The notes beneath the pieces were generated by a model. The model saw only the letters and a list, made by a program, of their open reading frames with translations, searched no databases and was not told the DNA's origin. DNA of 64,000 bases from Eukaryota sp. GEM-RC1. Taxonomy: Eukaryota. Within the stretch, counting starts at the first letter, position 1, and each line of letters starts with the position of its first letter. Made by a program: the position numbers and the translations under genes. Positions 1 through 64,000 of this stretch are shown piece by piece. Location of the stretch: positions 434,001 to 498,000 of the forward strand of contig JAUFOQ010000001.1 of assembly GCA_040285855.1 (NCBI GenBank), given 5' to 3'.

Positions 1-849
1 GCAACGGCTAACCAACTAGCTGTTTGACTTTCGTCAAAGTTCAACACGAAATTCTTGCTGAGATTCTGGATGATGATAGCTTCTGCAGGTACATATAAGC
101 TAAATGTTATTGTCTTCTAAATGAGAAAATTCACAACAAAATCTTACACATCGGACCAGTAACTGCGACCGTTGAAAGGAATCAATCTTTCTCATGTCAA
201 GGAGTGCCATTTTGTTGAAAAAATAACATTCCATCTTTGACATATTGGATTCTTATTTAGCTCAACTTACGACAATTAAGAGCCATTATTAGATTCTTCC
301 CTTGACGAAATTAAACTAACTATGACAAAAGACCAAGTATTTAAAAGAGTCGTCAATAATGGTCTTCCATCCAAGTAACTCACACTTGAAGCTTCAAAAG
401 AGTGCAACTTTGTCTTGAACACTCTAACATCTTGTCAGTTGTTCGTTTTGATTATCCACAACAGACTCTGATATCAAAAGTCTTCTGATTGATAACTGAA
501 AGTCATAACATGACCATTATTATTGAGTGACTGGAAGTTTCTCAACATTCCAGGTCCAGATTCAAACATAACTGAAAAAGATCTTTGGTTCTCTTGAGTC
601 AATACACTTCCACTACTCAAGCTATGGGTGACCAGAAGAATCTTATACTTAGTCAATCTAATGATCCATCCACAGAAATGAATCGGTACCTCAAGCTTGT
701 TATCAACATTTTAAATTGTTCCACTGCTATTTCACTAGGTAATGGTAGAACTATGTTTTCTATTAGTATAGCTGCTGACTTAGTTTTATGTACGTTCAAT
801 AATCAGCAAGGAATCTCCAAGTCTGGTGGGAACAAATTCTAAAAAACAA

Positions 850-1080
850 TGAACAATTGCTTTTAGAATTTTTGAGTGAAGTAATTTCATCAGAGCATTG
901 AAAGTAGCAAAACTTCGCTACTTATTCTTACCTCCTTATTGTCCGGAATCAAATCCGATTGATGCCGTTTGTGGTTTACTTCCGTGCAAAATCAGAGATT
1001 TTTCACATTTGACTGACTTTCGATTAACTGACTTGCTACATGTGGTTTTGCGAAACCATTTGAATTTGAGCTCTCAAATA
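850..1080 (+). mobile_element. Tc1/IS630-type DDE transposase C-terminal remnant (copies at ~28731-28960 and ~50135-50365)
   Basis: YLFLPPYCPESNPIDAV matches the LPPYSPELNPIE motif. Confidence 0.7.
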
Positions 1081-2029
1081 TTTGTTGAGGACACTGGATG
1101 GACTAACACAAGACTCAGACTTTCTTGCTTGGGGAAGAGAGCTGGTCGAACTGTAATCTTTTATGATTCATTCTGCTAGTATTTCCATGAACACTATATA
1201 CATTTGGTTGTGTCTATGGATTCTATGATAAACCTGCCAGAGAGATTTACTAATTAACTCAACAGTTCTGGGTGCAATGCCTCATATGAAGTGTTTTTGG
1301 AGCATCTCCAATTGAGTATATGAGGAATTCGTGGCAGACACTGATAAACTGAAGTTGGGTGTTTCAATAGGTAATCTCCGTGAACGAGTTTCCGTTACCT
1401 TAGACAGTTCCTACAAGTACGTAGTAGAGCTTGCGGTATTGGATTATCAGACTCCTTTGTTTGATGAATGGACAATCGTGTAATTTCAATCCGTAGTTAC
1501 GTCGATAGCCAAGTTAAAGATACACAATTGGTCCAAGAATAATGTTTGGAAATGGTAAAGTAATGTCATTTGACTTTTTACTGTCAATTTCTCAACAATC
1601 AAAAATGATGAAAGTTTCTCTCATCATAAAGACTTTATGGAGAAAAAAGTCTTCAGTTAATCAATTCAATAATAGTCAATGGCATAAATAACTGAAACAG
1701 TGAAAGTCAGTACATTAGTAAACAATATGTAAATTCAATTTGATAAAAGATACATCACGATAATTGATTGAATAGTCAACAAAGAGCAGTTACTTATAAC
1801 ATAATGATGACGTCAACGAAACAATTCTCTGCATTTATTATAAAATAGGAATGACGTGATCAAGTTTCTCCCATCACGTGTACAGAGCTCATGAGTTACA
1901 GAATGCGGTAAGATAGAATACATGTGTAAACGATGATAGATGTACAAACAAGGAAGGGCAAATTTGAAACGATCACAAAGACGAGTTAGATGAGTTAGGC
2001 TGAGAGAGATCAAGGTCAAGAAGAGTTTC

Positions 2030-2690
2030 AAGTGTTGTTGACAAGAAAAATGAAGATAAGTCGGAGTAAGTGGAAGAAGAAGCGATGCTGAGAAAGATAT
2101 GGTTGCTGTAACACAGGTGAAAGTAAATCGCGCTGGAGAACAAGTGGTAATGAAAGTACGAGTAGGAACAAGAAGACGAAGGACCGAGGATCGAAGAGGA
2201 TTGGAAGAAGCATTCGCGTATTTGAAGACGAGAAGTACGGATGGGGAAGGATCAAAACCAAATGTGGAAAGAACAACATTAACGGAATGGATCGAACAAG
2301 AAAGGACGATAAAGAAGGGGAATGAGATAGAAGAAGAAGAGAGATAGACATGAATAGGCGACGGATTAGGTTGAGAGTGATAAAGATGACTCTCACATCA
2401 TTGTTGATGAGAAAGACGAAGAAGTGGTAGCATAAGTGATATTCAGAGGACATGGCTGTTGTAGCACAACTGAAAGCAAACCTAATCGATCCTGGGTGGA
2501 GAACAAGTAGTAACAAGAAGACAAGGGTTCGAGGATTGCGGAAGATTGTAAGACGACACTGCATATTCGTAGACGAGAAGTACGGAGGGGGAATGATCGA
2601 ACCAACACGCGGACCAAACAATGGTAACGGAGTGATATGAACAAGGGCGATGAAGGAGATGAGATATAGATCCAAGAACAACAGAGACTC
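2030..2690. repeat. Two diverged ~330-bp direct repeats, possibly coding, unknown family (also ~29912-30570 and ~51315-51975)
   Basis: agacgagaagtacgga and neighbouring sequence occur twice. Minus-strand translations FPIRTSRLQI..QSSSILGP and FPLRTSRLRI..QSSAILEP are similar. Confidence 0.7.
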
Positions 2691-2756
2691 AGTGAATAAA
2701 CATGATTGGACGATCAGAGAGTAGGAAATGTTGATGTTAGGACATTTATGGAGATA

Positions 2757-2935
2757 TAACTTCTTTTGATATTAAGCACATTTAAATATCATAACCTATT
2801 ACAGAAAATTCAAAAATTGTTGAATATTTTTTAAATATTTTGAAACATTTTAAGTTTTTGAAGAAAAGTAAATTTGTTATTTGAAAAATGTAATGAGTTC
2901 GAACCTAGAAGACATACTTGTTTTTACAAAATGAT
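2757..2935. mobile_element. Terminal sequence of the HUH-Rep element family (inverted homolog at ~15850-16027)
   Basis: TAACTTCTTTTG...gtaatgagttcgaacc is the diverged reverse complement of ggttcgaactcattac...CAAAAGAAGTTA. Homology ends sharply at TAAC in both. Confidence 0.8.
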
Positions 2936-3229
2936 TTATTATATCAACAGTAATTCAACTAAAAGAAGGTACGGTCTACAGCTTCGATACGGTGACACTG
3001 TTCTTTTCATCTACCCGACTTTGTCATCACTCCACCAACTTCTGCATAATCATGTTCGTCTCTTTCTGCACATACACACCACCCACATCCTTTACGTGCA
3101 CTATGTTTCTATCAGCATTAACACAGATTCTAATCATTTGACTGTGGTGACACTTCTATATCATATTTTCCGCTATATCTCACACAGTTTACGTTCGAAC
3201 GAAAACAAAGATCTTTTAAAATAAAGAAC

Positions 3230-4085
3230 AAAACAAGATGTAAACAATGTTTACCAAACATGAGACCATCTAATTGGGATTCACATGAAAGTTCTAGTAT
3301 GAGGTGAATATCTTGTAAAAGCGGTTAAGATAGATGGCCTGGAAGAGACAAAAAGGGCACGACATGGATATACTGTTGTGTTGAGAAAATGTTGATGTAA
3401 CAAAACTACATTGTAGATATCATAAGTACTCTCAAAGAAGCAGTCTTGTTTGATGACGTATTAATGAGTCAGAATAGGATTCTTGATGACTCCCCAAAAG
3501 TCACGAACCTCCAACTTAGGTGTAATAGCAATAAATCAATTTGGTTTATCTACTCAAAAGATATCAGAAATATTCAGATCAGGGAGCTTACGATACCTTG
3601 ATAAAAGAAAATGATAATGGAGCTGGGTTGACTTCCCTAAAGACCATCAGAGTGGCTGAAAGTGAGCTAGAATTTGTTGTACAAGAGGAAGAAAGTTTGG
3701 GATCAATTGTTCAACGGCTTTGCATAGACCTTCTTACTGTTCTAGATGTTCTACGGATACCGTTGTGAGTACAATTGGAACAATTGGAACAACACGATGA
3801 AATACAGCACCTTCTTATTTGGACCAACATTACTCAAGTACAACTGTAATAAGCTACACCAATACGACACATAGGCAACAGTTCATCATCAACTAAACTA
3901 GAAACATACTCATGCGACGATGAAAAGGGATATCAATTGACACGCAGAATTCATTTCGGAAAATTGATGTATGGCCTTCAACTAGAAAGAACAATATATG
4001 AACCCAGTTTCTTTTGTGATTTTTACTGTATTTGTAGTTCTCTTCGGCGGAAGAAGGAATTTCTTCCACTCAGAACTTCACAGAG
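3230..4085 (-). pseudogene. Decayed paralog of the SWIM-like/Ulp1-like gene (copy at ~31114-31969)
   Basis: SLVDDELLPMCRIGVAYYSCT..NVGPNKKV aligns with SLVDVVLFHTCRIGVALYTCSCTLSYVDPNKKV at 12120-12260. A possible Q-D-G-x-x-x-G remnant lies near 3250-3290. Confidence 0.65.
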
Positions 4086-4186
4086 ATTACAACTTCTGTA
4101 TGTCATGATTAAATTGCAACACACACTATAATTGTTTCTTATTTTCCTAAGGCTATGTTAAGCCTGTAAAATTTAGGTTATTTCAT

Positions 4187-4534
4187 TTATTGTAACAACT
4201 TCCCTAAATTTGAAACGTTTGATTTTACTACCAATGGTAACTTTCCGTTCACCCAGGATTTATGAAGAACAACTGATGGTTCTTCATCATTATTCGAACA
4301 AAATATAAGATTTTGTTTGTCTTCAATCAAGCAGAAGATTTTGAACGGTTCACGACAAGTTTGAATGTTGTTAATGAAGTTCCGTCTTCTTCTACTGCGT
4401 TGATCGACCGTATAAGAAACTTCTGGTAAAAGTGGAAGTTGTGCTTCAGAATCACTAATTTCTTCATCAGAAGAAGTGTAATCTTTAAGACAAGATTTTT
4501 TGGAACAACAAGTACGAGAAGGTCTTGAAGACAT
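4187..4534 (-). CDS. ORF-x, 115-aa unknown protein of the HUH element (form without SET domain)
   Basis: Open ATG-TAA frame. NIQTCREPFKIFCLIEDKQNLIFCSN..EEPSVVLHKSWV is conserved at 14941-15075 (+). Confidence 0.6.
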   Translation of the reverse strand: MSSRPSRTCCSKKSCLKDYTSSDEEISDSEAQLPLLPEVSYTVDQRSRRRRNFINNIQTCREPFKIFCLIEDKQNLIFCSNNDEEPSVVLHKSWVNGKLPLVVKSNVSNLGKLLQ

Positions 4535-4577
4535 GAAGAAGAGGGATATGAAGAAAATGAAAATTTTTGAAAAATCA

Positions 4578-4630
4578 TGTCAAATGTCAAATGTCATTTG
4601 TCATTTGTCACAACATATAAATAGTTACAT
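4578..4630. promoter_or_regulatory. Five TGTCA repeats at 7-bp spacing plus a TATA-like element between divergent ORF-x and HUH Rep (homologs 14860-14915 and ~36302-36357)
   Basis: TGTCA at 4578, 4585, 4592, 4599 and 4606. TGACA at 14890, 14897, 14904 and 14911 in the second family member. Confidence 0.7.
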
Positions 4631-4642
4631 ACAACATCAACC

Positions 4643-5020
4643 ATGCTTATGACAATCTCATGAGGTGGTGTTGCACCTATCCTGTAACTGGATCAATGTT
4701 CGTCATCTCTCAATGAAAGTTCTCAATGTATTTGGTTCTGATCTTGATGAATGTGTGTTAGTCAAAGAATCCCATGTTCAACATCCCCGACCTCACATTC
4801 ATTTGTATGTAGATGTTTCGTCGTCATTAAGTGAAACAGAACATGTTGTTATTTGATTTATGTCTTCCTTAGAATCAAAAATACTCTCCTGCTCAACAAC
4901 CTCATATTGAAAAAGCTCAAGGAACAACAGATCAGATTATAATCTATCTGTCTAAAGAATCTAAACTTATGTAAAAAAACAAATCTTGATGTGGCTGTAT
5001 TTTGTTTTGAACATTGATAA
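4643..5020 (+). pseudogene. HUH (rolling-circle Rep) endonuclease domain, copy A, frameshifted
   Basis: MLMTI (motif I-like), KESHVQHPRPHIHLYV (motif II), LFDLCLP, PHIEKAQGTTDQIIIYLSKE (motif III YxxK at 4945-4959). Confidence 0.8.
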
Positions 5021-5399
5021 TCTATAGATTCACCTTAAAACAGAATATGATTTACTTTGTTAACCCTAAAAGTGAACTTGAAAAAGGTTGTATTGAGATT
5101 ATATTGACCTTTTATAAACACTCTTTTATTTTATTATAAATGTATATTGACCTTAAGAGTGATCTTAAACAAACGAATATTGTTATGTTTATTAAATATT
5201 GTATGACCTGTTATTTTGTCATAACAGTAATTGAACAGAATGTTCCAGAAGATCTGAAACACTTGCAAATTGTAATTGATATAGTCAAGTCTGAAGCAAT
5301 GAATTCGTATTATCAAAAGCAGTGACTATTATGGACCTACCGATTCATGTGCTTGTTCATATAGTCACATTATTTAATACACCACAATTTTCCAATCTC

Positions 5400-6000
5400 T
5401 TTCCGATCGTTTTCTGTTCTTCTAAGTAGAATCTGAGGCACCGTAAAAAATGTCATCTTATGGAAGTTGCTCCCAGGGTATAGTACATTTAGCTAATACT
5501 ACAGCGATTGTAGTGGAATTCCAGTGTTCGATACGGTATAGGGAGAGATTACTTGAATATCAACTTTGAGATTATACAATAAAATATAGACCCAAGTTTC
5601 TAACACATTACATGAGCATCAGCATGATATTATCCTTCTACAACAAGCGCGTCAGGCGAATGAAAAAAATTGGTTGTTGTAGTGTATGGTTCCAAATGAT
5701 TAGGTTCACTCTTTTGGAACAGTCCACACATCTGAGATCAATTTAGCAGATTTTAGCTTTGAGTATTTTTTTCTACAGTAAAAATTTCAGTAATCGACAT
5801 ACAATGACTGACACATCACGAGTGTCTATACTTAAACATCATTGAAACCAGTATGATATTATGTATAATGTGGAGTATTTCAATTATCCTTATTGTAGAA
5901 AAAGATGTACCGACAATTGCGTTGTAACTAGACATTGGTTTAAGTAAAAATCAAAATTTGAACAACTTTATTTTGCAAATTGTAAACCGCTACAAAAGAT
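5400..6000 (-). mobile_element. Degenerate hAT transposase remnant
   Basis: Minus-strand LISDVWTVPKE..SFGTIHY near 5670-5750 resembles the hAT first catalytic D-x-W-T...T-x-H motif. Confidence 0.45.
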
Positions 6001-6749
6001 ATTGTAATTACAGATAAGGTCATCAACAGTTTCATGATGTTGATATTGTTTTTTAATAATTCGTGACAACCCTACATGAACTTTGAGTTGAGAAAAATGT
6101 TGGTGTAAGTCATCCACCGATTTCATTGTAAATGAATATAAGCCACTGTGTTCCTCTATGATTGTTTGAGAGGATATAGTGAACCACTTATTTACTGGTG
6201 GTTCCCATAGATAAGCAGTGAACCGTTCATTATTGCAATGAACTCCTTTTGATCATTTTTCCATTGATTTGATAGATAAGTGATTAGTTCTATTTGATAC
6301 AATACTGATTAATTAGAGAATCCTTAGAGATTAAATAATAGTTGTCAGATAAAGCTACCTCCAATGAAGAGAGGAAATGTAAGAAATCATACTACTCGAA
6401 AGTAGTGTAGTTTCAGAATGACACTATGACACGTCATCAATAGTTTTAGTCTGTATATTTGACTTAATATAATATTCCTTCTTTTTTTATCTAGATATGG
6501 GCACAGTAGTAACATTTTGGGACCTTGAAATTAGAAGATCCTTTGCGTGTAATTTACATGTTCCCGAAAAAGTTTAGAAAACTAATATAGATAATTTATA
6601 TTTATTAAAGATGTACTGATTACAACTTTGACATGGTCATTTACTATACGGAAGATGTGTGAGTTGGAAGTGACTAGGGGAAATAGAGTTTAGACGAAGA
6701 TACTTCTCTACGTGGTGTATTGTTTGAGCTGATCTAAGATGGTGTTTGT

Positions 6750-7230
6750 TGAAAGAATATATGGGGAGGGTTATTCCCAAAGCATTACCAAGATTGTCAA
6801 AGAATGTGGTGCAAAGTACAAGCAGAGAATGATGGTGATCGGAGAGAAGAGGAAGATTGAACCGGGAGAAGTTGGAGGTGTCCCTTTCCTGTCAGAGTAG
6901 ATGTAGTGACAACGGCAGAAAGTGTATGTTATTCAAAAGTGTATACGTCATCGAATGCTCCTTCTACGATCGTGTCTCGGAGAAAGATATGATCGAGAGG
7001 GAACTTCGATGCCCTGTGTATAGACTTTAATTGAGAAATGCTCCGACCAACTCATGCAGGGAAGAGTGTCATCTCATCTCCTCAGGAAACTGGAGAGGAT
7101 GCTTAAGTGACGTTTAACAGGTGGAAGCGTTGTTATATCATACGTAAGAGAACCAGGGGGATGCTGGATTTAAGGAACATGAAGTAGGTTGAGGAAAAAG
7201 TCTGTTCATTGACGTAATGATGAGTCACAA
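6750..7230 (-). mobile_element. Possible retrotransposon gag remnant
   Basis: LRDTIVEG and a decayed C-x2-H knuckle-like stretch; many stop codons. Confidence 0.3.
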
Positions 7231-7584
7231 CTAGAATCTGCTTGAATTTTGACCTATCTCCTTAAAAAGGCTAGTTCCTTGCTTTTGGTCATTGTTTCCC
7301 TCACCATCATCCCTTCTTGTATGATCAATTATTGTACTCATCCTAGTATTTCTTTATTGTTTAAACGAGTGTTGATCGTATGTTCAGAGTCTACTGTCTG
7401 TCGTTCTGAAACCCACACTTTGATTAGTTCAGCTCAACAGTTGAGGCGTTGTTGAATACTTCTGACACTTTTAGTACTTTCATTGATGTTGTCTCAGCCC
7501 AGTTCGTTCTTTCCCATCCTGATCTGATCTTCACTAACCACTTACTTGTACGAGTTAGGTTGTGTTTCAATTTTGTAGTCCTAT

Positions 7585-8322
7585 TCAGTGGAAGAAGGAA
7601 TTTCTTCCACTCAGAACTTCATAGAAACTTGTATCTGACAAGTGGATGGACGAATCCACAGTATTTATTTTGAAAGGTGATCGTTTAAGTACCAACCGCC
7701 GTGTTGAGAGTGTGTAGTGTTTTTGAAACGGCTGGTTGAGGATGACGTTTACGTCTTCTTGGCAGACCACCCAATAGAAAGCAGGATTTTCATTTTTAAA
7801 GGATTCAAAGCACCAAGGAACAACACGTTTTGCAGTATATACGGCAATACTTCTCATTTGTTCTACAGTTGATGGTCGACAATCGTTGATTCATTAAGTT
7901 GGATACCACTGAAAAACACATCAGAAACTATGGTTTCTACATGCTCATCTGACCATCACACCACACGTATACAGGATCGTGCTTTTTTTAATGGTATTCT
8001 TCTTGGAGATCAAAGGTGTTGTTTCTAGGATGTTGAGGACATCATATGATCTCCTATAGTCAATGCCTAGATCAGTGGTCAGATCTTTGACGCCAAACAT
8101 CCCTTTGATCTGGGCGTATGTTAGGATCCTATTAGTCACGGATTCTAAAGTTTCCCGCTTGCTTGTGACAGGAGCAGGAGTCGATAAGGAGAGGGATTCA
8201 GTTTCAGCCTTCGGTTGAGGGGTAATGGTCGGTATGTGGGTAGAGGAGAGACATTCCCGGTTTATCAAGGTCCCATTGTCAGGGACCAAACCTTTGATCG
8301 TTCGCGCCAGTGCTAAGATCAC
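7585..8322 (-). pseudogene. E2F-like transcription factor, N-terminally truncated and frameshifted
   Basis: ETLESVTNRIL...DLGIDYRRSYDVLNILETTPLISK matches the E2F/DP winged-helix RRxYDxxNVLE motif. YVW and a marked-box-like NPAFYWVVCQEDV follow in shifted frames. Confidence 0.8.
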
Positions 8323-9484
8323 TGTCAGTTCATTGTTTTCTTGAAGTCTTTATGATTCCAAAAATCATCTTCAAATTCAACATCATTGATTGACGTAATT
8401 ATTGAACCAAAGGTATTTTTGAAATAAAATTTTTCCTGTTTTTTCCCTAAAACTTCATTTTCGTCTTTTGTCTTTAACGATTTGTTTTCAAATTTTGTTG
8501 ATGAACCATGATTAAAATTTTGTTCTGAAAGCAAGTCAAGTTGTACACTCTGAAGTAGCTAGTACATAACAAGACATAGATTTTTTCTTGATCTGTTAGT
8601 GTATAATTTTGTCTGATTTTGTTTCTGACGTGCATCAACCATTAATCCTTGTAAAATTGAAGTGACATTTAAACAGACAATCCATCCACAGATAAGGGAC
8701 GATATTGACTGTTCAAAAGGTATATTATAGTCCACCTTATAGTGTGTTAATCTTGCAAACAGATTTGTTTCCCCACATCCATAAACAGTTCTAAAAGGAT
8801 TAACGATTAATTCAGTGGTTAATGAATAAGCCAAAGAATCTTAAATATAGCATAATAATACATTTTCTTCATTTAGAACCAATTCAATAAGAATCCAATG
8901 ACCAGATCCCGCATCACCAGGAACATGTCTTTTCACCAAACGTAATGGGGCAAGAATTCTTTTTCCTGATTTTTAGTGTATCGGCAATAGCCTTACCAGA
9001 ATGTAAGGCATAGCATATTGAATCACTTATCAACTGTTGAGTTTCTTGAGATTGCAGGAACTTGTACTTCTACTTGATTTAAATTTTTGGAATGCAAGCA
9101 TCACAATGAAATCAAGTTCAAAACTCAACAAGAGTTGTGTGTTACCTTCCCTATCATCTTTTGTCAACATTTTCTCAATATCACTAAATCCAAATTTTAA
9201 TTTTGAATTTATGTAAAACTTATCACTGATTAATTCTACAGAAAGGATGAACGGGTTACGTTGGTTTTTGCGTTTCACATGTTGAGATAAATTAGCATTA
9301 TTACTGACTGGAACAGGAACTATTTCAGATGGTTCATAGCAAATATAATGAATATGATTGATTGCGAAGTTATCAATTCGACGTTTTAGTGAAGGAAAAA
9401 CGACTTGAGATGGAGTATCGTCAATGCGAGTATTGTCACAATCATGTAAAAGAGTAGGAGACTGAGGAGGAGGAGGGGAACGAG

Positions 9485-12083
9485 TAGGGTTGTAATTTGA
9501 GTCGAGTCAAACTCACGAGTTTCGAGTTGAGTCAGCCTGACTCGACTCGCTTGACTCATAAGTCAAGTCGAGTCGCCCTTGTATTTCGTGGAGTCAGCCT
9601 GACTCGACTCATATGACTCATGAGTCGAGTCAAGTCAGGAATTTCCAACTCGAGTTGACTCAACTCATTTGACTCGTGAGTCAATACTATAGTGTTTCCC
9701 ATAAAGTACCAATAGCTATCCTAGTTGAATTGAAGTTTAGATTCAAAATATGAAGGTCTTTAATACATTTATATTTTAAAGTGTTTTTTTTATTTTAAGA
9801 AATGATGAAGATGGCGACTGAAAAGGTGGTTTTTCCTTTCATCATTCATGACCAACCAACCAATCCACTATATCAGTGATGACGACGCTCAACCTAGAAT
9901 CATCTCATTTCTAACTTCCCCTCGTTCTGGCTCACAGCGCCTTGAACAAAATCCTTCTACCTCTACCTCTTCATCTGATTCTATTGCTTCTACTTCTACC
10001 TCTTCATCTGATTCTTCTACTTCTCCAAGACAGCGTAGCCTGGAAATAGGTCCTACTACCTCTTCTGCTACTTCTATTACTTCTCCCAGACGTTCTGATG
10101 TTTGGTCTCACATCGCGGACAAGAATCAACATCCAGGCAAAAAGACCTGCATTCATTGTCGTGAACCCACATGGGATGAAAACTCTCTATCTACCTCAAC
10201 CATACGACGACATCTGGATAAAAAGCACCCCAACTGGGATTCTGAAAGCCCTCAACCCACTCGAACTCTTTTTGGTACCCCTGCCGAACAAAAGGCACAA
10301 AAACAAAACCGATTGCAGAAACTGCTAACCCAGTGCATTGTGGATTGTGATTGGTCATTTAACATTGCTGAACATAAAAGTTTTCAAACATTTTTAAAGG
10401 AAATGAATCCTGATTTCAAGCTAAAAAACAGGGTCACGCAGCAGCAATTGTGCAAGACTATGTTTTTCAAGAGATCAATGTCATAAAAACAGCCCTCAGC
10501 CAAGTCAATAGCCGAATCTCGTTGACGGCTGACTTGTGGTCTTCAATTGCAAAGAGTCCATTTCTTGGGGTTACGGCGCATTGGATAGATAATGAGTTCA
10601 ATGCAAAGTCGATTGCATTAGACTTAAAAAAATTACCATTTCCCCATGACCAACCGCACATTGCAACTGCACTCGTTGAAGTTATAAAGGATTTTGCTCT
10701 GGAAAATCGAATCATGGCCATTACCACGGACAATGAACTTGCTATTTGTAATGCTGCAAATTCCGTTTGCTACAACCGTCGTTGTGCTGCTCATGTCCTG
10801 AATATTTGGGCTAATGATTTTATTGAAGCAACTTCACAATACACTCAAAAAGTACTGAAGTTTGTGGTTGAGCTTCATCGCTCCCACAGTGTGTATCAAA
10901 GATTGAAGGCTGTGTTAAACTTAGCAGGGCATAGGGTAAACACTATTCCTATGTACGTTTGCACAAAATGGAATTCCTTTTGCGAAACAATATCAACCTT
11001 TGTAAAACTGAATAATTGTATTGACGAATTCTTGCGAACAGAACCAGAATTATTAAAGTATCTTTTATTGGACACTGAACGAATTCATTTGAATACTATT
11101 GTTGAATTTTTGGGTTTGTTAAAGGACGCTACAGACGATGTAGAAAGCGAGTCATCAACTCTTGCTACTTCAACTGTTGCCTTAAATGAAGTCATTCAGG
11201 CAGCTGGAAAACTGTTGACCGAAAATCAGCCACATGCAATGCAGGATGGAGCCTTAAGGATTTTGAATAAGTGGAGAGATGGAGCCGGATTTAGAACATC
11301 ATACCAGAAGCTACTGTATGACGAAAATGCATTGATAGGAGCAGTACTCGACCCCAGAGTAAAAAACGATCCAAGTCTGCTGCCAGTAGATTTGCTAGAA
11401 GTTGACCCAGGGTTTAGGAAACTTAACCAACTTTTAAATTCAAACCCGACTGTTTTAAGACAAGTTGAAGGAAACGTTCAACTCGGTACCAACGGCAAGG
11501 AGACGAATGCAGGAAAGAAGCGGAGAAAATCCAAGAATGGATTGTTCAGCAAGGTGGCCGGGAAGAAGACCGATCGAGATGTAGAGTTTAATGTACAAGA
11601 TGAACTAAGAGACTACTTTAGTGAAGGAAAAGTCAATCATGACTTGGATCCAGTTGAATGGTGGAGAAATAATCAAGAAAAGTATCCAAAACTCTCTTGT
11701 ATTGCTAAGAATTATCTTTCCATTCAAACAAGTTCTGCTCCAAGTGAGAGGTTGTTTTCAGCTGCTAATCACATTATTAGCAAGAAGCGTGCTCGTTTAA
11801 GTGATGATACTGCAAGGTATTTGCTTTGTTTACGGTCATGGTATTCCAAAAATTTGATTGAAGTTAATAGTAGTATTGATTTTGAGTAGTAGTTCTACAA
11901 CTAGTAGTCTAGGTACTAAATAAAACCGTTTTTAATTCTGGACAATCAAAAGATTCATGAGTCGAGTCGAGTCAGTCGAATTTTGGATGAGTCAGCCTGA
12001 CTCGACTCGCTGGACTCATGAGTCGAGTTGAGTCAAGAATTTTAGACTCGAGTTGACTCGACTCGACTCAAATTACAACCCTA
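9485..12083 (+). mobile_element. Complete hAT DNA transposon, 2599 bp
   Basis: Perfect 24-bp TIRs TAGGGTTGTAATTTGAGTCGAGTC, 8-bp TSD GGAACGAG (9477-9484 and 12084-12091), and GACTC/GAGTC subterminal repeats at both ends. Confidence 0.97.
9848..11889 (+). CDS. hAT transposase with one frameshift near 10445-10450
   Basis: BED finger (SDVWSH..CIHC..STIRRHLDKKH), LTADLWS, ITTDN, RCAAHVLN, LDPR, and dimerization motif WW..YPKLS.IAK.YLSIQTSSAPSERLFS. Confidence 0.95.
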
Positions 12084-12349
12084 GGAACGAGCAATTGTAA
12101 CTCGTTTAACGTCTTTCAGCAATTGAAACAATGAATTAAGAAAACCTTTTTATTTGGATCAACATAACTTAAGGTACAACTACATGTATATAAAGCCACA
12201 CCAATACGACACGTATGAAACAATACAACATCCACTAAACTACAAACATGTACATACGAAGGTACACAGAATTCATGTTGAATAATTCTTGTTTTTGCAT
12301 TCAACTTGGAAGAACAGAATGTGTTCATTGTCTTTTCTTTTTGTTAGTA

Positions 12350-12660
12350 CTACTCTTTAGTAGTGATCGAAAAATACCTATTACAGTTTAGCCTCCCATT
12401 AGTGCAAGCCTTTGGAAACAAGCAAAAAAAAGTCTGCTGATCCACTCAAAGACCTGAAAAACATTGTTCATGTTGAATATTTACTCATCCCATTTGTGAT
12501 TTTTTATGTATGGTCGTTTGGGTAAATTAGCCTTGCAGTTCTTAGATGATTTTGCAGTGATTTTGCAGATAATCTTGCAGTGATTTGCTGCTGAACGGTT
12601 CATGTGATTCTTCGAACTCTTCTTTTCAGGCGTTAGGTGTTCAGCAATCAAGTTCATGGA
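12350..12660 (+). mobile_element. Non-LTR retrotransposon restriction-like endonuclease (RLE) C-terminal remnant (copy at ~33800-34105)
   Basis: LIPFVIFMYGRLGKLALQFL matches the PFVxxxxGxxGxxAxxFL tail of CRE/R2-like elements. Confidence 0.6.
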
Positions 12661-12699
12661 TTTCTGACCATGTTTTCAAGATGTGGTCAGAAACATCTA

Positions 12700-13130
12700 G
12701 GAAAAGGTGTCTCTAATTTGACAGTCTGGATATATTTCATTTTCGTTGAATTGTTATAGCACTTTACGCATTGGAAGAAGTCTTGGAGCCATGACATGTA
12801 GTCGACGTCTTGACTACAGAATTCCTACTTGGTCTCGATACAAAAGGGCCGTCTACTTTCGTCGGCTCATAACCTAGTGTAGGTTTCCAAGCATTGTCAG
12901 GAGGAGTGATTTCAGGAACGATGGTAATCGTATCCTCAGTTTCAACGGGTTTGCAGAGGACGGAGGCTTCAAGGCTGAAGGTGACTGATTGGTTTTAAAA
13001 GATCTTGAGAGGAGAGCGGCACAAGCGATGGTTATTGTTACCTTCAACGTGTACGATTTCTAGGTCAAAGTTTGCAAGGGGGGATCCATCGGGTGACGCG
13101 ACAGAATTCAATAGAAACCCTTTCTTTCAA
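12700..13130 (-). mobile_element. Ty3/gypsy pol remnant (RNase H end; copy at ~34145-34575)
   Basis: RVTRW..LANFDLEIVHVEGNNN matches RWxxxLxxFDxxIxHxxGxxN. Confidence 0.65.
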
Positions 13131-13144
13131 AGAAAGGGGGAAAA

Positions 13145-13610
13145 GGATGTCAATTGACACGCAGAATTCATTTTGGAAAATTCATGTTTGGCCTTCAACT
13201 AGAAAGAAAAATATACGAACCCAGTTTCTATTGTGATTAGTGCTGTATTTTGTAGTTCTATTCAGTGGAAGAAGGAATTTCTTCCACTCAGAACTTCACC
13301 AAGAATAAAAACTCTTGATCGAAATCGGAATCTTCAATTTTCAATAGACTTGATATACATGATTATTTGTAACGAAACAATAGTAATTATGATCATTCTA
13401 CTAAGAGAATATATTGATTTTTATGTAGTTAAGATGATTTCTTTTCAAATAATTTTCAAAATTAATTCAATCAATTTTGATTGACGTCATGAACATCACT
13501 GAAATCAGTGTATTTTTCTGTATAATGTAGGATATTTCATTTATTGTAACAACTTCCCAAAATTTGAAACGTATGGTTTTACGACTACTGAAAAACTTTC
13601 GTTCAGAATC
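13145..13610 (-). mobile_element. Fragment of a further HUH-family element: 3' end of ORF-x, spacer, and 5' part of the Ulp1-like gene
   Basis: 13535-13607 resembles 4181-4252 (VVKPYVSNFGKLLQ*). 13358-13530 is the inverted homolog of 15681-15858. 13151-13298 resembles 3934-4080. Confidence 0.7.
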
Positions 13611-13872
13611 CGTACGTTGCAAATTTAGAGACGACTTCACAATTTGAAATTTTGACAGCATTTATATAAAAATTAATAATGAACAATGTAATTTTTAGAA
13701 TATTTAAAAAATTTTAAATTTTTCAAAAAAAAAGAAAAAAGTTGTCTTTAAAAGTTAACTCAATATTTAACATTAGGTTTATCGATCGAACATAATTCAT
13801 AAACCTAAGGTTAATGTATTTATTTATATTATATAATGATCATTATTAAAAGAACCCAAATTTAACTAAAAT

Positions 13873-14250
13873 TTATTTTGGTAAAAAAGGAATATTTTCA
13901 CCATACGAAATATATAATTCTTCTCCTTGTTTAATATTTCTGGTTGAAATGTACTGAATCACACGACCTTTTTCATTCAGATTAATTTCTTCGGCTTTTG
14001 AATTTAATTCTGATTTAACATTGGTGTTGACATATCTGCCAACACCAAAATCCAAATTGTTATCTGATGCGTCAATAATTAAACCATTTTTTAATTGCCA
14101 CGCATTATCCACATAAATTGGATGAGTACGTGTAGTAATTGTGTCCTATATTTCCCAACAAAATATAGGACTATTTTATTTTAGGAATTCTCTTTTCGGC
14201 AAAGACACCTAAACCAGCATTGGCTCGAAGAGAAGATGTTAAGGAAAGAG
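13873..14250 (-). pseudogene. Compact SET-domain methyltransferase SET1 (duplicate ~35315-35692)
   Basis: NAGLGVFAEKRIPK ... IDASD..FGVGRYVNT ... ISTRNIKQGEELYISYG; frameshifted in the N-terminal half. Confidence 0.9.
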
Positions 14251-14463
14251 GATGTTTGAACTTCGTCGTTTGTTAAGACATTGATATCAATACATTTCAC
14301 TACATCTTTTGTAAGAATACTCTTAGGATTAATAAACATAAATTATTTTCTTTTTTTAAGGTCACTCGTAGGGTTACTATACATTTCATTACATCTTTTT
14401 TTTGGTTACTCTTAGGGTTAACAAAATACATCATAATATTTTTTAAGGTCAAACTATAGGTTA

Positions 14464-14850
14464 TCAATATCCAAAACAAAATACAGTCATATCAAGATTA
14501 ATTTGTTTATATACATAGGGTTTAGATTCTTTTGACAGATAGATTATAATCTGATCTGATGTTCCTTGAAATTTTTCAATGTGAGGTTGTTGAGCAGGAG
14601 AGTATTTTTGGTTCTTAGGAAGACATAAATCAAATAACATAGACTGTTGTTCTGTTGTTTCACTTAATGACGATGAAACATCTACATACAAATGAATGTG
14701 AGGTCGGGGATGTTGAACATGAGATTCTTTGACTAACACACTTTCATCAAGATCAGAACCAAATAGATTGATCTTTCATTGAGAGATGACGAACATTGAT
14801 CCAGTTTCAAGGATAGGGGCAACACCACCTCATGAGATTGTCAACAGCAT
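14464..14850 (-). pseudogene. HUH Rep endonuclease domain, copy B (duplicate 35906-36292)
   Basis: MLLTI...LVKESHVQHPRPHIHLYVDV...MLFDLCLP...QPHIEKFQGTSDQIIIYLSKESKP; stop codons in the first 25 codons. Confidence 0.85.
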
Positions 14851-14934
14851 GGTTGATGTTGTATGTAACTATTCATATGTTGTGAAAAATGACAAATGAC
14901 ATTTGACATTTGACATGATTTCTCAAAAAATTGA

Positions 14935-15600
14935 GGAAGACGCATCTACATTGAGAACATTCAAACTTGTACTGAACCGTTCAAAATATTCTGCTTTATT
15001 GAAGATAAACAAAAGCTTATCTTTTGTTCCAATACTAATGAAGAACCATCAGTTGTTCTTCATTAATCCTGGGTCATTTCTAATTCTAATCTTGATCTAA
15101 GGAAAACAAAATCTCTCACAACTGTTGTCCCTTCTGATCTTCTTGTTTTAAAGTCTCCTAGAAAATTTTTTTCTGTTGTTCAAAGAGCTTCTATATCTCA
15201 CTTTGAAAATGCAATTTTTCGTCTTCAACTTAAACCTTCTCATCTTCATAGTGCTGGTTTAGGTGTTTTTGTAGATGAATTAATTCCTAAGAATAGTATT
15301 GTTCTACATTTTGGTGGTATTTATACCAATGTGGAACCTGAAAGTAAACACAAAGGTGATATTACATATGGATGGCAACTTTTAGAAAATGTATTTCTTG
15401 ATGGTACTAATGTTGATTTAAATTATGGTGTTGGAAGATTTGTTAACACCAGCCATTTATCTCGATGTAATTTAAGAGCAATTAAATTTCAATATCCAGA
15501 TAACTCTTTGGGTATCATTTACAAATCAAGAAAAGAAATTCCCATCGAAACTGAATTACTTGTTCATTATGACACTAATCAATTACCTTTCCGTAGTTGA
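14935..15600 (+). pseudogene. ORF-x fused in frame to SET domain SET2 (duplicate ~36377-37042)
   Basis: A single frame broken only by TAA at 15064-15066 (AAA in copy A). LKPSHLHSAGLGVF..IPKNS...DG...GVGRFVNTS..CNL...SRKEIPIETELLVHY. The N-terminus is deleted relative to 4390-4534. Confidence 0.9.
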
Positions 15601-16027
15601 GTTTCATTTTTTACTAAAAATTTTCTTAAAACAACCCTTAATAAATGCAGTTGCTGGACAGTAAACATTATCATTAAATGCTACATTATACAGAAAAATA
15701 TACTGATTTAAATGATGTTTATGACATCAATCAAAATTGAAATTGAATTAATTTTGAAAACTATTTGAAAAGAAATAATATTAACTATATAAAAATCATT
15801 GTAATTCCTGAGTAGAATGTTCTATATCACTATAGTATTCGTTTTCTAATCATTTTCTTAAAACAGAATTGTCTTTTGGTTCGAACTCATTACATTTTTA
15901 GAATACAAATTTACTTTTCTTCAAAAATTTAAAATGTTTCAAAATATTTACATAATATTTGCAACAGTTTTTGAATTTTCTGTAATAGTTTATGTTATTT
16001 AAATGTACTATATAACAAAAGAAGTTA

Positions 16028-17125
16028 CACCGACATTGGCGCTGTCGGTATCATAGGGTTAGTGTGACTCATTTTGATAACTAAAGTCCAAATACATGAA
16101 CAGAGGAGAACAATTCTGTTACAACCTTCTGTGGATTTCATTTCAGTTGCAATTCCCCGAAATGAAACTTCCCCTCCCAAAATCAGTCCCTTTTTTTCTT
16201 CCATCTTGTGGGGTACTCCTTTGAAATCTTTGAGATCTTTAACCATCGTGAAGACTTTGTCACCGCCAAAATCAATGCTTCTGAATAAACAATGGTTCGA
16301 GCAATGTCTTCCTAAGAATCAAAAATGTTCCAATATTGACGCTGCAGGAATCAACCAAACGCTAGTTATACTTTATCCAACCCGAAATGTAATTTTTGCA
16401 AAAATCTGGTCATACAATAGACCAATGTCCTGATCCTTCCTGCAGGAAATCCAAGCTGAACAACAGAAAGTCCTATCCGAATTCGAATCCAAGAAACCAG
16501 AGAAACACTGCCGACAACTCCAAACGAAGTACTAGACGTGCAAGCCGAAACAATTTTACCTCTGGTAAGAAAATTTGTCGTAACTCACCTAACCAGGTCA
16601 CTGATACGAACCTCGTCAGTAACAAAGACCCCGGCCAAGAAGAAACTTTAGAACTTGACATTTAGTTGCCTAATTTCCTCGACAATGCATATGCCTCCTC
16701 CTCGCCAACATCTGAGAAGTTTACTTCTAAGACTTGCCTGGTTAAATCTGATGCCGAACCACTACAACTTAAGACGCAGTCTCGGAGGAAAGCTCTCGGT
16801 CCACATATTCATCCGTTGAAGCTCGAGGGAGTTGGTTTCCCTGTCGTTTCGGTTCTGGTGGCTGATGACGCTGACTTCTCTCCCGAGGTCCTGTTGTTTG
16901 TTAGAGGCTGACACTGAAGATAAAGCAGTGGTTTGTCCCAAAAAGAACAGCTTTCTCAAGAAGACGGTGAAAGTCAACTCCGTTCCTCTCACTGGAACGT
17001 GGGACATTGCCTGTGAGTGCAATTGCCTGTCTATAGACCAAGCCAAGAAGGCCAATCTGACTCTTGAAGACTCATCATTGTCTTTCACTCTCGCCAATGG
17101 AGAAACGGTTGAGTCTTCAGGAACA
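16028..17125 (+). mobile_element. LTR retrotransposon remnant: PBS-like TGGCGC, gag zinc knuckle, retropepsin (duplicate ~37469-38565)
   Basis: CNFCK-SGHTIDQC (CCHC) at ~16387-16428. VKVNSVPLTGTWDIACECNCLS...FTLANG is retropepsin-like. Confidence 0.8.
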
Positions 17126-17209
17126 GACTATTATTGTTATGTAATGATGCAAATTGCCGTTTTGTCAATTAAATAATAAAAATTTCTTTCACTATTCTGG
17201 TTTGATATC

Positions 17210-17645
17210 AAATATATCTTGAAAAAAGACAAAGAATCTAATAAGAGTTAATTGCAGTCATCAAATCTTGTGAATAAAACAAATATAAATTCCCCAACCA
17301 CGTGCAAGAAAAAGAATGTACATCTGCCTCGAAGAGACGAGCAAATGAATGTAGTTGATGAAGGTGTTTGCAAACCACATGAAACGTCTTTGATTAAAGA
17401 AACAGGTTGACTGATTGATGGGCAGATTCAAAGAAACGATGGCTTACATAACCAACTTTTTTAAAAAATGACGATTGACGTTGAGACAGAACATTTAAAG
17501 ACAATCAAGTGAGGATTGATAAAGATCAATAAAAACTGTTGAAAGCGTAAGTAATTGTAGGAAGAGGTGAGAAACAATGAGAACTAAGCAGACAATGTAT
17601 CAAAGTTAGGTTGCGGGGAGGAGATACTAGAAGAGGAGGAAACAT
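17210..17645 (-). pseudogene. Remnant of a gene head-to-head with each BTB-SPRY gene, possibly F-box-like at its N-terminus (homologs ~23200-24025, 38650-39085, 44590-45409, 57390-58089)
   Basis: Conserved minus-strand frames starting MFPP, then LLSFPP and SVVSRRFFES...FFNQTRFMWF, at all five loci. Confidence 0.45.
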
Positions 17646-17809
17646 TACACTTAACTGCTAGTAAGTGTTACATTATCATCAAATGAACGACTACTCTTCA
17701 GTAAAGGTTCAGGATTAGACAGGAACAATGTAGTTATGTTAAAAAAGCCAAAAGAAGATTGGTCTCCCGTTTTGGTCTCATTTACTTATCTCCTTCTCTA
17801 TTGCTTCTA
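17620..17809. promoter_or_regulatory. Conserved intergenic block upstream of BTB-SPRY genes (likely bidirectional promoter)
   Basis: cacttaactgctag..gtgttacattatcatca.atgaacgactactcttcagt is retained at all five loci, including the diverged one at ~58094-58150. Confidence 0.6.
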
Positions 17810-19405
17810 ATGTCGTTCTCCCTTCCCCCAGCAGAAACTCTTTCCATCATTCTCGATGAACCCTCCCTATGTAACCAAACCATTTCATTCGGCGAGGAAT
17901 CCATTGAAGTAAACAAATCTGTCCTCGCTGCTCATTCCACCTACTTCCGATCCCTCTGGTTCTTGGAGTTCGGCGACAAGCACGATAATCCCATTGACTT
18001 CTCACATCTTCCTGTAAGTTCTGACAACTTCTTCCTCTTCATCAAGTCCTTCTTTGGCAAATCATTCACTTTCGATGAGAGCAACGCCTACAACTTCTTT
18101 TACCTCGTCCACTACTTCCAAGTGGATAAACTCATTGACCAGTTTGAAAACCACCTAAACACTCATCTCATGACCTGGGCTTGGTTAAAACCATTCATTA
18201 AAGAAGCAGATGAAAGAAATGACTTGAGAGCTCTGGAATTCGTTGGTCCTTTCTTTTCTAAGATTGATGACCTTGTGATTGATGACGTGATGGAAATCAC
18301 TACTGAAGGGTTAAAAACGCTTGTAAAATACTGCATTTCCACTCAATCACAGTCGTGGTTCATCAAATCAATGGTCGAATCAATTTTGAATCAAAGTTTC
18401 GATTTGAATGAATTTTTAAATATTCTAAATTCTTGTTCAATTGAAGCCTTTTCTTTTCAACAATGGGATGAGTTTCTGTTTGTTCCTTTAAAAGATCTTG
18501 ACGAATTGGAAGCTGATTTGATGAAATTTTTGTTTACAAGAGTTAAGAATCTTTATTTTGACTCGTTGGTGAAGGAAAATTCTGATTTGAAGGAAGAAAA
18601 TTCTGATTTAACAACCAAAATTACTGATGTAGAAAATAACAATTCTGACTTAAATATATTAACTACTGATTTAACAGCGGAAAATCATACTTTGAAGACA
18701 ACCATTTCTGATTTATCTAAAGAAGTCAATGGTTCAAAAGCTGAAAACTTTCATTTGAAAACAAAAATTTCGGAGTTATCCATGCAAATGTCTAGTTTAA
18801 CTAATGACGTTCAGAATTTAACTGCTACAAAGTCTAACGAAATTGCTAAACTACAACAAGAGATTGAACAACTAAAATAGACAGCTACATCCCCTCAACT
18901 GGTGTCTCAATCAGTTCCTCAATCAAAAATGATTAGATTCTCTCAAACTAGGAAACATTCTCAATTACAAGTTAGTGGGGATAGAAAGAGAGTTGTTGTT
19001 GGAAGTCGAAGTTGGGCGTATAGAAATATCTTGGGAGAAGATCCACTTCTTCCAAGTAATGTGTATACTTGGAAGTTGAGGTACCAGGGGTCTACTGATG
19101 CTCTTTATGTTGGAGTCATTGACGAGTCAAAGTTTGGTGTTGATGATCGTTGTGTCAATGATGCTCACTGTTTTGAAAATAGTGGTGATCGTATTAAAGG
19201 TTGTCTTTCAGGAAAGAAGGCTAAGTGGAACCGTGGTGAATTACTCGAAATCAATGTAAATCTAGTTAATTTCACTTTAACAATCAAATCCGTGAGTAAT
19301 TCTTCAATTAATCTTACTGGAACTCTTCCCAGATTAAGTAGTGGTAATTATTATCCATTTGCTTTATTATGTCATAGGGATCATGTTCTTGAAATCGTTG
19401 AATAA
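17810..19405 (+). pseudogene. BTB-coiled-coil-SPRY/B30.2 protein copy 1 (type A), with in-frame TAG at 18878-18880
   Basis: BTB (VNKSVLAAHSTYFRSLW..F...HYFQVDKL), heptad coiled coil, and SPRY (VYTWKLRY..LYVGVID..GELLEINVNL..YYPFA). The two ORFs are in the same frame. True start is MSFSLPP. Confidence 0.9.
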
Positions 19406-20232
19406 AGTTGATAACATTGTCAGTGTGTGTATTCTCATTCAAAGTAGTGATTCGATTTACTTTTTGAATTCTGAAGCTACATCAATTCGAGCAGAAGCCA
19501 TTAATTACTGACCAGGGACGCCTATTCGATAAAAGGATCAATTTGCTTTTAAAATAGAGCACACTTGACAAAGAAATAGAAGTCGGTCAGTCTACTCTCT
19601 TGTAAAGTTGTAGTTAGTTTAAAAAATTATTGATATAAGTATACAAGTTGTTCGTAAATGAATTAAGACATCTCTCACTGTTTAAAATTTGACGAAATGG
19701 ATTTGAGTATTGTAGTCAATAGAAGAAATTACCAATAACACAAAAGGAGTCGGAGTTAAATCATTTTTTAATGAATAACTAGTAAACACTAACAACTAAG
19801 ACGATTATTAGAATTTGACATAACTTGGGACGAGTTTTGCAGTAAATTATTGTATTTCTTCAATGTTGTGTAACACTAATCATAGTAATTAATCTGTATT
19901 GGTAATTTGTATCACAAAAGAATTGGATAAACGCAAGCAAATTCTCATTCTATGATCATTTAGAAGGAAACAGATTGAAAACTAGTGTTACTTTGGTTGA
20001 AAATATTACGGTATCGTTAACACAAACTATTGTACATGTGTTACATGCAGTCAACGATGAAACAAACCACCAATTTGTCCACTCTGCTGAAATTGTGATT
20101 CTTCACACAAGTCTCGATTTACACATGATAGTTGAAACTGCTGACACATCATAAATTCCACAATGCAAGTAGATCCTTCCATCCATTTTGTTGTTTTCTG
20201 TTAGTAAAATTAATTTTCTTGGAGAAACAATT

Positions 20233-20290
20233 AATGTCAAGAATCTTGTAAGTACTAGTATTGTATCATACTTACAAGATTCTTGACATT
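20233..20290. repeat. Perfect 22-bp inverted repeat with 14-bp spacer (copies 26543-26600, 41618-41675, 47948-48005)
   Basis: AATGTCAAGAATCTTGTAAGTA-ctagtattgtatca-TACTTACAAGATTCTTGACATT. Confidence 0.95.
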
Positions 20291-20839
20291 TAACTAGTCA
20301 TCTGAAAAAAGGTAGAAGAATAATGTGACAAATATATACAAGATCATATCACAAACTGTTTCAGGATAAAACAATTACAATATTAACATATAGTACGATA
20401 CACTGTGAAAGAATTCAGTAAATTACATCGTTCTTTAGTTATATCGATTACATTTATTTGTTGCGACATCTAAATTTTTGTGTGACGATGTTACCATTTT
20501 GGCGTCCGTATGAAGTCTTCAGCAGATCATAACATTTTTCTTGACCACTACACTCTTGATTTCAAAACGCTGACTGTTGTATCAGCCTCATCATCATGAT
20601 TAATTTTCAAACTATTTATACGCTGAATGCAACACATACGTAATCTGCTTGACGTCTTCCTGGCCAGAAAAGTCTCTGCAGACTACCTTCAATACATACA
20701 ATCCTCCATTGATACGTCATCTACAGATATTCAGTGTCTTGTTTATGTTAGATTTGTTTATGTGGTTCATTTTTGTTTTACATAAATTCTACTCTATTCT
20801 TCAATTATTGTTACTCTACTCATCTTCCTTCTGATCTTC

Positions 20840-21000
20840 TTAGTTCACAAGCCAGCACCGGAAGCACATTAATGCAGTTACCGTGGTGTCATCTAACCGG
20901 GAACGCTTCTTAGTTATTACGTTACCAGTTTGTGAAAACAATCGTTCACTACTAACGGAGGTCGCTTGAACGGCTAACATATCCCTTGCTAACAACATCG
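20840..21000 (-). mobile_element. hAT dimerization-domain remnant (copies near 27150, 42230, 48555)
   Basis: LARDMLAVQATSVSSERLFSQTGNVITKKRSRLDDTTVTALMCFRCW. Confidence 0.9.
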
Positions 21001-21107
21001 CGCGCTAGGACGTGGCTCTGATATCTCGTTTATTTTCCTCAGTGGTAATAGCAAAATGAAGTACCCTTCTTCAAAGCAGTTCGTAGCTGGATGAAGTCAA
21101 ATATTTC

Positions 21108-21667
21108 AAGAATTAAAGTGAGGGTTACGAACGTTCAAACCGTTCAGTACAACTTTTTGTTGAAATTAATGGTCCACAATCAACGAAGAGTATGGGATTC
21201 TCGCGAACTCATTGAAAAAACACCCAATCTGTCGGAAAGTGAGGAGTTCTGGCAGGTTTGGGCTGACAGGTTGACTGATGAAACTGTTCAGTGGTCAACA
21301 GATGATTCTCTAGAATTGCTCAGAAGATTTGCTATCACCTGCCCCCGCTCTTCGAATTATTTTTCTCGTCATGAACTTGGAATGAAAGTAACTCAGTTTG
21401 TTGCTGAGAAAATCGGTCAAGCACACAGACAAATAGTTCAGAAACTCGAGATTGAGAAAAAGGATACTCCAAGATGTGTATACTAATGTCTGCTACCTTG
21501 GCTCAAGAACATCTAGTGAGCCAGGACTTCCAGATATTTCTGACTATTTACTTAACAGTACTGACGATGCTTTCGACACTTTTCGTGGCTTCCTACAGCC
21601 AAGAATTCAGTCGCAGATTGACTTGTCGTGAAACGATGAAACAAATGGTCAAACCTGAAGGTTTCTG
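21108..21667 (+). other. Coding-like fragment of unknown family (duplicate ~42494-43053)
   Basis: 131-codon open frame starting at a duplication breakpoint; no motif recognised. Confidence 0.3.
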
Positions 21668-22079
21668 ACTATTAGTATGCTGTTAGTTTGAACATAAAAC
21701 ATTATTAATGTATTATTAAAACATATAATTATTATCCAAATAATGTTCTTTGAGCAGAGCTTTTTTTGCTATAGTTCAAATAGGGAGACTGGCAAGGCTC
21801 TCAATTTTTCCATCCAATATGGTCAAAAAATCCTTTACAGTCCATCTTAATTCTGGAAGAAAGAATATAAATAATCACCAACAGTTTGAAGTACAAGGTG
21901 CAAACTTGACAAGGTTTGAAACCTCCTTCATTTTGTTGCATGAAAAGGTATATCAAAAGCAATGTGAGAATTTCACTTCGTCATTTCCGTTTTCTAACAG
22001 AAATGTAAATGAAGTACACTGAGACTGCAAAGTAACTGTTCTCTGTATAGATTCATTTGACTTACCTCAGTGTCTTCAT

Positions 22080-23110
22080 CAAACCCTATATACATTGACG
22101 ATGACTCTAGTAAAGACCTTTCTCTTATTTGGACACAAGTTGACAACAATGAAAGCTCTAAAAGGCGCAAAAAAAGCAGACAACCAGAATTCTAACAAGT
22201 TGTTTACCAACACCACCAGACGACATTTGGACAAAAACCATCCTAAATGGGACTCTATTAATTCAACCCCTGTGAAAACTCTTTTTGGAACTCTTGCCCA
22301 GAAAAAACCCAAAAGCAATCTCAGCTTCAATCCTAATTCACGTCTGTATTATCTCTTGTGATGTAGTCTTTAGGATCGTTGAACAACCAGTATTTTTACA
22401 AAATTTCAAAGAGCTAGTTGCCGACATTCATACATACATCCATCATATTACGATGTATGTACAATGTTATGGCAAGAAATTTCTCTCTCTCTCTCTTAAG
22501 CAAAGTTTTTCTCCTTTATCACCCACTATTCAAGAAACGAACTCATCCCTTGTGTTAGATGGATGAACTGGTTCTTCTGGTCAACCACTTGCGAATTTAA
22601 TCATTGTTACACTTGATGGTGCAATGTTTTACGATTGTATTAATAGAAAATCTAAAGATGGAAATCCCTTTATATTGAATTTAAAAAATGGTAATAAAAT
22701 AATAAACCCAGCGCACATCACTAACGTTGTAACTGACAATGCTAAACCAATAGTCACTGCTGATGATCTAATTGAACAGAAATTCCTTGCATTATATAGA
22801 CTCGCTGCCATTCGCTCTGTGTACATCTACTTAGAGTCTGATGCTTTCACCCCCAAGTAACCCTCTTAAAGTGACACCCAATGTCATTAGTGAGACTTGT
22901 CTGAAACCTGCATTTATTCTCAACTCACTTCTCCCATGGATACTGATTCAACCAAGGTAGTTCGGTACTCATCAACTTAACAACAATTACCTTGATTCCA
23001 TCTTAGTGATGACAAACTTTAGTTGTACTTTAATTATACATATTTATTAAACTGAACCATGGTTCAGAACCTGTTCAGTTCAAAGAGGTGCTGAACTGAA
23101 TTGAACCATT
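22080..23110 (+). mobile_element. Degenerate hAT-like remnants (BED finger and DUF659-like catalytic part; duplicate ~43466-44494)
   Basis: TTRRHLDKNHPKWDS..TLFG parallels the intact transposase. SLVLDG*T...NLIIVT..GAMFY and VVTDNA follow. AACTGAAC repeats at 23050-23108. Confidence 0.75.
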
Positions 23111-24183
23111 ATACATTTCAAATTTCAGCTATCAATTCAAAATATTGTTATAGAATGATGTAAATTATCATTTTGTCAATTAAATAATAAAACTTTCTTT
23201 CATTATTCTGGTTTGATATCAAAGATATCTTATATAGAGACAAATAAATAGGTACATCACTCAACTTTAATTGCAACCATCAAATCTTGTCAATAAAACA
23301 AATATAAATTTCGCAACCACGTGCTAGAAAACAGACCGTACCTCTGCTTCAAAGAGATGAGCAAATGAATGTAGTTGAGGAAGATTGTGATGAAGCAAAA
23401 ATATTCACAGTCATTAAAACAAAAATCAGACAAGAATTAGAAAGAAACAACTGTTCATCTCCCACCACCAAGAGTAACTCCCAATGCAACCTACGACTAC
23501 TTCCTCCACACAGTTCACAGAGCTAGCGAGGAGTTCATGAACCTGACCAAAGAAGAGACTGTAGTGAGAGAACTCAATGTGAAAGCTAGAATGCATTAGG
23601 TGTTTGAAAAGACTATGAACAGACATAAGAACCCCTACTGAAAACTGCAAATTTAAGCGAAAATTCAATAAGGAAGTATATAATTTCACTCGAAGCTTAT
23701 TAAAAGGCTTTAGTGAAGTCCTATAACGAATCTGAGTTCAATAACATCCTATATTGGTTCTTAAAGAAGTTGTTGGATATGGTTTACACCAACTATTATT
23801 AAGAATGATGACAATACTTACTTTAAATGACGAATAGCAAGACTAAAATCTCCATGATTGACGTTGAGAGAGGACTGAACAATACAAGTAACTGAAGATT
23901 GATCCAGACAAATATAGACCGCTAAAAACGCAAGTGTTTGGGGGGAAACGAAAGTAGAGAGACCGACGCAGACAGTGTATCAGAGTTAGGTTGCGGAAAG
24001 GAGACACTAGAAGAGGAGGAAACATTGAACACTTAACTGCTAGTAGGTGTTACATTATCATCAAATGAACGACTACTCTTCAGTGGAGGTTCAGGATTAG
24101 ACATGTAGTTTTGTTAAAAGGCCACAAGAACATTGGTCTCCCATTTTAGTCTCATTTACTTATCTCCATCTCTGTTGCTTCTG

Positions 24184-25716
24184 ATGTCATTCTCTCTTCC
24201 CCCAGCAGAAACTCTTTCCATCATTCTTGATGAAATCTCCTTGTGTAACCAAACCATATCTTTTGGCGGGGAATCCATCGAGGTAAACAAATCTATCCTC
24301 GCTGCCCATTCCACGTACTTCCGATCCCTCTGGTTCTTGGAGTTTGGGGATAAGCTTGAGAACCCCATTGACTTCTCACATCTTCCCGTCGATTCCGACA
24401 ACTTCTTCGCTTTCATCAAGTCCTTCTTTGGAAAATCATTCACCCTCAAGGAGAGCAACGTTTACGACTTCTTTTACCTCGTCCACTACTTCCAAGTGGA
24501 AAAACTGATTGACCACGTTGAAAACCACCTCAACACTCATCTCGTGACCTGGGCTTGGTTAAAACCATTCATTAAAGAAGCAGATGAAAGAAATGACTTG
24601 AGAGCTCTGGAATTCGCTGGTCCTTTCTTTTCTAAAATTGATGACCTGTTGCATGATGACGTGATGGCAATCACTACTGAAGGGTTTAAAACGCTTGTAA
24701 AATACTGCACGTCGACTCAATCACAATCGTGGTTCATCAAATCATTGGTGGAATCAATTTTGAATCAAAGTTTCGATTTAATTGAGTTTTTAAATATTCT
24801 TAATTCTTGCTCAATTGAAGCCTTTTCTTTTCAACAATGGGACGAGTTTCTGTTTGTTCCTTTAAAGGATGTGGAAGAATTGGAAGCCGATTTGATGAAG
24901 TTTCTGTTTACACGAGTTAAGAATCTTTATTTTGATTCTTTGGTAAAGGAAGTTTCTGATTTGAAGGAAAAAACTTCTGATTTAACAACCAAAGTATCTG
25001 AATTAACAACTAAACTTACTGATGTAGAAAATAACAATTCTGAGTTAAACTCACTTACTACCGATTTAACAACGGAAGTTCAAGTCTTGAAGACAGAAAA
25101 TTCTGGTTTATCCATGCAAATTCAGAATTTATCTGCTACTAATTCTAACTCTCTTAATGAAATTACCAAATTGCAACATGAAATTCAACAACTCAAACAG
25201 ACAGCTACAGAAACTCAACTGGTGTCTCAATCAGTTCTTCAATCAAAAGTGATTAGATTCTCACAAACTAGGAAACATTCTGATCTACAACTTAGTGGGG
25301 ATAGAAAGAGAGTTGTTTTTGGAAGTGCTGGTTTTTGGGGTAGAACAATCTTGGGAGAAGATCCACTTCTTCCAAGTAATGTGTATACTTGGAAGTTGAG
25401 GTACCAGGGGTCTACTGATGCTCTTTATGTTGGAGTCATTGACGAGTCAAAGTTTGGTGTTGGTGTCAATGATGCTCACTGTTTTGAAAATAGTGGTGAT
25501 CGTATTAAAGGTTGTCTTTCAGGAAAGAAGGCTAAGTGGAACCGTGGTGAATTACTCGAAATCAATGTAAATCTAGTTAATTTCACTTTAACAATCAAAT
25601 CCGTGAGTAATTCTTCAATTAATCTTACTGGAACTCTTCCCAGATTAAGTAGTGGTAATTATTATCCATTTGCTTTATTATGTCATAGGGATCATGTTCT
25701 TGAAATCGTTGAATAA
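24184..25716 (+). CDS. BTB-coiled-coil-SPRY protein copy 2 (type B), intact
   Basis: Uninterrupted frame from MSFSLPP to VLEIVE-TAA. Confidence 0.93.
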   Translation: MSFSLPPAETLSIILDEISLCNQTISFGGESIEVNKSILAAHSTYFRSLWFLEFGDKLENPIDFSHLPVDSDNFFAFIKSFFGKSFTLKESNVYDFFYLVHYFQVEKLIDHVENHLNTHLVTWAWLKPFIKEADERNDLRALEFAGPFFSKIDDLLHDDVMAITTEGFKTLVKYCTSTQSQSWFIKSLVESILNQSFDLIEFLNILNSCSIEAFSFQQWDEFLFVPLKDVEELEADLMKFLFTRVKNLYFDSLVKEVSDLKEKTSDLTTKVSELTTKLTDVENNNSELNSLTTDLTTEVQVLKTENSGLSMQIQNLSATNSNSLNEITKLQHEIQQLKQTATETQLVSQSVLQSKVIRFSQTRKHSDLQLSGDRKRVVFGSAGFWGRTILGEDPLLPSNVYTWKLRYQGSTDALYVGVIDESKFGVGVNDAHCFENSGDRIKGCLSGKKAKWNRGELLEINVNLVNFTLTIKSVSNSSINLTGTLPRLSSGNYYPFALLCHRDHVLEIVE

Positions 25717-27419
25717 AGTTGATAACATTGTCAGTGTGTGTATTCTCATTCAAAGTAGTGATTCGATTTACTTTTTGAATTCTGAAGCTACATCAATTCG
25801 AGCAGAAGCCATTAATTACTGACCAGGGACGCCTATTCGATAAAAGGATCAATTTGCTTTTAAAATAGAGCACACTTGACAAAGAAATAGAAGTCGGTCA
25901 GTCTACTCTCTTGTAAAGTTGTAGTTAGTTTAAAAAATTATTGATATAAGTATACAAGTTGTTCGTAAATGAATTAAGACATCTCTCACTGTTTAAAATT
26001 TGACGAAATGGATTTGAGTATTGTAGTCAATAGAAGAAATTACCAATAACACAAAAGGAGTCGGAGTTAAATCATTTTTTAATGAATAACTAGTAAACAC
26101 TAACAACTAAGACGATTATTAGATTTTGACATAACTTGGGACGAGTTTTGCAGTAAATTATTGTATTTCTTCAATGTTGTGTAACACTAATCATAGTAAT
26201 TAATCTGTATTGGTAATTTGTATCACAAAAGAATTGGATAAACGCAAGCAAATTCTCATTCTATGATCATTTAGAAGGAAACAGATTGAAAACTAGTGTT
26301 ACTTTGGTTGAAAATATTACGGTATCGTTAACACAAACTATTGTACATGTGTTACATGCAGTCAACGATGAAACAAACCACCAATTTGTCCACTCTGCTG
26401 AAATTGTGATTCTTCACACAAGTCTCGATTTACACATGATAGTTGAAACTGCTGACACATCATAAATTCCACAATGCAAGTAGATCCTACCATCCATTTT
26501 GTTGTTTTCTGTTAGTAAAATTAATTTTCTTGGAAAACAATTAATGTCAAGAATCTTGTAAGTACTAGTATTGTATCATACTTACAAGATTCTTGACATT
26601 TAACTAGTCATCTGAAAAAAATGTAGAAGAATAATGTAGCAAATATATACAAGATCATATCACAAACTGTTTCAGGATAAAACAATTACAATATTAACAT
26701 ATAGTACGATACACTGTGAAAGAATTCAGTAAATTACATCGTTCTTTAGTTATATCGATTACATTTATTTGTTGCGACATCTAAATTTTTGTGTGACGAT
26801 GTTACCATTTTGGCGTCCGTATGAAGTCTTCAGCAGATCATAACATTTTTCTTGACCACTACACTCTTGATTTCCAAAACGCTGACTGTTGTATCAGCCT
26901 CATCATCATGATTAATTTTCAAACTATTTATACGCTGAATGCAACACATACGTAATCTGCTTGACGTCTTCCTGGCCAGAAAAGTCTCTGCAGACTACCT
27001 TCAATACATACAATCCTCCATTGATACGTCATCTACAGATATTCAGTGTCTTGTTTATGTTAGATTTGTTTATGTGGTTCATTTTTGTTTTACATAAATT
27101 CTACTCTATTCTTCAATTATTGTTACTCTACTCATCTTCCTTCTGATCTTCTTAGTTCACAAGCCAGCACCGGAAGCACATTAATGCAGTTACCGTGGTG
27201 TCATCTAACCGGGAACGCTTCTTAGTTATTACGTTACCAGTTTGTGAAAGCAATCGTTCACTACTAACGGAGGTCGCTTGAACGGCTAACATATCCCTTG
27301 CTAACAACATCGCGCGCTAGGACGTGGCTCTGATATCTCGTTTATTTTCCTCAGTGGTAATAGCAAAATGAAGTACCCTTCTTCAAAGCAGTTCGTAGCT
27401 GGATGAAGTCAAATATTTC

Positions 27420-27615
27420 TTTATCCACGTGGATAGCCATCCAATTCAAGCTTAACAAGGTAGAAAAAGTGTTTATTTTGTGACAAAGTTTCCACTCATG
27501 CTGAAGAAGTAGGACAACAGCATGCTTTAGTTAATAGCGAGATCCAGTATATACCAAAAAATGCTACTCGTCTTTGTCAACCTGCTGACAGCTTTGTCAT
27601 CCAAAAGATCAAACC
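27420..27615 (+). mobile_element. pogo/Tigger-type DDE transposase remnant (copy ~48822-49017)
   Basis: IQYIPKNATRLCQPADSFVIQKIK matches the xPxNxTxxxQPxD motif. Confidence 0.75.
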
Positions 27616-30600
27616 GGGCTTCATCCGAAGTATATTACCAGGAGAAGCCTTGTTTATGGCACTTGCTGTTCTGACTGATTATCCTGAGCTGAAAGAGAAC
27701 AATGGTGTTTTCCATCAAAGTGCTTTGTCGTACCGGTACGATTTCTCCCACAAAGCGACTTCCAAATGACTTCAATCGGTAATGCAGCGGTTTAAGACTG
27801 TTATTACCCGTCTTACTCCATTCAAAGAGAACTTTGACTCAACTAAAGACTACATCCCGCCGATGGAAACCAGTCCATCAGCAACGGCTAACCAACTAGC
27901 TGTTTGACTTTCGTCAAAGTTCAACACGAAATTCTTGCTGAGATTCTGGATGATGATAGCTTCTGCAGGTACATATAAGCTAAATGTTATTGTCTTCTAA
28001 ATGAGAAAATTCACAACAAAATCTTACACATCGGACCAGTAACTGCGACCGTTGAAAGGAATCAATCTTTCTCATGTCAAGGAGTGCCATTTTGTTGAAA
28101 AAATAACATTCCATCTTTGACATATTGGATTCTTATTTAGCTCAACTTACGACAATTAAGAGCCATTATTAGATTCTTCCCTTGACGAAATTAAACTAAC
28201 TATGACAAAAGACCAAGTATTTAAAAGAGTCGTCAATAATGGTCTTCCATCCAAGTAACTCACACTTGAAGCTTCAAAAGAGTGCAACTTTGTCTTCTGA
28301 ACACTCTAACATCTTGTCAGTTGTTCGTTTTGATTATCCACAACAGACTCTGATATCAAAAGTCTTCTGATTGATAACTGAAAGTCATAACATGACCATT
28401 ATTATTGAGTGACTGGAAGTTTCTCAACATTCCAGGTCCAGATTCAAACATAACTGAAAAGATCTTTGGTTCTCTTGAGTCAATACACTTCCACTACTCA
28501 AGCTATGGGTGACCAGAAGAATCTTATACTTAGTCAATCTAATGATCCATCCACAGAAATGAATCGGTACCTCAAGCTTGTTATCAACATTTTAAATTGT
28601 TCCACTGCTATTTCACTAGGTAATGGTAGAACTATGTTTTCTATTAGTATAGCTGCTGACTTAGTTTTATGTACGTTCAATAATCAGCAAGGAATCTCCA
28701 AGTCTGGTGGGAACAAATTCTAAAAAACAATGAACAATTGCTTTTAGAATTTTTGAGTGAAGTAATTTCATCAGAGCATTGAAAGTAGCAAAACTTCGCT
28801 ACTTATTCTTACCTCCTTATTGTCCGGAATCAAATCCGATTGATGCCGTTTGTGGTTTACTTCCGTGCAAAATCAGAGATTTTTCACATTTGACTGACTT
28901 TCGATTAACTGACTTGCTACATGTGGTTTTGCGAAACCATTTGAATTTGAGCTCTCAAATATATGTTGAGGACACTGGATGGACTAACACAAGACTCAGA
29001 CTTTCTTGCTTGGGGAAGAGAGCTGGTCGAACTGTAATCTTTTATGATTCATTCTGCTAGTATTTCCATGAACACTATATACATTTGGTTGTGTCTATGG
29101 ATTCTATGATAAACCTGCCAGAGAGATTTACTAATTAACTCAACAGTTCTGGGTGCAATGCCTCATATGAAGTGTTTTTGGAGCATCTCCAATTGAGTAT
29201 ATGAGGAATTCGTGGCAGACACTGATAAACTGAAGTTGGGTGTTTCAATAGGTAATCTCCGTGAACGAGTTTCCGTTACCTTAGACAGTTCCTACAAGTA
29301 CGTAGTAGAGCTTGCGGTATTGGATTATCAGACTCCTTTGTTTGATGAATGGACAATCGTGTAATTTCAATCCGTAGTTACGTCGATAGCCAAGTTAAAG
29401 ATACACAATTGGTCCAAGAATAATGTTTGGAAATGGTAAAGTAATGTCATTTGACTTTTTACTGTCAATTTCTCAACAATCAAAAATGATGAAAGTTTCT
29501 CTCATCATAAAGACTTTATGGAGAAAAAAAGTCTTCAGTTAATCAATTCAATAATAGTCAATGGCATAAATAACTGAAACAGTGAAAGTCAGTACATTAG
29601 TAAACAATATGTAAATTCAATTTGATAAAAGATACATCACGATAATTGATTGAATAGTAAACAAAGAGCAGTTACTTATAACATAATGATGACGTCAACG
29701 AAACAATTCTCTGCATTTATTATAAAATAGGAATGACGTGATCAAGTTTCTCCCATCACGTGTACAGAGCTCATGAGTTACAGAATGCGGTAAGATAGAA
29801 TACATGTGTAAACGATGATAGATGTACAAACAAGGAAGGGCAAATTTGAAACGATCACAAAGACGAGTTAGATGAGTTAGGCTGAGAGAGATCAAGGTCA
29901 AGAAGAGTTTCAAGTGTTGTTGACAAGAAAAATGAAGATAAGTCGGAGTAAGTGGAAGAAGAAGCGATGCTGAGAAAGATATGGTTGCTGTAACACAGGT
30001 GAAAGTAAATCGCGCTGGAGAACAAGTGGTAATGAAAGTACGAGTAGGAACAAGAAGACGAAGGACCGAGGATCGAAGAGGATTGGAAGAAGCATTCGCG
30101 TATTTGAAGACGAGAAGTACGGATGGGGAAGGATCAAAACCAAATGTGGAAAGAACAACATTAACGGAATGGATCGAACAAGAAAGGACGATAAAGAAGG
30201 GGAATGAGATAGAAGAAGAAGAGAGATAGACATGAATAGGCGACGGATTAGGTTGAGAGTGATAAAGATGACTCTCACATCATTGTTGATGAGAAAGACG
30301 AAGAAGTGGTAGCATAAGTGATATTCAGAGGACATGGCTGTTGTAGCACAACTGAAAGCAAACCTAATCGATCCTGGGTGGAGAACAAGTAGTAACAAGA
30401 AGACAAGGGTTCGAGGATTGCGGAAGATTGTAAGACGACACTGCATATTCGTAGACGAGAAGTACGGAGGGGGAATGATCGAACCAACACGCGGACCAAA
30501 CAATGGTAACGGAGTGATATGAACAAGGGCGATGAAGGAGATGAGATATAGATCCAAGAACAACAGAGACTCAGGGAATAAACATGATTGGACGATCAGA

Positions 30601-32159
30601 GAGTAGGAAATGTTGATGTTAGGACATTTATGGAGATATAACTTCTTTTGATATTAAGCACATTTAAATATCATAACCTATTACAGAAAATTCAAAAATT
30701 GTTGTGAATATTTTTTAAATATTTTGAAACATTTTAAGTTTTTGAAGAAAAGTAAATTTGTTATTTGAAAAATGTAATGAGTTCGAACCTAGAAGACATA
30801 CTTGTTTATACAAAATGATTTATTATATCAACAGTAATTCAACTAAAAGAAGGTACGGTCTACAGCTTCGATACGGTGACACTGTTCTTTTCATCTACCC
30901 GACTTTGTCATCACTCCACCAACTTCTGCATAATCATGTTCGTCTCTTTCTGCACATACACACCACCCACATCCTTTACGTGCACTATGTTTCTATCAGC
31001 ATTAACACAGATTCTAATCATTTGACTGTGGTGACACTTCTATATCATATTTTCCGCTATATCTCACACAGTTTACGTTCGAACGAAAACAAAGATCTTT
31101 TAAAATAAAGAACAAAACAAGATGTAAACAATGTTTACCAAACATGAGACCATCTAATTGGGATTCACATGAAAGTTCTAGTATGAGGTGAATATCTTGT
31201 AAAAGCGGTTAAGATAGATGGCCTGGAAGAGACAAAAAGGGCACGACATGGATATACTGTTGTGTTGAGAAAATGTTGATGTAACAAAACTACATTGTAG
31301 ATATCATAAGTACTCTCAAAGAAGCAGTCTTGTTTGATGACGTATTAATGAGTCAGAATAGGATTCTTGATGACTCCCCAAAAGTCACGAACCTCCAACT
31401 TAGGTGTAATAGCAATAAATCAATTTGGTTTATCTACTCAAAAGATATCAGAAATATTCAGATCAGGGAGATTACGATACCTTGATAAAAGAAAATGATA
31501 ATGGAGCTGGGTTGACTTCCCTAAAGACCATCAGAGTGGCTGAAAGTGAGCTAGAATTTGTTGTACAAGAGGAAGAAAGTTTGGGATCAATTGTTCAACG
31601 GCTTTGCATAGACCTTCTTACTGTTCTAGATGTTCTACGGATACCGTTGTGAGTACAATTGGAACAATTGGAACAACACGATGAAATACAGCACCTTCTT
31701 ATTTGGACCAACATTACTCAAGTACAACTGTAATAAGCTACACCAATACGACACATAGGCAACAGTTCATCATCAACTAAACTAGAAACATACTCATGCG
31801 ACGATGAAAAGGGATATCAATTGACACGCAGAATTCATTTCGGAAAATTGATGTATGGCCTTCAACTAGAAAGAACAATATATGAACCCAGTTTCTTTTG
31901 TGATTTTTACTGTATTTGTAGTTCTCTTCGGCGGAAGAAGGAATTTCTTCCACTCAGAACTTCACAGAGATTACAACTTCTGTATGTCATGATTAAATTG
32001 CAACACACACTATAATTGTTTCTTATTTTCCTAAGGCTATGTTAAGCCTGTAAAATTTAGGTTATTTCATTTATTGTAACAACTTCCCTAAATTTGAAAC
32101 GTTTGATTTTACTACCAATGGTAACTTTCCGTTCACCCAGGATTTATGAAGAACAACTG

Positions 32160-33529
32160 ATGGCCATTACCACGGACAATGAACTTGCTATTTGTAATGC
32201 TGCAAATTCCGTTTGCTACAACCGTCGTTGTGCTGCTCATGTCCTGAATATTTGGGCTAATGATTTTATTGAAGCAACATCACAATACACTCAAAAAGTA
32301 CTGAAGTTTGTGGTTGAGCTTCATCGCTCCCACAGTGTGTATCAAAGATTGAAGGCTGTGTTAAACTTAGCAGGGCATAGGGTAAACACTATTCCTATGT
32401 ACGTTTGCACAAAATGGAATTCCTTTTGCGAAACAATATCAACCTTTGTAAAACTGAATAATTGTATTGACGAATTCTTGCGAACAGAACCAGAATTATT
32501 AAAGTATCTTTTATTGGACACTGAACGAATTCATTTGAATACTATTGTTGAATTTTTGGGTTTGTTAAAGGACGCTACAGACGATGTAGAAAGCGAGTCA
32601 TCAACTCTTGCTACTTCAACTGTTGCCTTAAATGAAGTCATTCAGGCAGCTGGAAAACTGTTGACCGAAAATCAGCCACATGCAATGCAGGATGGAGCCT
32701 TAAGGATTTTGAATAAGTGGAGAGATGGAGCCGGATTTAGAACATCATACCAGAAGCTACTGTATGACGAAAATGCATTGATAGGAGCAGTACTCGACCC
32801 CAGAGTAAAAAACGATCCAAGTCTGCTGCCAGTAGATTTGCTAGAAGTTGACCCAGGGTTTAGGAAACTTAACCAACTTTTAAATTCAAACCCGACTGTT
32901 TTAAGACAAGTTGAAGGAAACGTTCAACTCGGTACCAACGGCAAGGAGACGAATGCAGGAAAGAAGCGGAGAAAATCCAAGAATGGATTGTTCAGCAAGG
33001 TGGCCGGGAAGAAGACCGATCGAGATGTAGAGTTTAATGTACAAGATGAACTAAGAGACTACTTTAGTGAAGGAAAAGTCAATCATGACTTGGATCCAGT
33101 TGAATGGTGGAGAAATAATCAAGAAAAGTATCCAAAACTCTCTTGTATTGCTAAGAATTATCTTTCCATTCAAACAAGTTCTGCTCCAAGTGAGAGGTTG
33201 TTTTCAGCTGCTAATCACATTATTAGCAAGAAGCGTGCTCGTTTAAGTGATGATACTGCAAGGTATTTGCTTTGTTTACGGTCATGGTATTCCAAAAATT
33301 TGATTGAAGTTAATAGTAGTATTGATTTTGAGTAGTAGTTCTACAACTAGTAGTCTAGGTACTAAATAAAACCGTTTTTAATTCTGGACAATCAAAAGAT
33401 TCATGAGTCGAGTCGAGTCAGTCGAATTTTGGATGAGTCAGCCTGACTCGACTCGCTGGACTCATGAGTCGAGTTGAGTCAAGAATTTTAGACTCGAGTT
33501 GACTCGACTCGACTCAAATTACAACCCTA
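32160..33529 (+). mobile_element. 5'-truncated copy of the hAT element (chimeric ORF 32094-33335)
   Basis: Near-identical to 10714-12083. Right TIR and GGAACGAG are retained; the left end and BED domain are deleted. Confidence 0.95.
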
Positions 33530-36500
33530 GGAACGAGCAATTGTAACTCGTTTAACGTCTTTCAGCAATTGGAAACAATGAATTAAGAAAACCTTTTTAT
33601 TTGGATCAACATAACTTAAGGTACAACTACATGTATATAAAGCCACACCAATACGACACGTATGAAACAATACAACATCCACTAAACTACAAACATGTAC
33701 ATACGAAGGTACACAGAATTCATGTTGAATAATTCTTGTTTTTGCATTCAACTTGGAAGAACAGAATGTGTTCATTGTCTTTTCTTTTGTTAGTACTACT
33801 CTTTAGTAGTGATCGAAAAATACCTATTACAGTTTAGCCTCCCATTAGTGCAAGCCTTTGAAACAAGCAAAAAAAAGTCTGCTGATCCACTCAAAGACCT
33901 GAAAAACATTGTTCATGTTGAATATTTACTCATCCCATTTGTGATTTTTATGTATGGTCGTTTGGGTAAATTAGCCTTGCAGTTCTTAGATGATTTTGCA
34001 GTGATTTTGCAGATAATCTTGCAGTGATTTGCTGCTGAACGGTTCATGTGATTCTTCGAACTCTTCTTTTCAGGCGTTAGGTGTTCAGCAATCAAGTTCA
34101 TGGATTTCTGACCATGTTTTCAAGATGTGGTCAGAAACATCTAGGAAAAGGTGTCTCTAATTTGACAGTCTGGATATATTTCATTTTCGTTGAATTGTTA
34201 TAGCACTTTACGCATTGGAAGAAGTCTTGGAGCCATGACATGTAGTCGACGTCTTGACTACAGAATTCCTACTTGGTCTCGATACAAAAGGGCCGTCTAC
34301 TTTCGTCGGCTCATAACCTAGTGTAGGTTTCCAAGCATTGTCAGGAGGAGTGATTTCAGGAACGATGGTAATCGTATCCTCAGTTTCAACGGGTTTGCAG
34401 AGGACGGAGGCTTCAAGGCTGAAGGTGACTGATTGGTTTTAAAAGATCTTGAGAGGAGAGCGGCACAAGCGATGGTTATTGTTACCTTCAACGTGTACGA
34501 TTTCTAGGTCAAAGTTTGCAAGGGGGGATCCATCGGGTGACGCGACAGAATTCAATAGAAACCCTTTCTTTCAAAGAAAGGGGGAAAAGGATGTCAATTG
34601 ACACGCAGAATTCATTTTGGAAAATTCATGTTTGGCCTTCAACTAGAAAGAAAAATATACGAACCCAGTTTCTATTGTGATTAGTGCTGTATTTTGTAGT
34701 TCTATTCAGTGGAAGAAGGAATTTCTTCCACTCAGAACTTCACCAAGAATAAAAACTCTTGATCGAAATCGGAATCTTCAATTTTCAATAGACTTGATAT
34801 ACATGATTATTTGTAACGAAACAATAGTAATTATGATCATTCTACTAAGAGAATATATTGATTTTTATGTAGTTAAGATGATTTCTTTTCAAATAATTTT
34901 CAAAATTAATTCAATCAATTTTGATTGACGTCATGAACATCACTGAAATCAGTGTATTTTTCTGTATAATGTAGGATATTTCATTTATTGTAACAACTTC
35001 CCAAAATTTGAAACGTATGGTTTTACGACTACTGAAAAACTTTCGTTCAGAATCCGTACGTTGCAAATTTAGAGACGACTTCACAATTTGAAATTTTGAC
35101 AGCATTTATATAAAAATTAATAATGAACAATGTAATTTTTAGAATATTTAAAAAATTTTAAATTTTTCAAAAAAAAAGAAAAAGTTGTCTTTAAAAGTTA
35201 ACTCAATATTTAACATTAGGTTTATCGATCGAACATAATTCATAAACCTAAGGTTAATGTATTTATTTATATTATATAATGATCATTATTAAAAGAACCC
35301 AAATTTAACTAAAATTTATTTTGGTAAAAAGGAATATTTTCACCAAACGAAATATATAATTCTTCTCCTTGTTTAATATTTCTGGTTGAAATGTACTGAA
35401 TCACACGACCTTTTCATTCAGATTAATTTCTTCGGCTTTTGAATTTAATTCTGATTTAACATTGGTGTTGACATATCTGCCAACACCAAAATCCAAATTG
35501 TTATCTGATGCGTCAATAATTAAACCATTTTTTAATTGCCACGCATTATCCACATAAATTGGATGAGTACGTGTAGTAATTGTGTCCTATATTTCCCAAC
35601 AAAATATAGGACTATTTTATTTTAGGAATTTTCTTTTCGGCAAAGACACCTAAACCAGCATTGGCTCGAAGAGAAGATGTTAAGGAAAGAGGATGTTTGA
35701 ACTTCGTCGTTTGTTAAGACATTGATATCAATACATTTCACTACATCTTTTGTAAGAATACTCTTAGGATTAATAAACATAAATTATTTTCTTTTTTTAA
35801 GGTCACTCGTAGGGTTACTATACATTTCATTACATCTTTTTTTAGGTTACTCTTAGGGTTAACAAAATACATCATAATATTTTTTTAAGGTCAAACTATA
35901 GGTTATCAATATCCAAAACAAAATACAGTCATATCAAGATTAATTTGTTTATATACATAGGGTTTAGATTCTTTTGACAGATAGATTATAATCTGATCTG
36001 ATGTTCCTTGAAATTTTTCAATGTGAGGTTGTTGAGCAGGAGAGTATTTTTGGTTCTTAGGAAGACATAAATCAAATAACATAGACTGTTGTTCTGTTGT
36101 TTCACTTAATGACGATGAAACATCTACATACAAATGAATGTGAGGTCGGGGATGTTGAACATGAGATTCTTTGACTAACACACTTTCATCAAGATCAGAA
36201 CCAAATAGATTGATCTTTCATTGAGAGATGACGAACATTGATCCAGTTTCAAGGATAGGGGCAACACCACCTCATGAGATTGTCAACAGCATGGTTGATG
36301 TTGTATGTAACTATTCATATGTTGTGAAAAATGACAAATGACATTTGACATTTGACATGATTTCTCAAAAAATTGAGGAAGACGCATCTACATTGAGAAC
36401 ATTCAAACTTGTACTGAACCGTTCAAAATATTCTGCTTTATTGAAGATAAACAAAAGCTTATCTTTTGTTCCAATACTAATGAAGAACCATCAGTTGTTC

Positions 36501-39249
36501 TTCATTAATCCTGGGTCATTTCTAATTCTAATCTTGATCTAAGGAAAACAAAATCTCTCACAACTGTTGTCCCTTCTGATCTTCTTGTTTTAAAGTCTCC
36601 TAGAAAATTTTTTTCTGTTGTTCAAAGAGCTTCTATATCTCACTTTGAAAATGCAATTTTTCGTCTTCAACTTAAACCTTCTCATCTTCATAGTGCTGGT
36701 TTAGGTGTTTTTGTAGATGAATTAATTCCTAAGAATAGTATTGTTCTACATTTTGGTGGTATTTATACCAATGTGGAACCTGAAAGTAAACACAAAGGTG
36801 ATATTACATATGGATGGCAACTTTTAGAAAATGTATTTCTTGATGGTACTAATGTTGATTTAAATTATGGTGTTGGAAGATTTGTTAACACCAGCCATTT
36901 ATCTCGATGTAATTTAAGAGCAATTAAATTTCAATATCCAGATAACTCTTTGGGTATCATTTACAAATCAAGAAAAGAAATTCCCATCGAAACTGAATTA
37001 CTTGTTCATTATGACACTAATCAATTACCTTTCCGTAGTTGAGTTTCATTTTTTTACTAAAAATTTTCTTAAAACAACCCTTAATAAATGCAGTTGCTGG
37101 ACAGTAAACATTATCATTAAATGCTACATTATACAGAAAAATATACTGATTTAAATGATGTTTATGACATCAATCAAAATTGAAATTGAATTAATTTTGA
37201 AAACTATTTGAAAAGAAATAATATTAACTATATAAAAATCATTGTAATTCCTGAGTAGAATGTTCTATATCACTATAGTATTCGTTTTCTAATCATTTTC
37301 TTAAAACAGAATTGTCTTTTGGTTCGAACTCATTACATTTTTAGAATACAAATTTACTTTTCTTCAAAATTTAAAATGTTTCAAAATATTTACATAATAT
37401 TTGCAACAGTTTTTGAATTTTCTGTAATAGTTTATGTTATTTAAATGTACTATATAACAAAGAAGTTACACCGACATTGGCGCTGTCGGTATCATAGGGT
37501 TAGTGTGACTCATTTTGATAACTAAAGTCCAAATACATGAACAGAGGAGAACAATTCTGTTACAACCTTCTGTGGATTTCATTTCAGTTGCAATTCCCCG
37601 AAATGAAACTTCCCCTCCCAAAATCAGTCCCTTTTTTTCTTCCATCTTGTGGGGTACTCCTTTGAAATCTTTGAGATCTTTAACCATCGTGAAGACTTTG
37701 TCACCGCCAAAATCAATGCTTCTGAATAAACAATGGTTCGAGCAATGTCTTCCTAAGAATCAAAAATGTTCCAATATTGACGCTGCAGGAATCAACCAAA
37801 CGCTAGTTATACTTTATCCAACCCGAAATGTAATTTTTGCAAAAATCTGGTCATACAATAGACCAATGTCCTGATCCTTCCTGCAGGAAATCCAAGCTGA
37901 ACAACAGAAAGTCCTATCCGAATTCGAATCCAAGAAACCAGAGAAACACTGCCGACAACTCCAAACGAAGTACTAGACGTGCAAGCCGAAACAATTTTAC
38001 CTCTGGTAAGAAAATTTGTCGTAACTCACCTAACCAGGTCACTGATACGAACCTCGTCAGTAACAAAGACCCCGGCCAAGAAGAAACTTTAGAACTTGAC
38101 ATTTAGTTGCCTAATTTCCTCGACAATGCATATGCCTCCTCCTCGCCAACATCTGAGAAGTTTACTTCTAAGACTTGCCTGGTTAAATCTGATGCCGAAC
38201 CACTACAACTTAAGACGCAGTCTCGGAGGAAAGCTCTCGGTCCACATATTCATCCGTTGAAGCTCGAGGGAGTTGGTTTCCCTGTCGTTTCGGTTCTGGT
38301 GGCTGATGACGCTGACTTCTCTCCCGAGGTCCTGTTGTTTGTTAGAGGCTGACACTGAAGATAAAGCAGTGGTTTGTCCCAAAAGAACAGCTTTCTCAAG
38401 AAGACGGTGAAAGTCAACTCCGTTCCTCTCACTGGAACGTGGGACATTGCCTGTGAGTGCAATTGCCTGTCTATAGACCAAGCCAAGAAGGCCAATCTGA
38501 CTCTTGAAGACTCATCATTGTCTTTCACTCTCGCCAATGGAGAAACGGTTGAGTCTTCAGGAACAGACTATTATTGTTATGTAATGATGCAAATTGCCGT
38601 TTTGTCAATTAAATAATAAAAATTTCTTTCACTATTCTGGTTTGATATCAAATATATCTTGAAAAAGACAAAGAATCTAATAAGAGTTAATTGCAGTCAT
38701 CAAATCTTGTGAATAAAACAAATATAAATTCCCCAACCACGTGCAAGAAAAAAGAATGTACATCTGCCTCGAAGAGACGAGCAAATGAATGTAGTTGATG
38801 AAGGTGTTTGCAAACCACATGAAACGTCTTTGATTAAAGAAACAGGTTGACTGATTGATGGGCAGATTCAAAGAAACGATGGCTTACATAACCAACTTTT
38901 TTAAAAAATGACGATTGACGTTGAGACAGAACATTTAAAGACAATCAAGTGAGGATTGATAAAGATCAATAAAAACTGTTGAAAGCGTAAGTAATTGTAG
39001 GAAGAGGTGAGAAACAATGAGAACTAAGCAGACAATGTATCAAAGTTAGGTTGCGGGGAGGAGATACTAGAAGAGGAGGAAACATTACACTTAACTGCTA
39101 GTAAGTGTTACATTATCATCAAATGAACGACTACTCTTCAGTAAAGGTTCAGGATTAGACAGGAACAATGTAGTTATGTTAAAAAAGCCAAAAGAAGATT
39201 GGTCTCCCGTTTTGGTCTCATTTACTTATCTCCTTCTCTATTGCTTCTA

Positions 39250-40791
39250 ATGTCGTTCTCCCTTCCCCCAGCAGAAACTCTTTCCATCATTCTCGATGAA
39301 CCCTCCCTATGTAACCAAACCATTTCATTCGGCGAGGAATCCATTGAAGTAAACAAATCTGTCCTCGCTGCTCATTCCACCTACTTCCGATCCCTCTGGT
39401 TCTTGGAGTTCGGCGACAAGCACGATAATCCCATTGACTTCTCACATCTTCCTGTAAGTTCTGACAACTTCTTCCTCTTCATCAAGTCCTTCTTTGGCAA
39501 ATCATTCACTTTCGATGAGAGCAACGCCTACAACTTCTTTTACCTCGTCCACTACTTCCAAGTGGATAAACTCATTGACCAGTTTGAAAACCACCTAAAC
39601 ACTCATCTCATGACCTGGGCTTGGTTAAAACCATTCATTAAAGAAGCAGATGAAAGAAATGACTTGAGAGCTCTGGAATTCGTTGGTCCTTTCTTTTCTA
39701 AAATTGATGACCTGTTGCATGATGACGTGATGGCAATCACTACTGAAGGGTTTAAAACGCTTGTAAAATACTGCACGTCGACTCAATCACAATCGTGGTT
39801 CATCAAATCATTGGTGGAATCAATTTTGAATCAAAGTTTCGATTTAATTGAGTTTTTAAATATTCTTAATTCTTGCTCAATTGAAGCCTTTTCTTTTCAA
39901 CAATGGGACGAGTTTCTGTTTGTTCCTTTAAAGGATGTGGAAGAATTGGAAGCCGATTTGATGAAGTTTCTGTTTACACGAGTTAAGAATCTTTATTTTG
40001 ATTCTTTGGTAAAGGAAGTTTCTGATTTGAAGGAAAAAACTTCTGATTTAACAACCAAAGTATCTGAATTAACAACTAAACTTACTGATGTAGAAAATAA
40101 CAATTCTGAGTTAAACTCACTTACTACCGATTTAACAACGGAAGTTCAAGTCTTGAAGACAGAAAATTCTGGTTTATCCATGCAAATTCAGAATTTATCT
40201 GCTACTAATTCTAACTCTCTTAATGAAATTACCAAATTGCAACATGAAATTCAACAACTCAAACAGACAGCTACAGAAACTCAACTGGTGTCTCAATCAG
40301 TTCCTCAATCAAAAATGATTAGATTCTCTCAAACTAGGAAACATTCTCAATTACAAGTTAGTGGGGATAGAAAGAGAGTTGTTGTTGGAAGTCGAAGTTG
40401 GGCGTATAGAAATATCTTGGGAGAAGATCCACTTCTTCCAAGTAATGTGTATACTTGGAAGTTGAGGTACCAGGGGTCTACTGATGCTCTTTATGTTGGA
40501 GTCATTGACGAGTCAAAGTTTGGTGTTGATGATCGTTGTGTCAATGATGCTCACTGTTTTGAAAATAGTGGTGATCGTATTAAAGGTTGTCTTTCAGGAA
40601 AGAAGGCTAAGTGGAACCGTGGTGAATTACTCGAAATCAATGTAAATCTAGTTAATTTCACTTTAACAATCAAATCCGTGAGTAATTCTTCAATTAATCT
40701 TACTGGAACTCTTCCCAGATTAAGTAGTGGTAATTATTATCCATTTGCTTTATTATGTCATAGGCATCATGTTCTTGAAATCGTTGAATAA
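39250..40791 (+). CDS. BTB-coiled-coil-SPRY protein copy 3, intact A/B/A mosaic
   Basis: BTB and SPRY match copy 1; ~39702-40279 matches copy 2. Confidence 0.93.
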   Translation: MSFSLPPAETLSIILDEPSLCNQTISFGEESIEVNKSVLAAHSTYFRSLWFLEFGDKHDNPIDFSHLPVSSDNFFLFIKSFFGKSFTFDESNAYNFFYLVHYFQVDKLIDQFENHLNTHLMTWAWLKPFIKEADERNDLRALEFVGPFFSKIDDLLHDDVMAITTEGFKTLVKYCTSTQSQSWFIKSLVESILNQSFDLIEFLNILNSCSIEAFSFQQWDEFLFVPLKDVEELEADLMKFLFTRVKNLYFDSLVKEVSDLKEKTSDLTTKVSELTTKLTDVENNNSELNSLTTDLTTEVQVLKTENSGLSMQIQNLSATNSNSLNEITKLQHEIQQLKQTATETQLVSQSVPQSKMIRFSQTRKHSQLQVSGDRKRVVVGSRSWAYRNILGEDPLLPSNVYTWKLRYQGSTDALYVGVIDESKFGVDDRCVNDAHCFENSGDRIKGCLSGKKAKWNRGELLEINVNLVNFTLTIKSVSNSSINLTGTLPRLSSGNYYPFALLCHRHHVLEIVE

Positions 40792-43700
40792 AGTTGATAA
40801 CATTGTCAGTGTGTGTATTCTCATTCAAAGTAGTGATTCGATTTACTTTTTGAATTCTGAAGCTACATCAATTCGAGCAGAAGCCATTAATTACTGACCA
40901 GGGACGCCTATTCGATAAAAGGATCAATTTGCTTTTAAAATAGAGCACACTTGACAAAGAAATAGAAGTCGGTCAGTCTACTCTCTTGTAAAGTTGTAGT
41001 TAGTTTAAAAAATTATTGATATAAGTATACAAGTTGTTCGTAAATGAATTAAGACATCTCTCACTGTTTAAAATTTGACGAAATGGATTTGAGTATTGTA
41101 GTCAATAGAAGAAATTACCAATAACACAAAAGGAGTCGGAGTTAAATCATTTTTTAATGAATAACTAGTAAACACTAACAACTAAGACGATTATTAGATT
41201 TTGACATAACTTGGGACGAGTTTTGCAGTAAATTATTGTATTTCTTCAATGTTGTGTAACACTAATCATAGTAATTAATCTGTATTGGTAATTTGTATCA
41301 CAAAAGAATTGGATAAACGCAAGCAAATTCTCATTCTATGATCATTTAGAAGGAAACAGATTGAAAACTAGTGTTACTTTGGTTGAAAATATTACGGTAT
41401 CGTTAACACAAACTATTGTACATGTGTTACATGCAGTCAACGATGAAACAAACCACCAATTTGTCCACTCTGCTGAAATTGTGATTCTTCACACAAGTCT
41501 CGATTTACACATGATAGTTGAAACTGCTGACACATCATAAATTCCACAATGCAAGTAGATCCTACCATCCATTTTGTTGTTTTCTGTTAGTAAAATTAAT
41601 TTTCTTGGAAAACAATTAATGTCAAGAATCTTGTAAGTACTAGTATTGTATCATACTTACAAGATTCTTGACATTTAACTAGTCATCTGAAAAAAATGTA
41701 GAAGAATAATGTAGCAAATATATACAAGATCATATCACAAACTGTTTCAGGATAAAACAATTACAATATTAACATATAGTACGATACACTGTGAAAGAAT
41801 TCAGTAAATTACATCGTTCTTTAGTTATATCGATTACATTTATTTGTTGCGACATCTAAATTTTTGTGTGACGATGTTACCATTTTGGCGTCCGTATGAA
41901 GTCTTCAGCAGATCATAACATTTTTCTTGACCACTACACTCTTGATTTCAAAACGCTGACTGTTGTATCAGCCTCATCATCATGATTAATTTTCAAACTA
42001 TTTATACGCTGAATGCAACACATACGTAATCTGCTTGACGTCTTCCTGGCCAGAAAAGTCTCTGCAGACTACCTTCAATACATACAATCCTCCATTGATA
42101 CGTCATCTACAGATATTCAGTGTCTTGTTTATGTTAGATTTGTTTATGTGGTTCATTTTTGTTTTACATAAATTCTACTCTATTCTTCAATTATTGTTAC
42201 TCTACTCATCTTCCTTCTGATCTTCTTAGTTCACAAGCCAGCACCGGAAGCACATTAATGCAGTTACCGTGGTGTCATCTAACCGGGAACGCTTCTTAGT
42301 TATTACATTACCAGTTTGTGAAAGCAATCGTTCACTACTAACGGAGGTCGCTTGAACGGCTAACATATCCCTTGCTAACAACATCGCGCGCTAGGACGTG
42401 GCTCTGATATCTCGTTTATTTTCCTCAGTGGTAATAGCAAAATGAAGTACCCTTCTTCAAAGCAGTTCGTAGCTGGATGAAGTCAAATATTTCAAGAATT
42501 GAAGTGAGGGTTACGAACGTTCAAACCGTTCAGTACAACTTTTTGTTGAAATTAATGGTCCACAATCAACGAAGAGTATGGGATTCTCGCGAACTCATTG
42601 AAAAAACACCCAATCTGTCGGAAAGTGAGGAGTTCTGGCAGGTTTGGGCTGACAGGTTGACTGATGAAACTGTTCAGTGGTCAACAGATGATTCTCTAGA
42701 ATTGCTCAGAAGATTTGCTATCACCTGCCCCCGCTCTTCGAATTATTTTTCTCGTCATGAACTTGGAATGAAAGTAACTCAGTTTGTTGCTGAGAAAATC
42801 GGTCAAGCACACAGACAAATAGTTCAGAAACTCGAGATTGAGAAAAAGGATACTCCAAGATGTGTATACTAATGTCTGCTACCTTGGCTCAAGAACATCT
42901 AGTGAGCCAGGACTTCCAGATATTTCTGACTATTTACTTAACAGTACTGACGATGCTTTCGACACTTTTCGTGGCTTCCTACAGCCAAGAATTCAGTCGC
43001 AGATTGACTTGTCGTGAAACGATGAAACAAATGGTCAAACCTGAAGGTTTCTGACTATTAGTATGCTGTTAGTTTGAACATAAAACATTATTAATGTATT
43101 ATTAAAACATATAATTATTATCCAAATAATGTTCTTTGAGCAGAGCTTTTTTTGCTATAGTTCAAATAGGGAGACTGGCAAGGCTCTCAATTTTTCCATC
43201 CAATATGGTCAAAAAATCCTTTACAGTCCATCTTAATTCTGGAAGAAAGAATATAAATAATCACCAACAGTTTGAAGTACAAGGTGCAAACTTGACCAGG
43301 TTTGAAACCTCCTTCATTTTGTTGCATGAAAAGGTATATCAAAAGCAATGTGAGAATTTCACTTCGTCATTTCCGTTTTCTAACAGAAATGTAAATGAAG
43401 TACACTGAGACTGCAAAGTAACTGTTCTCTGTATAGATTCATTTGACTTACCTCAGTGTCTTCATCAAACCCTATATACATTGACGATGACTCTAGTAAA
43501 GACCTTTCTCTTATTTGGACACAAGTTGACAACAATGAAAGCTCTAAAAGGCGCAAAAAAAGCAGACAACCAGAATTCTAACAAGTTGTTTACCAACACC
43601 ACCAGACGACATTTGGACAAAAACCATCCTAAATGGGACTCTATTAATTCAACCCCTGTGAAAACTCTTTTGGAACTCTTGCCCAGAAAAAAACCCAAAA

Positions 43701-45588
43701 GCAATCTCAGCTTCAATCCTAATTCACGTCTGTATTATCTCTTGTGATGTAGTCTTTAGGATCGTTGAACAACCAGTATTTTTACAAAATTTCAAAGAGC
43801 TAGTTGCCGACATTCATACATACATCCATCATATTACGATGTATGTACAATGTTATGGCAAGAAATTTCTCTCTCTCTCTTAAGCAAAGTTTTTCTCCTT
43901 TATCACCCACTATTCAAGAAACGAACTCATCCCTTGTGTTAGATGGATGAACTGGTTCTTCTGGTCAACCACTTGCGAATTTAATCATTGTTACACTTGA
44001 TGGTGCAATGTTTTACGATTGTATTAATAGAAAATCTAAAGATGGAAATCCCTTTATATTGAATTTAAAAAATGGTAATAAAATAATAAACCCAGCGCAC
44101 ATCACTAACGTTGTAACTGACAATGCTAAACCAATAGTCACTGCTGATGATCTAATTGAACAGAAATTCCTTGCATTATATAGACTCGCTGCCATTCGCT
44201 CTGTGTACATCTACTTAGAGTCTGATGCTTTCACCCCCAAGTAACCCTCTTAAAGTGACACCCAATGTCATTAGTGAGACTTGTCTGAAACCTGCATTTA
44301 TTCTCAACTCACTTCTCCCATGGATACTGATTCAACCAAGGTAGTTCGGTACTCATCAACTTAACAACAATTACCTTGATTCCATCTTAGTGATGACAAA
44401 CTTTAGTTGTACTTTAATTATACATATTTATTAAACTGAACCATGGTTCAGAACCTGTTCAGTTCAAAGAGGTGCTGAACTGAATTGAACCATTATACAT
44501 TTCAAATTTCAGCTATCAATTCAAAATATTGTTATAGAATGATGTAAATTATCATTTTGTCAATTAAATAATAAAACTTTCTTTCATTATTCTGGTTTGA
44601 TATCAAAGATATCTTATATAGAGACAAATAAATAGGTACATCACTCAACTTTAATTGCAACCATCAAATCTTGTCAATAAAACAAATATAAATTTCGCAA
44701 CCACGTGCTAGAAAACAGACCGTACCTCTGCTTCAAAGAGATGAGCAAATGAATGTAGTTGAGGAAGATTGTGATGAAGCAAAAATATTCACAGTCATTA
44801 AAACAAAAATCAGACAAGAATTAGAAAGAAACAACTGTTCATCTCCCACCACCAAGAGTAACTCCCAATGCAACCTACGACTACTTCCTCCACACAGTTC
44901 ACAGAGCTAGCGAGGAGTTCATGAACCTGACCAAAGAAGAGACTGTAGTGAGAGAACTCAATGTGAAAGCTAGAATGCATTAGGTGTTTGAAAAGACTAT
45001 GAACAGACATAAGAACCCCTACTGAAAACTGCAAATTTAAGCGAAAATTCAATAAGGAAGTATATAATTTCACTCGAAGCTTATTAAAAGGCTTTAGTGA
45101 AGTCCTATAACGAATCTGAGTTCAATAACATCCTATATTGGTTCTTAAAGAAGTTGTTGGATATGGTTTACACCAACTATTATTAAGAATGATGACAATA
45201 CTTACTTTAAATGACGAATAGCAAGACTAAAATCTCCATGATTGACGTTGAGAGAGGACTGAACAATACAAGTAACTGAAGATTGATCCAGACAAATATA
45301 GACCGCTAAAAACGCAAGTGTTTGGGGGGAAACGAAAGTAGAGAGACCGACGCAGACAGTGTATCAGAGTTAGGTTGCGGAAAGGAGACACTAGAAGAGG
45401 AGGAAACATTGAACACTTAACTGCTAGTAGGTGTTACATTATCATCAAATGAACGACTACTCTTCAGTGGAGGTTCAGGATTAGACATGTAGTTTTGTTA
45501 AAGAGACGCCCTATTTTGTTAAAAGGCCACAAGAACATTGGTCTCCCATTTTAGTCTCATTTACTTATCTCCATCTCTGTTGCTTCTG

Positions 45589-47121
45589 ATGTCATTCTCT
45601 CTTCCCCCAGCAGAAACTCTTTCCATCATTCTTGATGAAATCTCCTTGTGTAACCAAACCATATCTTTTGGCGGGGAATCCATCGAGGTAAACAAATCTA
45701 TCCTCGCTGCCCATTCCACGTACTTCCGATCCCTCTGGTTCTTGGAGTTTGGGGATAAGCTTGAGAACCCCATTGACTTCTCACATCTTCCCGTCGATTC
45801 CGACAACTTCTTCGCTTTCATCAAGTCCTTCTTTGGAAAATCATTCACCCTCAAGGAGAGCAACGTTTACGACTTCTTTTACCTCGTCCACTACTTCCAA
45901 GTGGAAAAACTGATTGACCACGTTGAAAACCACCTCAACACTCATCTCGTGACCTGGGCTTGGTTAAAACCATTCATTAAAGAAGCAGATGAAAGAAATG
46001 ACTTGAGAGCTCTGGAATTCGCTGGTCCTTTCTTTTCTAAAATTGATGACCTGTTGCATGATGACGTGATGGCAATCACTACTGAAGGGTTTAAAACGCT
46101 TGTAAAATACTGCACGTCGACTCAATCACAATCGTGGTTCATCAAATCATTGGTGGAATCAATTTTGAATCAAAGTTTCGATTTAATTGAGTTTTTAAAT
46201 ATTCTTAATTCTTGCTCAATTGAAGCCTTTTCTTTTCAACAATGGGACGAGTTTCTGTTTGTTCCTTTAAAGGATGTGGAAGAATTGGAAGCCGATTTGA
46301 TGAAGTTTCTGTTTACACGAGTTAAGAATCTTTATTTTGATTCTTTGGTAAAGGAAGTTTCTGATTTGAAGGAAAAAACTTCTGATTTAACAACCAAAGT
46401 ATCTGAATTAACAACTAAACTTACTGATGTAGAAAATAACAATTCTGAGTTAAACTCACTTACTACCGATTTAACAACGGAAGTTCAAGTCTTGAAGACA
46501 GAAAATTCTGGTTTATCCATGCAAATTCAGAATTTATCTGCTACTAATTCTAACTCTCTTAATGAAATTACCAAATTGCAACATGAAATTCAACAACTCA
46601 AACAGACAGCTACAGAAACTCAACTGGTGTCTCAATCAGTTCTTCAATCAAAAGTGATTAGATTCTCACAAACTAGGAAACATTCTGATCTACAACTTAG
46701 TGGGGATAGAAAGAGAGTTGTTTTTGGAAGTGCTGGTTTTTGGGGTAGAACAATCTTGGGAGAAGATCCACTTCTTCCAAGTAATGTGTATACTTGGAAG
46801 TTGAGGTACCAGGGGTCTACTGATGCTCTTTATGTTGGAGTCATTGACGAGTCAAAGTTTGGTGTTGGTGTCAATGATGCTCACTGTTTTGAAAATAGTG
46901 GTGATCGTATTAAAGGTTGTCTTTCAGGAAAGAAGGCTAAGTGGAACCGTGGTGAATTACTCGAAATCAATGTAAATCTAGTTAATTTCACTTTAACAAT
47001 CAAATCCGTGAGTAATTCTTCAATTAATCTTACTGGAACTCTTCCCAGATTAAGTAGTGGTAATTATTATCCATTTGCTTTATTATGTCATAGGGATCAT
47101 GTTCTTGAAATCGTTGAATAA
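45589..47121 (+). CDS. BTB-coiled-coil-SPRY protein copy 4 (type B), intact
   Basis: Protein identical to copy 2 in the ORF track. Confidence 0.93.
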   Translation: MSFSLPPAETLSIILDEISLCNQTISFGGESIEVNKSILAAHSTYFRSLWFLEFGDKLENPIDFSHLPVDSDNFFAFIKSFFGKSFTLKESNVYDFFYLVHYFQVEKLIDHVENHLNTHLVTWAWLKPFIKEADERNDLRALEFAGPFFSKIDDLLHDDVMAITTEGFKTLVKYCTSTQSQSWFIKSLVESILNQSFDLIEFLNILNSCSIEAFSFQQWDEFLFVPLKDVEELEADLMKFLFTRVKNLYFDSLVKEVSDLKEKTSDLTTKVSELTTKLTDVENNNSELNSLTTDLTTEVQVLKTENSGLSMQIQNLSATNSNSLNEITKLQHEIQQLKQTATETQLVSQSVLQSKVIRFSQTRKHSDLQLSGDRKRVVFGSAGFWGRTILGEDPLLPSNVYTWKLRYQGSTDALYVGVIDESKFGVGVNDAHCFENSGDRIKGCLSGKKAKWNRGELLEINVNLVNFTLTIKSVSNSSINLTGTLPRLSSGNYYPFALLCHRDHVLEIVE

Positions 47122-50100
47122 AGTTGATAACATTGTCAGTGTGTGTATTCTCATTCAAAGTAGTGATTCGATTTACTTTTTGAATTCTGAAGCTACATCA
47201 ATTCGAGCAGAAGCCATTAATTACTGACCAGGGACGCCTATTCGATAAAAGGATCAATTTGCTTTTAAAATAGAGCACACTTGACAAAGAAATAGAAGTC
47301 GGTCAGTCTACTCTCTTGTAAAGTTGTAGTTAGTTTAAAAAATTATTGATATAAGTATACAAGTTGTTCGTAAATGAATTAAGACATCTCTCACTGTTTA
47401 AAATTTGACGAAATGGATTTGAGTATTGTAGTCAATAGAAGAAATTACCAATAACACAAAAGGAGTCGGAGTTAAATCATTTTTTAATGAATAACTAGTA
47501 AACACTAACAACTAAGACGATTATTAGATTTTGACATAACTTGGGACGAGTTTTGCAGTAAATTATTGTATTTCTTCAATGTTGTGTAACACTAATCATA
47601 GTAATTAATCTGTATTGGTAATTTGTATCACAAAAGAATTGGATAAACGCAAGCAAATTCTCATTCTATGATCATTTAGAAGGAAACAGATTGAAAACTA
47701 GTGTTACTTTGGTTGAAAATATTACGGTATCGTTAACACAAACTATTGTACATGTGTTACATGCAGTCAACGATGAAACAAACCACCAATTTGTCCACTC
47801 TGCTGAAATTGTGATTCTTCACACAAGTCTCGATTTATACATGATAGTTGAAACTGCTGACACATCATAAATTCCACAATGCAAGTAGATCCTACCATCC
47901 ATTTTGTTGTTTTCTGTTAGTAAAATTAATTTTCTTGGAAAACAATTAATGTCAAGAATCTTGTAAGTACTAGTATTGTATCATACTTACAAGATTCTTG
48001 ACATTTAACTAGTCATCTGAAAAAATGTAGAAGAATAATGTAGCAAATATATACAAGATCATATCACAAACTGTTTCAGGATAAAACAATTACAATATTA
48101 ACATATAGTACGATACAATGTGAAAGAATTCAGTAAATTACATCGTTCTTTAGTTATATCGATTACATTTATTTGTTGCGACATCTAAATTTTTGTGTGA
48201 CGATGTTACCATTTTGGCGTCCGTATGAAGTCTTCAGCAGATCATAACATTTTTCTTGACCACTACACTCTTGATTTCAAAACGCTGACTGTTGTATCAG
48301 CCTCATCATCATGATTAATTTTCAAACTATTTATACGCTGAATGCAACACATACGTAATCTGCTTGACGTCTTCCTGGCCAGAAAAGTCTCTGCAGACTA
48401 CCTTCAATACATACAATCCTCCATTGATACGTCATCTACAGATATTCAGTGTCTTGTTTATGTTAGATTTGTTTATGTGGTTCATTTTTGTTTTACATAA
48501 ATTCTACTCTATTCTTCAATTATTGTTACTCTACTCATCTTCCTTCTGATCTTCTTAGTTCACAAGCCAGCACCGGAAGCACATTAATGCAGTTACCGTG
48601 GTGTCATCTAACCGGGAACGCTTCTTAGTTATTACATTACCAGTTTGTGAAAGCAATCGTTCACTACTAACGGAGGTCGCTTGAACGGCTAACATATCCC
48701 TTGCTAACAACATCGCGCGCTAGGACGTGGCTCTGATATCTCGTTTATTTTCCTCAGTGGTAATAGCAAAATGAAGTACCCTTCTTCAAAGCAGTTCGTA
48801 GCTGGATGAAGTCAAATATTTCTTTATCCACGTGGATAGCCATCCAATTCAAGCTTAACAAGGTAGAAAAAGTGTTTATTTTGTGACAAAGTTTCCACTC
48901 ATGCTGAAGAAGTAGGACAACAGCATGCTTTAGTTAATAGCGAGATCCAGTATATACCAAAAAATGCTACTCGTCTTTGTCAACCTGCTGACAGCTTTGT
49001 CATCCAAAAGATCAAACCGGGCTTCATCCGAAGTATATTACCAGGAGAAGCCTTGTTTATGGCACTTGCTGTTCTGACTGATTATCCTGAGCTGAAAGAG
49101 AACAATGGTGTTTTCCATCAAAGTGCTTTGTCGTACCGGTACGATTTCTCCCACAAAGCGACTTCCAAATGACTTCAATCGGTAATGCAGCGGTTTAAGA
49201 CTGTTATTACCCGTCTTACTCCATTCAAAGAGAACTTTGACTCAACTAAAGACTACATCCCGCCGATGGAAACCAGTCCATCAGCAACGGCTAACCAACT
49301 AGCTGTTTGACTTTCGTCAAAGTTCAACACGAAATTCTTGCTGAGATTCTGGATGATGATAGCTTCTGCAGGTACATATAAGCTAAATGTTATTGTCTTC
49401 TAAATGAGAAAATTCACAACAAAATCTTACACATCGGACCAGTAACTGCGACCGTTGAAAGGAATCAATCTTTCTCATGTCAAGGAGTGCCATTTTGTTG
49501 AAAAAATAACATTCCATCTTTGACATATTGGATTCTTATTTAGCTCAACTTACGACAATTAAGAGCCATTATTAGATTCTTCCCTTGACGAAATTAAACT
49601 AACTATGACAAAAGACCAAGTATTTAAAAGAGTCGTCAATAATGGTCTTCCATCCAAGTAACTCACACTTGAAGCTTCAAAAGAGTGCAACTTTGTCTTC
49701 TGAACACTCTAACATCTTGTCAGTTGTTCGTTTTGATTATCCACAACAGACTCTGATATCAAAAGTCTTCTGATTGATAACTGAAAGTCATAACATGACC
49801 ATTATTATTGAGTGACTGGAAGTTTCTCAACATTCCAGGTCCAGATTCAAACATAACTGAAAAAGATCTTTGGTTCTCTTGAGTCAATACACTTCCACTA
49901 CTCAAGCTATGGGTGACCAGAAGAATCTTATACTTAGTCAATCTAATGATCCATCCACAGAAATGAATCGGTACCTCAAGCTTGTTATCAACATTTTAAA
50001 TTGTTCCACTGCTATTTCACTAGGTAATGGTAGAACTATGTTTTCTATTAGTATAGCTGCTGACTTAGTTTTATGTACGTTCAATAATCAGCAAGGAATC

Positions 50101-52699
50101 TCCAAGTCTAGTGGGAACAAATTCTAAAAAACAATGAACAATTGCTTTTAGAATTTTTGAGTGAAGTAATTTCATCAGAGCATTGAAAGTAGCAAAACTT
50201 CGCTACTTATTCTTACCTCCTTATTGTCCGGAATCAAATCCGATTGATGCCGTTTGTGGTTTACTTCCGTGCAAAATCAGAGATTTTTCACATTTGACTG
50301 ACTTTCGATTAACTGACTTGCTACATGTGGTTTTGCGAAACCATTTGAATTTGAGCTCTCAAATATTTGTTGAGGACACTGGATGGACTAACACAAGACT
50401 CAGACTTTCTTGCTTGGGGAAGAGAGCTGGTCGAACTGTAATCTTTTATGATTCATTCTGCTAGTATTTCCATGAACACTATATACATTTGGTTGTGTCT
50501 ATGGATTCTATGATAAACCTGCCAGAGAGATTTACTAATTAACTCAACAGTTCTGGGTGCAATGCCTCATATGAAGCGTTTTTGGAGCATCTCCAATTGA
50601 GTATATGAGGAATTCGTGGCAGACACTGATAAACTGAAGTTGGGTGTTTCAATAGGTAATCTCCGTGAACGAGTTTCCGTTACCTTAGACAGTTCCTACA
50701 AGTACGTAGTAGAGCTTGCGGTATTGGATTATCAGACTCCTTTGTTTGATGAATGGACAATCGTGTAATTTCAATCCGTAGTTACGTCGATAGCCAAGTT
50801 AAAGATACACAATTGGTCCAAGAATAATGTTTGGAAATGGTAAAGTAATGTCATTTGACTTTTTACTGTCAATTTCTCAACAATCAAAAATGATGAAAGT
50901 TTCTCTCATCATAAAGACTTTATGGAGAAAAAAGTCTTCAGTTAATCAATTCAATAATAGTCAATGGCATAAATAACTGAAACAGTGAAAGTCAGTGCAT
51001 TAGTAAACAATATGTAAATTCAATTTGATAAAAGATACATCACGATAATTGATTGAATAGTCAACAAAGAGCAGTTACTTATAACATAATGATGACGTCA
51101 ACGAAACAATTCTCTGCATTTATTATAAAATAGGAATGACGTGATCAAGTTTCTCCCATCACGTGTACAGAGCTCATGAGTTACAGAATGCGGTAAGATA
51201 GAATACATGTGTAAACGATGATAGATGTACAAACAAGGAAGGGCAAATTTGAAACGATCACAGAGACGAGTTAGATGAGTTAGGCTGAGAGAGATCAAGG
51301 TCAAGAAGAGTTTCAAGTGTTGTTGACAAGAAAAATGAAGATAAGTCGGAGTAAGTGGAAGAAGAAGCGATGCTGAGAAAGATATGGTTGCTGTAACACA
51401 GGTGAAAGTAAATCGCGCTGGAGAACAAGTGGTAATGAAAGTACGAGTAGGAACAAGAAGACGAAGGACCGAGGATCGAAGAGGATTGGAAGAAGCATTC
51501 GCGTATTTGAAGACGAGAAGTACGGATGGGGAAGGATCGAAACCAAATGTGGAAAGAACAACATTAACGGAATGGATCGAACAAGAAAGGACGATAAAGA
51601 AGGGGAATGAGATAGAAGAAGAAGAGAGATAGACATGAATAGGCGACGGATTAGGTTGAGAGTGATAAAGATGACTCTCACATCATTGTTGATGAGAAAG
51701 ACGAAGAAGTGGTAGCATAAGTGATATTCAGAGGACATGGCTGTTGTAGCACAACTGAAAGCAAACCTAATCGATCCTGGGTGGAGAACAAGTAGTAACA
51801 AGAAGACAAGGGTTCGAGGATTGCGGACGATTGTAAGACGACATTGCATATTCGTAGTCGAGAAGTACGGAGGGGGAATGATCGAACCAACACGCGGACC
51901 AAACAATGGTAACGGAGTGATATGAACAAGGGCGATGAAGGAGATGAGATATAGATCCAAGAACAACAGAGACTCAGGGAATAAACATGATTGGACGATC
52001 AGAGAGTAGGAAATGTTGATGTTAGGACATTTATGGAGATATCGTTCATTTTTGCGGACTTCAACTCTTGATCTTATCCCTTTGATAAGTGACGCCTTTT
52101 CGTACCTTTATCTCCATCATCCTCTTCCTGTTCTCTCTGTGTCCTCACTTGAAGTACCACTCACTCTTTGCTTGTGAACCTTCTTTCCTTTGTCTCTTTC
52201 TCTTCACGTTTCGCACAACCGTTCCAACTGTTACCTCTATGATTAATGACTCAATGATTGTGATCTTACTTTGCCTTGAATCATTTTCACTCCTCTTTCT
52301 TCATTTCTCCCGTCATCGTATCACGTGATCAATGATGACGTGATCGGTTTTTCTCGTCTAATCTTTGGTTTGTCAACATCTCTCTGATGTCCTACATTCG
52401 ACTTTGCTGGGCTTCTTTCTCTTTATCTCTGGTATGTTTAGTTTGTCAACTTCTCTAATTTTGATGGTTTGTTTGTCTCACGTTTTCTTTTTTAGAGCAA
52501 AACACGCTAATGAAAGTAATTTTTATTATTACTTTTTAAAATACTTGATTTTGAGCCTTTTGCAATTTCTCAACATTGCAGTGCATCAACTACCAAGTTC
52601 ATAGTGTGTGCTTTATTTCAAACTCTTTAAACTGTGGGATTACTCTCAATTATTCTATTTTCTCTTTCTCTTTTCCACATATGTGTCCGACTCACGTCT

Positions 52700-53340
52700 T
52701 AGATATATAAACCTCGTTCAACTTGGAACTTGGCAGTCGTCTCGCTTCTTAACTTAATATGTGGTTTAACAATAACAAAGAACGAATGCATTGCCAGAAA
52801 AATACAATTTTTCACCAATACTTTCTCAACCGTAATTGATAATTTTTGTCCTGTTTTCCATCAATGTTTCTTTGTTCCATTTCACCAAATTATTGTTCAT
52901 TAAAGTTGGAGAATATTATAGTTTGTCTCAAAAACTACTTCCATACAGCGTTTAATGTCATTTAGGTTTTGTTTAATGTGAAACCGACACAGCAAATGAT
53001 GATAAGATGGATAAAGTTCTCTACTTGTTTTTAGCAGGGATTTGTCTTGATCTGTAACGATAACACTAGGAATTACAGGCAGGGCCATGTAAAACACCAT
53101 TAAGGCTTCTTTGTAACCAACATGATTTTAATTAGCCAGAAAATCATGTGCTACAACCAAACTGCTGCTAACACAAGTATTCACAGCTAAGGTGAACAAG
53201 GGCATGTTGAATCTGTTAGTGGTATAAGCTGAATCCGTGATCAACATATTCGATTGTCTTCTACGTAAGGATATGGTCTCTTTATTCGATATTAACACAC
53301 ATAATGGGTCTTCGTGCATCTGAATATAGTAATTAGCGCC
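52700..53340 (-). mobile_element. MULE (Mutator-like) transposase remnant
   Basis: ITDSAYTTNRFNMPLF ... PSVIVTDQDKSL...LYPSYHHLLCRFHIKQNL. Confidence 0.9.
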
Positions 53341-53379
53341 AGGTAATTAGAGCGGGAGTGGGGAGAGTTTGAGAAATTC

Positions 53380-53814
53380 ATAGGGGTCTATTTCGAATAG
53401 GGGGAGAATTCATGTTGTTAAAGTTAGGTTGGTGGGCAATGGAATTGACGTGGTCGAAGGTTTCCATTGTGATAGAGATTAGATCTATAACACCATGCAA
53501 AATGTAAGCGTGGAAGTTCTGGGGCATAATGGGGTCACTTATGACTTCAGCGATGTGTGAACGATATTCGGGGGCGGTAATCTCTTCACTGTCGAAGTCA
53601 AACGAGGACTTCTCTTTCGCGGAGAAGGATGGGGGCTTAGATTCGGGGATATCGCAGGGGTCTCGGGGCTAAGGTACACAGAGATCTTCCGTAAGAAGGC
53701 GCCTATGAAACCTGTGGTTAGTGAGGTAAAAGTGGGAGGGTCCACCTTGCGAAAACCTGAGACTGTACTCAAGGCTACGCTGAAGTCATCTAAAGGGTTA
53801 AAAGAGAAGGACAT
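53380..53814 (-). mobile_element. Possible retrotransposon gag N-terminal remnant
   Basis: DPPTFTSL...IGAFLRKISVY resembles a gag P-x-F...FL..Y segment. Confidence 0.4.
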
Positions 53815-54343
53815 ACTGTAAGCTAAAGTAGGCCAATACGTATTGATGCCAGTTATAGCTAATGTGATGAAAGGGGTTAATTAAAACAAGATAAGAATAA
53901 AGATAAAGGTAAAAATACTACTTGAAGACACGTGTTTCTCATGCCAATAGTGACGTTTAAATGGATGGTTGGTCCTGAGTTTACACAATGGTTCCAATTT
54001 CTGTTGGGGAGCAGGTGTGGTTTTGTGGCAATTAATAAAGAATGTTTCAGGTGTACTGTTCCATATTAACCACTGTTTTTAATTATTTAATGAGTATCTT
54101 GGTTGAAAATGTTTTTGAATAGTTACTCTCATCTTTTGATGACGGATAATCAACACTAACAAAGCCAACGCAGATTCAAATAACTGAAGATCGTTGATCT
54201 AATATGTGTTGTCAGAGGTGTCACAAACCATGGTAGCACCATTACTGCTACAATAGTTTGCTACTACAATAGTTGTAAAAATTAGTGGATGTCGAAGAGT
54301 TGAAACGCATTTCATCATCTTCTGAAATAAGATTATTTCATAT

Positions 54344-54800
54344 TAGGGTTGTTAATCGGTTCAGCCCAGTTTAAAAACAGAAATGAACTGAATGAACTGT
54401 TTAAAAACTGATGTTCACAGCACTATGAATTGTTGTGAAACAATCACTAAAAGCAGTCATTTATTAGTAAAAACATTCAAAAACCTAAGAACAAATAAGA
54501 AGACCTACTTTTGCCCAACGACGGCTGTTAATTTGAAGCCATGAGTTAACCGAAACAAGTGAATGAACAGTGTCATCAGTACGTTTGGAGGGAATAGCCT
54601 TTAGCAAAGGAAAACGTTTTTTCTGAACCAACTCTAGTGGGTTAAATCACAGCATTGCTGAAGAACAACTTCGCCGAACGTTGTCAAATAGTCGTATTGT
54701 ACTTCCAATATTCGCATGGATTAGGTCTCTTCTGGATCCAAAACTGCTTCAGCAAAGTAACTGTCTAATTCGATTTTGGCCTGTTTTTGGTATCTTCGAT
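54344..54800 (-). mobile_element. 3' end of another hAT element
   Basis: Starts with TAGGGTTGT, the same as the intact TIR, followed by GAACTG repeats. Minus strand gives NPLE..KRFPLL and DDTVHSLVSVNSW. Confidence 0.7.
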
Positions 54801-55999
54801 TAATAATGTGGGTATAATAAAATGAGCAATAGGTTTTCTCAATGAATGATATTAAAGAATGATAAAGTAATTTTATAAGTAGTCTCACCTTGCGAATTAT
54901 CAGGTAATCAGTCTCAGTGAGCCTTTTTAGACAAATCAGTGTGGGGCTTTCACAAAGCTTTCTGGATCACCTCAAAGAAAGTTGCAATCTACTATTGTTT
55001 TAGTGTATGTAAAGCCACCAAGTAGGTATTGTTCAATTAGTTTTATCACCGATGTTTACTTAAAAAAAGAACACTTTGAACGATCTTAGGGTATTAACAA
55101 GCAGGAGTACAGATTGGTAAAACAGTGATAGATGTGGAAATCCACTAGGTATATTTACATTTTCAAAATCAATTTGAATGGATGTGAAATATTGCTGTGG
55201 TGAATCAGCTTACACAAATCATACACTTAATTTACTTGCTTTTGAAGGAAGAAGATCAGAAGGAAGATGAGTATATTAGCAATAATTGAAGAATATATTA
55301 GGATTTATATAGAGACTGACTAAATTGACAACTTACCACACAACATTGACTAAAAACACAATATAGTACACGAGAAATTTTTGTCGTGCTACAATTCTTT
55401 CTTACCTCTCAATCATGGGATGGCTATATGATAATCAATCAGCATATGCTTCGACAAAACAGTTACATCAAAATCAAACTCATTTCGGCTGAGCCGGCTT
55501 AAGCCAGATAAACAATGTTGTAAGCCATAGCCTGCTGGAGCCGTGAGCAAAATTTGAACCGGCTTCCATCTATACGTTTTACAGTAAACATGAATCCTTC
55601 AAAGTTGTTAGACAACAAAATGCGAATGCTTCCTTACTGTATGTGTTCAGTAAGCATCGTTTGCCATTAGCGCTCCTGCGATCCCGTTCTTATAAAAAAA
55701 ACGGTAAGGGATATCGCCGAATGTGGAAAAGAGTATCAAAATCCGTCATACGAGGAAGTAACTTCCAATACGTTTATGTCATTAGAGAACAAAACATCGG
55801 AAAAGTTAAATAAGACCCTATCTGTAGTGACTCACACTGGGCCAACCTTTACAGCAAATGGGTAATCTGATGCTCATTCAAGACCTTTGATGAACTCATT
55901 TGATTGGAAAGTTCAAAATATATTATTGATCTTCTGAACTATCTGAATCTTGATTATTGAGTTTGTGATTACAATATGTCACTTAACCATAACGTCACC

Positions 56000-57100
56000 C
56001 CTTCTTCACCTTAAAGAGATTCATCACATTGAAACAATTCATTTAGAGAGCAAGAACATGCATTCTCCAATGGATACTCCTTAGTTGTTGGCTCAGAGAA
56101 CAACAAATATTTTGTTCTGCAGTGTGAAGCGTTTGGCCAGTACAGATCTTCTCAGCAGTCTGATTTTGACGTCTCCAACACTTCAACACAGGGATGTCCC
56201 TAGTCCAACTACTGTACTTTCAAAAAGTTTTCAAGGTGTTTTCGCCGCTTCTGGAAAACGAAACACGAGGACACCATTGAGCCAAAGCTCAACAACAACA
56301 GTGCCACAGAAATTCTTCATCAATTTCGTGAGGAGTTAGAAAATTGATCAGTAACTAAATCAAACATGTTCTACGAGGAAAGATTTTAAGTGAAAGATCT
56401 CGCAGAATAATGATATTACGTGTGTTGACACTGGATTACATGGACCCAAAGATGTTCTGATGAAACAGACAGTACAGTTTTAATTCCCTCTGATCTGATC
56501 AGAATCTTCACTCCAATTGACCCTCATCAAGCTCCCTTAGTGAATGATTCAATCTCTCAGTAACTCAATTTGAAGCATAGGTCGATGATCAAATGCAAGT
56601 CACTGTTTCTCTCCATGAGGAAGAATTTCGCGATGTCCACCACTATACCCATGATCTCGAATGTAATATAATTGTGATTTACGAGAAGTTGGTACAGTTC
56701 TTCCTTAAGAGCTAGGTCAAACTGCTCGTCTTTTTCCTCGCGTTCCTGGTGAGCTTTTCAGTAAAGGATCTGTTGACCGCTACACTGATGGTTCACGTGA
56801 TATTCTCTCAACTAGACAGTTTGATGGAGAATTTGCAGATATTAATCATTTTGTTGTCATCGAGGAATACGAAAACACCTATCTTGTGACTGAGAACTTC
56901 ACTACTAATTTGAATCAAGCTTAGCGATGGGGCAAGAATTATTCCAATCGAAATAATTCTGTTTTGATGGGAATCTTATTTTTTCTCCTACATTGATACA
57001 GCTATGTACCGAACACCCCTTACATGTATATTTTTCTGTGGATGATGATGAGTGACACTTACACGGTTCTACACCTATTCTCGCATCAACCTCTTAAACC
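56000..57100 (+). mobile_element. Heavily decayed Ty3/gypsy pol-like remnant
   Basis: EEFRDVHHYTHDL followed by K..FF..FL resembles the RT YxDD region; many stop codons. Confidence 0.35.
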
Positions 57101-58230
57101 TGAGCCTCATGAGCCAATAAGGAGGCTTCTTTAACAACTGCTAAACTGCCTGCTCTTCATTTGAAACTTACCAGCCAACTTGTACCCCACACTCAGCAGC
57201 TTCTTCTTAAGTGTTTCTTCAGGTGGAACTGTGTAACTATATCAACTTTATGTATCTGCCACCAATTAGAGTTAAAAATAGCGGAACTGTAATGAGTTGG
57301 AATAACAAGTAGAACCAGTGTAAGAAACAAGGACATACTAAGAAACCATGACCGAACACTGACGATAGTTTACTTTAGGAATAAAGTTTCACTGGTAAAG
57401 CAGTGATAGGTGTGGAAATCCACTGAGTATATTTGTATTTTCAAAAGTAATGTTGAGTGGGAGTGAAGTACTGATTTGGGAAAAAGAATTATACCCTTAA
57501 TTTACTGATGAATTTTGGGGTAAACTAATAACATAATTTACTTTCATTATCATCTATTGACACCAAAACTAACAAAGAAGGATGAACAAACATAAATAAC
57601 TGAAACACTTGAAAAGAAAATAGAAGATTTGTTGGATATTTGCAAGTGATTGTGATTAAGCAACATAAATTCCAATCCTCTAATTAAGTGAAAAAACAAA
57701 GAAATTATTCAACTCTAAATTTGACGTGCAAGAAGACAGACCGTACCTCTGCTCCAAAGAGATGAGCAAATGAATGTAGTTGAGGAAGGTCTTTATAAAC
57801 CACATGAAACGTGTTTGATTGAAGAATTTTTTGACTGATTGATGATCAGATTCAAAGAAGCGACGGCTAACAACACTAACTGTTTTGAATAATGAGGGGA
57901 ATTCTTGCGTCAAATGATGCAGAGCAAGACATTGAGAGAGGAAGAAAAATACTAGCAACTGAAGAGTGATAAAGATCAATAAAGACTACTGGAAACGTAA
58001 GTACATGGAGGACGTAAGCTATGAGAACGAAGCAGCCAGTGTATCAGAGTTAGGTTGCTTGGAAGAGATACTAGAAAAGGAGGAAACATTGAGCACTTAA
58101 CTGCTAGCAAGTGTTACATTATCATCAGATGAACGACTACTCTTCAGTGGATGTTCAGGATTAGACATGTAGTTTTGTTAAAAGGCCACAAGAACATTGG
58201 TCTCCCTTATCTCCTTTTCTGTTACTTCTA

Positions 58231-59560
58231 ATGTCATTCTCGCTTCCCCCAGCAGAAACTCTTTCTATCATTCTCGATGAACCCTCTTTGTGTAACCAAA
58301 CCATTTCATTCGGCGGGGAATCCATCGAGGTGAACAAATCTGTCCTTGCTGTGCACTCAACGTACTTCCGATCCCTCTGGTTCTTAGAGTTTGGGGATAA
58401 ACTTGAGAACCCCATCGACTTCTCCCATCTTCCCGTCGATTCCGACAACTTCTTCGCTTTCCTCAAGTCCTTCTTTGGAAAGTCATTCACCCTCAACGAA
58501 AGCAACGCCTATAACTTTTTCTACCTCGTCCACTACTTCCAAGTGGATAAACTCATTCACCACGTGGAAAACCACCTAAACACCCATCTTGTAACATGGG
58601 CTTGGTTAAAACCGTTCATTAAAGAAGCAAGTGAAAGAAATGACTTGAGAGCTCTGGATTTCATTGGTCCTTTCTTTCCAAAATTGATGACCTGTTGATT
58701 GATGACGTGATGGCAATCACTACTGAAGGGTTTAAAACTCTTGTAAAATACTGCACTTGCACTGAATCACTGTCGTGGTTTATTAAATCAATGGTGGAGT
58801 CAATTTTGAATCAAGATTTTGATTTCAAAGAATTTGTAAATGTTTTGAATTCTTTTCAATTGAAGTTTTTTCATATGAACAATGGAATCAAAAGTTGTTT
58901 ATTCCTTTAAAAAATGTTGAAAAATTGGAACCCGATTTGATGAAGTTTTTGTTTACAAGAGTAAAAGATCGTTGTGTGGACTCTTTAGTGAATGAAAACT
59001 GTAATTTAGTTTCGGATATTAACAAATTACAAAGTGAAATTGAAGAATTAAAGAAGTTAGCTGAAGATAATCAAGCAAAAATGATTAAATTCTCTCAAAC
59101 TAAGAAACATTCTGAGTTACAAGTTAGTGGGGATAGAAAGAGAGTTGTTGTTGGAAATGGTGATGATCTTGTGTATAGAAATATATTGGGAGAAGATCCA
59201 CTTCTTCCAGGTAATAATTATACTTGGAAGTTGAGGTACCAGGGGACTACTGATTGTCTTTTTGTTGGAGTCATTGACGAGTCAAAGTTTAGTGTTGATG
59301 GTGATTGTTTTCAGAGTGCTCACTGTTTTGAAAATGATGGTGATCGCATTCATGGATCTTTTTCAGGAACTCGTGCTCAATGGAATCCTGGTGAATTACT
59401 CGAAATCAATGCAAATTTAATTAATTACACTTTGACAATCAAATCCGTGAGTAATTCTTTAATTAATCTTACTGGAATTCTTCCCAGATTAAGTAGTGGT
59501 AATTATTATCCGTTTGCTTTGTCATGTTTTAGTAATCATGTACTTGAAATCGTTGAATAA
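58231..59560 (+). pseudogene. BTB-coiled-coil-SPRY copy 5, diverged, short coiled coil, two frameshifts
   Basis: Three consecutive ORFs cover the whole protein. Both shifts (~58675 and ~58855) are in T runs and may be sequencing errors. Confidence 0.9.
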
Positions 59561-59869
59561 AGTTGATTTCATTTTCATTGTGCTAAGTCTCCTCATTTAA
59601 AGTAGTAATCAACTTAACTTGTCTTGAAGCTAATTCATGTAGAAGACGTCAATTGCTCGAAAATGACGTCTCTGTAGCTATGATGAAATAACTTATTTTA
59701 AATTTGATACATACATCTAATAATTATTATCCTCAAAGACAGATTGCATAACTGGAAATTCTTACATTATTCTCATAATGTCTGCCAAGAGATAATAAAG
59801 CGCTAGATACGGAAGTCACCATACCTTTAGAATTAGCAAACTCAATTCGTTTTTTCCAAAATCTACAGT

Positions 59870-60330
59870 AACGTCAAACCTCAATATTCATATAGATTTC
59901 AAGTAAATAATATATTAAATATTTACAAACATCGATAGACATAACATCAGCAATAATGAGAGATCCATCTAGGTCATGAAATATTACATCACCACGGCTA
60001 TTTCCAAACAATTTGTCATCGTCCGTATCATCAAACAAACCAGCCAGAACTGATTCTAAAACGGAAACTATTCCATAAGATTTCCACATATATACAATTG
60101 ATCCCTATGCTGTTAGAAACATTCATTAAATTTGTGTTGCAAAAGTGGTATTTTTTTCCTTAGCCATGTCAAGTCGATCATTATAATCCAAGTTTTCGAA
60201 AATATTTGTTAGTTTTTGTTGTAATTTTTCAGACAAAACTGAATGTGAGTCAGACATCTTGCAAGTATTTCAGATATGTCAAAAGGTAATTTGATCAAGG
60301 CGGAAAGAATTAGGGTTAATAAGTGTATTA
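59870..60330 (-). mobile_element. Non-LTR retrotransposon RLE remnant
   Basis: GNSRGDVIFHDLDGSLIIADVMSIDVC matches the R-x-D...D-V endonuclease motif. Confidence 0.65.
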
Positions 60331-60570
60331 ATAAGTGGATTGATGATGTACTAGCTGATAGTTGCGTGAACGTTGATCTAGATAGCATAGATTATTGATT
60401 ACCATTATAAAATGATAATGAAGTTTGCAACGCTGATGTGGGGTGCAGAAGTGGCAGAAAGAGAGGAAATTCTTTAAGTGTACCGGACACATTCTATCAG
60501 TGCACACTCCCCAACCATGTGCGTTTATTAAGAGGTGACTGCATTTAGTTAATACTATTAACCATTCTCC

Positions 60571-61432
60571 CAGGGCTGCCGAAAATGAGGTGCAGTGCAA
60601 TATATTGCAATAAATGTTATTGCAATACATTTTGGGTTTGCTTCACTAGTACAATTTTGTTGTTATACTGGAGTTATTGAAATATTTGGACTCGAGTAAT
60701 TCACAGCATAAGTTGGTCATTGTGTTCTTAGACTCTGTGAGGTAGTAGCATATATGACTATATGAAGATCCAAATTGGGATGTTGATCCTAATTCTACAT
60801 GACTTCATGTAAACAACCCAATACGAAAACATCCTCAAATCATTTCATATATTGGAACTTCCCTTTCAGGTAGTAATGTAAAGATGCATATTTTCGCATC
60901 TTTGGGGAATGATCTCTTTCTGTCTTTGCAATTACAACAACATTGATGCCACTTGTTGAAGGGAAACAATAGTTATGAATACAACAATACAAGGGATTCA
61001 TAACTATTCTAAAGTCTTTGGCTAACATTGAGACGAGAACACCATTGATATGACACCATTCATTTGCTATCGTCCTTATATCCGACTTGTTTCACGATTG
61101 AATAGCGATTTCGGAGCTTGATCGGGTGATCTGTTTCTGTATTGTAGTCTTTACTTGTAGATTAATCTCTCTTCATACAGGGACCGACTTTGCTGTAAAA
61201 TTTGTTTCACCCCACAATAATTCTTCCTGCTTAATTAATGATATAAGATCACACTCAATGCACTCACAGGAACATTGCTACCTGCAGTACGTCAATGTAT
61301 TATCTCTGTAGAGTGTAGCAAATATTGCAATATAGTGCTGTATACTTATTGTAATGAGCAACAATATCCAATAAATTTTCTGCAATATTGAAAACGTTTA
61401 ATGTAGATTGCAATATATTTTTCGGCATCCTG
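60571..61432. mobile_element. Old non-autonomous hAT element
   Basis: Imperfect TIRs CAGGGCTGCCGAAAA / TTTTCGGCATCCTG, flanks CATTCTCC and CATTATCA (6/8 match), and ATTGCAAT subterminal repeats. Confidence 0.7.
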
Positions 61433-62623
61433 CATTATCAGTCGTTACAAACATTCAACAAAAAATACAACTATATCTATAAAGTACAATTTACTTTGCA
61501 CAAACTTTCACAACGATCTATTAATAACACTGAAAATTGGAGAGTATCTTTTAAAGTCTTCATTCTCCTTAATATAATAGTATTCTTCCTCAGATGATAA
61601 AATGTATTTTGACTGTTCATAATCATTTTAAAAAAAATCATTTACGAGAACTTGATGAGAGGGTGGAATTGTCTAGAATTCTATCAGCCCAACCAAAAAT
61701 AATCTGATGCTAATAATGACATTTGACTTGTTGATTCTTGCATGTGTCAAACATGTGTAACATCGTTTTCAATTTGGCAAAGTGCTTGTTTGCGTACCGT
61801 AATTGAAAGTGAATAAGACAGTATTGATCTAGACAATACCCTAATCTAATTGATGATATTAGATAAAAATTGTCAGTTGCTTCTAGATTTGAATGAGAAA
61901 AACGTCTTATGAAAGAATGGTTTATAACATAATAAAATAAGCTGTGTATCCAAGTGGTGGTGTCATTCAATGGAGACAGGAAATCTTGATCGTTTAGGAC
62001 TTGACACCAAGCTAGTTGGTTTTCGAGTAATTGTAAAAAATTTAATTATGTCGAGCGTACGGTAATCCAGACAGTGATTGGTTATCCTTAAATAAAACAG
62101 AACCCGTTGTCCAGTTTGAGTACGGACGGACTTTTGATTTTTCGAAAGTAACCGTAGAAACAATTTGTGGTTGGGTAAGAATTGGTCTACTGCCTAATGA
62201 GTGAAAAAGAAGAAATTTGCGTTCAATAACTGTGTGGTTGCATACAACGTCTCACCCGCTGATTACACTGCTTTTAAGAATGTGTTTCAAAAAAACAAAT
62301 CCGTTTCTTTGACATCAAACAATTACAGAATTGAATCCCATGCTTAGTAGACTAGATAACCAAATCGTTGATACAAGGGACACGTGAAACCAGTCTGTAG
62401 TAAGCTGTGGAAAGCTGATAGTTGAAGAACTTAAAAATTGGTGTTATATTTGGTGTTCTCATGTAGTCGTTCTGTATTTTATATTCAGTCCTTATATTAA
62501 AGAGAGAATTTTAACAGTATCTTAAGTGCTTGATATATCACATTTTTCATATATATCACAATCAGCGTCCACAACAATGCCAACGCCATTAAAATGATCA
62601 GAAGTTGGGAGATGTGTATGCAA

Positions 62624-62998
62624 CAGTGTTCGAAGACACGCGTGGACACGTTTGGACACGGACACGGTGTCATTTCAAAAACACGCGAAAAGACACGGCG
62701 TGTGTACGTGTTTTTCTGCAAAAACCTAGAAAACATCGGAAGTACCTTTAACAATAGACTACAATGCTATCAAAAAGTGGCAAAAATACTGACACATTGC
62801 GCTCTCAATCAACTCGACAGAACCACAGAATCCAAGATTCAGTGGTGAGATGTCAGTTAAAGGCCAGAATTGGCCCAAAACAATGTTTGTATAATCAAAC
62901 TCTGCATCATGGATCAGAAACTTTTTTCAAAAAAACACGCAAAGACACCCAAAAGACACATCAAAGACGCCGTGTGGACACGCGTGTTAACAGCCCGC
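62624..62998. mobile_element. MITE-like/hAT-derived element with GACAC(G) subterminal repeats
   Basis: GACACG/CGTGT clusters at 62635-62710 and 62935-62990; begins CAGTGTT. No clean TIR pair or TSD found. Confidence 0.5.
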
Positions 62999-63701
62999 AC
63001 ATGTTACCTAAGAAACAACTTCTAATTAACTTGAACAGTTGTTAACCAACAATACATAGCCAAGCATTTCATCTCCTAAAAATTGCAACATTATGATCTT
63101 AGACAACCACATTACGATGAGATTATTCTAAGTTAATGTCACAAGTATCAAAATTTTTCAACTTTTAAGGAGGACAAATATTCTTGTTTCATCAACTCAT
63201 TGTCGTATGTTATAACTTGTTCCCTGAGTGTTATACTATAGTTAGATGGGTGTATAATGTAGATTAAATGACACGTTCACATTTCATAACCAATGATTTA
63301 ATTGACAACTAACAGACTCTAAACCTGTTAGTTAGTTATTTTAAAGTGTGTGAGTAGAAGTATGTTGTATAATAAAACAAAAGTCTTAACGACATATATC
63401 TTGCTTAAGGCAATATATATTTTGCCTACTTGGAAATATGATAAGTTCACATTTCATAACCAATGATGGAAGTGACGTCTACAACTTTCTAAACACGTTT
63501 TCCTACTGTTGCATGGGGTTTTGGCAAAAGCTTTGTGTATGAAGAATGGAGAATACAAAACCTATATTTCTACTCATGCATCTTACATTTATCAGGAAAA
63601 ATAGCAACAATATATGAATCAAATTCATTTCTAGACACATACAATGGTGTCTGTTCAAAAATAGACACTTAACAAATTTCTTCTCACACACACTTTACAA
63701 A

Positions 63702-64000
63702 ATGGATAGCAACCAAAGACAACATACTACAATTGCCCTGGGAAGCAGCTTTGCAAACCAAGAAGACTTGGTCTATCAACACAATCTTTATACAGCTGGA
63801 CAAAAAGAAGAACTCGTGTAGTGAACAGCAGCAAGAAACGCTGGAGTGTTATATGCAAGACCAACAGCGATTGCAACTACCATCTACATGCATCTTCACG
63901 TCGTGATGACGGAGAGTTTACCATTACAGCTTTTGAAGAACACACTTGTCGTAGACTTGCTACTACTGCAACACTAACAGCCAAAACAGTTGGAAGATCG
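63702..64000 (+). mobile_element. MuDR transposase N-terminal DNA-binding domain, runs off the window
   Basis: LGSSFANQEDL...VVNSSKKRWSVICKTNSDCNYHLHASS...FTITAFEEHTC; frameshift in the A run at ~63802. Confidence 0.8.

Follow-up and report, generated by a model that had tools for sequence, protein, structure and literature searches.

The 64,000 nt of Eukaryota sp. GEM-RC1 analysed here (contig JAUFOQ010000001.1, positions 434,001 to 498,000; hereafter "the window", with coordinates counted from its first base) carry a real multi-copy element, now decayed, with a very divergent stand-alone Rep. We give about even odds (roughly 0.5) to the reading that its copies are the broken remains of a rolling-circle, copy-in transposon with a predicted HUH/Y1 Rep of ca. 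120 aa, no helicase, and one or two SET genes as cargo. Directly supported are the Rep motifs, the shared early stop, the lack of a helicase, the Rep-spacer-SET1 layout, and one sharp end. Against the transposon reading, the window holds no intact copy, no right end, and no full empty site.

A first-pass annotation of this DNA had proposed a multi-copy element in which a helicase-less CRESS-type HUH Rep is linked to a SET gene. Profile tests speak for this proposal, as does a third copy of ORF-x/SET that lies outside the window. The annotation had also recognized that all element copies within the window are broken.

Genomic context

GEM-RC is a Skoliomonas isolate, described as an anaerobic free-living metamonad (10.1101/2023.05.03.539051). 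The window is AT-rich eukaryotic DNA composed of tandem units: positions 1-4279 are found again at 27881-32163, 10714-30639 at 32160-52042, and 1-2757 at 49284-52042. From these match coordinates it follows that the second unit lacks 4279-10714 and that the third unit exits the array at 52042. The three units (1-52042) are ca. 99% alike, and BTB/coiled-coil genes have been multiplied with them (17705, 24118, 39145, 45523); a diverged copy of such a gene is located at 58165. Fragments of a DDE_3 transposase and of further hAT elements occur at 880-1179 (+), 20852-20992 and 27164-27304 (-), and 22188-22425 (+). The features of the element and its surroundings are listed in Table 1.

Table 1. Features of the element copies and of neighbouring sequences in the window
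Feature	Position	Strand	Remark
Left end, copy A type	2757..2936	+	Junction 2756/2757; also the exit of the third tandem unit from the array (52042)
Arm of copy A with the preceding R repeat and linker	3924..4251	+	Colinear with copy C
ORF-x N-terminal part, copy A	4251..4534	-	89% to P0009 residues 1-95; SET part deleted
TGTCA spacer, copy A	4577..4610	+	
Rep copy A	4660..5020	+	Motif I WCCTY, motif II E..HIH, motif III YLSK; several frameshifts, one stop; ends TGA TAA
45-nt repeats, copy A	5047..5195	+	Homology with B stops at 5195, no SET afterwards
Decayed Ulp1-like frame	8562-9029	-	HW..L, DSL, and Q....CG motifs by eye
Copy C	13141..13605	+	A-type left-arm fragment: 170-nt repeat R, then arm; abuts the tail of copy B
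SET2	13873..14260	-	Copy B only, frameshifted; Pfam SET E 1e-6
45-nt (15-codon) tandem "NPKS" repeats, copy B	14290..14451	-	ATG 14434, counterpart ATG 5047 in copy A
Rep copy B	14461..14833	-	HUH/Y1 nuclease, ca. 123 codons, ends TGA TAA
TGTCA spacer, copy B	14883..14916	-	Five 7-nt TGTCA-core repeats between divergent genes
ORF-x/SET1, copy B	14938..15600	+	N-terminal part (start deleted, one stop), then SET domain; Pfam SET E 2.3e-5
AT-rich left arm, copy B	15678..16027	-	Homology with copy A stops at 16027
7-bp hairpin	16029..16049	-	AACTTC 2 nt later on the Rep strand; candidate origin
Rep of B' (tandem duplicate of copy B)	35903..36275	-	Zero substitutions vs. B

The Rep reading frame

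Copies A and B have opposite orientation, as previously noted, and are 88.7% alike over 564 nt, which cover the spacer, the Rep gene, and the first repeats. As B recurs unchanged in the second tandem unit, the number of independent Rep copies is two rather than three.

Motifs II and III and the FDL/PHIEK stretch are found where the first-pass annotation placed them. Its motif I (xLT, in the first ca. 25 codons) belongs to a wrong frame, which needs two TGA codons common to A and B. A corrected frame, obtained by comparing the indels of A and B, begins at ATG 4660 and 14833, opens with WCC(T/P)Y, and is free of stops common to both copies. Pro occupies the Thr position of motif I in copy B, and the damage of this copy (one stop, one frameshift) is confined to the first 21 codons. 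The distance from motif I to motif II is 40 residues in the corrected frame and 47 in the earlier one, compared to 35-41 in 28 of the 31 reference Reps that could be parsed. All four columns that are invariant in 37 reference Reps are matched (E, H, Y, K). Of the near-invariant residues, the His ahead of motif III is matched, but a Gly, an Asp, and a further Gly are not. Read-through of TGA, or an alternative genetic code, was rejected because the two shared TGA codons disappear upon frame correction.

In both copies, the double stop closes the Rep frame ca. 20 codons past YxxK, and alignable DNA which does not code for a helicase continues beyond it. A Rep-repeat-SET fusion was considered and rejected: the frame of copy A enters the repeats only via three stops, one of them common to B. 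Because of these three intervening stops, we prefer two separate genes.

Relationship to CRESS Reps

The libraries searched did not name the Rep. A Pfam scan with HMMER filters on (in a Pfam set for which the presence of the Replitron model PF21859 is unverified) listed no family, and there was no match in PHROGs (best E 0.18), NCBIfam, or the PDB sequences. With a query that had the earlier N-terminal frame, no relative was detected among 1.84 billion representative proteins or in a 5.8-billion protein set (70-224 and 225-2000 aa). A peptide search of viral and metagenome contigs returned nothing, nor did searches of plasmids and phages; of the motif-pattern searches of viral and metagenome contigs, one returned a single locus (L146) and the other none.

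Because no library named the Rep, we built our own CRESS Rep profile, for which 38 sequences were retained out of 182 loci after removal of short pieces and of sequences more than 70% alike. Corrected copy A, with an X at each break, scores 24.5 bits (19.6 with the earlier start). It aligns over profile positions 14-102, spanning all three motifs, with CCTY placed on motif I (UUTU); the best shuffle reached 9.6 bits, and none of 3,000 attained the score of copy A. Copy B rises from 17.6 bits in the earlier frame to 18.5 bits in the corrected one, a value reached by 0 of 3,000 shuffles; for the earlier frame, the best of 3,000 shuffles scored 7.9 bits, and its own score had been 12.3 bits with a 24-sequence profile before it became 17.6 with 38 sequences. 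When the window was cut into 1,284 six-frame tiles, the top seven on the CRESS Rep profile were all Rep copies. With hhalign, the value was 52% for the earlier frame and no more than 78% for the corrected one. The N-terminal part alone is not significant (-1.7 to 4.6 bits).

It is very unlikely that the frame is not a Rep at all, with chance HUH-like motifs in a decayed gene of a SET-bearing repeat. Such a reading would agree with the lack of a library match in any database searched and with a single-sequence structure model of pLDDT 35 that has no fold match; moreover, the profile was chosen on a hint from the first-pass annotation. It is opposed by the E-value of copy A (1.6e-9 as a single comparison, ca. 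4e-5 when scaled to 24,736 families), by three motifs in order and at usual spacing, and by the fact that a better motif I emerged in a frame which the annotation had not used. A structure model made with the CRESS alignment, a circular test in which the earlier N-terminus was used, has pLDDT 71 and CRESS Reps as top matches (E 3.6e-3). We consider it very likely that the frame is a Rep.

Compared one by one, begomovirus Reps come closest within the 38-sequence set (E 2.5e-5 to 1e-3). A placement with either geminiviruses or circoviruses was tried and given up, since neither sub-profile is favoured (copy A scores 13.3 vs. 15.0 bits, copy B 9.4 vs. 9.4).

Helicase, origin, and capsid

The claim that the element is helicase-less holds, with no Walker A motif in 1-27880. 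A 26-sequence CRESS helicase profile had no match in the element (best E 0.24, outside the element). The nonanucleotide origin HAGTATTAC has 0 matches in the window, and looser matches are in none of the hairpins surveyed. No capsid gene was found among the ORFs scanned with Pfam and PHROGs, a scan which a decayed divergent capsid would escape; nor did these general, not dedicated, profiles reveal a packaging ATPase, polymerase, or helicase among the scanned ORFs. Rfam has no match in 2600-17500. PMC6668415 states that helicase loss is not known from any CRESS or pCRESS group.

These results bear on the possibility that the copies are the fossil of an ordinary CRESS virus. In this case, a Rep fragment truncated behind its nuclease domain would have integrated a single time next to a SET gene, and its later copying would have been passive, through duplication or through some other element. 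The comparison of A and B gives no significant coding constraint (pN/pS 0.37, p 0.08 for 94 core codons; 0.66, p 0.29 for 109 codons), so that a single fragment which was itself already defunct could be ancestral to both. A fossil would also be in line with the large tandem duplications that make up the region, with begomovirus Reps as nearest single sequences, and with the endogenous CRESS elements, some of them in tandem, that are reported for Entamoeba and Giardia (PMC7493932). However, neither a helicase remnant nor a nonanucleotide origin is seen, the same double stop closes the frame in both copies with a matched ATG opening the repeats, and the left flanks of A and B differ. In addition, the Rep falls below every CRESS Pfam model, on which control Reps score 36-72 bits. 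We judge a CRESS virus fossil to be rather unlikely, and the transposon remains our preferred reading.

Spacer and SET genes

The TGTCA spacer is common to A and B, as had been described, with 64 of 66 bases identical. Its repeats are candidate Rep-binding iterons or promoter elements. ORF-x is indeed divergently oriented; rather than a gene in its own right, it is the N-terminal part of a SET gene, as protein P0009 joins both halves. P0009 is the sole relative found outside the window. NCBI assigns it to Eukaryota sp. GEM-RC1, and it likely represents another locus of the same genome; the Atlas returned SET/PR look-alikes for it. SET1 of copy B is 69% identical to P0009 over 152 aa, and ORF-x exists in three differing copies (A, B, and P0009).

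The reported succession of "NPKS" repeats and SET domain applies to copy B but not to copy A, the two copies being different downstream of the 45-nt repeats. SET2 is 34% identical to SET1 over 74 aa. Both pass the Pfam SET gathering score of 22.4 (SET1 25.2 bits, SET2 29.6 bits). Both carry Thr at the position that the NH-motif His usually occupies in SET domains, and their activity is uncertain for this reason.

Ends of the element and hairpins

The AT-rich terminus shared by A and B was confirmed (2757-2936 vs. 16027-15848, 87%), and the left flanks of the two copies are unrelated. In the third tandem unit, the left flank of A is followed by other DNA without the element, and the left junction is thereby fixed to within one base. 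It fits an insertion between A and T. The first unit does not contain the right flank, so the junction is one-sided; it can represent either an insertion that was later cut by rearrangement or the tandem-array break itself. The sharp end of the element is also the breakpoint of a tandem array with a unit size of 21-28 kb, as the last unit exits exactly at this left end (52042). No second copy defines the right end that had been assigned to 13630.

The left end of copy B is 2 bases away from the foot of the 7-bp hairpin. In copies A and C, the arm is preceded by the 170-nt repeat R. R is found at 3924-4092, 7570-7625, and 13141-13310, bears the palindromic TGTCAATTGACA close to its start and a strong hairpin towards its end, and may be a small element of its own. 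Its 10-bp hairpin, which is unlike that of copy B, folds at z -3.6 and is followed by AACTTC (in copy C, hairpin 13264-13288 and AACTTC at 13292). AACTTC is thus located 2-4 nt after two unrelated hairpins, one per subfamily, on the Rep strand. Within six offsets, it accompanies 3 of 38 hairpin sides in unique DNA (two hairpin types), the chance being ca. 0.004 per side for a motif that was chosen post hoc. A fourth hairpin side (4049) misses AACTTC by one.

Several further structures were observed near the ends. A fourth left-arm fragment (5833-5930) is followed by a half match (20/27 bases) to the 16029 hairpin in opposite relative orientation. At the boundary between copy C and the copy B tail, an imperfect 30-bp inverted repeat (13543-13643) possibly marks a fold-back junction; as a strong hairpin it was rejected because it folds at only z -2.0. 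Directly past the hairpin of copy B, TAGGGTTAGTG (16054-16064) resembles the hAT end at 9485, and its partner end is absent from the window.

Ulp1-like and E2F frames

An Ulp1 protease gene had been counted as part of the element. The Ulp1-like frame lies outside 13630-16027, 3.5 kb from Rep A, and has no match in Pfam (at E 1), NCBIfam, PDB, or the Atlas. Support from a two-sequence profile is weak (5.2 bits, with 6 of 3,000 shuffles as high). The frame adjoins an E2F/DP winged-helix frame (7945-8349, -; Pfam E 6e-9), which is downstream of it and lacks a start codon.

A hAT transposon (9485-12083) interrupts the Ulp1/E2F stretch. Its 24-nt inverted repeats are perfect, the target duplication measures 8 nt, and the element has a BED finger as well as a transposase that is split. 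Through the deletion of the second tandem unit, ORF-x DNA is joined to this hAT element at a 5-nt shared sequence (4279/10714), resulting in a 405-aa predicted protein, P0008.

With the hAT element removed, the Ulp1-like and E2F frames sit between two copies of R. Since the left arms of A and C likewise follow a copy of R, the copies could be remnants of a larger (at least 10 kb) virus-like or Helitron-like element with a stand-alone HUH gene, a separate helicase gene, and SET, Ulp1, and E2F-like cargo. The M-R-arm stretch, found with unchanged order both at 3781-4251 and at 12122-13605, would suit such an element. Separate HUH and helicase genes are reported for mriyaviruses (PMC11253617) and some Polinton-like viruses (10.64898/2026.06.19.733378), and both SET and Ulp1 cargo are known in Helitron-like elements. 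We nevertheless regard a larger element as unlikely. No capsid, packaging ATPase, polymerase, or helicase was found among the scanned ORFs, the DNA left of Rep A is unlike the Ulp1/E2F stretch, and the best match reported for the mriyavirus HUH protein in PMC11253617 is rudiviral rather than CRESS.

Proposed mechanism and significance

If the copies derive from a rolling-circle transposon, Rep would bind to the TGTCA repeats or the hairpin and nick one strand beside the hairpin, just before AACTTC. It would stay attached through its Tyr and join the nicked end to the target. Single-stranded DNA would be supplied by a host helicase or a replication fork, as proposed for Replitrons and IS91 in the account given by PMC10288648. 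With weak termination, right parts would vary, and extreme cases would show long read-through; under this mechanism, the loose right end would result from poor termination. The SET proteins would methylate lysines, perhaps of chromatin; whether this might serve to counter silencing, as the first-pass annotation suggested, is speculative.

A considerably bolder version, which we find doubtful, is that of a fifth independent HUH transposon group: a minimal CRESS-type nuclease of ca. 120 aa without helicase or oligomerisation domain, which would nick at a hairpin-AACTTC origin and bring along SET methyltransferases of its own. One-ended read-through in rolling-circle mode would then have generated the 21-28 kb array that multiplies the host's BTB-domain genes.

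In the literature surveyed, two eukaryotic HUH transposon groups are described, Helitrons and Replitrons. A stand-alone CRESS-type Rep in a multi-copy element would, if true, be another transition from virus or plasmid to transposon. It would concern a lineage for which hardly any mobile DNA has been described, and no such transposase would be smaller. If the element end also seeds 20-kb tandem arrays, this would provide a mechanism for gene-family growth in these genomes.

Comparison with known systems

The element had been called Replitron-like, which is acceptable for a possible mechanism but not for membership. As described in PMC10288648, Replitrons are likewise eukaryotic and helicase-less, with one catalytic Tyr and a Rep related to CRESS Reps; they share a precise left end, a hairpin near an end, and a tie to rearrangement breakpoints. 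Their ends carry short direct repeats; here, AACTTC accompanies the left end and also follows the R hairpins, the right end being undefined. In contrast to the HUQ, GYxxK, and SUTU motifs given for Replitrons (PMC10288648), the element has HIH, IYLSK, and WCCTY. Replitrons have a second domain of ca. 90 aa, whereas the Rep described here ends ca. 20 codons past motif III in both copies. In addition, the element carries SET genes, and metamonads are absent from the Replitron hosts listed in that paper.

With the Reps of CRESS viruses and pCRESS9 (Geminiviridae, Circoviridae; PF00799, PF02407), the element Rep shares the three nuclease motifs, an upstream Glu, FDL, and the His before motif III, but it is devoid of the oligomerisation and SF3 helicase domains. 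Divergent genes around a spacer with short repeats are reminiscent of CRESS-DNA viruses; unlike these, the element has no nonanucleotide origin, and no capsid gene was found among the scanned ORFs. Endogenous CRESS elements of Giardia and Entamoeba are similar in being Rep-like DNA, sometimes in tandem, in genomes of anaerobic protists. According to PMC7493932, they match living viruses at high identity, while the Rep of the element has no detectable close relative and resides beside SET genes.

Rolling-circle elements with SET or Ulp1 cargo are known among Helitron-like elements (SET in proto-Helentron-Pi, PMC4067079; Ulp1, PMC11417382), and the junction at 2757 would fit their insertion between A and T. 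They are described as encoding a large Y2 Rep-Pif1 helicase transposase (PMC4067079, PMC11417382), whereas we find a Y1 nuclease of ca. 120 aa from another lineage; one Tyr motif, ca. 123 codons, and the lack of Walker A speak against a Helitron. Mriyaviruses (PMC11253617) and Zora-type Polinton-like viruses (10.64898/2026.06.19.733378) resemble the element in having a stand-alone HUH endonuclease gene and occurring in unicellular eukaryotes. As characterized in these sources, they are 35-45 kb long and have capsid, packaging ATPase, and helicase genes, none of which was seen among the scanned ORFs of the element.

Judged by these sequence features, the element is neither a Helitron nor a standard CRESS virus, nor is it a Replitron by membership. 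In the main texts of the openly accessible literature, we came across no account that combines a helicase-less Rep of the CRESS type with SET genes. The combination with SET and Ulp1 genes had been put forward as undescribed; it is the Rep type that is new, while SET and Ulp1 cargo in rolling-circle elements had already been published (PMC4067079, PMC11417382).
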